IMG/VR virus record: IMGVR_UViG_3300017613_001174
DNA from: a virus
Length of the DNA stretch: 42,133 nt
Reading direction: 5' to 3' (one strand)
Shown here: in pieces, positions 1 to 42,133 of the stretch
Layout of the letters: each line of letters starts with the position of its first letter
How positions within the stretch are numbered: the stretch's first letter is position 1
Translations under genes and position numbers: made by a program
The notes under the pieces: model-generated
The model's input: only the letters and a program-made list of their open reading frames with translations
The model's database searches: none
What the model was told of the DNA's origin: nothing

Positions 1-121
1 ATGGAGACGCCTGGGACATAGGCGCTTATGAATATGCAGACAAATTGATATCAGGTGGAGCTAACACGGTATCAATAGGAAGCAATTCGATAGGTGTGCC
101 GTGATTGCACATAAACATGGG
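1..121. repeat. Terminal overlap copy 1, identical to 42013-42133. Implies a circular or terminally redundant unit of 42012 bp.
   Basis: The first 121 nt read identically at the window end. Bases 1-104 duplicate the 3' end (TGA at 102-104) of CDS 40383-42116. Confidence 0.9.
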
Positions 122-141
122 CATGCACACAAACATGTGCA
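106..141. repeat. Tandem 2 x 18 bp direct repeat
   Basis: tgcacataaacatgggca (106-123) is followed directly by tgcacacaaacatgtgca (124-141), 16/18 identical. It starts 2 nt after the stop of the last tail gene. Confidence 0.7.
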
Positions 142-271
142 TATCAAAAGAGGCTTTTTCTGTTAATAATTGTAACATATTGAATTTATTAATACAAAAA
201 TTGTGGCACGTGCATTGCAATATTATTTATGTGGGAATTAATGAAAATTTCCGTAAACCGGGAGAACAAAT

Positions 272-577
272 GTGCTAAACGAAAAAACATACGATCCCCA
301 TTGCATACATTCGGAAGACTGGGGCCACATAAAAACCAAGGTTGCAGTGATCTGTAAAGAGCGGATAGCAGACAAAAAAGAATCTCACGAGTTTGAAACA
401 TTTATAGTCGCGCAATTAAAAGACCAACGCAATTCTATTAAAAACGATTTTGAAAAAGCCGAGGTCGCAGCAAAGGAGACTTTCGTCACAAAAGATGAGG
501 CCAAGTCCATGATACGAGTTTTTTACTTTTTTATCGCAGCGGTTATTAGTTATTTGATGAGAGATTTAGTCCCATGA
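272..577 (+). CDS. Small protein with a coiled-coil-like middle and a C-terminal TM helix (XhlA-like architecture, function unknown)
   Basis: GTG start 7 nt after gggaga. C-terminal VFYFFIAAVISYLM hydrophobic helix. The stop overlaps the next start (ATGA). Confidence 0.55.
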   Translation: MLNEKTYDPHCIHSEDWGHIKTKVAVICKERIADKKESHEFETFIVAQLKDQRNSIKNDFEKAEVAAKETFVTKDEAKSMIRVFYFFIAAVISYLMRDLVP

Positions 578-1026
578 AAAATCTGATAAACTGGATAATA
601 ATTCTATTGATATTGTTTATAGTTTATAACACTGCGATGGTAGGTGCAAATTTCATCCCCTGGTACACCCAAGAGGATCCGATGACAATCGACAGGCAGG
701 CGTACAATCCAGGAGATTCTGTAACGTTAACAATCAGCCGGCGGGCGCTTGTTGATCTGACCGCATGGGTTACAGCAGAGTTAATAAGATTAGACGGAGA
801 GGTTGAGGTTGAAGTTTACAAAAAAACCTGGAAGATCGTGATGGGCGCTGGTAGAAAAACACTGGAGGTTGATTGGCTTTTACCGAGTAAAAAACAGTGT
901 CCGTGGCTAGGAGCCAATACGTTTATTTGGAAGGGCGCGATTGAATATCAACCGCCCTTGGGATTGCCTAAAAGACTGGTTTATTTTAAATCAGAAAAAT
1001 TCCATATCGAGGCGCCTGATGCGTGA
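574..1026 (+). CDS. N-terminally membrane-anchored protein, unknown function
   Basis: ATG in an ATGA overlap with the upstream gene. N-terminus is MKNLINWIIILLILFIVYNTAMV, strongly hydrophobic. Confidence 0.7.
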   Translation: MKNLINWIIILLILFIVYNTAMVGANFIPWYTQEDPMTIDRQAYNPGDSVTLTISRRALVDLTAWVTAELIRLDGEVEVEVYKKTWKIVMGAGRKTLEVDWLLPSKKQCPWLGANTFIWKGAIEYQPPLGLPKRLVYFKSEKFHIEAPDA

Positions 1027-1198
1027 AATGCCACCGGAATGTGAGATTGTTAAAGAACTTTATTACCGACAATGCTGTGCGTGTAAAGAGAAGTGCGATG
1101 TTGGTAAGAGGGACATAGCAACGTTTGAGCGGCATCAGAACGACAAATGGTATTGTGAGATGTGGGAAGATATAGACGAAGTTTTGGGAAGCAGATGA
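1019..1198 (+). CDS. Cys-rich small protein
   Basis: ATG at 1019 overlaps the upstream stop. The long ORF-track version (941) would overlap the previous gene by 86 nt. Contains a CCACKEKC motif. Confidence 0.5.
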   Translation: MREMPPECEIVKELYYRQCCACKEKCDVGKRDIATFERHQNDKWYCEMWEDIDEVLGSR

Positions 1199-1377
1199 AA
1201 CATTGTGCAGAATTCAATAACCAGTATTGTGTGTGCGAAACGATTTTATGGGCAGCTCAAAATAACAAGTGTGATTATGCCGAAAAGTCGCGCTATCATA
1301 ATCGATGTATGTACCAGGGGGATAATGAAAGATGTGATAACTTAGACGTATTTAACGAATTGAAAGGTAAAAAATGA
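1195..1377 (+). CDS. Cys-rich small protein
   Basis: ATGA overlap at 1195-1198. Seven Cys in 60 aa. Confidence 0.55.
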   Translation: MKHCAEFNNQYCVCETILWAAQNNKCDYAEKSRYHNRCMYQGDNERCDNLDVFNELKGKK

Positions 1378-1568
1378 ACATTCCAAATTTCGATGATAAA
1401 GATCTAGCCATAATTGGCATTGTTATGATCGCAGTTGTTGGATTTTTAGTTGGGTGGGGCATGGGCGTTGAACCCACGGCGCTATATCCATTCGGTGGAA
1501 CTTGTGTGGCTTGTATCGGGGCGCTTGCGACTGGCAGGAAAAAACAAGTTGAGCAGCCGGAGAAATAA
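1374..1568 (+). CDS. Small two-TM membrane protein with a charged C-terminus (holin-like topology)
   Basis: ATGA overlap at 1374. Hydrophobic segments LAIIGIVMIAVVGFLVGWG and GGTCVACIGALATG, then RKKQVEQPEK. Confidence 0.6.
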   Translation: MNIPNFDDKDLAIIGIVMIAVVGFLVGWGMGVEPTALYPFGGTCVACIGALATGRKKQVEQPEK

Positions 1569-1688
1569 GAGGCTTCCACCGATCGGCACGCTATACTGGG
1601 GTGTGCTGATTAGTTAAAAAATAAATTTCGGGCATCCCTGACATCGGTGCAGGGGTTGGAGCTCGTTGCGGTTAAGGTTCATGGGAGT

Positions 1689-1711
1689 GGCCCACCGCAG
1701 CGGGCTTTTTT
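1689..1711 (+). terminator. Weak intrinsic terminator candidate
   Basis: GC stem gccc/gggc with an 8-nt loop, followed by tttttt (1706-1711). Confidence 0.35.
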
Positions 1712-1775
1712 GCGTTTATAACATGGGGTTATAGTAAATATAACATTATTTATTTTACAAATAGTAAAACAATGC

Positions 1776-1804
1776 TTGACAAGGTGTAAAGTTTTAGTTA
1801 TTAT
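1776..1804 (+). promoter_or_regulatory. Sigma70-type promoter
   Basis: TTGACA (1776-1781), 17-nt spacer, TATTAT (1799-1804). Inverted repeats lie just upstream: tataac/gttata at 1717-1733 and ttttac/gtaaaa at 1753-1769. Confidence 0.6.
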
Positions 1805-1838
1805 GAAATTAAAAACACAACAAAAAAGGAGAAAAAAA

Positions 1839-2009
1839 ATGTTAAACGCAGCGGACAGAAAAAGAATGAATGAAATAGTTTGCGACTCAATAGTAAAAAA
1901 CATGAAAGCCGGTCTGACCTACAAAAAAGCAAAAAATGCCACCTACAACAGAATGCACAGAGACCACTCGGAAGTTTTAGCAGCCTGGTTAAACCGAAAT
2001 AAAAAATAA
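1839..2009 (+). CDS. Small hypothetical protein (56 aa)
   Basis: ATG 6 nt after aaggag. The longer track ORF (1776) would start inside the promoter. Confidence 0.6.
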   Translation: MLNAADRKRMNEIVCDSIVKNMKAGLTYKKAKNATYNRMHRDHSEVLAAWLNRNKK

Positions 2010-2017
2010 CCCAAACC

Positions 2018-2035
2018 GCCCCGCTTCGGCGGGGC
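2018..2035. other. Perfect 7-bp GC hairpin with a TTCG tetraloop
   Basis: gccccgc ttcg gcggggc. There is no U-tract on the + strand, so it may be a processing or stability element or a weak terminator. Confidence 0.5.
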
Positions 2036-2053
2036 AAACGAGGAGAATGAAAA

Positions 2054-2257
2054 ATGAAAACATTTAAAAACGGACACGATGGATATCACGCGGGAGAAAA
2101 TAGAAACTCAAAAAACGGTGTCCAGTGGTTAAAGGGCTGGGATAATGCCAAATTTGGACGCAGATTGAATGGGACATTGCCGAAAAATGATAGTGCGCGG
2201 CGGTACAGCGGGCCGCAAAATCTGGCGCGGAGTGTCGATTTAGGCTATGCGCAATAA
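2054..2257 (+). CDS. Small hypothetical protein (67 aa)
   Basis: ATG preceded by aggaga. Confidence 0.6.
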   Translation: MKTFKNGHDGYHAGENRNSKNGVQWLKGWDNAKFGRRLNGTLPKNDSARRYSGPQNLARSVDLGYAQ

Positions 2258-2308
2258 GATAGTTTGGAATTGGCTATAAAAACTAACCTTAAAACGGGAG
2301 GATGAAAA

Positions 2309-2683
2309 ATGAACGGAAGGCAATGGAAAGACGAAATCGCGGTTATGACAAATTTTGAACTTGAGCATTACGAATTCGGCTTGAACAAACTGAAAAATTG
2401 GGAATCGTTTGAAAGGGAATTCGGTTGCGGTGCGAGTCTGGCTACCTTGCGCGGTATGATCAGCAATGAAAGGACAAGCAGAATTGTCGGCGGGTTCATT
2501 CCTGAAAAAAAGAAATTCGATCTGTACAAAACGGCAAAGGTCAAAACTTCTGCTCCGGTCGAACATGCCGGGGAGTTTGTCAAAGTTACCGGGCACGTCA
2601 ACGAAACGCTGGTTGACATCGAATTTATCAACGGGGAGTCGGGCCGATATCACAAATGCCACCTGGAACGTTTCTGTCTGTAA
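2309..2683 (+). CDS. Hypothetical protein (124 aa)
   Basis: ATG preceded by gggagga. A strong terminator follows. Confidence 0.7.
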   Translation: MNGRQWKDEIAVMTNFELEHYEFGLNKLKNWESFEREFGCGASLATLRGMISNERTSRIVGGFIPEKKKFDLYKTAKVKTSAPVEHAGEFVKVTGHVNETLVDIEFINGESGRYHKCHLERFCL

Positions 2684-2693
2684 AATTTAACTT

Positions 2694-2720
2694 GCCGGAG
2701 CCTACGGGTTCCGGCTTTTT
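2694..2720 (+). terminator. Rho-independent terminator
   Basis: gccggagcc / ggttccggc stem (one G-U pair) with a 4-nt loop, then ttttt (2716-2720). Confidence 0.75.
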
Positions 2721-2736
2721 AATTGGGAGGTAAATA

Positions 2737-2994
2737 ATGTTCAAATCAAATCAATGGATCAAGAGACCGTGGGGCTTGCAACTTGATTGCATGGAAATCA
2801 CAACAACTAAGTTTGGGGAATATCGCTTGTGGGATTCATCGGCGGAGCGCACCGGGGATTATACAATCGGGATATACCCTACGCTGGCAAAAGCCAAAAG
2901 GGTTGGCGTGGCGCTCTTGAATGAGGCCATGTGGGAAGGTGCTGAAAAGTGCGATCATATCATTTGGGGAGGTGGTGTATATGCGGCAACGTGA
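2737..2994 (+). CDS. Hypothetical protein (85 aa)
   Basis: ATG preceded by gggagg. Confidence 0.65.
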   Translation: MFKSNQWIKRPWGLQLDCMEITTTKFGEYRLWDSSAERTGDYTIGIYPTLAKAKRVGVALLNEAMWEGAEKCDHIIWGGGVYAAT

Positions 2995-3187
2995 ATTGGC
3001 GTTTAAATGTTCGGTGAGCGAATCGCAAATATCGCTTATAATGTCCGGGGAGCGGCGTCCATCGTGGGATTTGGCAATTTTGTTGGGTCAGGAGACAGGA
3101 ACGGAAACGTGGTTCTGGATGGAAAGCACACCGGAAGAAAAAAAGGCGGCACTGAAATCCGCTGGGAAAAAGGGAGGTGGTAAATAA
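2981..3187 (+). CDS. Small HTH DNA-binding protein (Cro/XRE or YdaS-like)
   Basis: ATG at 2981 after ggaggtgg. RELAFKCSVSESQISLIMSGERRPS resembles a helix-turn-helix. Confidence 0.65.
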   Translation: MRQRELAFKCSVSESQISLIMSGERRPSWDLAILLGQETGTETWFWMESTPEEKKAALKSAGKKGGGK

Positions 3188-3188
3188 A

Positions 3189-3380
3189 ATGCCGAGCAAA
3201 TGGTTACAATTTGAAAGGGTAGAGTTCACCGGAAAAACTGAAAAATGGGATGTTATTTCTAAATCAACAGGGGCTATTTTGGGGAGAATAAAGTGGTACG
3301 GGCCATGGCGACAATATTGCTTTTTTCCTTCCATTTCTCCATTTTGCGGAAAGCCATCTTGTATTGAGCCACCAGAATGA
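3189..3380 (+). CDS. Conserved-looking small phage protein (KW-VIS...G.I.WYGPWRQY.FFP motif), unknown function
   Basis: ATG at 3189 after ggaggtgg. Last + gene before the convergent junction. Confidence 0.55.
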   Translation: MPSKWLQFERVEFTGKTEKWDVISKSTGAILGRIKWYGPWRQYCFFPSISPFCGKPSCIEPPE

Positions 3381-3413
3381 TTAACAACATCCTAATCCTG
3401 TCGTTCAACGCTT

Positions 3414-3659
3414 TCATTTTTTTTGTCCCTTCCATTTGTAAAACGGTCCCCAAGCAACATGATTTGGTGATGGCTGATTTATGAACGGTTCACCATCTTT
3501 TTTTAGGAAAAGGGGGCCGAAGTATGGGCTGTGTGTCCACTTCCATAATTTCCCGTTTATGTCCACACCTTCCCCGAAATAGAGAGCATGTGAACAGCTT
3601 GCGCAGTATTCGCAGTTGTAATGATGACAATCTAGGCTTGTACATTTATCTATACCCAT
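3414..3659 (-). CDS. Cys-rich small protein
   Basis: ATG at 3659 after aggaag. Contains CTSLDCHHYNCEYCASC. Confidence 0.6.
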   Translation of the reverse strand: MGIDKCTSLDCHHYNCEYCASCSHALYFGEGVDINGKLWKWTHSPYFGPLFLKKDGEPFINQPSPNHVAWGPFYKWKGQKK

Positions 3660-4260
3660 GCCCCCACTTCCTATCCTCACGCTCCTCTATTCTTTTTCGG
3701 AATTTCAAATAATCGCGTTTCCATGAACTCTGCCAACCGCATCGCCGCCCATATTTGCGGTGCAGCGTTGCCATTGTTTCCAGATTATCAGTACAAATAT
3801 TGTCCCAAATATCATGCCACACAACATCATAGCGGGTGTTTTTGGGTGGTTTGTATTCAAGGGCGTTTGCGTGGATTATGGTTAACATGGGGTGGGTGAA
3901 ATGAGAGCCAACTAAATTGATTACATCGGCTTCCTTTTCGACTACGACAACAGAATTAACCTCGGTTTTTTTAAGTATGGCGCTCAAGCAAACTCCAAGG
4001 CCCAACCCGTTAATCAGAACGGAACCTTTTGCAGCGTGAATAAAGGATATGTGATCTCCGATTTCATCAGGCGTGTTCGACATAATTGTCTGTCCGTTTC
4101 TTGTAAGGCGCTTGTATGTTCCGGGTTCATAGTTGGTTGTTGGGCCACTGGAAAACATTGAACGGATGTTGTGAAATTCGGCATCTTCTTTTGTGATTAC
4201 AAAGGTGCTTATTTTCCAGGCTCCTATTTTACTATCGGGAATATCAACACTTATCTTCAT
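3646..4260 (-). CDS. Class I SAM-dependent methyltransferase-like protein
   Basis: Rossmann-like motifs VLINGLGLG, VVVVEKE, IIHANALEY and YDVVWHDIW. Confidence 0.6.
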   Translation of the reverse strand: MKISVDIPDSKIGAWKISTFVITKEDAEFHNIRSMFSSGPTTNYEPGTYKRLTRNGQTIMSNTPDEIGDHISFIHAAKGSVLINGLGLGVCLSAILKKTEVNSVVVVEKEADVINLVGSHFTHPMLTIIHANALEYKPPKNTRYDVVWHDIWDNICTDNLETMATLHRKYGRRCGWQSSWKRDYLKFRKRIEEREDRKWGHGYR

Positions 4261-4284
4261 TTTATAACTTCCTTCCTTTAGTCT

Positions 4285-4515
4285 TCATGGCGGATGACAA
4301 AGTTTGTGACACCAAAGGGAATTTTCCAGAGAATCATCCCCGCCCGCGGCGACCGACTTAATATGGTGGATGCTGCCCTCTTCAAAATAGCACCATTTAC
4401 CACAAACTTCACAGTTAAATTCAGCCCTCTTATAAGCTGCCATTCGTAGTTTATGATAATCTTCTTTGTTTAATTTGATTCGCTTTTTCTTTGGGTCGGG
4501 GTTGAAATATTCCAC
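4285..4515 (-). CDS. HNH endonuclease
   Basis: CEVCG...HHIKSVAAGGDDSLENSLWCHKLCH. Probable GTG start at 4515 after agagga, overlapping the upstream TAG by 1 nt. Confidence 0.8.
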   Translation of the reverse strand: MEYFNPDPKKKRIKLNKEDYHKLRMAAYKRAEFNCEVCGKWCYFEEGSIHHIKSVAAGGDDSLENSLWCHKLCHPP

Positions 4516-4736
4516 TACAGTTCCTCTAAGTCTAAATAGCCCCAACCCTCGTCGGCCATCTCGTAATTGTATTTTTTAAGAATGAAGTCTTTCAAATCCT
4601 TTGGTAATTCAATATCGTTGATTTCAACATGAGCTGGTATTCTTGGTTCATTCCATCTATCGCCGGATTCTTTTTCATATTTAGCGTGGACTGTTACTTC
4701 AATTTCAACAGGAAATGGGTAGTTAATCTCGGTCAT
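4515..4736 (-). CDS. Acidic hypothetical protein (73 aa)
   Basis: ATG after aggagg. Confidence 0.65.
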   Translation of the reverse strand: MTEINYPFPVEIEVTVHAKYEKESGDRWNEPRIPAHVEINDIELPKDLKDFILKKYNYEMADEGWGYLDLEEL

Positions 4737-4746
4737 AGTGCCTCCT

Positions 4747-5130
4747 TCACCCTGTCATAAACCGTTCTGATTTATGCCAACTCAAATATGATCTGAGAAT
4801 ATCGAGCTGGCTTCTTAGATCCTTCATTGATTCTATACAGGCCTTTTCAACACCAAGCGCGACCTCATATTTCATTTCTAATTTACTGACTTCACGATCC
4901 CCGGAAACTAATTCTTTTCTGATGGTTACGGGATCATCGGATAGCTCTAATATTTTTCTTGCATAAGCAATTCGCCAATCCCGTTTCTTCTGAGCGCGGT
5001 CTTCAATGAGCTGAGAATATTCAACATTCTTAGAATTAAGCAGAATATTTTTCTTCTTTATTCCATGCTCAATTTGAGATACCGTGATTTCTAATTCTGA
5101 TGGTGCCGGTGGTGTTTTGGATGGGAACAT
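4747..5130 (-). CDS. Hypothetical coiled-coil protein
   Basis: ATG preceded by aaagga. Confidence 0.6.
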   Translation of the reverse strand: MFPSKTPPAPSELEITVSQIEHGIKKKNILLNSKNVEYSQLIEDRAQKKRDWRIAYARKILELSDDPVTIRKELVSGDREVSKLEMKYEVALGVEKACIESMKDLRSQLDILRSYLSWHKSERFMTG

Positions 5131-5293
5131 GTGTTTTTATCCTTTGATAATTATCTAGTTTACATTTTGGACATTTATTTTTACGTCTTACATCCTTTAA
5201 AAAAAATAATGATTTGCAATTAAAATTCCTGCATCTAACCCAAGAACGATCAAATTCCGACCGGAACCATCTGTCTGTTAATTTTTTAGTCAT
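5069..5293 (-). CDS. Zinc-ribbon small protein
   Basis: ATG at 5293 after ggagg. CRNFNC...CPKC. The 3' end overlaps the next gene by 62 nt. Confidence 0.55.
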   Translation of the reverse strand: MTKKLTDRWFRSEFDRSWVRCRNFNCKSLFFLKDVRRKNKCPKCKLDNYQRIKTHVPIQNTTGTIRIRNHGISN

Positions 5294-5304
5294 AGAGACC
5301 TCCA

Positions 5305-6012
5305 TCAAAAAGGAATGCCGTCGTCTTCTGCATCGACTCCCGGTTCACGTGGTTCTTGTTTTTCCCAGGGATCTTGATCCGGACCGATAATCCGGTTTCC
5401 AGATTGACCTTGCTGGCCGGTTTCATTGTATTCTTTAGAATTAAAATCAGGCGGATTGTCTTGAAAAGTTTCACGTTCTTTTATAACAGAATTAAAAGCT
5501 GTGGCAGTATCAACTCTACCACCCCCTAAAGGAGGGCCGTCTTCTATCTTACACACTGCTCTAAGCCCTGCTCCTACGCCGAGTTTGCCCATATAATCGT
5601 AAGCGTAAAAACCGATGTACGCCTGGACTATACAGCCGCCATAAATTTCATTTTCGTCTTTGAGTTCTTCATTGTACACATTGACAATTTGAGGTTGCCA
5701 AGCACTTTTAGCATTGAAAAATATTTTGCCATAGTAAAAGTTGGTCTTGTCGATTTCACCATCTTTAATGGCTTTTGATTCGCCATTCCTAAGAGGAAGA
5801 TTCAGTTTTGTGTAAAAGTCGGATGGATTGCTAGGCCATTTTTTCATTGCTGCTGCCCTGATTGCGTTTCTTAACCCTGACATATCCTCAGCCTTATCAA
5901 TCAAGAAAGTCGCTGAAAATTTCGGCGGATTGTCTTTAAAAGCTTTTGGTTCAAACAACTCCGGGTAAACGATAGTACATGGTGGTGTTAAACTAATTGT
6001 TGGATCTTGCAT
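5305..6012 (-). CDS. Phage ssDNA-binding protein (DUF2815-type)
   Basis: N-terminal TIVYPELFEPKAF pattern, Gly/Gln-rich linker and acidic SSB-type tail DAEDDGIPF. RBS aggagg. Confidence 0.8.
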   Translation of the reverse strand: MQDPTISLTPPCTIVYPELFEPKAFKDNPPKFSATFLIDKAEDMSGLRNAIRAAAMKKWPSNPSDFYTKLNLPLRNGESKAIKDGEIDKTNFYYGKIFFNAKSAWQPQIVNVYNEELKDENEIYGGCIVQAYIGFYAYDYMGKLGVGAGLRAVCKIEDGPPLGGGRVDTATAFNSVIKERETFQDNPPDFNSKEYNETGQQGQSGNRIIGPDQDPWEKQEPREPGVDAEDDGIPF

Positions 6013-6014
6013 GA

Positions 6015-6872
6015 TTACCTCCTTTGATATTGTTGGCAGAAATCTTTTACGTCACAATAATATTCACATCTGGTAGACTCCCCAGGACGTTTGACGATTG
6101 TATAGGTGTCTTTTGGTTTTGATTCGGCTAATTTATTAACCAATTTTATCGCATCCATTTCATCTTCAAATAATCTGGTAGCTTTTTTGTTGCCCTTTTT
6201 AATCACAGCATATTTGGTGGGTTTCTCCCATCTTTCTTCAGGAGTGCATTCTGGTAGTTTGCTGTCTGGTAGATCCTTACAATTTTCATGTTTAGCAATG
6301 CGATCTAAAATATAATCATTTGTTTGAGACATTTCCCATTTCTTAACAGGCAAAACAGCTACTTGATGTTTTGGATAATCAGGTACTTTAGCAGCTTGGA
6401 TTTTAGACCAGTCCCGAAAGATACAACATATTTTCATTGCCGAAACATCAAATCCATTTTGTTTTAAAATCCATTTGTAAATATTTAATTGAGCTTCCCA
6501 GTCAGGTTTCACACCGTCAATTAATACCCACCTTGACGTTAGTTTATAATCCCAAAGCACTTTATCAGAATCATAAAAATCCGGACTTCCAGATACCGTC
6601 CACAACCCACAAGTAGCCTTTAGCTGTTCTTCGATTAAAGCGTTTTTCACACCGCTGCGTTCAAGAATATAATGCAGATTATTTCCTACGAGGGGATAGA
6701 TAAGGTCGGATACATCAATTTCTATTTTATCTTTATATCTGTGCCTTAGTTCTCTGATTTGGGGCGGTCCTGGAAGCTCTGAGGCCGAATAATCACCTGT
6801 TTTATAATAGGGATCATTTGACAAGGATTTAAATAAGGTGTCAGGAAGGTTTGTTTTGTTTGTGTATTTCAT
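6015..6872 (-). CDS. PD-(D/E)XK nuclease, Cas4/RecB-like exonuclease
   Basis: SPDFYD...LWDYKLTS (D...D/E-x-K), QLNIYKW, and a C-terminal Cys cluster CEYYCDVKDFC plus an upstream C. Confidence 0.75.
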   Translation of the reverse strand: MKYTNKTNLPDTLFKSLSNDPYYKTGDYSASELPGPPQIRELRHRYKDKIEIDVSDLIYPLVGNNLHYILERSGVKNALIEEQLKATCGLWTVSGSPDFYDSDKVLWDYKLTSRWVLIDGVKPDWEAQLNIYKWILKQNGFDVSAMKICCIFRDWSKIQAAKVPDYPKHQVAVLPVKKWEMSQTNDYILDRIAKHENCKDLPDSKLPECTPEERWEKPTKYAVIKKGNKKATRLFEDEMDAIKLVNKLAESKPKDTYTIVKRPGESTRCEYYCDVKDFCQQYQRR

Positions 6873-6887
6873 TTAATTTCCTTTATT

Positions 6888-7112
6888 TTATGCCTGTACT
6901 ATTACATGAACAAATCCAGGCCTATCGCTACAAGGTACTCTCCCCAAAGATTCATCAAATCTCCAACCATGTGTTGTACCACAAGGATTTTTCTCTTCTG
7001 CAAGGTTTTCAATATCGTGATTCGACCAATCTTGTGGTATGCATAATTGCAACGATAACAATTCAGCACAAATTATTTCTGGTACATAATCATAGGCAAT
7101 AGGCTTAGTCAT
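6888..7112 (-). CDS. Hypothetical protein
   Basis: ATG at 7112 after gggagg; the track start at 7118 is TTG. Confidence 0.6.
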   Translation of the reverse strand: MTKPIAYDYVPEIICAELLSLQLCIPQDWSNHDIENLAEEKNPCGTTHGWRFDESLGRVPCSDRPGFVHVIVQA

Positions 7113-7275
7113 CCTCAACCTCCCTTATCTCAAATTTGGATTTAAATTTCGTCAGTCTCAACGGGGGAACAAACCTCCGGAAAGTTTCGTCCCAGTATTG
7201 CTGCTGCAACTTGTCGGTTTCGCGTATCAGAAATTCCAGTTTGTTTTTTAGTAATTCATATTCTTTATCTGTCAT
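7105..7275 (-). CDS. Hypothetical coiled-coil protein
   Basis: ATG at 7275 in a TAATG overlap, gggag 8 nt upstream. Confidence 0.55.
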   Translation of the reverse strand: MTDKEYELLKNKLEFLIRETDKLQQQYWDETFRRFVPPLRLTKFKSKFEIREVEDD

Positions 7276-7478
7276 TAGTGTCGCTCCCATATCGGTTTAG
7301 AAACCCTATGGGCTTCTTTAATTCGTCTCTGACAGCCCTCACAACGACAAAACGGTACATTGTCACGATGAGATAACACGGACCCACACTCAGGGCATAA
7401 TTCCAGCTTGGTTCCGATTTTAGGTCTTGGTGGTTTTTTTATGTTCAGAAATTCACAAATCCATTCAGGGGTTTCCAT
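7275..7478 (-). CDS. Zinc-ribbon small protein
   Basis: ATG at 7478 after ggagg. CPECG...CRCEGC. Confidence 0.6.
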   Translation of the reverse strand: METPEWICEFLNIKKPPRPKIGTKLELCPECGSVLSHRDNVPFCRCEGCQRRIKEAHRVSKPIWERH

Positions 7479-7513
7479 AGTTGCCTCCAATTAACTCTCG
7501 TCTATAATTGGTC

Positions 7514-7705
7514 CTATATATGGTGGCCGAGTTCAACCGTATCTTTTCCTCCAGCAATTACGGTACGTTGCAATTCATCAGCGCAAGTTTCTAGCACCTG
7601 TGCTTCGGCATACCACGCTTGTTGCGTCATTGAGTTTTTAGTTTTATCGCCCGCTTTTCTGCAATTCTCCGCTTGTTTTCTCCATTTTGCTATTAAATTT
7701 TCCAT
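7514..7705 (-). CDS. Hypothetical protein, first gene of the leftward operon
   Basis: ATG after aaggagg. Confidence 0.65.
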   Translation of the reverse strand: MENLIAKWRKQAENCRKAGDKTKNSMTQQAWYAEAQVLETCADELQRTVIAGGKDTVELGHHI

Positions 7706-7880
7706 AATGTCCTCCTTATATTAAGGGGTGGCTCCCGTACCACCCCGCCAGAATCTGGTATAGGGACATCTGGTTCATCCCCAAATCTCATAAAATTTAA
7801 CCCCGCTGGGGATACGGACGGTCACACAAAGCCTGACATACCGGCTACCTCCTTTCTGGGATCGTTTTAAGCATGGTTCT

Positions 7881-7910
7881 ATTATAAACATAGTCGATTA
7901 ACGTTGTCAA
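7881..7910 (-). promoter_or_regulatory. Leftward sigma70-type promoter
   Basis: On the minus strand: TTGACA (7910-7905), 18-nt spacer, TATAAT (7886-7881). Confidence 0.6.
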
Positions 7911-7964
7911 GGATTTTATTCACATAATATAAAAATAAATATTTTAACAACGTCTATTATTTTG

Positions 7965-7994
7965 TTGACAGACCTATTCATATCGTGATATGTA
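7965..7994 (+). promoter_or_regulatory. Rightward promoter, possibly giving a leaderless transcript
   Basis: TTGACA (7965-7970), TG at 7986-7987, TATGTA (7989-7994). The ATG at 8001 lies 7 nt downstream with no Shine-Dalgarno. Confidence 0.5.
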
Positions 7995-8000
7995 TAAATT

Positions 8001-8189
8001 ATGAAATTAAATATTGAGAAAATAAAAAGAGAGAAAACAAGGCTGGGTATGACATTACAGCAAATTGCGGATATATCCGGCATCAAACACCGACAGCAAA
8101 TTGATTATTATTTAAGGACTGCGAGTATTAAAGGCGCTGAAATATTTGCAAAGGCTTTTGATGTTGAGCCGAAGGATTTGATTGTATGA
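8001..8189 (+). CDS. Cro/XRE-type HTH regulator
   Basis: GMTLQQIADISGIKHRQQIDYYL helix-turn-helix. First rightward gene. Confidence 0.75.
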   Translation: MKLNIEKIKREKTRLGMTLQQIADISGIKHRQQIDYYLRTASIKGAEIFAKAFDVEPKDLIV

Positions 8190-8233
8190 CCCCAGACCCT
8201 AAACATGGAGGTTGGAATGGTAGCACAAAAAAA

Positions 8234-8260
8234 GCCACCAAGTTGCACCTTGGTGGCTTT
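8234..8260 (+). terminator. Intrinsic terminator (A-run upstream, so possibly bidirectional)
   Basis: gccaccaag ttgcac cttggtggc, a perfect 9-bp stem, then ttt. Confidence 0.65.
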
Positions 8261-8363
8261 GATTGGTGCGGTGACCATCCAGACCGTTCACCGCTGACAC
8301 CTCCCCCGCATTCTGGGCCAGATGCCGTAAGTTAATGATTAAACATAGTATAACGTGGAATTT

Positions 8364-8552
8364 ATGTCAATAGTAATTTATTTAAATGAAAATTTTTATG
8401 CAACATGCCCTGTATGCCGTTCCCAGGAATGGTTGTTACCGATAAACGGCCCTGGTGACCAATGGAATAGTTTATTAGGGAGTGAATGTGCTAATTGTGG
8501 GTTTTTTATTGAGTGGAAATCAATAAAAAAGGAGGGTGAAGACAGATTTTGA
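8364..8552 (+). CDS. Zinc-ribbon small protein
   Basis: ATG at 8364. CPVC...CANC. Confidence 0.6.
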
Positions 8553-8761
8553 TGAATTTAGATGATTTAAAAAAAGTCTCATGCCCATTTACGGCATATC
8601 AAAAAGGTCAACCTGCTGTTGTTGTCGGGTTCTCACAAAACGACCCCTTAGGCGTTGGCGGTGGGATATTTCCAGACATGCCAACCGTTTATTTTGAAAA
8701 AGGCGGGTGGGTGTTACTGCAAGATTTTTTAAAACATTACGAATTAAAAGATGAACAATGA
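8552..8761 (+). CDS. Hypothetical protein
   Basis: ATG overlapping the upstream TGA. Confidence 0.6.
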
Positions 8762-8877
8762 TGGGAATGGCATCAACTATAATTTTATTTATTGGAATAA
8801 CCGCCCTGGCTCTATCGCTAGGTTACAAGATAGATTGCCTGGAGAAAAAAATTGATAAATTAATAAAGGAAAAATGA
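8758..8877 (+). CDS. 39-aa single-TM peptide (below the ORF-track cutoff)
   Basis: Hand translation gives [39 protein letters not shown]. Overlapping start/stop junctions with both neighbours: ATGATG upstream (ATG 8758, TGA 8759-8761) and ATGA downstream (ATG 8874, TGA 8875-8877). Confidence 0.45.
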
Positions 8878-9191
8878 CAAGTTTTCAAGCAAAAACTTAT
8901 ATGGATTTTGGTAAGTTATATCTTTCGGTAACTCACAACGGTTATCAATGGTCCTCTTTGTATCTTTCTGACCCGAAGGTTGAAATCCCACAAATAATAA
9001 AAGTACTTGAAAAGGCATTGAAAGAAACCTTGAATAACGGACGCAAATGTAAGACAGACGTAGAAAAATTAAGAGCTGAAATCATAAAGGTAACGACTCA
9101 AATAAATTTACACAAAAACAAGATTGCAAGGCTCGAAAAACAAATTAGGAAGATCATGTACGAAAAACCCACGCTCATATCAACCAGATAG
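8874..9191 (+). CDS. Hypothetical protein
   Basis: ORF with an ATGA-coupled start; ends in TAG. Confidence 0.65.
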   Translation: MTSFQAKTYMDFGKLYLSVTHNGYQWSSLYLSDPKVEIPQIIKVLEKALKETLNNGRKCKTDVEKLRAEIIKVTTQINLHKNKIARLEKQIRKIMYEKPTLISTR

Positions 9192-9194
9192 AAT

Positions 9195-9401
9195 ATGAAA
9201 AAGCCAGAAATAACAGAAAAAGAATTTTTTGACTGGGCAAAACATAACTGGATTGAATATGCGGCATGGACTAATTTTTCCGGTTACAGGTTGCGATTCA
9301 AGAGAAACATGACAGGAACGTATCGGGTCTATTTAGGCAAGAATATTTTATACGAAGGGTTAAATTTTAATTCTGCTGCTAAAGCATTTAATGAGGGTTA
9401 A
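9195..9401 (+). CDS. Hypothetical protein
   Basis: ORF immediately after the previous stop. Confidence 0.6.
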   Translation: MKKPEITEKEFFDWAKHNWIEYAAWTNFSGYRLRFKRNMTGTYRVYLGKNILYEGLNFNSAAKAFNEG

Positions 9402-9410
9402 GGAGGCAAA

Positions 9411-9893
9411 ATGGCGTATCTCACAAAAAAAGGCAAAACATTAGAAGGTAAACGTCTCGAAACATTTTTAGCATTTTGGGACGTTTTTAATTACAAATCC
9501 GGAAAAGCCGAAGCTGCCGATTCATGGCTTGCCATTCCGACTCTAACTGATAAAATAGTAGGTGAGATATTACATGCTGCAAGACAAGAGGCGATACGAA
9601 GGCCAGAACTAAAAAAGCGCGGTACAACCCCTAAAATGGCCCAGGGTTGGCTCACATCGAGAAGGTGGGAGGATGAGATGTACCAAACTCAAAGTCCCCG
9701 TAAACGCCAAATAAAACCGTCCAGACTCGATAATTTGAGGAGGGCATATAAGATGTTAACTCAATTGGGAGAAGACGCTTTCCAGTCCTATTGTAAACAG
9801 CTTCGGATGCCACCAGAGGACATTGAAGTGGTTTTACTCAAGGATAAACGTGCGGCAATATTAAAACGCAAAGGTTTTGATGTGGTGGTATGA
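9411..9893 (+). CDS. Conserved phage protein (FW..F.YK.GK...WL..RRWEDE motif), function uncertain
   Basis: RBS aaggagg. From memory, the motif pattern recurs in phage early/replication regions. Confidence 0.65.
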   Translation: MAYLTKKGKTLEGKRLETFLAFWDVFNYKSGKAEAADSWLAIPTLTDKIVGEILHAARQEAIRRPELKKRGTTPKMAQGWLTSRRWEDEMYQTQSPRKRQIKPSRLDNLRRAYKMLTQLGEDAFQSYCKQLRMPPEDIEVVLLKDKRAAILKRKGFDVVV

Positions 9894-10525
9894 AAGGCTA
9901 CACCGTACAACCCATAAAGCGTTCTGATGCTATTCCGTGGATTAAGGTTAAGCATTATGCCAAGCGGATGCCATCCGGTGTTTTATTTTATGGGCTTTTT
10001 AAGGATGATATTATTTGTGGATGTTGCGTCTATAGTATTATTGCAAACTTTGTTGAACAAAAAGCATGGTAGCCTTATGATTTATTAGAATTGGCAAGAT
10101 TGGTAATAGAATGCGATAGAAAAAATATTGGTTCATGGTTTTTATCAAAAACATTTAAAATTATGAATACTCCAATGGTATTGATATCATACGCTGATAT
10201 CGGTCAAAACCATGTTGGTTATATATATCAAGCAACTAATTGGATTTATACGGGGATAGGATCAGTCGGTAGTAAAAATTTTAAATATGCAGATGGATTT
10301 TCAGTCCATGAAAGACATAGCAAAAAAATAAATAATAGAAAAATAAAACCCGTTGATATTGTAAAGTCAAAAGGGAAACATAGATATTATAAATTTTTAG
10401 GGTCGAAGAAATTTAAAAAAGAAATGCTTAAAAAGCTAAGGTTTTCCATCCTGCCCTACCCAAAGGGTGAATCTAAACGATACGACACAAGTGCAACCTT
10501 CGCAAAACAGGTGCAAATGTTTTAG
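9890..10525 (+). pseudogene. Mom-like (GNAT-fold DNA-modification family) gene interrupted by an in-frame TAG at 10070-10072
   Basis: ORFs 9890-10072 and 10091-10525 are in the same frame. The sequence reads through ...FVEQKAW*PYDLLELARL... The ISYADIGQNHVGYIYQATNWIYTG motif is typical of Mom-like proteins as I recall them. Confidence 0.55.
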
Positions 10526-10526
10526 C

Positions 10527-10556
10527 TTGACACGTAATACTGATACGTGCTACATA
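10527..10556 (+). promoter_or_regulatory. Sigma70-type promoter with an extended -10
   Basis: TTGACA (10527-10532), TG at 10548-10549, TACATA (10551-10556). Confidence 0.5.
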
Positions 10557-10567
10557 AGGAATGGTTA

Positions 10568-10735
10568 ATGAAAAAGGACAAATGTAAGAGATGCGGCCAT
10601 GAATGGTATCGTAGAAAGCCTGAAAAACCTATCCTATGCCCAAATCCTAAATGTAGATCAGCCTATTGGGATATTGATAGGAAACACAACGGCACTCACG
10701 ATTTAAATAAGCTACCTCAGATGCGGGGCGTATGA
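10568..10735 (+). CDS. Zinc-ribbon small protein
   Basis: ATG at 10568. CKRCG...CPNPKC. Confidence 0.6.
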   Translation: MKKDKCKRCGHEWYRRKPEKPILCPNPKCRSAYWDIDRKHNGTHDLNKLPQMRGV

Positions 10736-11415
10736 AACCATACTACGAAACAGATTTAGGACGACTTTATCACGGTGACTGTCTTGAAATTATGGGGCAG
10801 CTTGAACCGGTTGATTTGGTTTTAACTGATCCACCTTATGGGGTTTCGTGGCAATCAAATTGGCGGAAGAATAAATTTAATAAAATACATAATGACGAAA
10901 AAGTGCATTATAAATGGCTCAGTTATTTAAAGACAAATGTTTTGTATTCTTTTGCTAAATGGTCAGTGATGCAGGAATGGATTGACCAGGTTTTAGCCGT
11001 TGGTCTATCTGTTAATGATGTTCTTATTTGGGATAAGTTAGCGCATGGCGCTGGAAATTTGAAATCATGGGCACCCACTTATGAGATGATAATTTACGCA
11101 ACCAATGGAAGAGTCGAATTAAACGGGAAACGCCCTCAAAATGTTTTAAGGCATTGGCGAGTTGATGCTGGGGCAACTGGGAAGAGTAGTGGAAAATTGT
11201 TAAAGCATCCAGCACAAAAACCAGAATCATTATTTATTGAAATTATTAAACGACATAGCGGTATTGTTTTAGACCCCTTCATAGGTTCAGGCACAACAGC
11301 AATAGCCTGTGAACGTCTTAACCGAAAGTGGATAGGCATAGAAATCGAAGAAAAGTACTGTGAAATAGCTGCAAAGAGAATTGAATTGGAAAGAAAACAA
11401 AGAAAATTATTTTAA
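10732..11415 (+). CDS. DNA methyltransferase, beta-class (N6-adenine or N4-cytosine; DPPY suggests N6A)
   Basis: LTDPPYG near the N-terminus, HPAQKP, and the C-terminal SAM motif VLDPFIGSGTTAIAC. Confidence 0.9.
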   Translation: MKPYYETDLGRLYHGDCLEIMGQLEPVDLVLTDPPYGVSWQSNWRKNKFNKIHNDEKVHYKWLSYLKTNVLYSFAKWSVMQEWIDQVLAVGLSVNDVLIWDKLAHGAGNLKSWAPTYEMIIYATNGRVELNGKRPQNVLRHWRVDAGATGKSSGKLLKHPAQKPESLFIEIIKRHSGIVLDPFIGSGTTAIACERLNRKWIGIEIEEKYCEIAAKRIELERKQRKLF

Positions 11416-11418
11416 TGC

Positions 11419-11447
11419 TTGACATTTCAAATAAAAAAATGGATAAT
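11419..11447 (+). promoter_or_regulatory. Near-consensus sigma70 promoter
   Basis: TTGACA (11419-11424), 17-nt spacer, GATAAT (11442-11447). Confidence 0.6.
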
Positions 11448-11453
11448 ATTTAC

Positions 11454-11617
11454 ATGATTAAGCATCCGCCAGAAAATATACCAGCAAAAAATATACAAAT
11501 TGGCCCCTGTTTCCTGGCGGATGCACATAAAGCCAATATCTCAGAAAGCCCTTCAGTTCGCTGCGGGGCTTTCGCTTTTTTCAAGCCCATTGGCAGAAAT
11601 GCCTCTGGGCTTTTTTT
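11454..11617 (+). ncRNA. Candidate ~165-nt terminated transcript (sRNA or PR'/6S-like leader)
   Basis: 11-bp perfect stem 11462-11472/11514-11524. 8-bp stem 11544-11551/11566-11573 followed by T6. Hairpin 11584-11589/11606-11611 with an inner ggca/tgcc stem, followed by T7. Confidence 0.4.
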
Positions 11618-11626
11618 GTGTGAAAT

Positions 11627-11809
11627 ATGACTGAAGACGAATATTTAAAAGCAACAAACCGAGTTAAAATATCTGCTGCGCTCAATATTTTACGGGATGT
11701 TTTAGGCGGATATGGAATAAGCAACCTTGAATTGTTAGCCATTTGTAAATTATTGGCCGAGGCCGAAACAAAACTTTTTAGTTCATATAAGTTAGAAGAG
11801 CCAGAATAG
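11627..11809 (+). CDS. Hypothetical protein (60 aa)
   Basis: ORF followed by a terminator; no clear RBS. Confidence 0.5.
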   Translation: MTEDEYLKATNRVKISAALNILRDVLGGYGISNLELLAICKLLAEAETKLFSSYKLEEPE

Positions 11810-11823
11810 TCGGCTCTTTTTTT
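11796..11823 (+). terminator. Rho-independent terminator
   Basis: agagcc (11797-11802) pairs with ggctct (11812-11817), 9-nt loop, then a T-run to 11823. Confidence 0.65.
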
Positions 11824-12178
11824 ATGCCCAAAGGATGTCCTTTAAGGGATTAGAGAAATCTTTCAATCTGTGGGCGAGACATAATCACAAATCATATCGG
11901 AATACATATAAAACGTCCTAGTGGCGTATCGGCTGGCTCACCGATGCTAAAAACAAGAGCTAACCTGACCTTGTGACCGTAAGTGCGAAAGCAAGGGCTG
12001 GCTCATCCGGGTACTAAGATGTGATTAGAGAGTATTCATAGGTTATCGCTTACCAGGGCCTATTGAGTTTATGCGACCGAAACGACCGAAGGGAAATAGT
12101 TGCAAGCCCTCCCTTAAATGAGGATTTTTATCTTTATCTTCATTTAGGGGGGGCACTTCCCTCCACTCTCTCAGGGAA

Positions 12179-12700
12179 ATGGAAAAAATGATAAAACATA
12201 GTCAATTAAGAAAAGCAGCAATTAATCGTTTTAAAGAAGAGAATTTCACAATATCAAACAATATTTCCTATCGGGATCTTGCTAGTATTATAAATATAGC
12301 GACTGGCTGGGGTGGTGTTTTAAAGAAGAGCAAAAAACAAGTATATAAAGAGAAAATAAGGCGATTTTATTATGAAACTCCAAGCATTGACAATACTAAG
12401 GTAAATTTTTTAAAGTATCAGCAAGCGAAAATTCCTAAAAAGAAAGAATTTTGTCAAACGGATGATTTTTTAGGTTCGTTTGAGTGGCGTAGGGTGAGGT
12501 TTGAGGCATTAAAGAAAAATAATGGTTGTTGCGAGCTTTGTGGCAGAAATAAGCATGATGATATTAAATTAAATGTTGATCATATCAAACCCAGGAAAAA
12601 ACACCCTGAATTAGCTCTTGATGTGAATAATTTACAGGTTTTGTGTAATGAATGCAATCATGGTAAGGGTAACTGGGATGAAACGGATTGGAGGAAATGA
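12179..12700 (+). CDS. HNH endonuclease (the terminase-associated type seen in cos phages)
   Basis: WRRVRFEALKKNNGCCELCG...VDHIKPRKKHPELALDVNNLQVLCNECNHGKG. Confidence 0.85.
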   Translation: MEKMIKHSQLRKAAINRFKEENFTISNNISYRDLASIINIATGWGGVLKKSKKQVYKEKIRRFYYETPSIDNTKVNFLKYQQAKIPKKKEFCQTDDFLGSFEWRRVRFEALKKNNGCCELCGRNKHDDIKLNVDHIKPRKKHPELALDVNNLQVLCNECNHGKGNWDETDWRK

Positions 12701-12900
12701 AGCAACCGTTATCAGAACATAAAACCCAATTAAAAGAAATCAAAAACTGGCTAAAAAAAGAGCACAGTTATTTAGATGTATTAAATCAAAGACTTGCTGA
12801 GAGGGACCGTGAATTTAAATTTTACATGAGACAATACGAAACAGCTCTGGGAAGCGGGAAGAAATCATTTGATCGAAATGATTACCTGGTGAAACAATGA
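12697..12900 (+). CDS. Hypothetical protein
   Basis: ATGA overlap with the HNH stop. Confidence 0.55.
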   Translation: MKQPLSEHKTQLKEIKNWLKKEHSYLDVLNQRLAERDREFKFYMRQYETALGSGKKSFDRNDYLVKQ

Positions 12901-12914
12901 GAGGGAGGTAACAG

Positions 12915-13214
12915 ATGTCAACATTTACAGTAAAAGATATGGAAGAAGCAGCACAAAAAATGAAAGAGTTTTCGCATTTTGACACAATTATAGGCCATCC
13001 GTCGGTTCTTAATCCCATTGGCGATATACCGGGGATCAGTATTGTTGGCAATCCAACATTAACAAAAACAAAGCAAACGAAATTTCCATGTTCAAAAAAG
13101 AAACGAATTCGTAAAAAATTTGCAAAAAAATACACAAAACAGGTTCCGAGTGACGAGGTTTATTTATTAAATACAGATATATTTAACCGATGGAATCCAC
13201 GGTGGGAGATATGA
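12915..13214 (+). CDS. Hypothetical protein with a basic K/R-rich segment
   Basis: RBS gagggagg. Confidence 0.6.
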   Translation: MSTFTVKDMEEAAQKMKEFSHFDTIIGHPSVLNPIGDIPGISIVGNPTLTKTKQTKFPCSKKKRIRKKFAKKYTKQVPSDEVYLLNTDIFNRWNPRWEI

Positions 13215-13239
13215 TGCAAAATTGAAGGGGGATGAATAA

Positions 13240-13536
13240 ATGTCAACAAAACACACGTTTATATCAAAAGACGGTCATAAAACTAAAGTTTTAAGCCCGA
13301 CAAAGGCTATCCGAGAGAAATGTCTTGAATGTTCATGCTGGCAAAATGAAGAGGTTAAAGAATGTCCGGCGACCGATTGCGCCTTGTATCCGTTTCGGTT
13401 CGGGAAAGATCCGGGTCGTAAAAAAGTTGTTATGAGTGCTGAAAGAAAAGAGACGCTTAAAAAACAGTTAGAAACGGGAAGGAAAACGATGCAGGAATCA
13501 AATCCTATGCGTTTTGGCCCTACTGGCAGTCATTAA
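13240..13536 (+). CDS. Cys-rich conserved phage protein
   Basis: KAIREKCLECSCWQNEEVKECPATDCALYPFRFGK. RBS aaggggg. Confidence 0.65.
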   Translation: MSTKHTFISKDGHKTKVLSPTKAIREKCLECSCWQNEEVKECPATDCALYPFRFGKDPGRKKVVMSAERKETLKKQLETGRKTMQESNPMRFGPTGSH

Positions 13537-13628
13537 AATCAGAATAAAATTAAAAAGGCATAGGTAGACAAGGGGTGAGTGAATAAGACATCTTAAAACG
13601 CACGCGAGAGCTTTGAAGGAGGCAAACG

Positions 13629-13907
13629 ATGAAATTAACAAAAACAATCCCAGAGAGAAAGAAAACTGTTAAATTCAAATGGGCGTATCGTGATTCCATG
13701 CAGGCAACAGCGGGTTATTTTAAGGCTCGGAATAGTTTGAGTGGAAAACGCCGGGGAACTATGACAAAATGTGACTGGTGTCAGAAAAAGTTTAAAAAAG
13801 ATGAATGGTTTGCTTTGGCACAACCAGAACAAGGACAAACAGGTCCCACAAGGAATTGGTGTTTGTGCGATGATTGCGCAAAATCTATTGGAGCACCGAG
13901 GAGATGA
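13629..13907 (+). CDS. Zinc-binding small protein
   Basis: RBS gaaggagg. CDWC...CLCDDC. Confidence 0.65.
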   Translation: MKLTKTIPERKKTVKFKWAYRDSMQATAGYFKARNSLSGKRRGTMTKCDWCQKKFKKDEWFALAQPEQGQTGPTRNWCLCDDCAKSIGAPRR

Positions 13908-14374
13908 TAAAAAATAATTTATCAGAATATGAGCATCAGGTCCAGGTGTTCGAATGGGCGAAAATGATGGAAGTTCAAAAGCCAGAGTTAAAACTATTGA
14001 ATGCGTCGCTTATGGGGGTTCATGTTTCACTGAAGTTATTAAATAAATATAAAAAAGCGGGAGTTAAAAAAGGTTATCCTGATTTGTTTTTACCGGTTCC
14101 CAGAGGGGAGCATCACGGGCTATTTATTGAACTAAAAAAAATTGGTGGTAGAAAGCCAAAAGACGAACAAAAACAATGGTTAGAAGATTTACAAGCGCAG
14201 GGTTATGATTGTTACACATGTTTTGGTAGTGAGCAAACTATTTTTGTAATTATATCGTATTTGAATGGCAAGAAGTATGAGCGTTGTCCGGGAAGAGGTG
14301 CAATAGATTTAACTCTAAAAACCTCAGAACTCAAACGCTGGAAACCATCTGACATTAACAGCAAAAAATTCTAA
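13904..14374 (+). CDS. VRR-NUC domain nuclease
   Basis: ATGA-coupled ATG at 13904 after gaggag. EHQVQVFEW...GYPDLFL...GLFIELKK...Q..WL..L (PD-ExK core). Confidence 0.75.
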   Translation: MIKNNLSEYEHQVQVFEWAKMMEVQKPELKLLNASLMGVHVSLKLLNKYKKAGVKKGYPDLFLPVPRGEHHGLFIELKKIGGRKPKDEQKQWLEDLQAQGYDCYTCFGSEQTIFVIISYLNGKKYERCPGRGAIDLTLKTSELKRWKPSDINSKKF

Positions 14375-14441
14375 AATCACTAAAAGAGCTCGGCCTATCA
14401 TCGACTGAGCTCGAAAAACGAAAGGCTATGAGGTATCGGTA

Positions 14442-14663
14442 ATGGAAGACATTCAAGGGGCCATATTTGATTATGGTATTGGCGAAATGCATATCGTTCA
14501 GTTAACCCAGGACCAGCTAAAAGATGTGATCAAGCGCTATCCATATGAGCGGATCTCCACTGTTGGGGAACGTTCTAAACGCTCTATCAGCAGCTATCGT
14601 ATAATGTCATTACGGCGAATAGCCGCCATTAATAAAGCCGCGACAGACTGGTTGGAGTATTAA
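14442..14663 (+). CDS. Hypothetical protein
   Basis: ORF with a weak RBS (gagg). Confidence 0.5.
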   Translation: MEDIQGAIFDYGIGEMHIVQLTQDQLKDVIKRYPYERISTVGERSKRSISSYRIMSLRRIAAINKAATDWLEY

Positions 14664-14869
14664 ATCCACGCCCGGCTCCGAGGCGTTGTATCGGGTTCTC
14701 CTTTCGCCCGGCTGCCGTCACGGGTTAAGTAGCAGCGCACAGGGACGCTTGCGAAGGCGGCACTCGGCTACGACCAGGAATTATGAGCCACAGAGGTAAT
14801 GAAACCCAGTAAGTGCTTGCGAGCCAGGATAAAAATTGAAACCATTCTACCGATGCGAAAATCTTTTTC

Positions 14870-14908
14870 TTGACAAACCCGTAACCATGTGAAACACTTG
14901 TCTAATAT
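14870..14908 (+). promoter_or_regulatory. Possible promoter upstream of the packaging genes
   Basis: TTGACA at 14870-14875, but no good -10 at 17-18 nt. TAATAT at 14903-14908 is too far away. Confidence 0.25.
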
Positions 14909-14968
14909 CTGGTTATTATTAGGCGAGCGTTTTTTTATGTATTCAACAAATGATTAACAAAGTGTGTT

Positions 14969-15343
14969 ATGGGAAATCCAAACTGGGTACAGGGCGTTTC
15001 AGGGAACCCAAATGGAAGACCAAAAGGGGCGAGATCAAGGAACCAGGGCGACCTATTAGACCGTATTGTGGATGTTTGGAACGCTCTCGAAAATGACGAT
15101 TCTACAAAGCTTGAGACTCTCGCAAAGGAAAACCCACAATGGTTCTATAAGCACTTTCTATCCAAGATGATACCCCGCAATATCGATATAGGGCTATTTG
15201 CTGGGAGGTCCAGCGACCACAACACAATTACAGATGCAGACCTAATCGGCATTATCCGTAATGGCAATGGCAACGGTAAGCAACCACCAGAACCGAAGTT
15301 AAAAAGGGCTGGAAACGGTTCGACACGCTCACATAAAAAATGA
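14969..15343 (+). CDS. Putative small terminase / DUF5681-like protein
   Basis: N-terminal GNPNWVQGVSGNPNGRPKGARSRN motif. Lies immediately upstream of TerL. Confidence 0.5.
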   Translation: MGNPNWVQGVSGNPNGRPKGARSRNQGDLLDRIVDVWNALENDDSTKLETLAKENPQWFYKHFLSKMIPRNIDIGLFAGRSSDHNTITDADLIGIIRNGNGNGKQPPEPKLKRAGNGSTRSHKK

Positions 15344-15350
15344 GTGATAA

Positions 15351-16823
15351 ATGGGCCAAATATCTCCTAAAATAGCCGCAAAGCTCCTTAGACACCGTAG
15401 ATTATGCCGTTCAAACCTATCCCCATTTGTACGTGGCACCTTCCAAATCGTTTCCCCAGGCGACCAGTATAAGCATAATTGGCATATAGATGTTATCTGC
15501 GAGCACTTGGAGGCCGTATATAAAAAGCAACTATTCCGGCTTATTATAAACATGCCGCCGCGTTATATGAAATCCATATCGGCCAGCGTGGCATTTCCGG
15601 CATGGGTACTCGGCCAGGACCCGACTCAGCAAATAATGTGCGCAAGTTATTCCCATTTCCTTGCATTTAAACATTCAGGTGATTGTCGCTTAACAGTAGA
15701 AAGTCCCTGGTATCATTCTATTTTCCCAAATACTAAATTACAGATCGGCAATATCGAAAAACGGAAGTTTGAAACAACGGCAAAGGGCCATAGAGTCTCC
15801 ACGTCAGTGGGTGGCTCCACGGTTGGATTGGGTGGCAATATTTTAATAGTTGATGACCCGATTGACCCTGAACAGGCCTATAGCGAATTAGAGCGCGAGC
15901 GGTCAAACCGCTGGTATGATCAGACGTTCAGCACTCGGCTAAACGATAAAAAAACCGGCGCTATCATAATCATTATGCACAGGCTCCACCAGAATGATCT
16001 GTGCGGCCATGTATTAAAAAAAGCTGCCGATGATTGGACGGTTTTAAAGATACCCGGTGAATTCAAAAAAAAAGCTACTTATTGCGTAAAGTCTGTTACC
16101 GAAATTGCCGGGGCGCGGAAACGCAAGAAACATATTAAAAAAGATTCGTTGTTGCACCCTGACTATGAGGGCCGGGTTGAGATAGAACGAGCTAAAACAA
16201 CCCTGGGCAGCTATGGCTATTCATCACAATACCAACAGAACCCGTCTCCGGAAGGCGGCGGCATAATCAAACTAAAGTGGTTTGGGCGCTATAAATCGCT
16301 CCCGCCAATGAATGAGGTTGTGCAGGTCAGCCAGTTTTGGGACACCGCACAAAAATCCGACGAGGTATTACACGCTCCCTGGGTATGTGGCACATGGTAT
16401 TCGACATACACCCACCATTATCTGGTACATATTTATCGGGACTGGATGGACTATCCCACCGGAAAGCGCACATTAAAAAACCTGGCTACGAAATGGAAAC
16501 CCCACCAGATAGTGATCGAAGACAAGTCCACCGGCCAAAGCCTTATACAGGAGGTTGCAGGATTACCCACAATCCCGTTTGAGCCTGACGCCGACAAGAT
16601 AACCCGACTCAGCACCGAAAGTCCGCTGGTCGAGTCCGGCATTATCATACTGCCGGAAGAGGCCAACTGGCTATTTGAATTTGAAGAGGAAATCCAACTA
16701 TTTCCGAACTCGACATATAAAGACCAGGCTGATATGCTATCTATGGCGCTTAAGTTTTTCCGTACACGATTTCTAACTAACACGATCAATATAGGGGCCG
16801 GGGCCTCATCAATACCTCAATAA
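15351..16823 (+). CDS. terL: Terminase large subunit
   Basis: P-loop-like MPPRYMKS, Walker B ILIVDDPID, a C-terminal nuclease-like region, and the expected size and position. Confidence 0.9.
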   Translation: MGQISPKIAAKLLRHRRLCRSNLSPFVRGTFQIVSPGDQYKHNWHIDVICEHLEAVYKKQLFRLIINMPPRYMKSISASVAFPAWVLGQDPTQQIMCASYSHFLAFKHSGDCRLTVESPWYHSIFPNTKLQIGNIEKRKFETTAKGHRVSTSVGGSTVGLGGNILIVDDPIDPEQAYSELERERSNRWYDQTFSTRLNDKKTGAIIIIMHRLHQNDLCGHVLKKAADDWTVLKIPGEFKKKATYCVKSVTEIAGARKRKKHIKKDSLLHPDYEGRVEIERAKTTLGSYGYSSQYQQNPSPEGGGIIKLKWFGRYKSLPPMNEVVQVSQFWDTAQKSDEVLHAPWVCGTWYSTYTHHYLVHIYRDWMDYPTGKRTLKNLATKWKPHQIVIEDKSTGQSLIQEVAGLPTIPFEPDADKITRLSTESPLVESGIIILPEEANWLFEFEEEIQLFPNSTYKDQADMLSMALKFFRTRFLTNTINIGAGASSIPQ

Positions 16824-16833
16824 GGTTCTATTT

Positions 16834-19035
16834 ATGGGTATATTTGATATTTTTAGAAAAGACAGTGGCCAGCCGGATCAGCCAGCGCCGGTTCCCACCG
16901 GAGAGGTCGGCTATTCATTTTCCACTATATACACCAGCGGTGATTTCCCACGGTACAACCCCGATAGCCTTTTGATCAACCGAGGCCGGGCCATATATGA
17001 CAAAATGATGGAGGACGACCAGGTAAAAGCGGTAATGCTGTTCAAGCAGATGGCCGTGGTATCCCGCAAGTATTTTTTCGATGTCAAGGTATCGGATGAT
17101 GGAGTTAAAGATACGGAGCAAGAGAAGATAGCTGATTTTTTCCAGGTAGTTATCAACTGTATTGTGGGGTCATGGTCCGACAAACTGATCGAAATTTTAT
17201 CTGCTATGAAATATGGGTTTTCTGTTTGCGAGAAAATATTTATTCCCGTAAAGTATGATTCCCGCGAGTACTGGGGGCTGCAGGACATAAAGCTTCGCCC
17301 GTTTAATTCGTTTGATGGCGGATTTAAAACAGACAAGCATGGAAATATTACCACAATAGTGCAAATGACCGACGATGCAACCGAAATTAAAATACCGCCG
17401 AACAAGGTGATTCACTTTGTATATCAGCCGGATATAGATAGGCATTATGGCGAGAGTGATCTTCGGACCGCATACCGGCCGTATTGGTCTAAAGATGTGG
17501 CAATTAAGTTTGAGAATATCCACCTGGAACGTCATGCTCACGGTTTTATATGGGCACAGACTGACCCGGCCAAGGGCGCTTTAACCAGTAAGCAGATATC
17601 AGACCTTGAATCCGTACTAGACAATATTACGGCAAAAACATCCTTGCATGTTCCGGCATCCGTTGAAATCAACACGATCCAACCGCTACGGACAGACGCC
17701 TATAATCTCGCAATCCAGCGGCATGATAAGGCTATCGCAAAATCCTTACTGGTTCCCAACCTACTCGGCCTATCAGAGCAAGGCTCCACCGGGAGCTATG
17801 CGCAAAGCTCAACACAGTTAGAAGCGTTTTTTTGGATACTGGACTTTATGGCCAATCGTTTGGCCGAGGCATTAAACGAGCAGTTATTTCGAGACCTTTC
17901 GATATGGAACTTCGGGACAGAAGATTTTCCACAGTTTAAATTTGAGCCGATCTCAGACTCCAAAAAGCTTGAAATCATCAAACAGTGGAACGAGATGGTC
18001 AAGGGCCACTCGGTTACGAAATCAGATTCGGACGAGGCGTATGTACGTCAGATTATGGACTTTCCCAAAAAAGAGGAGCAGGGCGAATTGCCCGACGATT
18101 CTGATCATCTTCCGGTCGAGCAACCAGATGAAGTTGAACTCAGCGATTGGCTTTCCGGGAAGGACCGGCAGTTAATAAAAGAATTTGCAGAAAGCCCATG
18201 GATGCGCCGGGTAAATTTTGTGAAGATCGAAAAAGGTTTAAATGCTCAGGATATGGAATTTTCCAGGGAACTATCTATGGTCATGGGCCAGGTGCGCCTA
18301 TCACTTGAAAAACAAATAGTGAGTGTTGGTGGCACCCGGAGCTGGGGAAACGTAAACCCCAAAGAAGTCGGGAGCATAAAAATCCCGGCGACTCTCGTGT
18401 CAAAGATCAGAAAGGTGATCCGCACGAATACCGAGGCGTCATTGAATAGCAATTACGAAACGGCGAGGCGCGAGCTACCAGTTAAAAAGTTTGCAAAGAT
18501 AAACCCTGGGATGACAAAAGACAAAGCCATGCAGTATCTATCATCTGCCGCAATGCGAGGGGCACAAACGCTTGATCACGATGTGATAGACGCTATCCGT
18601 ATCGTTTTGCAGAATGCGATTAAATACGACAAGAGCCTACGAGACACCATCGCCTCACTTAATGACAATACGACCTTGGCAACCACATTACCGCAAATAG
18701 ATGCTGCCGGTCGCGCGGTGAATATACCAGCAAGGCTTGAGACCATAGCACGCACTAATACCGCTGATGCTATGAATCAGGCCAGAACGAGTCTATTTAA
18801 TAATCCAGAGCTGAAGGGGTTTGTCCAAGCGTTTGAATATGCAGCGATTCTGGATGATAGGATAACTGATATATGCGAGCATTTAAACGGGAAAAAACTT
18901 AGGGACTTTGCCAACTACACCCCGCCAAATCATTTTAATTGTAGGTCGATATTAATTGCGATAACAAAGGTCGATGATTGGAACGGGAAAGAGTCGGCGC
19001 CACCTTCACAACGGCCACAAAAAGGTTTTTATTGA
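16834..19035 (+). CDS. Portal protein (Mu gp29/DUF935-like) fused to a Mu F / SPP1 gp7-like head morphogenesis domain
   Basis: Portal-like N-terminal ~430 aa. C-terminal RTNTADAMNQAR...DDRITDICEHLNGK...PPNHFNCRS is a MuF signature. Confidence 0.8.
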   Translation: MGIFDIFRKDSGQPDQPAPVPTGEVGYSFSTIYTSGDFPRYNPDSLLINRGRAIYDKMMEDDQVKAVMLFKQMAVVSRKYFFDVKVSDDGVKDTEQEKIADFFQVVINCIVGSWSDKLIEILSAMKYGFSVCEKIFIPVKYDSREYWGLQDIKLRPFNSFDGGFKTDKHGNITTIVQMTDDATEIKIPPNKVIHFVYQPDIDRHYGESDLRTAYRPYWSKDVAIKFENIHLERHAHGFIWAQTDPAKGALTSKQISDLESVLDNITAKTSLHVPASVEINTIQPLRTDAYNLAIQRHDKAIAKSLLVPNLLGLSEQGSTGSYAQSSTQLEAFFWILDFMANRLAEALNEQLFRDLSIWNFGTEDFPQFKFEPISDSKKLEIIKQWNEMVKGHSVTKSDSDEAYVRQIMDFPKKEEQGELPDDSDHLPVEQPDEVELSDWLSGKDRQLIKEFAESPWMRRVNFVKIEKGLNAQDMEFSRELSMVMGQVRLSLEKQIVSVGGTRSWGNVNPKEVGSIKIPATLVSKIRKVIRTNTEASLNSNYETARRELPVKKFAKINPGMTKDKAMQYLSSAAMRGAQTLDHDVIDAIRIVLQNAIKYDKSLRDTIASLNDNTTLATTLPQIDAAGRAVNIPARLETIARTNTADAMNQARTSLFNNPELKGFVQAFEYAAILDDRITDICEHLNGKKLRDFANYTPPNHFNCRSILIAITKVDDWNGKESAPPSQRPQKGFY

Positions 19036-19041
19036 TAATCC

Positions 19042-19752
19042 GTGGTAAAATTAAATACTATAACAACGATTGAACTTTCATCTGCTTGTAATTTAAAATG
19101 CAGTTATTGTGTGAACAGGCTCATTGGTGTAAATTCAGATAGAGTACCAGGAATAATGAGCGATTCGGTGTTTAGTGCATCGGTAAAGCTTTTGAAGAGG
19201 TTGGTTGATAGAGGAACCCAAAAAGAAATCAGTTTAAACGGGAACGGCGAGAGCTTTTTAGACACATCACTCATAGAACGTGTTAAAACAGTAAGGAAGA
19301 TTCTCGGAGATAACAACTTATTGTTAATGTCAACAAATTCTACGCTTGTGACTAAAGAGATTGCTATTTCGTTGAAAGATGCGGGTTTGGATGAGATTCA
19401 TACGTCGATACATAAACCGGAAGCGGTTAGAAAGGCGTTGCCGATATTTTCTGATGCAGGGTTGAAAACCGTTATCAATGCAGGGGTTATTATATTTTCT
19501 CATAACTGGGCAGGGCAACTTGAAGATGAAAACAAAGTGCCCAAGGAAAGGTTGCCGGACATTCAATGCGACCCGCTTATTGACGGTAGAGGGTACGTGT
19601 CGGCAGAGGGGAACATAAGCCCATGTTGTTATGACTATCGGAATATAGGAGTATTTGGGACTGTATTTAATAAAGATATACTGGATAAAGAATACGGCGC
19701 ATATGAGTTGTGTCGTGGATGCCATCAGGTAATACCACCGGAATTATTATGA
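19042..19752 (+). CDS. Radical SAM enzyme with a SPASM/twitch-like C-terminal Cys motif (paralog 1)
   Basis: CNLKCSYC (19087-19110), NGNGESFLD, C-x13-G-x4-C (CDPLIDGRGYVSAEGNISPC) and CRGC. GTG start. Confidence 0.8.
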   Translation: MVKLNTITTIELSSACNLKCSYCVNRLIGVNSDRVPGIMSDSVFSASVKLLKRLVDRGTQKEISLNGNGESFLDTSLIERVKTVRKILGDNNLLLMSTNSTLVTKEIAISLKDAGLDEIHTSIHKPEAVRKALPIFSDAGLKTVINAGVIIFSHNWAGQLEDENKVPKERLPDIQCDPLIDGRGYVSAEGNISPCCYDYRNIGVFGTVFNKDILDKEYGAYELCRGCHQVIPPELL

Positions 19753-20486
19753 AAATTATTGAGACAATCAACACCATTGAGCTTTCGTCGGTCTGTGACA
19801 ATAAGTGCCAGTATTGCCCGGCGCGATTGCAGTCCGAGCATAGACTTACTGGCTTTATGTCATGGGCGACATTTAAGCACGCTATTGATAAAGCCTTAGT
19901 CTTTGCGCGAGCCGGAACACAGCGGGAAATCAACCTGTTCGGGGTAGGTGAGCCAACGCTGCATAAATATATAGTGGCTATGGTACGCTATGCCAGGGAG
20001 CATTTACCGTTTAATCAGGTTTTGCACCTGAATACCAATGGCAACACCATGACGATGCAACTCGCCAAGGACCTAAAGGACGCCGGCATCACGTCGATTG
20101 ACATAACGGGCCACGATCATGCTGTAACTGCAAAAACAATTAAAATATTCCGAGAATTAGAAATAGTTGGAAATTTGTCATATGATTTTGTCACTGCTCC
20201 GAACAACTGGGCGGGTCAAGTGGATTGGTTTGAACCTGACACCCGGCTACCAGTATATCGTAATAATCCCTGTCCGTGGCTGGAACGTGGCCAGGTTATG
20301 GTGATGAGTGACGGCCTTATCACGACTTGCTGCATCGATGCCTTTGGGCGAAACGTTATTTGCGACATATCAGACAACCTTGAAAATTTTGAGGTTGCAG
20401 AAAGTGAGCTATGTAAAAGCTGTCATCACAAAATCCCGGAAACATCATCAAAATTTGAGCAGACCTTAGACTTGATGGCGGTGTAA
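19749..20486 (+). CDS. Radical SAM enzyme with a SPASM/twitch-like C-terminal Cys motif (paralog 2)
   Basis: ATGA-coupled ATG at 19749. CDNKCQYC (19794-19817), FGVGEPTLH, C-x13-G-x4-C (CPWLERGQVMVMSDGLITTC) and CKSC. Shares TIELSS, GTQ.EI and NWAGQ with paralog 1. Confidence 0.8.
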   Translation: MKIIETINTIELSSVCDNKCQYCPARLQSEHRLTGFMSWATFKHAIDKALVFARAGTQREINLFGVGEPTLHKYIVAMVRYAREHLPFNQVLHLNTNGNTMTMQLAKDLKDAGITSIDITGHDHAVTAKTIKIFRELEIVGNLSYDFVTAPNNWAGQVDWFEPDTRLPVYRNNPCPWLERGQVMVMSDGLITTCCIDAFGRNVICDISDNLENFEVAESELCKSCHHKIPETSSKFEQTLDLMAV

Positions 20487-20507
20487 TTACCACGAAAGGA
20501 AATAATC

Positions 20508-21752
20508 ATGCCATATGATAGCAATGAAAAATTACCGGATACCGTAAAAGTTCTTCCAGATGCTGCACAAACGATCTGGCGCAATGCGTTTAACTCGGCC
20601 AATAAGTCTGGCAAAGATGACGAGTCTTCCTCCAAGATCGGATGGGGTGCCGTAAAGAACGCTGGCTGGTCAAAGGGTCAAGATGGCAACTGGGCCAAGT
20701 CGCAGAGTGACACCGGCCACGAATTCGATGTTGAGGTGATGTCGGTCGGAACCTGGAACGGTGACAAGTTCACAACCGAACATCTACAAAACCTTGCCCA
20801 CAACTTCGATGCGTTGAAGGATACGGTTAAGCCATTTTTAAAGCTCGGCCATAACCAGAAACAGGAAGATGGTAAACCCTCCATGGGCTGGGTTAAGGCG
20901 CTGAAGGTATCAGGTGACAAACTTATTGCAACATTAACACAAGTGCCTGAAGTTGTTTATAAAGCGATCAAGGGTGGGCGATATAAACGCCTATCAGCAG
21001 AGATATATTTCAATATGCGCGACAAGGCCGGTAATATCCGCAAGCGTGTATTACGAGCGGTCGCACTCCTCGGCGCCGATGTTCCCGCAGTCGATAACCT
21101 GGCAGATATAGACGCCTACTTAACTCAATCCATTCTGAATGAACAGTTTGACAAGGTAATGGCGTATACCTGGCAAATGAATAATTTTGATAAAAAAGAA
21201 CTAACTATCAACGGAATTGTAAACCAGACAAGAGGTGATACCATGGCTGATGATGAAAAGAGGGATAAAGAAATAAAAGAGTTTAAGGACCGCCTTGAAC
21301 TCGCTGAAAAAGAAAAGGCGGACGCCCAAAAACTGGCGGATGATAACGCCACCAAGCTGAAGGAATTCGAGGAAAATAAAGCCGCCGAAGAAAAAGCATC
21401 CAATGAGAAGGAATTTAAGGCTTTCTGTGAGGCGGCCGTGAAAGGCGGAAAGCTTACGCCGGCATCCAGGGACGAGCTCGTCAAGGGTTTCGTCTATGAT
21501 GCAAAGCAGGGGTATCTGTGTCCGTTCAGCGTGTTTAAAAAATACGTGGAAGACACAAAAATCATCCTTGATATGCGCGAGTATGGGCACGATACCGACA
21601 ACACAAATTATGGGGATGGTGCCACGGTCCAAAAGATCGTCGATACCAAAGCCACGGAATACGCAGCAAAGCATAAGGTTGATTACAGTACCGCAATGCT
21701 CGCTGTTCTGAACGATAACCCGAAACTTGCAAACGCTTACGTCAAAGAATAG
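20508..21752 (+). CDS. ChaB-like N-terminal domain fused to a Mu gpI-like prohead protease/scaffold
   Basis: MPY..KLPDTVKVLPDAAQTIWRNAFNSA...GWGAVK...GNWAK matches the ChaB pattern. GKPSMGWVKALKV...GRYKRLSAEIYF is Mu I-like. The C-terminal half has a charged coiled coil. Confidence 0.75.
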   Translation: MPYDSNEKLPDTVKVLPDAAQTIWRNAFNSANKSGKDDESSSKIGWGAVKNAGWSKGQDGNWAKSQSDTGHEFDVEVMSVGTWNGDKFTTEHLQNLAHNFDALKDTVKPFLKLGHNQKQEDGKPSMGWVKALKVSGDKLIATLTQVPEVVYKAIKGGRYKRLSAEIYFNMRDKAGNIRKRVLRAVALLGADVPAVDNLADIDAYLTQSILNEQFDKVMAYTWQMNNFDKKELTINGIVNQTRGDTMADDEKRDKEIKEFKDRLELAEKEKADAQKLADDNATKLKEFEENKAAEEKASNEKEFKAFCEAAVKGGKLTPASRDELVKGFVYDAKQGYLCPFSVFKKYVEDTKIILDMREYGHDTDNTNYGDGATVQKIVDTKATEYAAKHKVDYSTAMLAVLNDNPKLANAYVKE

Positions 21753-21784
21753 CCCTTGATTGGGCGCAGGAGGTGTAAAGAATT

Positions 21785-22159
21785 ATGGCAACTGAAAATA
21801 AAAATTGGTTCCTGACCTTTGAAGCGGCAGAGGATCTTTCATCGTTGGAGTACCAGATTGTTACGATTGCTGACGACAAGATTGCCAATGATGGCCAGGA
21901 AGCCACTGGGGTACTGGTATCTAAACCGAAATCAGGTGAACATGGATCGATCATGTTTATGGGGATCGGAAAGGCCAGGGCCGGTGGAGCAATCGCAAAA
22001 AATGGTGTGTTTAAGACCGTCACATCCGGGTATATCTCGGCGGCAACTTCTGGTGGCTGGGTAAATGGTCGCGCACTTGAGGCAATCACGTCAGGGAGTA
22101 TCGGTAAAATTTTCTGGCATGGCGTAAACCAGTATCAGGTTAGTTCGATTGATGGATAA
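21785..22159 (+). CDS. Head decoration-like protein (DUF2190-type)
   Basis: Small Gly-rich beta protein between the protease and capsid genes. RBS aggagg. Confidence 0.55.
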   Translation: MATENKNWFLTFEAAEDLSSLEYQIVTIADDKIANDGQEATGVLVSKPKSGEHGSIMFMGIGKARAGGAIAKNGVFKTVTSGYISAATSGGWVNGRALEAITSGSIGKIFWHGVNQYQVSSIDG

Positions 22160-22175
22160 AAGGAGGTGATGAGTA

Positions 22176-23138
22176 ATGGGAGCACGAGGACACGATTTAC
22201 ATATTGACCAGCCACTGAGCAACGTGGCAATGAGCTACAGGCCGGAGGGCATGATCGCTGATATTGTAGCGCCGGAGGTTCCGGTGCAAAAGCAATCAGA
22301 TTCATATACGATATGGTCACAAGCCGATGCCCTGCGGACTGAGGACGATAAACGAGCCCCGGGAACCGAGGCTAACCTGATCACTCGTGGTGTATCAAGT
22401 GATACGTATTTCGCCAATAACTTTGCGCTGAAATCCGCATTGACATTGGAGGACCGCGAGAATATGGACGCCGCTTTCATCCAACAGTTGCGAAACGGCA
22501 AAGTTGAATACATCAAAGATAAGCTGACCCTTAACTGGGAAAAACGTCTTGCGGACAAGGTGACGAGTGGCTCAAATGTTGGCAGCTATTCAACAATAGA
22601 TTCTGACTGGCAAGATTATACCACGGGCCAATCAGATCCTATCGGAGATATGCAAACGGCGATTACCAATGTTCAGGATGCCACCGGGTATCGTCCCAAC
22701 CGTTGCCTCATGGGTGGCCTTGCTTGGCGTCATTTCCGAAGGCATGAAGACGTTATCGATCTTTTGTATGGGTCCTCTGGCCAGGGCAAAGTCCGTTATG
22801 CCTCACGCGAACAGGCAAAGGAAATCTTCGAGGTGGATCAACTTATCATTGGTGAAACATACTACAACAGCGGCGCTGAAGGTCAAAGCCTAGCATTGCA
22901 ACATATGTGGTTAGATTATGTCTTGGTCTATTATGCACCTTCACGGCCCTCTCGGGAAACGCCCAGTTTCATGTATTCATTTCGTTGGAAAAAACCCGCT
23001 ATCCCAAATATGGCGGCAGAGGTTCATCCGTTCGACCGCAAGACAAAATCAGAGGAGGTCGAGCTTGGCTATTACCAGGACGAAAAAATCACTGGCGCTA
23101 ACCTGGGGTTTCTTTTAACTCATGTAACCAGCGTTTAA
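22176..23138 (+). CDS. Major capsid protein
   Basis: Size, position after the protease and decoration genes, strong RBS, and a strong hairpin downstream. Confidence 0.8.
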   Translation: MGARGHDLHIDQPLSNVAMSYRPEGMIADIVAPEVPVQKQSDSYTIWSQADALRTEDDKRAPGTEANLITRGVSSDTYFANNFALKSALTLEDRENMDAAFIQQLRNGKVEYIKDKLTLNWEKRLADKVTSGSNVGSYSTIDSDWQDYTTGQSDPIGDMQTAITNVQDATGYRPNRCLMGGLAWRHFRRHEDVIDLLYGSSGQGKVRYASREQAKEIFEVDQLIIGETYYNSGAEGQSLALQHMWLDYVLVYYAPSRPSRETPSFMYSFRWKKPAIPNMAAEVHPFDRKTKSEEVELGYYQDEKITGANLGFLLTHVTSV

Positions 23139-23171
23139 CCATCGTTCTTAACAGACACCCATAGCAGAGGA

Positions 23172-23199
23172 GCGACCAGTCTCACGCGAGACTGGTCGC
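23172..23199 (+). terminator. Perfect 12-bp hairpin after the capsid gene (attenuator or stabiliser; no U-tract)
   Basis: gcgaccagtctc acgc gagactggtcgc. Confidence 0.5.
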
Positions 23200-23220
23200 C
23201 ATTCAAACAGGAGTTATCAC

Positions 23221-23382
23221 ATGCTGCGCGATGATGCGATAAAAAAGGGCTTGATAAAGCCAAAGGATAAAGAAGAGGCCGACCGATTCGGGATGGATTT
23301 TCAGCCGGTCAACATACCGAAATCCGAAAGACCAAACGTGTCGACGACTCCAAAGTATCGGCATAAAAAGAAATCAAGATAA
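23221..23382 (+). CDS. 53-aa basic peptide (below the ORF-track cutoff)
   Basis: ATG 7 nt after caggag. Hand translation gives MLRDDAIKKGLIKPKDKEEADRFGMDFQPVNIPKSERPNVSTTPKYRHKKKSR. Confidence 0.35.
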   Translation: MLRDDAIKKGLIKPKDKEEADRFGMDFQPVNIPKSERPNVSTTPKYRHKKKSR

Positions 23383-23406
23383 AACAGGATATTGGGTGAT
23401 ATCTAA

Positions 23407-26325
23407 ATGAGAATAATATTTCATGTTGGTGGCATGCCTTTTAACGGCTCCACTATTTCGGATGGAAAGAGCCTCGGCGGGTCAGAAAGCGCCGGGTATT
23501 ATATGGCGAGGGAGATGGCCAGGTTAGGCCATGAAGTTGTAATTTTTACCTCGTCACCTGACACCGGTTTTTCAGATGGCGTGTTTTTTGAATGGATGGG
23601 GGAACGCTCGGAGCAATACCCGCTCGGCCACAGGTTCGACGTTTCCAGCAAGGTTCCCGCAGATGTAACTATCATCCAACGTATACCGTTTGCGTTCCGC
23701 AAGCCGATCAACTCAAAATTAAATATATGGTGGGTACATGATATCGGTTTGATGCGTCACTCCATGATCGTGCAGCAACAACTCGTTAATATCGATCAGA
23801 TATTTACCGTTTCAGAATTTCATAAAAACCAATTCGCAAAAGTGTTCGATATTCCAAAGCATATCATTACCGCAACATTCAACGGGGTTGATTATACGTA
23901 TCCTGAAGAACTGGAAGCGCAAAATTTACCACGGGTACCAAAGTCGCTGGTTTTTGCATCGAGACCTGAGCGAGGACTTGAAAACCTTGTGGGCCGCAAC
24001 GGAATAATGAAAAGCCTGCCTGATTGTCACCTGTATGTATGTGGGTATGACAATACCGTTCCCCAGATGAGGGACTATTACCGGTATTTATATAACAGGT
24101 GCGACCAACTGGACAATGTGACAAACCTTGGCAGCCTCGGTAAAAATGAATTATATAAGTTACTTGCAAAGTCGGAGTTGTGTGTATACCCAACCACCTT
24201 TGAAGACACCAGCAACATGATGTTGCTTGAATCCAATGCGGTCGGTACGCCGTTTATTGGGCCAAAGGATCGCGCAGCACTTCCGCAAACCGGCCATAAC
24301 GCCGGTGTGAAATTTGTGCCATTAAAAGACGGGAAAATCCACAAACAGGCATTTGTGAAATGTATAAAAGAATGTCTCGAAGCATCCACCTGGGATAGGC
24401 TCCACATTAAAGCGCTCGGCAAAGAACAGACATGGAAAGCGGCTGCTATGCAATGGGATCAGGTATTCAACGACCTGTTATATTATAAATGCAATGATAA
24501 AAGGCGTTTATACAAACACCTGGAACATCATAGCGATATCATTGCCATAGGTGAGGACCACCCGGCACCGGACATGCAACTTCTGGAAAGTGTTCTTCCC
24601 GGGTTCAGAAAAAACTACGAGTTTTTGTATAATAACGATTTCAAGGGCCACTATGATCGCTATTATGAGTATGAGGAAAGCAGGGGCGTAAAATATGGCC
24701 CTGAAGATCTAACCGGGCAGCCCAGGTTTGAGCACACGGCACGGCTGATTGATGAAATGGGTCCAGGTGCAATACTTGATTACGGATGTGCCCACGGACA
24801 TTATGTTATGAACCTTATGAACCGGTATCCGCATATACGTTTTTTCGGGGCTGATATAAACGCGAAAAACATAGAGATTGCGAGGCGTTGGGCACTTGAT
24901 GTCATTGGCGACAAGTCCGAGCAGGATCAGGCGCTGGACACGGTTAATAATTTGTTTTTTCAGTCAACAGCAGATGATGATTTTGACCTTGCTTGCAATG
25001 TGGACGTTATCTTGCTTCAGGAAATTTTGGAGCATGTTCCCAATCCGGGAACTTTGGTTGAACAGTTAAGTACGCACCTGGCACCGGAAGGGCATTTTTT
25101 AATATCGGTCCCGTATGGTCCATGGGAGGCCCTGGGGTATAAAAAACACCCTGGATGGAGAGCGCATATCCATCATATCGAACGTGAGGACCTTTATGAA
25201 CTATTTAGGGCACAGGAAGACTTTAAACTGATCGCGTTGCCACACAGAGACAATATGGGCCACTATATTGTCACGTTTAAGTATAACCCTGATATACCTA
25301 TCGGCAAAATCGATTATGTCCGCAAATTAAAACAACAGGCACCACGTGAAACATTATCAGTTTGCATGATCGCAAAAAATGAGCAGCACACTATTGGAAG
25401 GACCATTGAGTCGATAATAGATATTGCGGATGAAATAATTATAGGCCTGGATGAAACTACAACAGATGAAACCTACGCAGTGGCCATGCAGTTTGTTGGC
25501 CCTGAAAATATCATCCCGATTAAATCACCGATGGAAACCGGGTTCGCCGTGGCAAGGCAGGTAACTATCGATGCCGCTTCTATGGATTGGATATTGTGGA
25601 TTGACTGCGACGAAACTTTCGAGCAAGCTGAGAACCTACCGAAATACTTACGCAATAACTGTATGGATGGATATGGAATCAAGCAACACCACTATGCAGT
25701 TGAGCCTGCGGAGTTGTTTAAAACAGATTACCCCTGCCGGTTATTCCGCAATAATAAGGGCATGAAATTTTTTGGCTTTGTCCACGAGCACCCGGAAAAA
25801 GAAATGAACAAGGGCCCTGGTAAAACTCATCTTATCGATGACGTGGCTATTATGCATACCGGATATCCGACCGAGCAGGTGCGGCGGAAACGGTTTGAGC
25901 GCAATTTCCCGTTGATACAAAAAGATCGGGAGCTTAATCCCGATAGAAATCTTGGAAAATTCCTGTGGGTACGAGACCTCGCCCACTTCGCCCGGTACAG
26001 CATGGAGCAAAACGGCGGGGTTGTAACCCCACGGATTGAAGATGCAGCTGCCCAGGGAATTGAGATGTGGCGTGAACTTTTAAAGACTGGCGACCTTCGG
26101 CTGATCACGCAAAGTATCCCGTTTTATTCCGAATGTGTTTATCGATTAATGAACGGCAACGGCATTGATTTCACCCTGGCGATCACTTCGGGTAAGGGTG
26201 GCAATCGTTTTGTATTGCCGGACCGAAAGATCGAGGGTTTGTTTGCCAGCATCGAGGACATTAAAAAGCTAAATAAAGTTATCGTTGACAAGTCTGTCGA
26301 GCATTACGAAAATAAATATTATTAA
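23407..26325 (+). CDS. Tri-domain glycosyltransferase (GT4-like) - SAM methyltransferase - glycosyltransferase (GT2-like) fusion, 972 aa
   Basis: GGSESAGYYMAREMARLGHEV and FEDTSNMMLLESNAVGTPFIG (GT-B/GT4). ILDYGCAHG...EILEHVPNP (class I MTase, from about aa 456). LSVCMIAKNE...IIGLDETTTDET...WIDCDE (GT2, from about aa 650). Confidence 0.85.
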   Translation: MRIIFHVGGMPFNGSTISDGKSLGGSESAGYYMAREMARLGHEVVIFTSSPDTGFSDGVFFEWMGERSEQYPLGHRFDVSSKVPADVTIIQRIPFAFRKPINSKLNIWWVHDIGLMRHSMIVQQQLVNIDQIFTVSEFHKNQFAKVFDIPKHIITATFNGVDYTYPEELEAQNLPRVPKSLVFASRPERGLENLVGRNGIMKSLPDCHLYVCGYDNTVPQMRDYYRYLYNRCDQLDNVTNLGSLGKNELYKLLAKSELCVYPTTFEDTSNMMLLESNAVGTPFIGPKDRAALPQTGHNAGVKFVPLKDGKIHKQAFVKCIKECLEASTWDRLHIKALGKEQTWKAAAMQWDQVFNDLLYYKCNDKRRLYKHLEHHSDIIAIGEDHPAPDMQLLESVLPGFRKNYEFLYNNDFKGHYDRYYEYEESRGVKYGPEDLTGQPRFEHTARLIDEMGPGAILDYGCAHGHYVMNLMNRYPHIRFFGADINAKNIEIARRWALDVIGDKSEQDQALDTVNNLFFQSTADDDFDLACNVDVILLQEILEHVPNPGTLVEQLSTHLAPEGHFLISVPYGPWEALGYKKHPGWRAHIHHIEREDLYELFRAQEDFKLIALPHRDNMGHYIVTFKYNPDIPIGKIDYVRKLKQQAPRETLSVCMIAKNEQHTIGRTIESIIDIADEIIIGLDETTTDETYAVAMQFVGPENIIPIKSPMETGFAVARQVTIDAASMDWILWIDCDETFEQAENLPKYLRNNCMDGYGIKQHHYAVEPAELFKTDYPCRLFRNNKGMKFFGFVHEHPEKEMNKGPGKTHLIDDVAIMHTGYPTEQVRRKRFERNFPLIQKDRELNPDRNLGKFLWVRDLAHFARYSMEQNGGVVTPRIEDAAAQGIEMWRELLKTGDLRLITQSIPFYSECVYRLMNGNGIDFTLAITSGKGGNRFVLPDRKIEGLFASIEDIKKLNKVIVDKSVEHYENKYY

Positions 26326-26337
26326 AGGGTCTATCCT

Positions 26338-26796
26338 ATGTACGCAACATATTCAGATTGTTCCGTTCGATACCCAATACTGAGCAAATGGAATCCGTCC
26401 AGTGTATCGGCTGTTAATTCGGACCTTGTATATTATGCCGAAAAAGAAATCGACGGTCGCCTGGCTTCACACTTTGCGGTGCCATTCACTGATGTGCCGC
26501 CGACCATATCCGACCTAACCATCGATTATGTATATCTGAAAATGTTGCGGTCGCGGGATCTGGATAAAGCCGCTGAGTTTGAAAAAATACTTGATGCCCG
26601 AATTGAACGGCTCAAGGAAGGCGAGGAATATATTTTTACCGAGTCAGGCACCACCATTGCACCTGCAGGTGCCAGTGATGGAGTATGGTCGAACACGAAG
26701 GACTATTACCCAGTTCATTCTATACTGGATGCCGATTCACCTTACGCCGGATTTGATTCGGATATGATAGACGACGAGGAAGACATCAGGAGCTAA
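26338..26796 (+). CDS. Head-tail adaptor (Mu gp36/DUF1320-like)
   Basis: MYATYSDCSVRY...AEKEIDGRLASHFAVPF pattern and position. Confidence 0.6.
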   Translation: MYATYSDCSVRYPILSKWNPSSVSAVNSDLVYYAEKEIDGRLASHFAVPFTDVPPTISDLTIDYVYLKMLRSRDLDKAAEFEKILDARIERLKEGEEYIFTESGTTIAPAGASDGVWSNTKDYYPVHSILDADSPYAGFDSDMIDDEEDIRS

Positions 26797-27260
26797 TGGT
26801 TGCACGAGCGGAATTTAAAATAAAGGGCATTAATACATTGGCCCGCAATATGTTGCACATAAGCAAGAAGCTGAAAAACCAACGGGCTACAAACCATAAG
26901 GCAGTTATATTGATTGATCGTTGGGTCCAAAAGAATTTCCAGCAAGAGGGCAAGATGGCCACACACGGCGGCTGGGAACCGCTATTAGCGGCAACTATTA
27001 AAAGGCGGCGCATAGGGCCAAAGGCAAAAACCAAGGGCCGTAAAGTCCGTATATTACAGGACACGGGGCAACTGAGATCACGCTGGGAGCACTATTACAC
27101 ACAACGTATGGGCAAGGTCACATCGGCAGTTGATTACGGTATATATCATGATGAGGGCTGGGGGCATCTTCCCGAACGGGCAATAATACCGACCGAGGCA
27201 CAAATGATGCCCGAATTACTAAAGCTGTTTAGAAAACACATTCAAACGAGCTTGCAATGA
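26796..27260 (+). CDS. Virion morphogenesis / tail completion protein (Mu G-like)
   Basis: ILQDTGQLRSRW...VDYGIYHDEGWGHLPERAIIP pattern. Confidence 0.6.
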   Translation: MVARAEFKIKGINTLARNMLHISKKLKNQRATNHKAVILIDRWVQKNFQQEGKMATHGGWEPLLAATIKRRRIGPKAKTKGRKVRILQDTGQLRSRWEHYYTQRMGKVTSAVDYGIYHDEGWGHLPERAIIPTEAQMMPELLKLFRKHIQTSLQ

Positions 27261-27691
27261 TTAATTTCTCGCATATCACCCAGGCAATTGAAACGTTATT
27301 GACTGATGGCCTAACAGGTTATGATATAACCCGCAATGCCGAGCGCAATTCTGATTATAACAGACCGGCCAATGCCGTTGCCTGGGTCGGGATATACCGG
27401 GGATCTATTGACTACGAGGCTCATTTGATTGGCAATGTGCCCTGGATGGCGTCTATTGATTCTATCATTGAAATACAGGTGGCGAGCATGATCAGCGGCG
27501 CTGATGCCGAAAATAAACTCCAAGCGGCAGAGCTTGAGGTTATGGATATATTGACAGCAAACAAAAAGCTGAGTGGCACCGTTAATATGACAAACGGCTA
27601 TTCAATAGAGTATGAGTATAACGCAGATACAGATATCGGTGTCTGGTTGCAAGCATCTGTAATTACAATGCATTCAAATGTAATGCAGTAA
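27257..27691 (+). CDS. Neck / tail terminator candidate
   Basis: Position only; ATGA coupling. Confidence 0.45.
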   Translation: MINFSHITQAIETLLTDGLTGYDITRNAERNSDYNRPANAVAWVGIYRGSIDYEAHLIGNVPWMASIDSIIEIQVASMISGADAENKLQAAELEVMDILTANKKLSGTVNMTNGYSIEYEYNADTDIGVWLQASVITMHSNVMQ

Positions 27692-27709
27692 ATTTAAGGA
27701 GGTAACAAA

Positions 27710-28672
27710 ATGGCTTACGGACAGGACGGACATTTCGGAATAGGTTTTCAGGATAGCATGGGCACCAGTCTCACCGATTCAATGGATTATTTCGGATTTG
27801 TATCTGAAACATTGACACAGAATATCGAGGAGTTGATGAGCGAGAGCCTATCATCCAGGTATGAGGAACCAGATGATTATGGTGGTATGCGGGAGATAGG
27901 CGGTGACATTGTCGGGGAAGTGCAGCCCCTTTCCTTTGGGAAGTTTCTAAAAGGATGGTGCGGCCAGGAGAGTGTTAGCTTTCAGGAAAGCTGTTACAGT
28001 CACTTGTTCGTACCGAGGCTAACCGACTGGCAAGAGGAAAACGCCGCACTTCCCCCAATGACTGTCGAGGTATACCGGGATACTGGGTCGGCATATCTTT
28101 ATTATGACGCAATGATCGATACGCTCAATATCGAAATCGCGCAGGGTGCGTTGATAAAATTTACAGCCGGGTTCAAAGGGTCTCAATTTTCATGGGCTGA
28201 AAAAACCACACCGGCCTATGATCCTGGGAGCTATTTCGCGTGGGACATTGCATCTATCAGCCTGGCGGGGGTGGCCATGACGGAATTTTCAAGTCTCAGC
28301 CTGAACTTTTCGAATAGCCTTGCAGGTAAAGCGTATATCGATGGCAATAAATACGCCTCCCGGATTCTGCGGGACGGTTTTAGGACCGGAGAAATTTCGG
28401 GCACACTCTTGTTATCCGGTGACGATGAGGCTCGGAATTTTAAAAACCGCACCAAGCAACGATTGCTTATATCTATCACAGATCCGACAACGGTAATGAA
28501 CCATCATAACCAGTTGATTATAGATATACCGAAAATGGTATATACCGAGTTCCCTGCGAACATATCTGGGCCCGGATTGGTGGAGGTGTCCTTTTCTGCT
28601 AAGGCCAAGTATGACTCGGATTCATCTTATGCCATGCAGTTTACACTGACAAATACCGTCGAGGCATACTAA
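27710..28672 (+). CDS. Major tail (tube) protein candidate
   Basis: Strong RBS aaggagg. Immediately upstream of the chaperone/tape-measure genes. Confidence 0.6.
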   Translation: MAYGQDGHFGIGFQDSMGTSLTDSMDYFGFVSETLTQNIEELMSESLSSRYEEPDDYGGMREIGGDIVGEVQPLSFGKFLKGWCGQESVSFQESCYSHLFVPRLTDWQEENAALPPMTVEVYRDTGSAYLYYDAMIDTLNIEIAQGALIKFTAGFKGSQFSWAEKTTPAYDPGSYFAWDIASISLAGVAMTEFSSLSLNFSNSLAGKAYIDGNKYASRILRDGFRTGEISGTLLLSGDDEARNFKNRTKQRLLISITDPTTVMNHHNQLIIDIPKMVYTEFPANISGPGLVEVSFSAKAKYDSDSSYAMQFTLTNTVEAY

Positions 28673-28691
28673 CAACCATTAAGGGGGAATA

Positions 28692-29069
28692 ATGGACGTT
28701 TTAATCGGATGGAAAGAAAAAGAGTATGAGTTCGCGGGAAGCAAGGTGACAATCGAGGTACGACCATTGCAAATAGCTGCAATGATAGCCTTGCTTCCCC
28801 ACATGGTAGACGCACCAACGGATGATGGCGATATGAAATTGGCCATTGAATCATCGTTGAGGATACAGGAGGTGGCGGCGGAATTCTTTTTCGATCATGT
28901 GAGAAATGTAAGGGGAATAACAATAAATGGTGAAACAATCGAGAACCCGGCGGTACTTTGCCAGGAGATTGTTTTCTCCACTTTAGTCGTGCAGATAGTC
29001 GGCGATCTGATTCAGGTCAGCACGCTATCAGAGACAAATGAAATAAATTTAGACGAGCCTGTCACCTGA
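28692..29069 (+). CDS. Tail assembly chaperone (G-like, zero-frame product)
   Basis: Acidic 125-aa protein directly upstream of the tape measure gene, with a slippery site near its 3' end. Confidence 0.7.
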   Translation: MDVLIGWKEKEYEFAGSKVTIEVRPLQIAAMIALLPHMVDAPTDDGDMKLAIESSLRIQEVAAEFFFDHVRNVRGITINGETIENPAVLCQEIVFSTLVVQIVGDLIQVSTLSETNEINLDEPVT

Positions 29070-29338
29070 TAGACATAAACCCTGGCAGGGTGACGGGCAA
29101 AATAGCCGGTGTGCTGATTATCTCTTGGTTTCGACTGTTCGGGTTCTGTTATGAGTGGCATTGGGACGGTGCTTTCATGGCCGCTCGTCAAAAAGATAAA
29201 AGTATCAAATCCGGCTTTTATACTCGTGTGGCCTGGCCGGATGGTGGCGCGACTTTGGATCAATACAATATAGTGGCTGAGATATTCCATACGATAGTTG
29301 ATGAGAAAAATCAGTCCCTATCAAAGAAGGTGCGGTAA
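28692..29338 (+). CDS. Tail assembly chaperone G-T-like fusion made by a -1 frameshift at 29045-29051
   Basis: The -1 frame is open from 29042 to 29338 and ends at the tape measure start. Confidence 0.6.
29045..29098 (+). promoter_or_regulatory. Programmed -1 ribosomal frameshift signal
   Basis: A_AAT_TTA heptamer in the correct phase (29045-29051), a 5-nt spacer, then a 10-bp stem gcctgtcacc (29057-29066) / ggtgacgggc (29089-29098). Confidence 0.65.
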
Positions 29339-31323
29339 TGGCGGAAAAACTAACTATAGTTATCGGTGCAAAAGATAATTTTTCCAATGCATTTGCAAAG
29401 CTGCAAAGTTCTTTACCGGGGCTTAAAAAGCTTGCTGTCGGCACATCAGTTGCCATTGGTGGTATTGGCGCCGCACTATTTGCTATGACCAAAAGCACAG
29501 CTGTCGCTTATGATGCCGTTCAGAAGTTTTCAGACCAATTAGGGTTGTCAACAGATTTCCTTTCCAGGATGGGTCACGCCGCCGAGCTTTCCGGTGTCGC
29601 ACAAAACACGCTAAACAAGTCCCTTCAGATCTTTACCGTCCGGTTAGGTGAATATGGTAGAGGGATCGGAGAGGGTAAAGACGCCCTTGAAGAACTGGGG
29701 CTTGAATATCGAAATTTAAATGGCACATTAAAAACTGCCGAGCAACTTATACCGGATGTTGCTGAGGCTTTCGCAAGGATGACGGATCAAACCGAGAAGG
29801 CCGAGCTTGCGTCCAAAATATTTGGTCAACGTGGTCTGTCAATGCTTCAGATGTTCAAAGATGGCAAAGATGGTCTTGCAGCCATGACGGATGAGGCTGA
29901 AAAGTTCGGCCTCGTTATATCATCTAAAGCCGGTGTAAATGCCGCCGAATTCAACGATTCTTTAACCCGATTGACTGGATCATTTGCCGGGTTAAAGAAT
30001 AAAATATCAGAAGACATCATGCCGGCGTTCACAAGCCTGGCTAATGCTATGGCTAATTTTGTGGCAGAGAACAGAACACAGATAGTTGCCACGCTGAGAA
30101 ACTTCGGCATTGAAACTTACAACATGTTTAAAAGGTTCGCTTTGGGTACGGCTGGCCTTATAGACTCAATGAAACCGGCCATTGCATCCATCGGAAACGT
30201 GTTAAATGATATAATAGGGACATTTAATAATATGCCGAAGTGGCTACAGGGTGTCGGTATACTCGGTGCCCTGATGTACGGGAAGGCGGGTGCGATAGCT
30301 ATTGGTGTAATATTAGATGGTATATCAAGGATCGACAAAGCGCACAAAGCTTTTAGCCAGGCACTTTTAGAGCGGCAGGAAGACAAGGGTTTCCTGGGGT
30401 TCGATCCAGATACAGTTAACAAGGCAAAGGAGTTGTTAGACTCTGGACAGATCATTATTCGTAAAAAAATAAATGAGATAAACGATGATATGCCAGCGAT
30501 TGATTTTGGGCTCGCCGGATTTGACGACGATTCATTGAAGGGACAGCTTACTGGCATCTTTGCACAGATCGATGAAGCCGTGTCAGACGTGTCCACGTCC
30601 CTGTCAGTGGGCGAAGGGGCAAAAGGCATAGAACCCTTTACCCCTTCCGGTATGGCGGCAACCAAGGAGGTTATGGACCAGACAGCGGAGGCGTTTCGCA
30701 ACTGGCGTCAGATGGAAGATGAGGCGTGGACCGAGTTTCGAACAAAACAGATTATAGCCGAATCTGATAAATTGTTGGGCACGCAAGAGGCGGAGTCACA
30801 GAGCCAAAGTAGTCGGAAATTGTCCACACAAACATTTCTAAACGATTTGGGGACCATGGGAGCGGCTGCCGGAAAAAAAGGTTTCCGGTTAATGCAAGGG
30901 ACATCTATAGCCGAGGCAACTATCAAGGCGATATTGGCATTCAATACCAATCTATCAGCGTTTCCATATCCGGTCGGGCCGATCTTGGCAGCAACGGCTT
31001 TAGCGGCAGGTATGGCGCAGGTGGCCGCGATTGCTGCTACAAAGCCACCAGCAGCGCATGGTGGGCTAACTTCCGTTCCGAATGAGCAAACATACCTGTT
31101 GAATAAAAATGAGCGTGTATTAAGCCCTGGCCAGAACAAGGATCTGATTGAATTTATGGACCAGGGTGGCAACCGGGAGGCTATAGTTGTTGATAACCTG
31201 CGGGTGAACATTATGGCCCCGGAGCCGATAGAGGGTATGTCGGACACTGACTGGGATATCATGGTCGAAGAAAACATTGTCCCGTCATTGCGGCGTCTGT
31301 CAAGTTGGGGAATTGAACCATGA
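29338..31323 (+). CDS. Tape measure protein
   Basis: 661 aa, Ala/Gly-rich with hydrophobic segments. TMP-like N-terminal region (...LSGVAQNTLNKSLQIF...ASKIFGQRG). Confidence 0.85.
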   Translation: MAEKLTIVIGAKDNFSNAFAKLQSSLPGLKKLAVGTSVAIGGIGAALFAMTKSTAVAYDAVQKFSDQLGLSTDFLSRMGHAAELSGVAQNTLNKSLQIFTVRLGEYGRGIGEGKDALEELGLEYRNLNGTLKTAEQLIPDVAEAFARMTDQTEKAELASKIFGQRGLSMLQMFKDGKDGLAAMTDEAEKFGLVISSKAGVNAAEFNDSLTRLTGSFAGLKNKISEDIMPAFTSLANAMANFVAENRTQIVATLRNFGIETYNMFKRFALGTAGLIDSMKPAIASIGNVLNDIIGTFNNMPKWLQGVGILGALMYGKAGAIAIGVILDGISRIDKAHKAFSQALLERQEDKGFLGFDPDTVNKAKELLDSGQIIIRKKINEINDDMPAIDFGLAGFDDDSLKGQLTGIFAQIDEAVSDVSTSLSVGEGAKGIEPFTPSGMAATKEVMDQTAEAFRNWRQMEDEAWTEFRTKQIIAESDKLLGTQEAESQSQSSRKLSTQTFLNDLGTMGAAAGKKGFRLMQGTSIAEATIKAILAFNTNLSAFPYPVGPILAATALAAGMAQVAAIAATKPPAAHGGLTSVPNEQTYLLNKNERVLSPGQNKDLIEFMDQGGNREAIVVDNLRVNIMAPEPIEGMSDTDWDIMVEENIVPSLRRLSSWGIEP

Positions 31324-31685
31324 GTCTGATTTATAAGCTTTGGGATTCATCCAGCAATTCGGCTATATTGACTCCGAGCTGGAATTTTAAAGACCGGAAA
31401 CAAAAGATTGTTGATCGGAGCCGGGCCAAGACTGGTGGCTTGTTTCAATATAGTCATGGACACTTTAGAATGTTCACTTTAAATATCGAATTCGCGACCT
31501 CGTCAGTGGCATCCGTTGTCAACGAGTGGTGGGAAGATCAGCAGCTATGCCAATTTGATATATCATCTGATGGATCGAGTGAAATAACAAGTGTGATGAT
31601 TGTGAACAAAGAAAGCCCGTTTTTTAAATTCACGAAACCATATACCGATAAATATACAGGAAAACTTGATCTAACCACTTATTAA
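31320..31685 (+). CDS. Distal tail protein-like small domain protein
   Basis: ATGA-coupled to the TMP gene. Homologous to the C-terminal 107 aa of the next protein. Confidence 0.6.
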   Translation: MSLIYKLWDSSSNSAILTPSWNFKDRKQKIVDRSRAKTGGLFQYSHGHFRMFTLNIEFATSSVASVVNEWWEDQQLCQFDISSDGSSEITSVMIVNKESPFFKFTKPYTDKYTGKLDLTTY

Positions 31686-31687
31686 AC

Positions 31688-33364
31688 ATGAACCCGTTAT
31701 TTTTTCTCGCCACTGAGGTTAATAGTGAAATAATTGGCCATATCCCAAACGGAGATATGGAGGTTGATAGCAACTGGTCATTGATTAATGTCGGAAACTC
31801 TGATGCTTATACCGGAAGCCATTATATCACCACATCTTTTTATGCGCCTGGATCAAGTACGGCTTCTAGGCAGCTTGACGCCGGTGGGTGGGGAGTGGGG
31901 ATTATCAGCGATCAATATCCGCTTGATGCCAGCCAGAAGTATCTATACACGATGCAGGTATACCCGGATCAATCCAGCGGATACTACCAGGAATATATCG
32001 GAGATGAAACATGGGTCAAGTGGGGTGCCGATGCCGAAAGCATTGTATTTAGCGGTGACATTTTAAAAGTCGGTCCTGTGGGGGAGGGCTATCCGTACAC
32101 AAATATTGAATCTGCTGTATCCGTAGCAACCAGTGGTGATATGATTCAACTGTATCCAACTGATTGGACGGTGCAGGGTTCAGATGACGGATATATCGCC
32201 TATGATATATCCAGCGGGACATTCACCTTTGATAAAGATCTGATTTTTAGGGGGATGGGGAGCAGGTACACAGCGGGTGTTTTAGTGGCTATTAGGGGGT
32301 ATGACAACTTAGCTTCAGGGCAGGCAGGTTTTAAATTCATTGGCAGCTTTGACAATATCATATTTGAGAATTTGACCATAGATGGCGCTATTAACGCACG
32401 AAATTTAATTGATACAAGCTCTTGCCATGCCGATGCAAATATTCATTTCAACAGAAACCAAATCCGCGCAAATTGGCAGGGTGGAGTATTTGACCTGGAA
32501 TTTTATCTTGGCAATTTGTATCTGCAAAATTGTCTGATTGTCCCTGGTGGCAAAATTGGTGCTGGTGGTATGTGGTCATATTACCGCCTCGGGAAAAATA
32601 CAGAGGTAAGCACCATATCAGTTTTAAAATGTCTTCAATGGTTTGGGGAATCAAAGTGTACCGATTGCGAAAGGGGGCCTGACCCGAACGACTGGCTTGG
32701 CAATGAAGCAAGCGAGCCTGGGTACGGGATGCAATACGGGGAAATGTGGATTAAATACAAGGCCAGTTTAATAGTTGAACCGGAAGGATGGGAAAGGCAA
32801 TGCAACGTACAGATCAAAGATGGCGCGGGATCAACGATATATGATGTTACCCATAAGTTGCTAACCAGCCAATGGTCACAAATAGATTTTATTTACACCG
32901 AATCAACAGGGGGTAATGATGGGCAGATCCAATTTTATCATGCTGAGTCGTCCACCGAGATTGAGGCGGATATCTATAATCGAACATATTATATAGACGA
33001 TGTTAAAATATATGCGGTAAACTGTGAAACCCAGCAAATATATCCCAATTGGGACTACAAGAAAAAACAACAGCGGGTTATGTCAAAGCACAGGTCGAAA
33101 ACAGGGCAGATGTTCCAGTATGAATGGAGCCGCTTTAGTAAGTTTGAATTCACGCTTGATTATTTGGCATCGAGTAAAGCAAAGCAGATAAATTCTTGGT
33201 GGCAGAGTTCAGCCGACCTTTTGTTTATGATTAATTCATTTGGGGTTATGGAAGTCAACAGCGTAACATTTGATAACAAGTCGGAACCATTCGAGAAAAT
33301 GCAACGTCCATATGCCGAATATTATAGTGGCAAGATAAAGCTGTCAGGCACAGCGGGTTTGTAA
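31688..33364 (+). CDS. Tail tip protein with a beta-helix-like central region and a C-terminal Dit-like domain
   Basis: GEGYPYTNIESAVSVATSGDMIQL is a typical pectate-lyase-fold entry motif. The C-terminus (33041-33361) is paralogous to 31320-31685. Confidence 0.65.
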   Translation: MNPLFFLATEVNSEIIGHIPNGDMEVDSNWSLINVGNSDAYTGSHYITTSFYAPGSSTASRQLDAGGWGVGIISDQYPLDASQKYLYTMQVYPDQSSGYYQEYIGDETWVKWGADAESIVFSGDILKVGPVGEGYPYTNIESAVSVATSGDMIQLYPTDWTVQGSDDGYIAYDISSGTFTFDKDLIFRGMGSRYTAGVLVAIRGYDNLASGQAGFKFIGSFDNIIFENLTIDGAINARNLIDTSSCHADANIHFNRNQIRANWQGGVFDLEFYLGNLYLQNCLIVPGGKIGAGGMWSYYRLGKNTEVSTISVLKCLQWFGESKCTDCERGPDPNDWLGNEASEPGYGMQYGEMWIKYKASLIVEPEGWERQCNVQIKDGAGSTIYDVTHKLLTSQWSQIDFIYTESTGGNDGQIQFYHAESSTEIEADIYNRTYYIDDVKIYAVNCETQQIYPNWDYKKKQQRVMSKHRSKTGQMFQYEWSRFSKFEFTLDYLASSKAKQINSWWQSSADLLFMINSFGVMEVNSVTFDNKSEPFEKMQRPYAEYYSGKIKLSGTAGL

Positions 33365-33365
33365 A

Positions 33366-34547
33366 ATGTCTTATGATGTTACATCATGGTACGTAGACCA
33401 GCTTCAACTCAGGGCTTCGGCACCGGTGCGCCAGTTCACTATCGGGTCGAGTGATTATTCCGATAGGGTTGTCAGGTGGCCGAAATTCAGTCGGTATGCC
33501 AATAGGATTATCGCGAGCAAGGCCACCGTAACGCTTGCAAATGATGATGGGCTGTTCAATAATTTTCATGAGCGGGTATGGACACTGCCGAATACCTGCT
33601 CGGTTTTGGTTGGCTATACCCATGCCAACTCTGGTGATGAAACGGTATCAATATTTTCCGGTGATATAAAGGAGGTCCGCTATCCCAAAAAATCAGCTTG
33701 TGAACTTCATTTAAGAGATCGGCTGTGGGCGCTTACAGAAAAAAAGATCGGTACCTCTGATGAGCCGGTGGAGTTAAGCAGTCAAGTTCCATCTGATATA
33801 GCATGGACGATTTGCACGTGTTATGGCGAGTTAGATAATACGGAAAGTGCGGCGAACCCTCATATTGATTGGGAATCCTTTAATGTGTGGGCCGAAAATT
33901 TCTCATCTGACAACATTGTAATGGCGGCATACTATAACGGCATAAAGGTGGCGAAGGCCCTGGGTGATCTCGGTGACATGACGGACTCCGCTATCTGGAC
34001 GGAGGGGGATGGCAGATTATATTTCCGGCGATACACGGAGCCAAGCTCGCTTGATTTCACCCTGGTTGCAGATGATATACTTGACGTTAACATAACTGTC
34101 GATGGAATGAACCTGGTAAATAAAGCCTGGGTATATGGCCTGTATTCCACCGATTCGGATTACTGGCAAATAGCAACTTATATGCAAGAGAGCACATCGG
34201 TTAATACTTTCGGGTTGCACGAAACGACCTGGAAAAATAAAAACATCTGGTATGTTGACTCGGCGTCATGCCAAAACATGGCGCAGCGCAAAGCTCTGGC
34301 GAATCAATACCCACCGAGGAAATTTAAGCTAAGTGCCACAGTCGTTGGGTTGTATCGTCAGCTTGGAGAAACGATACGGTTTGTAGACACTTTTTATAAT
34401 ATAAATTCCGGGACTGGCTGGCGCTTTGATGAGATGAAAATTGATACGGATAAATTCCGAGTTGATTACAAAATGAACGAGGCGACCGCTGGGGACGCTT
34501 TCTTTCTTGATGTTGATGTGCTGGATGGAGACAAGCTGCTATTATGA
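33366..34547 (+). CDS. Tail tip / baseplate structural protein
   Basis: Position and size only. Confidence 0.55.
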   Translation: MSYDVTSWYVDQLQLRASAPVRQFTIGSSDYSDRVVRWPKFSRYANRIIASKATVTLANDDGLFNNFHERVWTLPNTCSVLVGYTHANSGDETVSIFSGDIKEVRYPKKSACELHLRDRLWALTEKKIGTSDEPVELSSQVPSDIAWTICTCYGELDNTESAANPHIDWESFNVWAENFSSDNIVMAAYYNGIKVAKALGDLGDMTDSAIWTEGDGRLYFRRYTEPSSLDFTLVADDILDVNITVDGMNLVNKAWVYGLYSTDSDYWQIATYMQESTSVNTFGLHETTWKNKNIWYVDSASCQNMAQRKALANQYPPRKFKLSATVVGLYRQLGETIRFVDTFYNINSGTGWRFDEMKIDTDKFRVDYKMNEATAGDAFFLDVDVLDGDKLLL

Positions 34548-34738
34548 TATTGCGGACTATATATTGTAGCGTCCATAGATGCCCACGGGTTTATACGGAA
34601 AAGAAATTTAATGAGGGGTTTCCTGGGTGGGGGCATATCAACGGGATTTATAATGATCAGACCGAGGAAGATATTGCACACTTATGCCCTGATCATTTAG
34701 AAAAAATAAAGGGGGTATTAAATAATGACCTGGACTAA
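34544..34738 (+). CDS. Small Cys/His protein
   Basis: ATGA coupling. CSVHRC...CPDH. Confidence 0.5.
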   Translation: MILRTIYCSVHRCPRVYTEKKFNEGFPGWGHINGIYNDQTEEDIAHLCPDHLEKIKGVLNNDLD

Positions 34739-35042
34739 CTTATCAGGGGCTTTCGGGTACGGAACGAAACTGACATCTTCTCAGATGCAGCAATTACGGG
34801 ATAACCTAACAGCCTTGGCTAATGGCGACTCGGGCGCGCCTGCGATCCAGGCGGCGGCGCTGGATAGCGCTTCGGTAACAACTGCCAAAATTGCGGACGG
34901 AGATGTGACCGAGGCCAAAATGGCTTATTTGGTTGGTGAAGTTACCCAGTACCATGAAGGAGAATCAGACAGTTTTTATCGGGTGAGACAGCTTGATGGC
35001 TCAAACATGCAGTGCTGCCCAACCTTCGATGATTCCCCTTAA
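34725..35042 (+). CDS. Tail-fibre-associated small protein
   Basis: LTSSQMQQLRDNLTALANGDSGAP...VTTAKIADGDVTEAKMA resembles fibre N-terminal motifs. Confidence 0.55.
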   Translation: MTWTNLSGAFGYGTKLTSSQMQQLRDNLTALANGDSGAPAIQAAALDSASVTTAKIADGDVTEAKMAYLVGEVTQYHEGESDSFYRVRQLDGSNMQCCPTFDDSP

Positions 35043-35081
35043 AATATAATTGCTGTCAAATAGGTAAAAAACGGGGGCACC

Positions 35082-35576
35082 ATGAAAAAGATTTTAGCGT
35101 TTGCATTCAGTATGTTTTTAATGTGTTCCAGTGCTTATGCGGCAGAGATCACTTTCGCCTGGGACCCTAACACGGAAAATGATTTGGCAGGATATAAAAT
35201 ATATGCCGGTAAGGTATCACGTTTCGATCCGGCGTTGAATCCGGCCGATATATTGGCGGCTAAACAGGCAGAATGCGATACCCAGGAGTGCAAGGATACG
35301 TGGGCGGCGTTTTGTGACGATCCGGAAGATCCCTTATGTGATTTTGATTTCTACACCTACGATTCTGTTGTTGATGTCGGCAATGTCACTGAGTACAAAA
35401 TGTTAAATGTCGGAGAGGGGCCTGGATTTTATGCTGCAACGGCTTACGATACTTTCGGTAATGAGTCTAAATTTTCGGTCGAGTTGTCGCTGGTCATTAA
35501 TACGTCGAGGCCGGGTGCTCCACAGGTTTTTAAAGCAACAATAAAGGCAAGCAAAGTGACAGTTGAAACTGATTAA
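35082..35576 (+). CDS. Secreted FN3-like domain protein
   Basis: Signal-peptide-like MKKILAFAFSMFLMCSSAYA/AE. ITFAWDPNTENDLAGYKIYAG is a fibronectin-III-like motif. Confidence 0.65.
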   Translation: MKKILAFAFSMFLMCSSAYAAEITFAWDPNTENDLAGYKIYAGKVSRFDPALNPADILAAKQAECDTQECKDTWAAFCDDPEDPLCDFDFYTYDSVVDVGNVTEYKMLNVGEGPGFYAATAYDTFGNESKFSVELSLVINTSRPGAPQVFKATIKASKVTVETD

Positions 35577-35606
35577 ACCTCAAAATAATTACTTAGGAGT
35601 ATAGAC

Positions 35607-35969
35607 ATGAAAAAAAACATTAAACGCAAACCATTTATGATTATAGGGTTATTATTTTTCATTTGTGTGGCCATAGCGGCTGCGGGAGTGAACATAACCC
35701 TGACAATCAGCACAGACCCTGGGGCCGACTCATTCACCTCAGACACGGCAAAGCTCGGCGGCGCTTTTGATCTATCAATATCGAACACCTGGGCCGGGAC
35801 CGTGACGTTACAGCGTAGCTTTGATGGTAGTAACTGGGTAGATGTAGAAGAATGGACATCTAACGCTGAAAGAGTTGTCGATGAACCATCCCATGATGTT
35901 TATTACCGTATAGGTATGAAAAATGGTGACTATACCAGTGGGACTGTTGATATGCGGTTATTTAAATAA
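35607..35969 (+). CDS. Protein with an N-terminal signal/anchor sequence
   Basis: MKKNIKRKPFMIIGLLFFICVAIAAAG. RBS aggag. Confidence 0.6.
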   Translation: MKKNIKRKPFMIIGLLFFICVAIAAAGVNITLTISTDPGADSFTSDTAKLGGAFDLSISNTWAGTVTLQRSFDGSNWVDVEEWTSNAERVVDEPSHDVYYRIGMKNGDYTSGTVDMRLFK

Positions 35970-36017
35970 GGGGTGCCGCCATGATCAAAAGTATTCAAGC
36001 GGAGGCATTAATATAAA

Positions 36018-36272
36018 ATGAGAAAACTAATTCTGATAATCCTGACAATTCTTTGCTTCGCTGCGTATGAGTATGTGGGTTTGGGTGGCTTGATTAGTAG
36101 CCCTCTGGCTGCATTAATAAGACCTGTTGTGCGGGGGCTGATATCAGATAGTCTTGTCAGGTGCCCGTCTGACGATTCTGATTGTCAGTATGCTGTGACC
36201 CAAAACAATATTTTATTTAGTACGGATAACGTAACCTTTGGAACCGATAACATTTATTTTGGGGAGTCTTAA
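36018..36272 (+). CDS. Small protein with an N-terminal hydrophobic segment
   Basis: MRKLILIILTILCFAAYEYVG. Confidence 0.5.
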   Translation: MRKLILIILTILCFAAYEYVGLGGLISSPLAALIRPVVRGLISDSLVRCPSDDSDCQYAVTQNNILFSTDNVTFGTDNIYFGES

Positions 36273-36276
36273 AACT

Positions 36277-38826
36277 ATGAAAAAACTACTAATTTCAATT
36301 ATCTTGTCGATTGTGCTGTCTTTTCCTGTTTGGGCAGCGGATATTGATTGTGACGATACAGGGACCCCAAATGACGCAATGGATGTTAATTGCGGGGGGA
36401 CTGATGCCACAACGCTGACAGACGGTGGCGTATTGTTGGGATCTGGAACGGGGCCGGTAACACCAATGGCTGTGTTGACTGATGGACAAATGATAGTTGG
36501 CGATGGGACCACGGACCCGGTGCCAGAATCAGGTGCGACTCTCAGGACTTCCATTGGTAGCCCTGCCATAGACGATTCTGCCCTAACCGGAAATCCCGTA
36601 ATCACGGACGCAGACCCAGGCTTGACATTCAATGACAGCACCGATGCCGCCGGGACTGCTAACATTCTATTTGGAACCACTCAGGCGACAAGGGATGTTG
36701 TAGCGACATTACAGGTAGACGTTAATAATACACCAGTGACATATATAACCTTAGACGGGACAAACGAAGATGTTGACGTAGCAAAGCCGCTTAACGTGGC
36801 CGGTAAAATAGCAGGGACAATAACCACAGAGCAACTTCGTCTAAGCTACGATGCGACAAATTACCTCACAGCGGTTCTATTAGATGACGGACATACGACT
36901 TTCACCACCGTTGACCCTGATGGTGCGGAAGCCGATATCAACTTTGCACCTGATGGCAATGTCGGGATTAAAACGGCGGCTCCATCAACTGCTTTAGAGG
37001 TTACGGGTACGGTGACAGCAACGGAATTTGCAGGTGGTGGTGGAAGCCTCACAGGTGTCGATGCAGCAACCGGAGACTCAGCGACAGATTTCTTTGACGC
37101 TGGAGAATTTGCAGATGCCAGAGTCCCGGATGCCCATTCCCACGCCGCAGATGCTATAGACGCCATAACCGAAATTGCGGCTGCGTTAAAAAGCGGTTCT
37201 GATGGCAAAGTGATAACGGGAACCGCTGGGACAAGCACCTATACTGCTGTATGGAATGCTGACGGCGATCTGGTAGACGGGGCCGACCCGTCCACTTATG
37301 CCCTGACAACATCTATCAACACAACAGCAAAGTTGGAAACAGTATCCAATGCCGGGGCGTATGCAAGCGATATCTTAGACGTTACCAACCAAGCTGGATT
37401 GACCGCACTAATTGCTGCTGGGACAATTTCGACATCTGGCGCGGTCGAATTAGCCACCAATGAAGAAACGGTGACCGGTACGGATACGAGCAGGGCGGTC
37501 ACACCTGATGGCTTGACAGATAGGTTACTTACGCCTGGCGGTATAGGTGCAGGCACTCCATCAACCGGAGACTTTACGACTATTTCTGCCCAATTGATGG
37601 CATCTTCCCTTGGTGCGACGATGGCAAATGGCGGTTATTATAGGATTGCAACCCAAACCAATGGTCACGCATGGGCAATCCAAATCTATGATACAGACGG
37701 TGCGTGGGTGGATGCCATGACATTCACTAACAGCGCCACACCTACAATCACGTTTAACGCGATTTTGGCAGGGTTAGGAGCATGGAACGGTAACTTTGTA
37801 TCGGCTACAAACGCAACTGATGACCTTGGTTCAACTGCTATCGGATGGGATGATTTATTTCTTGCTAATGGTGGTGTAATTCAATTAGGTGATGACCAAG
37901 ATGTGACCGTAAAGCACGTCCATGACGCAGGTTTGAATATGAAGCAAGTTACCGATGCTGACGATAATCCTTTTATTCTGATACTTCAAACGGGCGAAAC
38001 CGACATGGCCGTTGATGATGTATTAGGCGGTGTGTACTTTCAGGCACCGGATGAAGGCACCGGCACAGCCGCCATCTTGGTGGCGGCTGGTATCGAAGCG
38101 GTGTCCGAGGGAGATTTCGCAGCGGATTCCAATGCAACTAAACTTAGTTTTCAGACAGCGTCAAGTGCCACGGCTGCCGAGACAATGTCGCTTAGTTCTG
38201 GTGGAAATCTTGCTGTAACCGGAAGTGTCACAGCTACCACGTCTTTCATTAGAGGCACTGCGGACCTTAACGAAACCGACCTTGAGAAATTAGACGGAAT
38301 CACAAATGGCACTCAAGCGGCAAATAAAGCGGTTGTTGCAGACGCCAACGTGAATACCGGAGTGTCAAAGGTGACTGAGCTACACATGGGAACATCCGGT
38401 TCTGAGGTAAAGATAACCCATCCTGATCGTGCTGTATGGTTAGGTCGGGATTTTTCAAAAACAGACCTGACAAACGGAGCAACTCAAACGGCATTGTCTG
38501 AAGCAACCCTAATGGCAAACTATTGGATTGCCAATAATGGAGGGTCGGCTGAAGAAGATATTCTTTTGGTTGACATTACTTTCCCGATTAAATTCGCCCT
38601 GACTGATGAAGAAGGAACTGGTTATGAGGTTTGTCCCCCGTCAGGTGAACAATTTGACCTTAATAACGGTGAAACACTCTTAACCGCTGATTATTGTATT
38701 GAATCTGGTGGCGATAAAGGAGACATGGCAATATTTATACGCGGTGAAGATGAAGACGGTGCTTGGATATGGCGAGTTAGGACAGTACAGGGTGCTTGGA
38801 TAGATGGAGGAGATTCCGGTGATTAA
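36277..38826 (+). CDS. Tail-fibre-like protein with a signal-peptide-like N-terminus
   Basis: ATG at 36277 after ggggag. MKKLLISIILSIVLSFPVWA/AD. Ala/Thr/Gly-rich with GNVGIKTAAPSTALEVTGTVTATEFAGGGGSLTGV, a fibre collar-type motif. Confidence 0.7.
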   Translation: MKKLLISIILSIVLSFPVWAADIDCDDTGTPNDAMDVNCGGTDATTLTDGGVLLGSGTGPVTPMAVLTDGQMIVGDGTTDPVPESGATLRTSIGSPAIDDSALTGNPVITDADPGLTFNDSTDAAGTANILFGTTQATRDVVATLQVDVNNTPVTYITLDGTNEDVDVAKPLNVAGKIAGTITTEQLRLSYDATNYLTAVLLDDGHTTFTTVDPDGAEADINFAPDGNVGIKTAAPSTALEVTGTVTATEFAGGGGSLTGVDAATGDSATDFFDAGEFADARVPDAHSHAADAIDAITEIAAALKSGSDGKVITGTAGTSTYTAVWNADGDLVDGADPSTYALTTSINTTAKLETVSNAGAYASDILDVTNQAGLTALIAAGTISTSGAVELATNEETVTGTDTSRAVTPDGLTDRLLTPGGIGAGTPSTGDFTTISAQLMASSLGATMANGGYYRIATQTNGHAWAIQIYDTDGAWVDAMTFTNSATPTITFNAILAGLGAWNGNFVSATNATDDLGSTAIGWDDLFLANGGVIQLGDDQDVTVKHVHDAGLNMKQVTDADDNPFILILQTGETDMAVDDVLGGVYFQAPDEGTGTAAILVAAGIEAVSEGDFAADSNATKLSFQTASSATAAETMSLSSGGNLAVTGSVTATTSFIRGTADLNETDLEKLDGITNGTQAANKAVVADANVNTGVSKVTELHMGTSGSEVKITHPDRAVWLGRDFSKTDLTNGATQTALSEATLMANYWIANNGGSAEEDILLVDITFPIKFALTDEEGTGYEVCPPSGEQFDLNNGETLLTADYCIESGGDKGDMAIFIRGEDEDGAWIWRVRTVQGAWIDGGDSGD

Positions 38827-40291
38827 AAAACTAATTTTAATATTTGCTGTATTTTTTCTACTTGGTGGGGTTGGGTGGGGTGAGACATATTACTATGTAG
38901 ATCCTGATTTTGGAGGGACACCGGATGGGAGTGCCGCTACTCCTTGGACGTTAATCGATAATGAGGGTGCAGTTAATGAATGGACTGCTATTAATTCGGC
39001 GCTTGCTTCTGATTCGGTTACAATATATTTTTCAGCACGCAATGCTTCAGCAGATACAGACGAAACCGCTACGGATAGCATAGAGGTTTTACGGACGGAC
39101 GGTAGCGCAAATCGACTGACATTAGATGGAATGTCACAATATAACACTAATGACTCAACTCCATCTTGGTCGGCGTATAGCGGTAGTAGTCGTTTTACCG
39201 TAACTGCCTCGTATCCTTTGGATTTTTTTGAAAGAGATACCGAAACTACAGTTTCCGACAATATAACCGTCCAGGGGTTTCATTTTGACACAACTGGTGG
39301 ATTTTGCGCTTACATCGGAGGGGATAATCTTATTATACAGGACAATGAGTTTGAAGCAACCGCCCCACAGGTCGGACCACTGGTACAGTTTAGATATTCT
39401 GATGATGTTGGTGTGCAAACAAATTTAATTTTCCGCCGAAACACATTACACGACACACACGGGGAGGCACTATACATTGGCGGAGATGGCAATAATGGAA
39501 ATCCCAGTCATACTTATATTTATATTTACGAAAATGAGATTTATGATATCGGCACTCTTGGGGGCGAAGGCGACGGGATTGATATAAAAGACGAGATGCG
39601 TTATGTCTATGTATATAATAATTATCTTTATGATATAGGCAATATTGGTATTGTATCTCATACGTGGGACGATATTTATATATATAATAACCTAATTTAC
39701 TCGGGGGGTAGTCACGGCATCGCTTTAAACGGTTCCTTTGGCACCGGAGGTGATCTTGCTGCTATATATGGTAACATAATATATGATCATGGCACATCTG
39801 ATGATAGTTACGCCATTGCCTTAACCGCAACACATGATGGTGATGAGGTTGACGATGTTAGAGTATATAATAATACTATCAACAACAATGAGCGGGGGAT
39901 TGCTTTTAGTGCAACTACGGATGGTGATTTTACAAATGCAGTAATGCGAAATAATTTAGTGACCAACAATGACGAAGTAGGGGTAAAAGCATATAATGTT
40001 ACCCCTACTTTTTTTAATAATGATGTGTATAATAATACTGATAATTATCAATCAATTGCTGAGCAGGGAGGTAGTAACGGTAACATAACAGTTGATCCTC
40101 TATACGACGATGCCGGTTCAGGTGATTTCAACTTAGACCCAAGCTCCCCAGCATGTTTTGGAGGCACAGCAATATCAGGATATAACACAAGATTAGACCC
40201 AACATCCTCCTGGCCGGATGATGTGAGAACAAGGGGCGATACAAGACAAATGGGCGCTCATGTTTGCAATGGTGGCGCTGCGGGAATGTAA
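38819..40291 (+). CDS. Right-handed beta-helix (pectate-lyase-fold) protein A with a signal-peptide-like N-terminus
   Basis: GTG at 38819 after ggagga (alternative ATG at 38804). IKKLILIFAVFFLLGGVGWG/ET. Repeated N-N-x-I/V PbH1-like turns (NNLIYSGGSHGIAL, NNTINNNERGIAF, RNNLVTNNDEVGV). Confidence 0.75.
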   Translation: MIKKLILIFAVFFLLGGVGWGETYYYVDPDFGGTPDGSAATPWTLIDNEGAVNEWTAINSALASDSVTIYFSARNASADTDETATDSIEVLRTDGSANRLTLDGMSQYNTNDSTPSWSAYSGSSRFTVTASYPLDFFERDTETTVSDNITVQGFHFDTTGGFCAYIGGDNLIIQDNEFEATAPQVGPLVQFRYSDDVGVQTNLIFRRNTLHDTHGEALYIGGDGNNGNPSHTYIYIYENEIYDIGTLGGEGDGIDIKDEMRYVYVYNNYLYDIGNIGIVSHTWDDIYIYNNLIYSGGSHGIALNGSFGTGGDLAAIYGNIIYDHGTSDDSYAIALTATHDGDEVDDVRVYNNTINNNERGIAFSATTDGDFTNAVMRNNLVTNNDEVGVKAYNVTPTFFNNDVYNNTDNYQSIAEQGGSNGNITVDPLYDDAGSGDFNLDPSSPACFGGTAISGYNTRLDPTSSWPDDVRTRGDTRQMGAHVCNGGAAGM

Positions 40292-40364
40292 ATATATTCG
40301 ATCAATCTCAGCAGGTGGAGCTAACACAATAGCGGTGGGAAACAATTCAATAGGTGTGCCATGA
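40291..40364 (+). repeat. Out-of-frame copy of the 3' module of gene 40383-42116
   Basis: In the +1 frame it reads ..YIRSISAGGANTIAVGNNSIGVP*, against ..YADKLISGGANTVSIGSNSIGVP* at 42043-42116. Confidence 0.75.
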
Positions 40365-40382
40365 GGGGCCGGAGGGTAAAAA

Positions 40383-42133: not shown

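Follow-up and report, generated by a model that had tools for sequence, protein, structure and literature searches.

BtrN-like Twitch radical-SAM enzymes in the head operon of an uncultured phage and their genomic linkage to a GT4-methyltransferase-GT2 protein

Known radical-SAM and glycosylation systems

To our knowledge, very few radical-SAM (rSAM) enzymes act on carbohydrates. BtrN, the 2-deoxy-scyllo-inosamine dehydrogenase of butirosin biosynthesis, is the sole small Twitch dehydrogenase that we know to have been characterised structurally. Enzymes of the anSME/AtsB type are likewise rSAM dehydrogenases; their auxiliary clusters are fully ligated, and they work post-translationally and without oxygen, features they share with the reading proposed below. 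However, they are longer (~370 aa) and contain the seven-cysteine SPASM motif with two auxiliary clusters. Among glycosyltransferases (GTs), GmaR is a flagellin O-GlcNAc transferase, and SunS and ThuS are peptide S/O-glycosyltransferases; GmaR and SunS contain helical or TPR-like substrate-binding domains after their GT2 domain. As far as we know, phage virion glycosylation has been proven experimentally only in mycobacteriophages, where it alters immune recognition, and we are aware neither of an rSAM component of that system nor of a description, for any phage, of oxygen-independent tailoring of the virion sugar coat by rSAM enzymes.

According to the passages that refer to it, phage-encoded GTs modify virion structural proteins of mycobacteriophages (Freeman et al. 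2023, as cited in PMC12582341, PMC12691614, PMC11256854). In the eukaryotic giant virus PBCV-1, the GT-GT-methyltransferase protein A064R builds the glycan of the major capsid protein (PMC9614988). On the side of the rSAM enzymes, the SPASM domain is defined by CX9-15GX4C-gap-CX2CX5CX3C-gap-C and two auxiliary clusters, whereas the Twitch domain is a truncated SPASM with a single auxiliary cluster, for which one cysteine is located before a β-hairpin, one after it, and two past the next helix (PMC6231123).

Organization of the locus

The window, meaning the whole analysed stretch of 42,133 nucleotides from IMG/VR virus record IMGVR_UViG_3300017613_001174, contains two rSAM genes, A and B, between a portal and a prohead protease gene. 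The features are as follows.

16834..19035, plus strand: Mu-type portal fused to a MuF domain (Portal_Mu 4e-45, Phage_Mu_F 4.5e-11)
19042..19752, plus strand: rSAM A, GTG start, 236 aa, clade A paralogue, BtrN-like Twitch radical-SAM enzyme
19087..19110, plus strand: CX3CX2C motif of A, CNLKCSYC (direct reading)
19567..19725, plus strand: predicted Twitch auxiliary-cluster region of A
19749..20486, plus strand: rSAM B, ATG start, 245 aa, clade B paralogue, BtrN-like Twitch radical-SAM enzyme
19794..19817, plus strand: CX3CX2C motif of B, CDNKCQYC (direct reading)
20205..20222, plus strand: NNWAGQ loop of B (N152-Q157), family signature
20271..20426, plus strand: predicted Twitch auxiliary-cluster region of B
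20508..21752, plus strand: ChaB domain and Mu-like prohead protease/scaffold (ChaB 2.6e-9, Mu-like_Pro 1e-6, phrog_976 7e-41)
21785..22159, plus strand: small head protein, scaffold/decoration-like (phrog_673, E 1.8e-8)
22176..23138, plus strand: major capsid protein, MCP (phrog_1005 major head protein 1e-61; Phage_cap_E)
23407..26325, plus strand: GT4-class I methyltransferase-GT2 protein, 972 aa (Pfam domains), with approximate domain boundaries GT4 23476-24486, methyltransferase 24742-25212, and GT2 25345-26001

The ATG of B (19749-19751) overlaps the TGA of A (19750-19752) in the sequence ATGA, and the two proteins align over their full length with 34% identity (BLASTP, E 2e-36). The portal gene ends 6 nt before A, and the ChaB-protease/scaffold gene begins 21 nt after B. 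Hence, the coupling at position 19749, the paralogy, and the tight packing between portal and protease, all of which had been proposed in a sequence-only reading of the window, are confirmed. The small head protein occurs in 1-3 copies in relatives. A scan for promoters and terminators around the rSAM genes returned none above shuffled expectation, and a search of the window for nucleotide-sugar biosynthesis genes found none, which speaks against the sugar-tailoring role proposed below. Genes for Mom and a DNA methylase are present in the window as well.

Radical-SAM core and Twitch domain

A and B are genuine rSAM enzymes with a C-terminal auxiliary-cluster domain. Their scores against the Pfam family Radical_SAM (PF04055), 41.0 bits for A and 40.6 bits for B, are both above the gathering score of 29.5. 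In each protein, the CX3CX2C motif is formed by C16, C20, and C23, and it is invariant in 51 homologues of A and in 53 sequences of the B family. The GGE-type motif reads NGNGES in A and FGVGEP in B, and its residues G67/G69/E70 and G65/G67/E68, respectively, are invariant in the family alignments. Thus, the N-terminal motifs picked out by eye in the earlier reading prove to be family-wide. No RRE or peptide-binding domain is found at the N terminus, where the cluster motif already begins at residue 16.

The C-terminal region of A follows the pattern C176-x13-G190-x4-C195 C196 ... C224-x2-C227-H228, and that of B the pattern C175-x13-G189-x4-C194 C195 ... C222-x2-C225-H226, in agreement with the C-x13-G-x4-C and CxxC arrangement already described for both ORFs. 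In the alignment of the A family, C16/C20/C23, G67/G69/E70, C176, C195/C196, and C224/C227/H228 are all invariant, and the five C-terminal cysteines are invariant in ~50 homologues of A and of B each. Since ~190-210 homologues of each protein keep all motif residues, the pattern is not due to chance. In the AF2 model of B, C175 is located before a hairpin (E182-185/E190-192), C194 after it, and C222/C225 at the helix 221-224. This layout is repeated in A, by alignment and by its model, where the β-hairpin (E183-186/E191-193) lies between the first two Twitch cysteines. In both proteins, an extra invariant cysteine directly follows the second auxiliary ligand, herein called the CC motif.

Judged by alignment and models, A and B are Twitch enzymes, each with one predicted auxiliary cluster. 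Both proteins contain CX13GX4C(C) and CX2C only, and the CX5CX3C part of the seven-cysteine motif is absent; the Pfam SPASM model (PF13186) scores A with 15.9 bits, below the cut-off of 21.5, gives no match to B, and is present as a precomputed match in a few homologues. SPASM membership is thus ruled out by both motif and Pfam score, and of the earlier SPASM/twitch assignment only the Twitch half stands. An identity as anSME was rejected as well: the model NF010321, whose cut-off is 441 bits, reaches only 18.7, through the N terminus alone, and the SPASM motif is missing. In a profile search of the PDB, the family likewise matches anSME over the N-terminal ~100 residues only (E 7e-5).

Enzymes of the kinds usually met in phages (QueE, NrdG activase, viperin-like or MoaA-like), placed in the head operon by chance, are effectively refuted as an explanation, as the earlier reading had anticipated: the weak NCBIfam and PADLOC matches to MoaA and viperin/pVip models cover the generic N-terminal ~110 residues only (residues 12-110 for pVip) and score far below the curated cut-offs (MoaA 39 vs 284 bits; viperin NF038283 at most 32 vs 180 bits), QueE and NrdG give no match, tblastn against 50,697 GenBank phage records finds no homologue, and the full-length family is limited to ~130 clusters of 190-280-aa proteins. 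An identity as a defence system was also discarded, as the matches were again generic and N-terminal.

Structural similarity to BtrN

The best match of the B-family profile in the PDB is BtrN (E 1e-13, profile positions 5-207 of 236, the Twitch region included). The AF2 models (pLDDT 94.1 for A and 93.5 for B) lead to the same protein. For A, Foldseek ranks BtrN (4m7t) first with an E-value of 1.3e-13 and a TM score of 0.69, the second-best match being at 2e-7; for B, BtrN is again first (E 7e-14, 245 of 246 columns), followed at 1e-5. TM scores to BtrN range from 0.64 to 0.69 across both models, and all top fold matches of both are rSAM enzymes. The fold match to anSME is weaker than that to BtrN by ~9 orders of magnitude. 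The comparison with these two folds, which the sequence-only reading had suggested together with a likeness to the ~250-aa BtrN, is hence decided in favour of BtrN.

BtrN (PDB 4M7S/4M7T) shares with A and B a length of ~250 aa, a CX3CX2C motif at residue 16 without N-terminal extension, and a Twitch domain with one cysteine before the β-hairpin, one after it, and a C-terminal CX2C. The positions T-N-G, H, and C-x-x-D are common in the alignment. In the HMMER alignment of B with BtrN, C194 corresponds to the cysteine at chain position 188 and D197 to D191, and C175 is one column off the cysteine at BtrN position 169.

The differences are equally clear. Identity is only 20-22%, BtrN lacks the extra invariant cysteine after the second auxiliary ligand, and A and B form a paralogue pair. 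BtrN residues 150-154 (S-N-R-G-G) align with the NNWAGQ loop of B, in which W154, A155, G156, and Q157 are invariant, and the position of R152 is taken by the invariant Trp; NRGG is retained in the remote cellular relatives P0384 and P0387. R152 is said to have been proposed as the catalytic base of BtrN by Goldman et al. in 2013. Because Trp is invariant at this position, the chemistry may differ from that of BtrN. BtrN is, in addition, part of an aminoglycoside cluster with an aminotransferase, whereas A and B are encoded by a phage with a capsid-linked GT nearby. An assignment as BtrN orthologues was therefore rejected: the S-N-R-G-G loop is not kept, and every context examined is that of a phage genome with the GT4-MT-GT2 gene, with no aminoglycoside or aminocyclitol context.

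The glycosyltransferase partner and gene linkage

The 972-aa partner protein combines GT4, methyltransferase (MT), and GT2 domains. With a family profile, the GT2 domain matches GmaR (1.5e-28), SunS (2e-22), and ThuS (1.7e-19) in the PDB, and no other strong relatives are found. These enzymes hence relate to the GT2 domain of the partner and not to the rSAMs. Unlike in GmaR, SunS, and ThuS, the GT2 domain of the window is part of a fusion with GT4 and methyltransferase domains, and its gene lies beside a phage capsid gene. PBCV-1 A064R resembles the partner in being virus-encoded and in having three domains, two GTs and one SAM methyltransferase, but it comes from a eukaryotic giant virus, uses other GT families in another order on an N-glycan, and has no rSAM partner. 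The mycobacteriophage GTs are separate proteins, unlike the fusion found here.

Linkage was surveyed in ~150 related metagenomic phage loci. The GT4-MT-GT2 gene is present in at least 309 IMG/VR loci. Among the 68 IMG/VR loci found via rSAM B, every contig that is long enough contains a ~975-aa GT4-MT-GT2 gene. Where flanks of 7 kb or more are available on each side of the rSAM gene, 14 of 15 loci also carry it; in the fifteenth (L060), a permuted GT2-TPR-MT-GT4 protein of 1119 aa directly follows the rSAM gene, with the TPR repeats located after the GT2 domain. In Mu-like-head loci with both genes, the window included, the MCP comes first and the GT next, and throughout the ~150 Mu-like-head loci, the GT is a co-oriented member of the late structural operon, with the MCP on one side and the connector genes on the other. 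Divergent phages place the rSAM gene either between MCP and GT (L039, L040, L047, L052, L106, L125, L139) or directly after the GT (L035, L054, L055, L057, L065, L121, L133, L142, L143). Because the rSAM gene stands beside the GT in these phages, the portal-protease slot is lineage-specific, so that the position which the earlier reading had treated as the key feature is not conserved; co-occurrence with the GT is conserved instead.

In L041-L045, rSAM and GT occur together on a different backbone, after gp32-like, exonuclease, RecA, and SbcCD-like genes; the pair has moved jointly into an unrelated backbone. One metagenomic protein, P0341, joins a family-specific GT4 C terminus to a family rSAM (hhalign probability 96.7%, E 4e-10), a single sequence that could be an artefact of assembly or gene calling. 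Conversely, among unique loci that cover the stretch from portal to GT, 22 have the GT without an rSAM, as do about half of the GT-bearing phages. Genes interleaved with the rSAM in relatives encode an FkbM methyltransferase (16 loci), a class I methyltransferase (9), and a sulfotransferase (7). Together with the rSAM-free half of the GT phages, these interleaved genes lead us to read the rSAMs as optional glycan-tailoring enzymes. The accessory ORFs of the module further include a polysaccharide-deacetylase domain, and one phage module (L007) contains an SDR downstream of the GT gene. As a single Mu-like-head clade accounts for most of the phages with the GT, the co-occurrence is partly phylogenetic.

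Proposed role and alternatives

Since A and B resemble BtrN and travel with a GT by the capsid gene, tailoring of a sugar coat is the most likely explanation. The observed enzyme class, fold, and genomic coupling lead us to propose, with middling confidence, that the two enzymes carry out a BtrN-like, oxygen-independent oxidation or epimerisation of a sugar in a phage virion-glycosylation system. A phage-encoded GT is indeed located in the structural-gene module, as in such a system. Because the GT accompanies the rSAM genes and abuts them in divergent phages, comparative genomics favours, of the two substrates offered by the earlier reading, a sugar linked to the GT over a virion protein modified directly. 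Substrate, reaction, and virion target are proposed with the caution that, in the subfamily of SkfB, function is not predictable from similarity (PMC6231123).

The core of the system would be the 972-aa protein, with A and B as optional tailoring enzymes. Its GmaR/SunS-like GT2 domain may transfer a sugar onto a virion protein, with the MCP and the small head protein as candidate targets, the GT4 domain would lengthen the glycan, and the methyltransferase domain would cap it. Each rSAM is predicted to bind two [4Fe-4S] clusters, a SAM-cleaving one at CX3CX2C and a fully Cys-ligated auxiliary one. The 5'-deoxyadenosyl radical would abstract a hydrogen from a carbon of the sugar, either in a nucleotide-activated donor or in the attached glycan. 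The substrate radical could then be oxidised via the auxiliary cluster to a keto-sugar, as in dehydrogenation of the BtrN type; if instead the extra cysteine of the CC motif quenched it on the opposite face, the outcome would be epimerisation. A and B may differ in the position or sugar that they act on, or form a heterodimer. Such oxygen-free chemistry would imply a reducing, anoxic host cytoplasm.

Alternatively, though we consider it unlikely, the substrate of the rSAMs could itself be a protein of the virion or procapsid, namely the MCP, the scaffold/protease, the portal, or the small head protein, with the GT as an independent neighbour. Possible reactions would be Ser/Cys oxidation as in anSME, epimerisation as in EpeE or PoyD, or a cross-link. 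The position of the rSAM genes between portal-MuF and prohead protease in the window and its close relatives fits this alternative; what is conserved, however, is adjacency to, or co-occurrence with, the GT, and not this position. The protein or peptide modifiers SkfB, anSME, EpeE, and PqqE, all with Twitch or SPASM domains, do appear among the weaker fold matches; BtrN, however, precedes every protein-modifying rSAM by 6-9 orders of E-value and matches over the full length. The extra cysteine of the CC motif could donate a hydrogen atom as in peptide epimerases, yet an N-terminal RRE or peptide-binding domain is lacking, and the interleaved methyltransferase and sulfotransferase genes are typical of glycan tailoring. 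Among the MCPs, no alignment column is specific to rSAM-containing phages (30 vs 22 sequences), a weak comparison given its phylogenetic confounding.

Still less probable is that the rSAM genes and the GT-MT-GT cassette modify a surface glycan or glycoprotein of the host, such as flagellin, the S-layer, or LPS, to exclude superinfection, or glycosylate phage DNA instead of the virion. A non-virion target is possible because the L041-L045 cassette adjoins DNA-metabolism genes and no head module, and GmaR, the closest solved relative of the GT2 domain, glycosylates host flagellin. DNA-hypermodifying phage GTs do exist (bioRxiv 10.1101/2023.12.21.572611). The Mom and DNA methylase genes of the window would fit a DNA target too. 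However, the GT lies co-oriented inside the late structural operon in ~150 Mu-like-head loci, and GmaR, SunS, and ThuS are protein or peptide GTs and not DNA GTs. No 5mYOX/TET or hydroxymethylase partner was seen, and the DNA-glycosylation paper does not mention rSAM enzymes (bioRxiv 10.1101/2023.12.21.572611).

A RiPP pathway was considered separately, in which the small ORF at 23221-23382 after the MCP gene would encode a glycocin-like precursor for a SunS-like GT and an rSAM. This ORF is conserved (MLRDDAI..GLIKP). Since it is free of cysteines, basic, and of variable length, and the rSAMs are without an RRE domain, the idea was judged unlikely.

Implications

If sugar tailoring on the virion is correct, rSAM enzymes, with oxygen-independent C-H chemistry on virus surfaces, would be added to the tailoring repertoire, and a much larger environmental phage clade would have a compact and different glycosylation machine. 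More tentatively, and in our view doubtful at this breadth, a large uncultured phage clade from anoxic habitats may build its capsid glycan with a single GT4-methyltransferase-GT2 protein and, in about half of its members, rewrite it with dedicated rSAMs. This broader picture would include the first rSAM chemistry dedicated to a virus particle. Its products could be keto- or epimerised sugars, the former perhaps even linking capsid lysines to one another, and the enzymes would form a new, sugar-acting branch of BtrN-type Twitch enzymes. With ~130 sequence clusters and a defined genomic partner, the family offers a tractable way into new sugar chemistry.

Distribution and annotation

Metagenomic homologues number 213 for A and 189 for B, at 50-69% identity. 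Paired loci always combine one member from each of two clades, either A and B or U1 and U2, so that the pairs are non-redundant. Neither megablast of the 15-24 kb region nor tblastn of A and B gave a match among the GenBank phages (50,697 records), and no sequence similarity to them, the mycobacteriophage system included, was detected for the enzymes; the GT-MT-GT protein gave weak partial matches only. No cultured relative or other experimental handle was found. A scan of 185,579 species genomes for a cellular context returned two MAG contigs only, both phage-like. The chemistry makes an anaerobic host, as put forward in the earlier reading, plausible, and three MAG labels, Thermodesulfobacteriota / Deltaproteobacteria, are the sole support for it. 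A search for literature on this phage rSAM family found none.

Family members are labelled in databases as 'hypothetical', 'AslB', or 'MoaA/NifB/PqqE'. These genes risk being taken for generic auxiliary metabolic genes, and one copy in the window was called without its active site: the GTG start of A at 19042 is backed by homologues, whereas the public JGI call (P0121) is a truncated one of 198 aa that misses the cluster motif.

Organization of the radical-SAM gene pair

The two radical-SAM (rSAM) genes of the window, rSAM A and rSAM B, are embedded in the head operon, which is organized as follows:

16834–19035: portal-MuF fusion of the Mu type, 6 nt upstream of A
19042–19752, + strand: rSAM A, 236 aa, GTG start
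19749–20486, + strand: rSAM B, 245 aa, ATG start
20508–21752, + strand: Mu-like prohead protease/scaffold with a ChaB domain, starting 21 nt after B
Between the protease/scaffold and MCP genes: small head protein
22176–23138: major capsid protein (MCP), after the small head protein gene
23407–26325: GT4-methyltransferase-GT2 protein (GT-MT-GT), 972 aa, after the MCP gene

The pair thus lies where the sequence-only reading had placed it, between portal-MuF and prohead protease with gaps of 6 and 21 nt. A and B are co-oriented, and the ATG of B overlaps the TGA of A. Besides CX3CX2C at residues 16 to 23, each protein contains a GGE-type motif and, at its C terminus, CX13GX4C with CX2C after it. 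A and B share 34% identity across their full length (E 2e-36), and both pass the Pfam Radical_SAM cut-off of 29.5 bits (A, 41.0 bits; B, 40.6 bits). Hence, the coupled paralogs recognized in that reading are confirmed in coordinates, ATGA overlap, and motifs. For each ORF, ~190 to 210 homologs of 220 to 260 aa were found at 50 to 69% identity, metagenomic without exception, and all motif residues are invariant among them. Comparison with these homologs supports translation of A from the GTG at 19042. The public JGI call for A (P0121, 198 aa, no Pfam match) begins at M39 and therefore lacks CX3CX2C. In the metagenomic family member P0256, a LAGLIDADG-type intein of ~380 aa sits exactly at the third Cys of CX3CX2C (CNLRCAY[C...HN]C). 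The G+C content of rSAM A (39.8%) is lower than that of rSAM B and the neighboring head genes (45–49%).

In a neighbor-joining approximation rooted on BtrN—the radical-SAM dehydrogenase of butirosin biosynthesis—the family forms four clades, A, B, U1, and U2. Two-copy loci always hold one member each of two clades, either A and B or U1 and U2, and single-copy loci hold B, U2, or U1. Because the clade pairing is fixed and every catalytic and cluster residue is kept in both paralogs, the sequences point to two nonredundant activities or a heteromer; a decaying duplicate is argued against.

Enzyme class

SPASM domains have a seven-Cys motif and two auxiliary clusters, and Twitch domains are the truncated form with one cluster (PMC6231123). 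The C-terminal cysteines of A and B number only five—in B C175, C194, C195, C222, and C225, followed by H226—and the Pfam SPASM model yields 15.9 bits for A, below the threshold of 21.5, and no match for B. SPASM membership was rejected on both grounds. MoaA, viperin/pVip, and other named rSAM models were also rejected, as they match the generic N terminus only and stay far below their curated cut-offs.

Among PDB sequences, the B-family profile matches BtrN best (E 1e-13, profile positions 5–207 of 236), the next matches (CteB, NifB, anSME, and MoaA) being confined to the N-terminal core. The AlphaFold models (pLDDT 93.5 for B and 94.1 for A) likewise retrieve BtrN first in Foldseek, with 7e-14 over 245/246 columns for B and 1.3e-13 at a TM of 0.69 for A; the runners-up, including SkfB, viperins, MoaA, PqqE, anSME, and EpeE, are weaker by 6 to 9 orders of magnitude. 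In the HMMER alignment, C194 of B coincides with the Cys at BtrN chain position 188 and D197 with D191, and C175 is one column off the Cys at position 169. In BtrN, the auxiliary cluster is ligated by C169, C188, C232, and C235. The phage family signature NNWAGQ aligns with the S-N-R-G-G loop of BtrN, herein an invariant Trp replacing R152. In the remote cellular relatives P0384 and P0387, NRGG is retained and the Pfam SPASM cut-off is passed. The phage proteins would therefore work in the manner of BtrN-type Twitch enzymes, yet are not BtrN orthologs. Very probably, A and B are BtrN-like Twitch rSAM enzymes and new members of the Twitch class; of the SPASM/Twitch assignment made initially, the Twitch part holds and the SPASM part does not.

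Partnership with the glycosyltransferase

The window proteins were mapped onto 68 IMG/VR loci fetched via rSAM B and 80 fetched via GT-MT-GT, a family carried by at least 309 IMG/VR loci. Tabulating the neighbors of the NWAGQ family, as had been suggested, identified GT-MT-GT as the constant partner in these loci. Close relatives carry, in this order, portal-MuF, rSAM A, optional inserts, rSAM B, the protease gene, the small head protein gene in one to three copies, MCP, GT-MT-GT, and the connector genes. The rSAM gene(s) lie between MCP and GT in the divergent phages L039, L040, L047, L052, L106, L125, and L139, and directly after GT in L035, L054, L055, L057, L065, L121, L133, L142, and L143. 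L041–L045, contigs of up to 90 kb with a different backbone, carry an rSAM–small ORF–GT cassette after gp32-like, 5'-3' exonuclease, RecA, and SbcCD-like genes. Fifteen rSAM loci extend 7 kb or more to both sides; 14 of these include GT-MT-GT, and the fifteenth (L060) encodes a permuted 1119-aa GT2-TPR-MT-GT4 protein (8101–11460) immediately after the rSAM gene. No rSAM gene is present in 22 unique loci spanning portal to GT; rSAM genes occur in roughly 40 to 45% of the GT-ascertained loci, as counted from the mapping. Because rSAM never occurs without GT, whereas GT occurs without rSAM, the conserved feature is the rSAM–GT partnership, with GT as the core and the rSAMs as accessories. In the metagenomic protein P0341, an rSAM of the family is joined to C-terminal sequence of the family-specific GT4 domain (hhalign probability 96.7%, E 4e-10)—possibly a fusion, although an artefact is conceivable for a single sequence. 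Functional coupling of the rSAMs to GT is likely.

The only strong PDB relatives of the GT2 domain are GmaR (1.5e-28), SunS (2e-22), and ThuS/7msk (1.7e-19). GmaR is a flagellin O-GlcNAc transferase, and SunS and ThuS are peptide S/O-glycosyltransferases, so these enzymes use proteins or peptides directly as acceptors. The GT4 domain is similar to the retaining GT4 enzymes GlgM, MshA, and PimB, and a class I SAM methyltransferase domain lies between GT4 and GT2. Genes interleaved with the rSAMs in relatives encode FkbM-type methyltransferases (16 loci), class I methyltransferases (9), and sulfotransferases (7); an SDR gene follows GT in one phage (L007), and polysaccharide-deacetylase, CBM6/35, and ConA-like lectin domains occur in accessory ORFs of the module. 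Such functions are typical of glycan tailoring and glycan binding.

Proposed function and alternatives

Beyond enzyme class and gene linkage, the mechanism is one that we infer. GT-MT-GT would glycosylate a virion protein, for which the MCP, the product of the gene just upstream, and the small head protein are candidates; three serines (S75, S143, and S264) are conserved in 90% or more of the MCPs. The rSAMs would abstract hydrogen from a carbon of a sugar that either belongs to the nucleotide-sugar donor or is already attached as glycan. The resulting substrate radical may be oxidized through the auxiliary cluster, which is fully ligated, giving a keto-sugar in the manner of BtrN; alternatively, the extra Cys of the CC motif may quench it, giving an epimer. 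That the rSAMs act on a sugar within a virion glycan system is, as a whole, about evenly balanced.

It is unlikely that the rSAMs modify a virion or procapsid protein directly. They do adjoin portal and protease in the lineage of the window, and protein-modifying Twitch or SPASM enzymes exist; however, this position is not conserved, the full-length BtrN match is much stronger, A and B have no RRE domain, and no MCP alignment column is specific to rSAM-bearing phages. Of the two substrates considered initially, the sugar of the nearby glycosyltransferase is therefore favored over a virion protein. Less probable still is a target of rSAM and GT-MT-GT outside the virion, such as host glycan or DNA. 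The cassette context in L041–L045 and the action of GmaR on host flagellin would fit it, but in about 150 loci GT is part of the late operon, with MCP on one side and connector genes on the other, TET or hydroxymethylase partners are absent, and a DNA-glycosylation paper (bioRxiv 10.1101/2023.12.21.572611) does not mention radical SAM. Ordinary phage genes of the QueE, NrdG, or viperin type are effectively excluded by the family searches.

A radical-SAM-tailored, capsid-adjacent glycosylation module would be a new form of phage virion glycosylation; no radical-SAM enzyme is known to take part in glycosylation by PBCV-1 A064R or in that of mycobacteriophages. These two are precedents for capsid glycosylation encoded by viruses: A064R is a GT-GT-MTase protein (PMC9614988), and for mycobacteriophages Freeman et al. 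2023 is cited in PMC12582341, PMC12691614, and PMC11256854.

Distribution of the family

Neither DNA search nor tblastn found an A/B homolog in 50,697 GenBank phage records, and full-text literature searches returned no description of the rSAM family or of its arrangement with GT-MT-GT. Among 185,579 species genomes, only two loci were found, both on phage-like contigs binned into "Deltaproteobacteria" MAGs, and one NCBI family member is labeled Thermodesulfobacteriota. An exhaustive HMM search of 1.84 billion representatives gave 100 clusters at E ≤ 1e-30 and ~130 full-length clusters (~190–280 aa) before matches degrade to generic rSAM cores.

Further features of the phage genome

Positions 1–121 recur exactly at 42013–42133 as a direct terminal repeat of 121 bp. 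The 42,133-bp contig is probably a complete phage genome of ~42.0 kb, circularly assembled or terminally redundant. The protease/scaffold (20508–21752, +) carries an N-terminal ChaB domain (PF06150) as a fusion; some relatives are devoid of it, their protease match beginning at ~residue 70. The small head gene, scaffold/decoration-like, ranges in number from one to three, arranged in tandem, among relatives (L009, L024–27, L037, L079, L090, and others). The small ORF that separates the MCP gene from the glycosyltransferase gene (23221–23382, +) has a conserved N terminus, MLRDDAI..GLIKP, and a variable basic tail, which in some relatives is replaced by a SAP/Rho-N-like C terminus. A Mom-family protein (10091–10525, +; PF25680, 6.7e-16) adjoins an N6/N4 DNA methylase (10732–11415, +; PF01555, 1.9e-29), which suggests that the phage DNA is modified. 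An HNH endonuclease (12179–12700, +) and a VRR-NUC nuclease (13874–14374, +) are located just upstream of the terminase genes. The ORF at 3646–4260 (−) matches the N-terminal domain of Maf flagellin glycosyltransferases weakly and below threshold (PF20157, E 5e-4, 20 versus 23.5 bits). Two consecutive right-handed β-helix proteins (38804–40291 and 40383–42116, +; Beta_helix, DUF5123, NosD-like) are probably polysaccharide-depolymerase tailspikes.

Follow-up and report, generated by a model that had tools for sequence, protein, structure and literature searches.

Gene content of the head operon

We analyzed a window of 42,133 nt, i.e., the whole stretch of DNA available from the uncultured phage IMGVR_UViG_3300017613_001174, and focused on positions 19042-26325. 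Domains were assigned by Pfam and PHROGs profile searches, and NCBIfam was also searched. A preliminary description had placed radical-SAM (rSAM), glycosyltransferase (GT) and methyltransferase (MT) genes within a head operon, and our searches confirmed the gene order and every domain call, with all named features on the plus strand. The upstream border is a portal-MuF fusion of 733 aa (16834-19035; Portal_Mu 4e-45, Phage_Mu_F 4.5e-11), behind which a variable 'tailoring slot' begins. Here, rSAM1 (19042-19752; 236 aa, GTG start; Radical_SAM 3e-10) is followed by rSAM2 (Radical_SAM 4.5e-10), whose open reading frame opens with a GTG at 19710. Its likeliest start is the ATG at 19749, which overlaps the rSAM1 stop codon as ATGA and yields a protein of 245 aa (19749-20486) that is probably translationally coupled to rSAM1. 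Downstream lie a ChaB-domain and Mu-type head protease/scaffold protein of 414 aa (20508-21752; ChaB 2.6e-9, Mu-like_Pro 1e-6, PHROG head maturation protease 7e-41), a small head protein of 124 aa (21785-22159) and the major capsid protein of 320 aa (22176-23138; Phage_cap_E 1.4e-8, PHROG major head protein 1e-61). The downstream border is a Mu gp36-like head-tail adaptor of 152 aa (26338-26796), assigned from conserved synteny and a Phage_Mu_Gp36 match of 1.3e-4 that is below the Pfam cut-off; relatives carry up to 5 kb of extra genes between the fusion described below and this adaptor.

The capsid protein is of the lambda-E type (PF03864) and not of the Mu gpT type, and no transposase was seen. 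Thus, the module, previously described as Mu-like, is so only in its portal, MuF, protease and adaptor genes. The small head protein is kept in all relatives, among which duplication of it or extension to about 237 aa is frequent, and a search for PDB relatives found none. Its gene is present as described, and the label 'decoration', drawn from its position and a weak PHROG match (phrog_673 'head scaffolding', 1.8e-8), is tentative; the protein might equally be called scaffold-like.

Just 3' of the capsid stop codon, a hairpin with a perfect 12-bp stem (23172-23199) folds with a minimum free energy of -27 kcal/mol (z = -4.26), which none of 200 shuffled sequences equaled. It lacks a T tract and was not called by intrinsic-terminator prediction, and may act as an RNA stabilizer or attenuator that tunes the capsid-to-enzyme expression ratio. 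The following small basic ORF of 53 aa (orf53; 23221-23382) is likewise genuine, as homologs occur in 24 of 112 loci, with or without rSAMs, and in each case occupy the interval from capsid gene to GT fusion. Its first 15 residues are conserved (MLRDDAIRxGLIKPT in relatives) and its C-terminal part is variable; it contains no Cys and had no match in Pfam, PHROG or NCBIfam. Across the region, genes overlap or are separated by gaps of 6-82 nt, and promoter-like sites are not enriched (19 found versus 15.0 ± 3.6 expected). This is compatible with co-transcription without being proof of it.

Domain architecture of the GT4-MT-GT2 fusion and the radical-SAM paralogs

The fusion comprises 972 aa (23407-26325) and consists of three enzymatic domains. 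The first (aa 1-362; 23407-24492; Glyco_transf_4 8e-8) is a GT4 domain of the retaining GT-B type. Its profile matches are MshA (1e-14), GlgM and PimB, its Foldseek matches MshA (1.5e-15), BshA and PimA, and G24-G25-S26-E27, K246 and E275 are invariant. A helical linker (aa 363-438) connects it to a class-I SAM methyltransferase domain (aa ~439-625; 24721-25281; Methyltransf_23 5e-17) with the invariant residues D458, G464, E542 and H543, whose PDB profile matches include phosphoethanolamine N-methyltransferases and a D-glucose O-methyltransferase. The third part (25339-26325; Glycos_transf_2 7e-15) is formed by a GT2 domain of the GT-A type (aa ~645-820) and a C-terminal helical-repeat region (aa ~821-972).

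This GT2 domain, modeled by AF2 with a pLDDT of 91.4 and a pTM of 0.90, groups with the protein/peptide glycosyltransferases GmaR, SunS and ThuS. Its profile matched these in the PDB at 8e-34, 9e-23 and 1e-20, respectively, and Foldseek returned SunS as the top match (9e-16) over 306-360 columns, the alignment running past the GT-A core. The best NCBIfam match was also SunS (1.6e-15), with a score of 57 bits that is far below the equivalog cut-off of 350, while the best polysaccharide GT2 reached only 8e-5. GmaR is known to transfer GlcNAc to flagellin (PMC9638930). The catalytic motifs of all three fusion domains are invariant in 26 and 42 homologs, and no transmembrane segment was found in the fusion; judging from this, the enzymes look active and cytoplasmic. 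Source databases name the family, which amounts to 883 protein clusters, 'glycosyltransferase involved in cell wall biosynthesis'.

The two rSAM proteins are paralogs with 34% identity (E 2e-36) that have an NWAGQ motif and all eight Cys in common. In rSAM1, which appears in truncated form in the source annotation (P0001, 198 aa), these are C16xxxC20xxC23 and the auxiliary-cluster residues C176, C195/C196, C224 and C227, all invariant in 53 homologs. Its AF2 model (pLDDT 94.2, pTM 0.91) is best matched in Foldseek by BtrN (4m7t; E 6e-13, TM 0.70/0.67), followed by MoaA (7.5e-7). By sequence, too, BtrN ranks first, and in the PDB it is the top match of rSAM2 (8e-8). Both proteins are thus predicted to adopt a BtrN-like 'twitch' fold with one auxiliary cluster. 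BtrN is a sugar-alcohol dehydrogenase to which the phage enzymes are only 18-22% identical, and the next-best matches include the peptide-acting twitch/SPASM enzymes SkfB, EpeE and anSME. The modeled fold points to a sugar-like alcohol as substrate rather than a peptide, and the crosslinking of the particle proposed earlier received no specific support.

Core and accessory genes among relatives

To describe the distribution of both gene sets, we used 47 non-redundant related loci with at least 5 kb of sequence after the capsid gene. The fusion is located 3' of the major capsid gene in all 47, at capsid identities of 32-75%, and is a fixed core gene of this lineage. It also occurs in prophage-like head modules in metagenome-assembled genomes of Desulfobacterota, Flavobacteriaceae and Gammaproteobacteria. 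The phage itself has no relative among 50,697 phage records. The rSAM genes are present in only 18 of these loci and missing from the other 29, which have the same capsid, protease and head proteins; they are dispensable, patchily spread accessory genes. The region therefore consists of two units, a core fusion and accessory rSAMs, and not of a single island interleaved in a canonical operon, as had been proposed. Nor is the arrangement peculiar to this window; metagenomes commonly contain it, with more than 40 IMG/VR contigs as examples.

The co-occurrence of rSAMs and fusion is systematic and one-sided. All 22 informative rSAM-bearing loci contain the fusion, as do all four rSAM-anchored contigs found by exact protein look-up and every rSAM-anchored IMG/VR locus that extends past the capsid gene. 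In essentially all rSAM-anchored loci, the portal-MuF gene is 5' of the rSAM. The linkage survives rearrangement: three loci (L033, L032, L117) have an rSAM directly 3' of the fusion, and L081 has one that separates capsid and fusion. In three further loci (L077, L079, L083) it directly follows the capsid gene, on contigs that end before any fusion could appear, and in L225 it precedes the tail tube gene. Furthermore, L130 and L241 have a homologous fusion (GT4-GT2 or GT2-MT-GT4) directly behind a capsid gene of the unrelated SU10 type. In L241, an unrelated SU10-like phage, the interval from capsid to adaptor gene is occupied by two rSAMs, a transketolase-like gene and a fusion permuted to GT2-MT-GT4, and the rSAM of this phage best matches the sugar-acting enzymes BlsE and AbmM. 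The combination was put together independently in L241, where the fusion is permuted and the rSAMs are different ones. Co-occurrence, linkage through rearrangement and independent recurrence together speak against rSAMs and fusion being separate morons in unrelated contexts, and in part favor the earlier suggestion that they act together. The virion is their presumed target.

In relatives, the rSAM slot also holds sulfotransferases, FkbM/class-I methyltransferases and extra GTs, which are typical of glycan tailoring. The portal-protease and capsid-adaptor slots also carry obvious morons (i.e., HNH endonucleases, Rha, ADP-ribosyltransferase) as well as an amidase and an HTH protein, so position alone is no proof of function. 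In the scanned part of the window, which includes part of the left arm, we found an N6/N4 DNA methylase, SSB, an HNH endonuclease and a VRR-NUC nuclease, and no nucleotide-sugar biosynthesis genes.

A proposed two-tier glycosylation of the virion

We favor glycosylation of a virion protein with rSAM tailoring of the glycan, to which we assign a probability of roughly 0.5. Precedents exist in other viruses. Chlorovirus PBCV-1 A064R is a three-domain enzyme, arranged as GT-GT-MT instead of GT4-MT-GT2, by which the capsid glycan is elongated and methylated (PMC7826918). In mycobacteriophages, capsid and tail tube are glycosylated by phage GTs together with an O-methyltransferase. For the acceptor, the order of steps, the rSAM chemistry and the benefit to the phage, we infer the following scheme. 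In a first tier, the soluble fusion would be made together with the structural proteins, and its SunS/GmaR-type GT2 domain and helical repeats would recognize a folded structural protein and attach the first sugar to Ser, Thr or Cys. The GT4 domain would add a further sugar, and the methyltransferase domain would methylate the glycan, probably as a cap. The major capsid protein is the probable acceptor; the small head protein is another candidate, and it or the tail tube may be glycosylated in addition. The capsid protein ends in THVTSV. Enrichment of Ser/Thr in the last six residues (0.33 versus 0.13 overall) is limited to the closer ~2/3 of the family, and the distant third lacks such a tail, yet the fusion is still present. 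In a second tier, the rSAM paralogs would cleave SAM reductively and so remove a hydrogen atom from a carbinol carbon of the sugar or its nucleotide-sugar precursor, giving a keto-sugar or an epimerized or otherwise rearranged sugar, so that the glycan would differ from that of relatives lacking rSAMs. Elsewhere among the relatives, this slot may supply sulfation and extra O-methylation. The modification might serve particle shielding, stability or adhesion.

The rSAM genes usually lie between portal-MuF and protease/scaffold, among assembly genes, and might act directly on a head protein in a radical-based capsid maturation or crosslinking independent of glycosylation, e.g. by converting Ser/Cys to formylglycine (anSME), by epimerization (EpeE) or by forming a thioether or C-C crosslink. 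anSME is indeed the second-best PDB sequence match (0.006), the structural matches that come after BtrN include SkfB and EpeE, and many peptide maturases appear among weak NCBIfam matches. We consider this unlikely, since the structural match to BtrN spans the full length and is ~6 orders of magnitude stronger than that to any peptide-modifying rSAM, and the proteins have neither a RiPP-recognition domain nor the full SPASM motif (five C-terminal Cys, no CX2CX5CX3C). Their dispensability, their absence without the fusion and their relocation beside it or among sulfotransferases and sugar-type methyltransferases also argue against it. The target of both gene sets might instead lie outside the virion, i.e., a host envelope glycan or a lipid-linked intermediate (in the way that O-antigen or S-layer glycan pathways combine a polymerizing GT with a terminating MT), a small molecule or phage DNA. 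The substrates of the GT4 relatives MshA, BshA, PimA and WaaG are small molecules, lipids or LPS, the database name of the family refers to the cell wall, and multidomain GT-MT enzymes are known in polysaccharide chain termination. This appears doubtful for a core gene of late structural operons that directly follows the capsid gene in head modules of three unrelated types, lacks a transmembrane segment and has a GT2 domain nearest to protein/peptide GTs. GTs that serve lysogenic conversion are normally tied to the membrane and encoded outside late operons, and the scanned part of the window showed no gene of a hydroxymethyl-pyrimidine pathway.

That rSAMs and fusion are unrelated neighbors at permissive insertion sites, namely the portal-protease and capsid-adaptor junctions, would fit the morons and other cargo at these junctions, the 29 of 47 loci with a fusion and no rSAM, and the GC content of rSAM1 (0.398 versus about 0.46 in neighboring genes), which suggests recent acquisition. 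It is rendered improbable by the one-way dependence in 22 of 22 loci and the rSAM-anchored scans, the four loci in which an rSAM adjoins the fusion, and the independent assembly in L241. Finally, orf53 could be the peptide substrate of the SunS-like GT2 domain and the rSAMs in a RiPP-like system that yields either a modified internal protein or a product resembling a glycocin or sactipeptide. The substrates of SunS and ThuS are small peptides whose genes lie beside theirs, and orf53, with its conserved N-terminus and variable C-terminal part, sits directly upstream of the SunS-like enzyme. We regard this as very unlikely, since orf53 is Cys-free, occurs in far fewer loci than the universal fusion and is present in rSAM-less phages (e.g. 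L029), and leader-recognition domain and export/protease genes are absent.

If virion glycosylation with rSAM tailoring is indeed the function of these genes, glycosylation of phage virions would extend far beyond the few mycobacteriophages in which it has been shown.

Head gene block and the capsid-linked fusion

The head genes of the window form a single, tightly packed block on the + strand between 16.8 and 26.8 kb. It opens with a portal-MuF protein (16834-19035; Portal_Mu, Phage_Mu_F), followed by two Radical_SAM proteins, rSAM1 and rSAM2 (19042-19752 and 19710-20486), and a ChaB protein with a Mu-type protease/scaffold (20508-21752; ChaB, Mu-like_Pro). Next come a small head protein (21785-22159) with a weak PHROG 'scaffolding' match alone, the major capsid protein (22176-23138) and a 53-aa basic ORF (orf53; 23221-23382) without a family match. 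The block is completed by a 972-aa fusion of GT4, class-I methyltransferase (MT) and GT2 (23407-26325; three Pfam domains) and a gp36-like adaptor (26338-26796) matched below the cut-off. Pfam, PHROGs and NCBIfam confirm the domain calls and the gene order of the preliminary description. For the small head protein, a profile built from 14 of its homologues retrieved no PDB relative. The Mu-type features of the window comprise a matched portal, MuF and protease and a weakly matched gp36-type adaptor, whereas the capsid protein belongs to the lambda-E type (PF03864) where a Mu-type module would have a Mu gpT-type protein.

Among the products of the left arm (1-15343) are an N6/N4 DNA methylase and an Enc34-type ssDNA-binding protein, along with an HNH endonuclease (12179-12700) and, just upstream of the terminase region, a VRR-NUC nuclease. 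Together with the lack of a transposase among the ORFs scanned in the window, this gene content suggests that the phage does not replicate in the manner of Mu. Its relatives encode an AEP primase, an SNF2 helicase or DnaB. The coding strand switches near 7.7-8.0 kb, and neither tRNA genes nor Rfam families were found in the window. An ORF at 3646-4260 (-; 204 aa) matched the Maf flagellin glycosyltransferase N-terminal domain in Pfam at 5e-4, below the cut-off; a PDB sequence search did not support this reading (best match a spermidine synthase at 0.05), and it was discarded.

Neither megablast of 16 kb nor a tblastn search with rSAM1 retrieved a cultured relative of the window from 50,697 phage records. 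The fusion, searched by tblastn against the same records, gave six partial, single-domain matches (uncultured Caudoviricetes and Listeria phage fragments) and none among actinophages, including the Che8 gp110/Corndog gp38 group. Full-length homologues are present in 26 IMG/VR contigs, always adjoining the capsid gene. A capsid-anchored search with a profile of 12 capsid proteins returned 506 relatives, the best 80 of which were fetched and gave 76 non-redundant loci. Within this set, all 47 loci whose sequence continues for 5 kb or more past the capsid gene contain the three-domain fusion, down to a capsid identity of 32%. The protein database holds 883 clusters of fusion homologues at E < 1e-30; the best 120 are all full-length (940-1000 aa), lie on contigs of up to 47 kb and bear generic names only. 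The head module with its fusion also occurs in metagenome-assembled genomes (MAGs), the closest of which (50% identity) belong to Desulfobacterales; others come from further Desulfobacterota, from Flavobacteriaceae and from Gammaproteobacteria. One of these copies lies within a 982-kb scaffold and is thus probably a prophage. Gram-negative anaerobes and marine bacteria are the apparent hosts of this lineage.

The link between fusion and capsid gene persists in unrelated head modules. In a contig of a Candidatus Hebobacteria MAG (L130, 4818-14333), the gene next after an SU10-type capsid gene encodes a GT4-GT2 homologue that lacks the MT domain; the portal of this module is of SPP1 type and its tail tube is a Phage_tube_2 protein. 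Similar fusions of ~690-770 aa are found in Armatimonadota and Bacillota MAGs. Around seemingly cellular GT4-GT2 homologues in MAG chromosomes (L125-L139), a flagellin or S-layer context was sought and not found. Some of these loci are prophages, with portals of SPP1 type, capsid genes of SU10 type and Phage_tube_2. A further case is the SU10-like podophage IMGVR_UViG_3300028299_000108 (L241, 4289-15783), with SU10 portal, capsid protein and adaptor. Its capsid-adaptor stretch carries a permuted GT2-MT-GT4 fusion, two rSAM genes, one of them of SPASM type, a transketolase-like gene and an MT-like gene. The top PDB matches of the SPASM-type protein are the sugar-acting rSAMs BlsE and AbmM. This podophage has the same enzyme combination, assembled independently.

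Between the capsid and fusion genes of the window lies a hairpin with a perfect 12-bp stem and a 4-nt loop (23172-23199; z = -4.3), 34 nt past the capsid stop codon. It has no T tract and was not called an intrinsic terminator; it may act as an mRNA stabiliser or attenuator placed between the abundant capsid message and the downstream enzyme genes. Several relatives have 3-5 kb of additional genes between fusion and adaptor (L016, 12928-17880; L022, 9714-14247), with fn3, invasin/Big-like, Lcl C-terminal and right-handed beta-helix domains; the window has none. Judging from their domains, these may be head fibres or decoration proteins.

Protein-directed glycosyltransferase signature of the fusion

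Alignments of 26 and of 42 homologues reveal invariant residues in all three domains, i.e., GGSE 24-27, K246 and E275 in GT4, D458, G464, E542 and H543 in MT, and D682 and D733xD735 in GT2. As a single sequence, the GT2 domain matches GmaR (6e-13) and SunS (2e-12); its family profile retrieves GmaR (8e-34), SunS (9e-23) and ThuS (1e-20) from the PDB. SunS is also its best match in NCBIfam (1.6e-15), with polysaccharide GT2s reaching ~1e-4 at most. Its score against the SunS family TIGR04195 is 56.9 bits, far under the equivalog cut-off of 350 bits; the domain is SunS-related, yet no SunS equivalog. Its closest kin are enzymes that glycosylate proteins or peptides.

SunS and ThuS are glycocin S-glycosyltransferases in which the GT2 domain is followed by TPR-like helices. 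An AlphaFold model of the fusion (42 homologues; pLDDT 91.4, pTM 0.90) gave SunS as its top PDB fold match in Foldseek (9e-16) over 306-360 aligned columns, which places the end of the alignment beyond the GT-A core, within helical repeats at residues ~823-914. SunS, ThuS and GmaR likewise have a GT-A domain with a DxD motif and, after the catalytic domain, helical repeats, which in SunS and GmaR are implicated in protein-substrate recognition; GmaR, an O-GlcNAc transferase, puts GlcNAc on flagellin, which its TPR domain is proposed to recognise (PMC9638930). The fusion resembles the three enzymes in GT-A sequence and fold and in the conserved DxD; unlike in them, its GT-A domain lies C-terminal to GT4 and MT domains. 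The GT4 domain has fold matches to MshA, BshA and PimA, and PDB fold comparison found the whole three-domain architecture in no solved protein. Transmembrane segments were found neither in the fusion nor in rSAM1 or rSAM2.

From its closest relatives and its genomic position, we infer that the GT2 domain uses a protein or peptide side chain as acceptor, with the capsid protein, the small head protein and the tail tube (27710-28672) as candidates. A weak hint towards the capsid may lie in its last six residues, which are S/T-rich (0.33 versus 0.13 overall; tails e.g. VTSV, GVGSSQ, VNSST) in only the closer ~two-thirds of the family. A target outside the virion is a less probable alternative.

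Two known viral systems invite comparison. Virion glycosylation by mycobacteriophages such as Che8, Corndog and Myrna (Freeman et al. 2023, Cell Host Microbe 31:1216) likewise employs phage-encoded enzymes, which are cytoplasmic and use host sugar donors. For the glycosyltransferases, joined in cluster O by an O-methyltransferase, decoration of capsid and tail-tube subunits is reported either as demonstrated or as proposed. Shared with this system is a phage glycosyltransferase encoded among the late structural genes (conserved in 47 of 47 relatives of the window). In contrast, tblastn against the 50,697 phage records revealed no sequence relation to the mycobacteriophage enzymes, three activities are joined here in one core protein of 972 aa whose gene immediately follows that of the capsid protein, the companions are rSAMs, sulfotransferases and FkbM methyltransferases, and the apparent hosts are not mycobacteria. 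The second system is A064R of the chlorovirus PBCV-1, a GT-GT-MT protein that, according to the account of Speciale et al. 2020 PNAS in PMC7826918, adds two rhamnoses to the glycan of the capsid protein Vp54 and methylates the last of them. It too is a single viral polypeptide with two GT domains and one MT domain, but it stems from a giant eukaryotic virus and differs in domain order from GT4-MT-GT2. A064R is not among the PDB sequence or fold matches listed for the fusion and may best be regarded as a functional analogue. We know of no rSAM partner of A064R.

The BtrN-like rSAM pair as an accessory feature

We set the start of rSAM1 at GTG 19042 because the source call P0001 (198 aa, from Met39) would lose the CxxxCxxC motif; from this start, the protein is full-length and matches 52 homologues. 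Automated calls may truncate the family systematically. The start of rSAM2 is most likely ATG 19749, in an ATGA overlap with the rSAM1 stop. The two proteins share 34% identity, eight cysteines and an NWAGQ motif. The rSAM1 family counts more than 212 members of ~240 aa, all on phage-size metagenomic contigs. The CX3CX2C motif (C16/C20/C23) is invariant in 53 sequences of the rSAM1 family and also present in rSAM2. Further invariant cysteines of rSAM1 (C176, C195/C196, C224 and C227) indicate one auxiliary cluster and not a full SPASM domain. With a GC content of 0.398 and a GC3 of 0.376, rSAM1 departs from rSAM2, the fusion and all neighbouring head genes (~0.46 and ~0.50), which suggests a recent acquisition or replacement by recombination.

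BtrN is a twitch-domain rSAM dehydrogenase of butirosin biosynthesis, and BlsE and AbmM are other carbohydrate-acting rSAMs. BtrN is the top PDB sequence match of both rSAM1 and rSAM2. The rSAM1 AlphaFold model (pLDDT 94.2) matches its fold over the full length (E 6e-13, TM 0.70/0.67), and the following matches are about six orders of magnitude weaker (MoaA at 7.5e-7, then SkfB, EpeE and viperins). Common to the phage proteins and BtrN are a length of ~240-250 aa, an abridged barrel, the CX3CX2C motif and a single Cys4 site for an auxiliary [4Fe-4S] cluster in a short C-terminal beta-hairpin/helix (twitch) domain. At 18-22% identity to BtrN they are not orthologues, and they occur as tandem paralogues in a phage head operon. 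The reaction typical of BtrN-like dehydrogenases, a two-electron oxidation of a secondary alcohol on a sugar or cyclitol, would be a candidate for them. The viral structure library BFVD contained no close counterpart of rSAM1 (best 3e-7).

Other phages are known to encode rSAMs, including multiple genes in the Campylobacter phages CP220/CP21 and QueE in 7-deazaguanine DNA-modification clusters. Their fold similarity to the proteins described here is distant (E 7e-7 or worse, high rmsd). One initially compared locus (L003) carries such a QueE, with FolE, TGT and QueC beside a DNA polymerase, i.e., an unrelated family in a DNA-modification context. Seven others (L004-L010) scored 25-38 bits against the family HMM or went undetected and belong to a different family. 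L003-L010 hence lie outside the rSAM1 family and are not counter-examples to the distribution described below. In viromics papers (PMC13452462), rSAM genes of viruses, 'ahbD' among them, are listed as auxiliary metabolic genes. Matches of the head-operon family to AhbD/NirJ/MoaA-type families are weak (E 1e-5 to 1e-12, far below cut-offs), and its members could be mislabelled as AhbD-like auxiliary metabolic genes.

Among the 47 complete portal-to-fusion loci (from the best 80 of 506 relatives), 15 contain two rSAM genes, three contain one and 29 none. Presence is interleaved along the capsid-similarity ranking, suggesting repeated gain and loss. Conversely, every rSAM-bearing locus that is informative on this point (22 of 22) has the fusion, as do all four contigs from an exact look-up of the rSAM protein. 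A profile scan of the family placed all 44 members in this structural module, with the fusion in each contig that reaches past the capsid gene. The dependence of rSAM on fusion is one-way, and it survives rearrangement. The rSAM genes always lie within the late operon, usually between the portal and protease genes, and are also found between capsid and fusion (L081), directly 3' of the fusion (L032, L033, L117), just before the tail tube (L225) or directly after the capsid gene on contigs that end before any fusion would be visible (L077, L079, L083). Three features were compared with rSAM presence and none correlated with it: the C-terminal tail of the capsid protein, the duplication of the small head protein, and the ChaB domain.

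The portal-protease slot also houses sulfotransferases and FkbM or class-I methyltransferases. One locus (L193, 9271-12816) reads portal, sulfotransferase, rSAM, class-I MT, FkbM MT, rSAM and protease. Extra glycosyltransferases, an SDR and an ACP are found elsewhere between portal and adaptor genes, as in L012 (12838-15629), where a FabG-like SDR and an acyl-carrier protein follow the fusion; L016 (3181-5455) has further enzymes in its variable slots. The predicted enzymes of these three loci point to sulfated, methylated and possibly acylated products. Plain morons, i.e., HNH endonucleases, Rha and an ADP-ribosyltransferase, occupy the slots as well. They lend some weight to the less probable alternative that rSAMs and fusion are unrelated neighbours, against which the one-way dependence speaks.

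A RiPP-like system built on orf53 is a further, unlikely alternative. The orf53 family (48-92 aa) has a conserved N-terminus, MLRDDAIRxGLIKPT, and is represented in 24 related loci; its gene invariably sits between those of capsid and fusion, regardless of rSAM presence. The orf53 of the window contains no Cys, whereas the precursor peptide encoded beside a SPASM RiPP maturase would contain it. The rSAMs lack the hallmarks of such maturases (a seven-Cys SPASM motif for two auxiliary clusters and an N-terminal RiPP recognition element), having only five C-terminal Cys in 236-245 aa, no N-terminal extension and no CX2CX5CX3C, and score 20-65 bits against the NCBIfam maturase models with their cut-offs of 340-855. 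The same features, and the likeness of the rSAMs to the sugar-type enzyme BtrN, speak against the less probable alternative that the rSAMs act on protein itself. The extreme variant, in which they oxidise or crosslink the capsid protein, is improbable, and for the crosslinking of the particle put forward in the preliminary description we found no specific support.

A proposed core glycosylation enzyme with variable tailoring

The proposal that the enzymes act jointly on the particle gains support from comparative genomics; the notion of one island acting as a unit gives way to a core fusion with accessory rSAM tailoring. A fixed, cytoplasmic, protein-directed glycosylation enzyme, the fusion, would be made along with the structural proteins and most likely act on them. 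Variable tailoring enzymes, the BtrN-like rSAM pair among them, would diversify the resulting glycan; acceptor, reaction order and rSAM chemistry are conjectured here from the observed gene identities, folds, conservation, distribution and linkage. With a probability of roughly 0.4, we propose that glycosylated virions are an obligatory part of head assembly in a large group of uncultivated tailed phages. This group extends over at least 500 IMG/VR contigs and the 883 fusion protein clusters, with prophage-like copies in Desulfobacterota, Bacteroidota, Gammaproteobacteria and other phyla. As part of the same proposal, sub-lineages would diversify the glycan by BtrN-like radical chemistry (keto, epimerised or unusual sugars), sulfation and methylation. 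Viral surface chemistry would then include a new class, radical-SAM-tailored glycans on the particle, put together on at least two independent occasions, in the Mu-portal/lambda-E lineage and in the SU10-like podophage.

To our knowledge, only a few mycobacteriophages have been shown to glycosylate their virions with enzymes of their own, which changed recognition by antibodies. Among the papers searched, none relevant was found on rSAM together with glycosyltransferase genes in phage structural modules. New with respect to known virus-encoded virion glycosylation would be a fused enzyme whose core gene adjoins the capsid gene throughout a large lineage of uncultured phages, and the repeated recruitment of sugar-type rSAMs. 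If our proposal is true, a widespread environmental lineage of phages has, among its core head genes, one for a dedicated glycosylation enzyme linked to the capsid, and glycosylated virions are common and not exotic. It would also provide a first functional context for the small twitch rSAM genes in phage structural operons, which viromics easily mislabels as 'AhbD-like' or 'Fe-S oxidoreductase' auxiliary metabolic genes. Finally, the variable slots with their rSAMs, sulfotransferases and FkbM methyltransferases would indicate an arms race at the particle surface, be it over binding to host or matrix glycans, over resistance to proteases or defence lectins, or over particle stability.

Follow-up and report, generated by a model that had tools for sequence, protein, structure and literature searches.

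What does an enzyme that joins two glycosyltransferases (GTs) to a methyltransferase do when its gene lies in the head module of a phage? The window considered here, a stretch of 42,133 nucleotides from IMG/VR virus record IMGVR_UViG_3300017613_001174, carries such a gene beside its major capsid gene. A preliminary description of the DNA had offered two alternatives, that the enzyme builds a short methylated glycan on virion proteins or that it remodels polysaccharide on the host surface, and we weigh these and other readings below.

Domain architecture of the fusion protein

The open reading frame (ORF) 23407..26325, on the plus strand, starts with ATG and encodes 972 aa without interruption. 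The preliminary description had read it as a GT4 - methyltransferase - GT2 fusion, and every motif quoted in support is present in the translation (GGSESAGYY, LGHEV, FEDTSNMMLLESNAVGTPFIG, ILDYGCAHG, FGADI, EILEHVPNP, LSVCMIAKNE, DETTTDET, and WIDCDE). With Pfam gathering cut-offs as the criterion for domain calls, a GT4 domain of GT-B type, a class I SAM methyltransferase domain, and a GT2 domain of GT-A type follow one another in that order, each above threshold, and the AlphaFold2 model (pLDDT 91.8, pTM 0.90) packs the three catalytic domains confidently. Two of the checks proposed at the outset, a Pfam search and a structure prediction, bear out the architecture. Because end-to-end alignment takes in more than 150 full-length homologues (940-1030 aa), the fusion is a genuine gene, neither a chance ORF nor an assembly chimera, and its catalytic signatures are invariant in 66 homologues with 44-57% identity. 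We found no membrane segment in the protein (maximum Kyte-Doolittle 19-residue mean, 1.09) and no amphipathic anchor; the enzyme is most likely soluble, cytoplasmic, and expressed late.

Table 1. Domains of the fusion protein and features of the adjoining head module, with positions in the window
Feature	Position	Strand	Evidence
Putative head decoration protein, 124 aa, between protease/scaffold and capsid genes; candidate acceptor	21785..22159	+	PHROG 673, E 2e-8
Major capsid protein, lambda gpE-like; candidate acceptor	22176..23138	+	PHROG 1005, E 1e-61; Pfam Phage_cap_E
Perfect 12-bp hairpin right after the capsid gene stop	23172..23199	+	folding energy -27 kcal/mol (z -4.0), a stability reached by 0 of 200 shuffles
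Conserved lysine-rich 53-aa ORF between capsid gene and fusion	23221..23382	+	recurs in related loci
N-terminal GT-B (GT4-type, presumably retaining) glycosyltransferase domain, residues 1-362	23407..24492	+	Pfam, Foldseek, invariant residues
Helical linker (residues 363-437) and class I SAM-dependent methyltransferase core (residues 438-628)	24493..25290	+	Pfam, model, invariant residues
GT-A (GT2) glycosyltransferase domain, GmaR/SunS type, residues 645-820	25339..25866	+	Pfam, NCBIfam, PDB sequence matches
C-terminal helical tail (residues 821-972) and stop codon	25867..26325	+	model, HMMER and Foldseek alignments
Probable head-tail connector, Mu gp36-like	26338..26796	+	starts 12 nt past the fusion stop; weak Pfam Phage_Mu_Gp36 match, E 1.3e-4, below cut-off

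The N-terminal domain shows the defining traits of CAZy family GT4, namely a GT-B fold of two Rossmann domains, an E/D-x7-E motif, and phosphate-binding Arg/Lys residues (R186-G190, K246). Glyco_transf_4 (PF13439) matches residues 24-162 with 33.0 bits (cut-off 28.5) and Glyco_trans_1_4 (PF13692) matches residues 202-288 with 27.3 bits (cut-off 27); PF00534 falls below its own threshold (22.1 versus 26.4). Its fold matches in Foldseek are MshA, BshA, PimA, and WaaG, with TM(target) values of 0.66-0.77. Across the 66 homologues, G24 G25 S26 E27, H111 D112, R186-G190, K246, and the terminal E275 of the D/E-x7-E motif are invariant, and E266 of the same motif is nearly so.

The central domain has the Rossmann fold, motif I, and acidic residue after strand 2 (D483) that mark class I SAM methyltransferases, and its model has a pLDDT of 88.9. 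Methyltransf_23 covers residues 446-602 with 62.5 bits against a cut-off of 27 (E 5e-17). Invariant positions comprise D458, G460, A462, and G464 of motif I (L-D458-Y-G-C-A-H-G464), D483, and E542 H543, together with W573 E574 W584 R585 H587, a block specific to the family. The nearest folds are a mixture of small-molecule, sugar, and peptide O- and N-methyltransferases: the best match is a plantazolicin RiPP methyltransferase, and the nearest structures include the peptide N-methyltransferase BpumL, the sugar O-methyltransferase EvdMO1 (with D-fucose), DnrK, and UbiG; profile matches include WbdD (1e-8) and a D-glucose O-methyltransferase (2.5e-8). The fold does not tell sugar, peptide, and small-molecule acceptors apart. 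Methylation may be dispensable, since one homologue (P0082) carries an in-frame deletion of ~80-90 residues within the methyltransferase core.

In the GT2 module, Glycos_transf_2 (PF00535) matches residues 651-755 with 55.7 bits (cut-off 23.3, E 7e-15), and among 177,635 distinct PDB sequences the only significant glycosyltransferase matches are GmaR (1.3e-13), SunS (1.2e-12), and ThuS (1.7e-11). The top NCBIfam model is likewise the SunS peptide S-glycosyltransferase (TIGR04195), at 1.6e-15 versus 8e-5 for the next GT model. Its score of 56.9 bits (59.5 with the C-terminal fragment alone) falls far short of the equivalog cut-off of 350 bits, and judged by these profiles the module is a relative of SunS, not an equivalog. 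SunS (7msp) is also the best Foldseek match to the whole fusion protein (E 7e-15, TM(target) 0.62), in an alignment spanning 306-362 columns for a SunS chain of 333 residues. The residues invariant in the 66 homologues are D682, D733-x-D735-E736, H793 E794 H795, and H817; D682 is the Asp upstream of the DxD motif (D733, D735), and the counterparts of the motif region are IDADE in GmaR and IDADN in SunS. Polysaccharide GT2 enzymes gave no sequence match to the module in the PDB and weak matches only in NCBIfam. By sequence, the module belongs with protein and peptide glycosyltransferases.

Beyond the GT-A domain, the model shows five helices (823-914), a β-hairpin, and a final helix, mostly with pLDDT above 87. 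What had been described as a tail of ~170 aa of unknown function is at least partly explained, since its start matches the helical region that follows the GT-A domain in SunS/ThuS. The HMMER alignment with SunS and GmaR extends into it through R826, R829, and R832 N833. The tail is likely an acceptor-recognition or oligomerization region.

Neighborhood and conservation of the gene

The location given in the preliminary description, with the capsid gene on one side and the head-tail genes on the other, proved correct, with two refinements. The fusion is next to the capsid gene but not directly after it, as a 268-nt spacer (23139-23406) with a hairpin and a 53-aa ORF lies between them. No T-run follows the hairpin, which may serve as an mRNA stabilizer or attenuator. 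More than 20 related loci share the N-terminal ~25 residues of the small ORF, encoded at the same place ~55-180 nt past the capsid gene. On the other side, the name head-tail adaptor given to the next gene is plausible, mainly from its position, given a weak Mu gp36 match; it immediately precedes a Neck1/tail-completion gene. In the 59 loci with both a fusion and a connector gene detected, the connector lies 3′ of the fusion, no more than 100 nt away in 27 of them and farther off, by up to 5.5 kb, in the others. The fusion shares its strand with the whole structural operon, and we found no convincing promoter of its own. The window also carries two β-helix tailspike-like proteins, two radical SAM/SPASM-like genes 3 kb upstream of the fusion, and, placed apart in an early module, Mom-like and DNA methyltransferase genes.

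Relatives of the fusion are encoded on 225 IMG/VR contigs, and 664 representatives of 50%-identity clusters match it at E≤1e-30. Such fusions do recur beside capsid genes in related phages, a point that the preliminary description had proposed to check: in 87 of 87 loci where both were detected, the fusion is preceded by the capsid gene on its own strand (median gap, 335 nt), and all 70 loci picked by capsid similarity alone and long enough to judge contain the fusion. This linkage is not absolute, because in 4 of the 91 loci whose upstream sequence reaches 1.8 kb or more no capsid gene could be detected; L085, one of the four, has a CI-like repressor there instead. CRP-6 and KPP23, cultured relatives at a greater distance, share the head gene order but have no fusion gene. 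Within the clade the fusion is fixed as part of the core of the head module.

Where inteins persist, it is typically in important genes and at active sites that are conserved. Several homologues carry insertions of ~270-390 aa within the catalytic motifs of both GTs (D/E-x7-E in GT4 and, in GT2, after the G of GxVHEHP). Three of the insertions are called as inteins by Pfam, and in two homologues the intein-called insertions lie inside the GT4 D/E-x7-E motif. The binned hosts of fusion-bearing loci are very diverse and seem for the most part to be Gram-negative bacteria of sediment or water, and prophage copies occur in large bacterial scaffolds of 982 kb (L088) and 117 kb (L089).

Candidate acceptors and possible functions

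Two head proteins are candidate acceptors, the capsid protein and the 124-aa protein encoded before it. The latter is read as a putative decoration protein from its size and position, its sole family match being a PHROG annotated "head scaffolding protein"; its KPP23 homologue, in the same position, is annotated "virion protein." A post hoc observation concerns the candidate acceptor motif [AVIL][TS]SG[SG], which occurs four times in the 10,947 aa of ORF products in the window, with three of these occurrences in the capsid and putative decoration proteins. The capsid loop VTSGSNVGS (residues 129-137) and the C-terminal A-V-T-S-G-S-I-G of the 124-aa protein are both conserved in the clade; in CRP-6 and KPP23, which have no fusion, the former is altered and the latter missing. 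Alignments of the two proteins show no conserved Cys. In mycobacteriophages, a Ser/Thr-rich C-terminal extension of the capsid protein is the glycosylation site; the capsid protein here has no obvious extension of this kind.

We favor the reading, at a probability of about 0.55, that the enzyme O-glycosylates the phage's own head proteins, the capsid protein and/or the putative decoration protein, and then extends and methylates the glycan. The GmaR/SunS-type GT-A module, aided by the helical tail, would recognize the protein acceptor and place a first hexose or HexNAc from a host UDP-sugar on Ser/Thr. The GT4 domain, presumably retaining, would add at least one further sugar, and the methyltransferase would methylate the glycan as a cap or decoration. 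Modification would take place during synthesis of the head proteins and leave the capsid coated with a short methylated glycan. The three domains, their conserved catalytic residues, the kinship of the GT2 module with protein glycosyltransferases, and the strict linkage to one capsid lineage are shown directly; which protein is the acceptor, which sugars are used, in what order the steps run, and what the benefit is (perhaps shielding, stability, or reduced sticking) are inferred.

Of the two alternatives first offered, virion glycosylation is favored over remodeling of the host surface because the closest GT2 kin are GmaR, SunS, and ThuS, because the protein has no membrane segment, and because the gene is fixed in the head module; moreover, no typical O-antigen or seroconversion genes were recognized in the window, many of whose ORFs are unassigned. 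The position of the gene suggests its substrate but does not prove it. Several observations weigh against virion glycosylation: the capsid protein has no Ser/Thr-rich C-terminal extension, the methyltransferase fold is indifferent as to acceptor class, the SunS equivalog score is low, the linkage to the capsid gene has exceptions, and P0082 carries a deletion in the methyltransferase core.

A protein acceptor could also belong to the host. That the closest GT2 relative by sequence, GmaR, modifies flagellin and that prophage copies exist would fit an enzyme acting on flagellin, pilin, or an S-layer or other surface protein, altering the surface of the infected or lysogenic cell so as to exclude superinfection, for example, or to leave progeny untrapped. 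Such a gene would be expected to track the host, and its ties to one capsid lineage across very diverse binned hosts argue against this reading, as does its place inside an operon of late structural genes, where the next head-tail gene is 12 nt away and the fusion has no convincing promoter of its own. We consider a host-protein target unlikely.

Similarly improbable is a role in building a polysaccharide or glycolipid, whether by remodeling O-antigen, exopolysaccharide, or capsule or by seroconversion, with the methyltransferase acting as a chain-terminating cap in the manner of WbdD/WsaE. GT4, GT2, and methyltransferase domains are a typical combination in polysaccharide clusters, the GT-B domain resembles WaaG and PimA, the methyltransferase profile matches are to WbdD and a D-glucose O-methyltransferase, and the tailspike-like proteins suggest a polysaccharide-coated host. 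Against this, the enzyme has neither membrane segment nor amphipathic anchor, and we recognized no flippase, polymerase, ABC transporter, or bactoprenol-linked GT in the 42-kb window, so that the membrane association and the transport and lipid-carrier partners of Gtr- or WbdD-type systems are both missing there. The lack of a polysaccharide GT2 sequence match in the PDB speaks against it too, and the late-operon position argues against expression in lysogens.

A decidedly remote prospect is that the enzyme works with the neighboring radical SAM enzymes on a small molecule or RiPP-like glycoconjugate, such as a glycocin-like peptide from the small ORF 5′ of the fusion. SunS and ThuS are glycocin (RiPP) glycosyltransferases, the best methyltransferase fold match is a RiPP enzyme, radical SAM/SPASM-like genes lie nearby, and the small ORF is conserved; however, the radical SAM genes are missing from 28 of 49 related loci in which the fusion is always present, the small ORF encodes no Cys and is conserved only at its N terminus, and no leader peptidase or exporter was found. 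Least probable is hypermodification of phage DNA, by which a glycosylated and methylated base would evade restriction: phage GT-A and GT-B enzymes are known to glycosylate hydroxymethylated bases (bioRxiv 10.1101/2023.12.21.572611; PMC13326640), but the window has no detected hydroxymethylase, TET/JBP, or other base-activating enzyme, the Mom-like and DNA methyltransferase genes sit separately in the early module, the methyltransferase domain is not of the DNA methyltransferase type, and the gene lies in the head module with a GT2 related to protein GTs.

Glycosylation of head proteins, if correct, would make glycan-coated capsids far more common than thought, fixed in hundreds of uncultured phage lineages from sediments, wetlands, and waters, and would bear on particle stability, adsorption to particles or mucus, grazing, and immune recognition. 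In the literature searched, phage virion glycosylation is demonstrated for only a few actinobacteriophages, whose virion glycans shield particles from antibodies. A soluble, compact module that primes, extends, and methylates, with a protein-recognizing GT, would appeal as a tool for engineering glycans onto proteins and phage particles in the cytoplasm. Intein-like insertions at both GT active sites and strict linkage to one capsid lineage make the essentiality of capsid glycosylation directly testable. A bolder version, which we regard as doubtful, is that capsid glycosylation is an obligatory step of head morphogenesis carried out by one assembly-line enzyme, whose GT-A domain reads a V-T-S-G-S-like sequon, in a global clade of ~40-kb tailed phages with Gram-negative, often anaerobic hosts, and that radical SAM/SPASM enzymes, extra methyltransferases, and a sulfotransferase encoded in the same head module elaborate the modification in many members. 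No earlier case of a virion glycosylation enzyme that is core, and possibly essential, would then precede it in phages outside Actinobacteria, and it would suggest a sequon-directed tool for protein O-glycosylation of bacterial type.

Comparison with known systems

The best viral fold matches are two uncharacterized GT and methyltransferase fusions of uncultured Caudovirales in BFVD, A0A6J5T3W3 (1119 aa, E 3e-23) and A0A6J5M7M7 (787 aa, FkbM methyltransferase, E 4e-21), which differ in domain order and methyltransferase type (FkbM) and share 14-15% identity with the fusion. WbdD/WbdA of Escherichia coli O9a and WsaE of the Geobacillus S-layer glycan are fused methyltransferase-glycosyltransferase enzymes that build and cap chains. 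They are alike in concept, combining glycosyl transfer and O-methyl capping in one polypeptide, and the methyltransferase core matches WbdD, but the phage fusion has neither a kinase domain nor a coiled-coil ruler, is not membrane-associated, and is not accompanied by genes of a lipid-carrier pathway, and its GT2 falls in the protein-GT subgroup rather than with the polysaccharide synthases of such pathways.

Closer at the level of the GT2 module are SunS and ThuS (PDB 7msp, 7msn, 7msk), which likewise consist of a GT-A domain and a helical domain; SunS is itself prophage-encoded (SPbeta), and ThuS is an O/S-glycosyltransferase acting on peptides (PMC12457901). They differ in taking small Cys-containing peptides as acceptors and in having no fused GT4 or methyltransferase. 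The best sequence match, over ~195 residues, is GmaR of Listeria monocytogenes (PDB 22ao), which transfers GlcNAc onto flagellin (PMC9638930). The two share the motifs xIxKNE, DxxStDxT, FxxARN, WIxxIDaDE, HE, and HxGY, and in each the GT-A domain leads into a helical region that is thought to hold a folded acceptor protein. GmaR, in contrast, is a host regulator of 637 aa with TPR, linker, and anti-repressor domains but no GT4 or methyltransferase domain, and it adds a single GlcNAc.

In actinobacteriophages, glycosyltransferases and an O-methyltransferase modify the proteins of the capsid and tail tube (Freeman et al. 2023, as cited in PMC11600133, PMC11256854, and PMC13313380). The preliminary description had taken the GT genes of mycobacteriophages to lie in structural operons, a point that is not established: those of cluster F1 are near the 3′ end of the genome, outside the structural operon (PMC11256854), and in cluster O an O-methyltransferase gene is followed by three tandem GT genes (PMC11600133). 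The likeness to these systems (Che8 of cluster F1, cluster O) lies in phage-encoded GTs with an O-methyltransferase and in a presumed glycan coat made in the cytoplasm from host sugar nucleotides. The actinobacteriophage enzymes are separate genes, whereas here a single 972-aa polypeptide is encoded beside the capsid gene, by a gene that is core to its clade rather than accessory; the hosts are apparently mostly Gram-negative, and the capsid protein, unlike theirs, has no obvious C-terminal acceptor extension. None of the six tblastn matches at E≤1e-5 among 50,697 GenBank phage records is from an actinobacteriophage, and the GTs of Arthrobacter phages show a generic GT-B fold resemblance to the fusion and nothing more. 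With no detectable sequence similarity between them, the fusion and actinobacteriophage virion glycosylation may best be regarded as analogous systems.

Domain anatomy of the fusion and kinship of its GT2 module

The preliminary description had read this gene, from sequence motifs, as a GT4–methyltransferase–GT2 fusion. Every motif it quoted is found in the translation of the uninterrupted reading frame, and four Pfam models above their gathering cut-offs bear out the domain assignment. An AlphaFold2 model, with an alignment of 66 full-length homologues as input, reached a mean pLDDT of 91.8 and a pTM of 0.90 (every segment at 50 or above) and contains the GT-B, methyltransferase and GT-A domains that the same description had looked to structure prediction to confirm. 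Because it is confident throughout, the model indicates a defined packing of the three domains and not beads on a string. In Foldseek comparisons with the PDB, the GT-B part resembles retaining GT4 enzymes (MshA, BshA, PimA, WaaG and glycogen synthases; TM(target) 0.66-0.77). None of the three domains varies in its catalytic signature across the 66 homologues (44-57% identity), which places all three predicted activities under purifying selection.

Features of the window (nt) and of the fusion protein (aa, fusion residues)
Feature	Position	Strand	Basis or detail
PHROG 'methyltransferase', early region	3646-4260 nt	-	sub-threshold Pfam Maf flagellin glycosyltransferase N-terminal domain, E 5e-4, 20.0 vs 23.5 bits
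Mom-like DNA modification protein, early region	10091-10525 nt	+	Pfam Mom, E 7e-16
DNA methyltransferase, early region	10732-11415 nt	+	PHROG 67, E 2e-55
Terminase, then portal-MuF fusion	16834-19035 nt		first genes of head module
Two tandem radical SAM genes	19042-19752, 19710-20486 nt	+	236 and 258 aa; CxxxCxxC motif and C-terminal Cys cluster in each
Protease/scaffold, Mu-like prophage I protein family	20508-21752 nt	+	N-terminal ChaB domain, Pfam E 2.6e-9
Putative decoration protein	21785-22159 nt	+	124 aa; reading from size and position
Conserved A-V-T-S-G-S-I-G	22085-22108 nt		putative decoration protein residues 101-108
Major capsid protein	22176-23138 nt	+	PHROG 1005, E 1e-61; Pfam Phage_cap_E
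Conserved Ser-rich loop V-T-S-G-S-N-V-G-S	22560-22586 nt		capsid residues 129-137
Perfect 12-bp hairpin	23172-23199 nt		just 3' of capsid stop codon; -27 kcal/mol, z -4, no T-run
53-aa lysine-rich ORF	23221-23382 nt	+	N-terminal ~25 residues kept at equivalent position in >20 relatives
Fusion	23407-26325 nt	+	972 codons
Weakly Mu gp36-like gene	26338-26796 nt		3' of fusion
Neck1 gene			between gp36-like and tail-tube-like genes
Tail-tube-like gene	27710-28672 nt		homologues match Pfam Phage_tube_2
Tape measure and tail genes			3' of tail-tube-like gene
Two consecutive right-handed beta-helix proteins	38804-40291, 40383-42116 nt	+	Pfam Beta_helix and DUF5123; tail end
GT-B fold	1-362 aa		AlphaFold2 model
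Glyco_transf_4	24-162 aa		Pfam
Glyco_trans_1_4	202-288 aa		Pfam
GT4 invariant residues	G24-G25-S26-E27, H111-D112, R186-G190, K246, E275		66 homologues
Insertion in GT4 D/E-x7-E motif	269-274 aa		homologues P0182, P0236
Helical segment, then class I methyltransferase core	363-437, then ~438-628 aa		AlphaFold2 model
Methyltransf_23	446-602 aa		Pfam, E 5e-17
Methyltransferase invariant residues	D458, G460, A462, G464, D483, E542-H543		66 homologues
Methyltransferase family-specific block, after E542-H543	W573-E574, W584-R585, H587		66 homologues
GT-A fold	645-820 aa		AlphaFold2 model
Glycos_transf_2	651-755 aa		Pfam, E 7e-15
GT2 invariant residues	D682, D733-x-D735-E736, H793-E794-H795, H817		66 homologues
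Insertion at GT2 G|xVHEHP	~785-794 aa		homologues P0215, P0236, P0238, P0243, P0265
C-terminal tail: five helices, beta-hairpin, terminal helix	821-972 aa		AlphaFold2 model
Residues at tail start	R826, R829, R832-N833		66 homologues

Of all 177,635 distinct PDB sequences, six were matched by the whole fusion in a phmmer search, four of them glycosyltransferases: GmaR (5.8e-13), SunS (two constructs, ~2e-12) and ThuS (7.7e-11). The C-terminal 350 residues alone matched exactly those four entries. Listeria GmaR transfers GlcNAc to flagellin (PMC9638930), and the substrates of SunS and ThuS are glycocin peptides, glycosylated at Cys or Ser (PMC12457901). The motifs common to these enzymes and the fusion are xIxKNE, DEIIxxD-x-StD-T, F-x-x-AR, W-I-x-x-ID-x-DE, R-x-FRN...F-x-G-x-vHE-x-P, H-tGY and R-x-RN, with residue-level alignments extending into the first tail helix. 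SunS (7msp) is also the top Foldseek match of the entire 972-residue model, above all GT-B matches (E 6.9e-15, TM(target) 0.62, 306 columns aligned to a chain of 333 residues), and the SunS family is the best NCBIfam model (1.6e-15; second GT model 8e-5). Sequence and fold place the GT2 module in the GmaR/SunS-like GT2 subgroup; its score of 56.9 against an equivalog cut-off of 350 marks it, at the sequence level, as a relative of SunS rather than an orthologue. The ~170-aa tail, initially described as of unknown function, can be assigned at its start: given this kinship and the reach of the alignments, its opening part corresponds to the helices that come after the GT-A domain in these protein-glycosylating enzymes too. 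For GmaR, the authors of the structure proposed substrate protein recognition by the helical TPR region (PMC9638930).

The methyltransferase domain is less specific in its matches. Its profile matches many PDB methyltransferases acting on small molecules, sugars or peptides, but over the Rossmann core only; these include UbiG, OvoM, WbdD (1e-8) and D-glucose O-methyltransferase (2.5e-8), and the nearest folds to a separate model of the domain (pLDDT 88.9) are the plantazolicin N-methyltransferase BpumL, EvdMO1 bound to D-fucose, and DnrK. From context, we infer that it O-methylates sugar. One 882-aa homologue (P0082) has an in-frame deletion of ~80-90 residues of the methyltransferase core (query residues ~480-561) with both GT domains intact, so methylation may be dispensable in some lineages.

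Longer homologues of 1,200-1,640 aa fall into two groups. The first has extra modules, namely an N-terminal methyltransferase (P0223, P0217, P0247), a second GT2 (P0246) or an internal duplication (P0244). The second carries insertions of ~270-390 aa at two sites, each within a GT catalytic motif, and both sites are occupied in P0236. In P0182, P0215 and P0236, the three of these homologues scanned with Pfam, the insertions were identified as inteins with HNH or LAGLIDADG homing endonucleases. Conserved active sites of important genes are where inteins characteristically persist, so insertions in both GT domains speak indirectly for the importance of both activities to the phage.

Distribution of the fusion and its linkage to the capsid gene

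A protein search identified at least 120 homologues, nearly all full-length (937-1001 aa, 44-56% identical), many of them from contigs 35-47 kb long. Scanned exhaustively with HMMER, 1.84 billion cluster representatives yielded 664 at E<=1e-30; the best 150 of these all fall below ~1e-125, most aligning end to end. In IMG/VR, 225 viral contigs encode a relative. Among GenBank phages, tblastn of the fusion gave only six partial matches, to the GT4 domain in three Caudoviricetes sp. records and to the GT2 domain in three short 'Listeria phage' records, and no cultured relative with the fusion.

Around the fusion, the window, a phage contig of 42,133 bp, has a normal head-to-tail gene order on a single strand. 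The gene had been described as lying directly after the capsid gene; the adjacency holds, strict contact does not, as a 268-nt spacer separates the two. In some relatives two or three small ORFs occupy this spacer, and one of these ORFs has a weak Rho_N match. A promoter/terminator scan detected no promoters around the fusion gene above shuffled expectation, and a scan for tRNA genes found none.

The preliminary description had raised the question of whether such fusions recur beside capsid genes in related phages, and they do. We compared the window's structural proteins by tblastn with a collected set of loci, and the capsid gene precedes the fusion on its strand in 87 of 87 loci where both were detected (median gap 335 nt; 68 gaps <600 nt). 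A gp36-like gene was detected downstream in 59 loci; 27 have it within 100 nt of the fusion, and the others have a larger, variable gap that is mostly 3-5 kb and reaches 5.5 kb. For an independent test of linkage, 80 of 170 capsid relatives in IMG/VR were chosen by capsid-alignment similarity only (47-75% identity); each of the 70 with sufficient sequence downstream carries the fusion. By capsid sequence, the closest phages in culture are Roseobacter phage CRP-6 and Pseudomonas phage KPP23 (25-28% identity). They share the window's gene order of scaffold, ~125-aa protein, capsid and small head-tail genes, and a fusion-type enzyme is absent from both. Taken together, the two linkage tests and this absence make the fusion a core head-module gene that defines the lineage, as opposed to a sporadic moron. 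As exceptions to this otherwise strict synteny, four loci with a fusion homologue (L085, L086, L092 and L101) had no capsid gene detected upstream. On the MAG contig L085, a full-length homologue (9995-13036 (+), 42% identity) accompanies a divergent CI-like repressor (8289-9065 (-)), the only feature detected in a PHROG scan of L085 and L092.

Binned MAGs with copies are assigned to Desulfobacterales, Desulfocapsa, 'Deltaproteobacteria', Gammaproteobacteria, Acidiferrobacterales, Flavobacteriaceae, Zixibacteria and a cyanobacterium, although binning of phage contigs is unreliable as host evidence. Some copies are enclosed in scaffolds as long as 982 kb, 117 kb and 72 kb, and are therefore probably prophages; these integrated copies point to Gram-negative hosts. 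Among them, L088 and L089 belong to MAGs of Desulfobacterota and Pseudomonadota. The paired beta-helix proteins are probably polysaccharide-degrading tailspikes, which suggests a host coated with capsule or EPS.

The radical SAM pair sits in the head module, between the portal-MuF and protease/scaffold genes. Both proteins have C-terminal Cys clusters of the twitch/SPASM type, and their best NCBIfam matches are radical SAM/SPASM protein or peptide maturases. In some related loci these genes adjoin the fusion instead, and in loci L001 and L002 the slot also holds extra methyltransferases, joined in L001 by a sulfotransferase-like gene. The radical SAM enzymes and their slot-mates could further modify virion proteins or a glycan.

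Candidate acceptors in the virion

Examination of the clade's head proteins reveals two conserved TSGS segments, one in a Ser-rich capsid loop (spanned by the peptide KVTSGSNVGSYS, residues 128-139) and one near the C terminus of the putative decoration protein (peptide EAITSGSIGK). Both are altered in CRP-6 and KPP23, which lack the fusion. The pattern [AVIL][TS]SG[SG] occurs four times in 10,947 aa of scanned ORF products, and three of these occurrences are in the capsid and putative decoration proteins. V/I-T-S-G-S is thus a possible glycosylation sequon, a weak candidate recognised post hoc. Because neither protein has a conserved Cys, O-linkage to these predicted acceptors is more likely than SunS-type S-linkage.

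In approximately half of the relatives, an insert of 3-5 kb separates the fusion from the gp36-like adaptor gene (L001 12932-16305, L002 12861-16004, L087 13029-15021 and ~20 other loci). It encodes a ~520-aa protein rich in 'LSxxxxxND' repeats and proteins of ~176 and ~92 aa, possibly head fibres or extra decoration proteins. Absent from the window and from about half of the clade, these products are ruled out as a universal substrate.

Proposed role of the fusion and comparison with known systems

Of the two roles initially proposed, virion glycosylation and remodelling of host polysaccharide, the former is favoured and partly supported, by a soluble three-domain enzyme, a GT2 module of a protein-glycosylating subgroup, a place among late head genes and linkage to the capsid lineage. 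We consider it slightly better than an even bet (roughly 0.55) that the fusion glycosylates virion proteins. The gene is nearly contiguous with the late head genes and in the same orientation. Late in infection, the GT-A module and helical tail would bind capsid and/or decoration subunits, and the GT-A module would attach a first sugar drawn from UDP-sugars of the host; the window has no recognised genes for sugar-nucleotide biosynthesis. The GT4 domain would then extend the glycan, and the methyltransferase would cap or decorate it.

The kinship of the GT2 module to the flagellin-modifying GmaR would also suit a host protein as the target. We disfavour this reading because the fusion follows the capsid lineage even where hosts differ widely, and because its gene lies within the late operon. 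That late position also speaks against modification of polysaccharide or LPS, including seroconversion or O-antigen change, which we disfavour as well: the fusion has neither anchor nor membrane-spanning segment (highest Kyte-Doolittle 19-residue mean, 1.09), no partner genes were recognised in the window and the GT2 type is unfavourable. Against hypermodification of DNA by glycosylation, the window showed no base-activating enzyme, and the Mom-like and DNA methyltransferase genes belong to the early module. We likewise disfavour a RiPP-like product of the fusion and the radical SAM genes, since the latter are missing in 28 of 49 related loci (pair in 15, single copy in 6).

The finding draws its strength from the scale of conservation, the kinship to protein glycosyltransferases, the intein-like insertions at active sites and the strict capsid linkage. 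A literature search found no paper on this fusion family. Uncharacterised multidomain GT/methyltransferase fusions of uncultured Caudovirales in BFVD are 14-15% identical and differ in architecture. The closest parallel is with actinobacteriophages, in which sets of glycosyltransferases and O-methyltransferases modify capsid and tail tube proteins, according to passages of PMC11600133, PMC11256854 and PMC13313380 that relay Freeman et al. 2023. Those enzymes have no detectable sequence similarity to the fusion; the likeness lies in the scheme of glycosyltransferase plus O-methyltransferase, which the fusion would carry out with different enzymes joined in a single chain.
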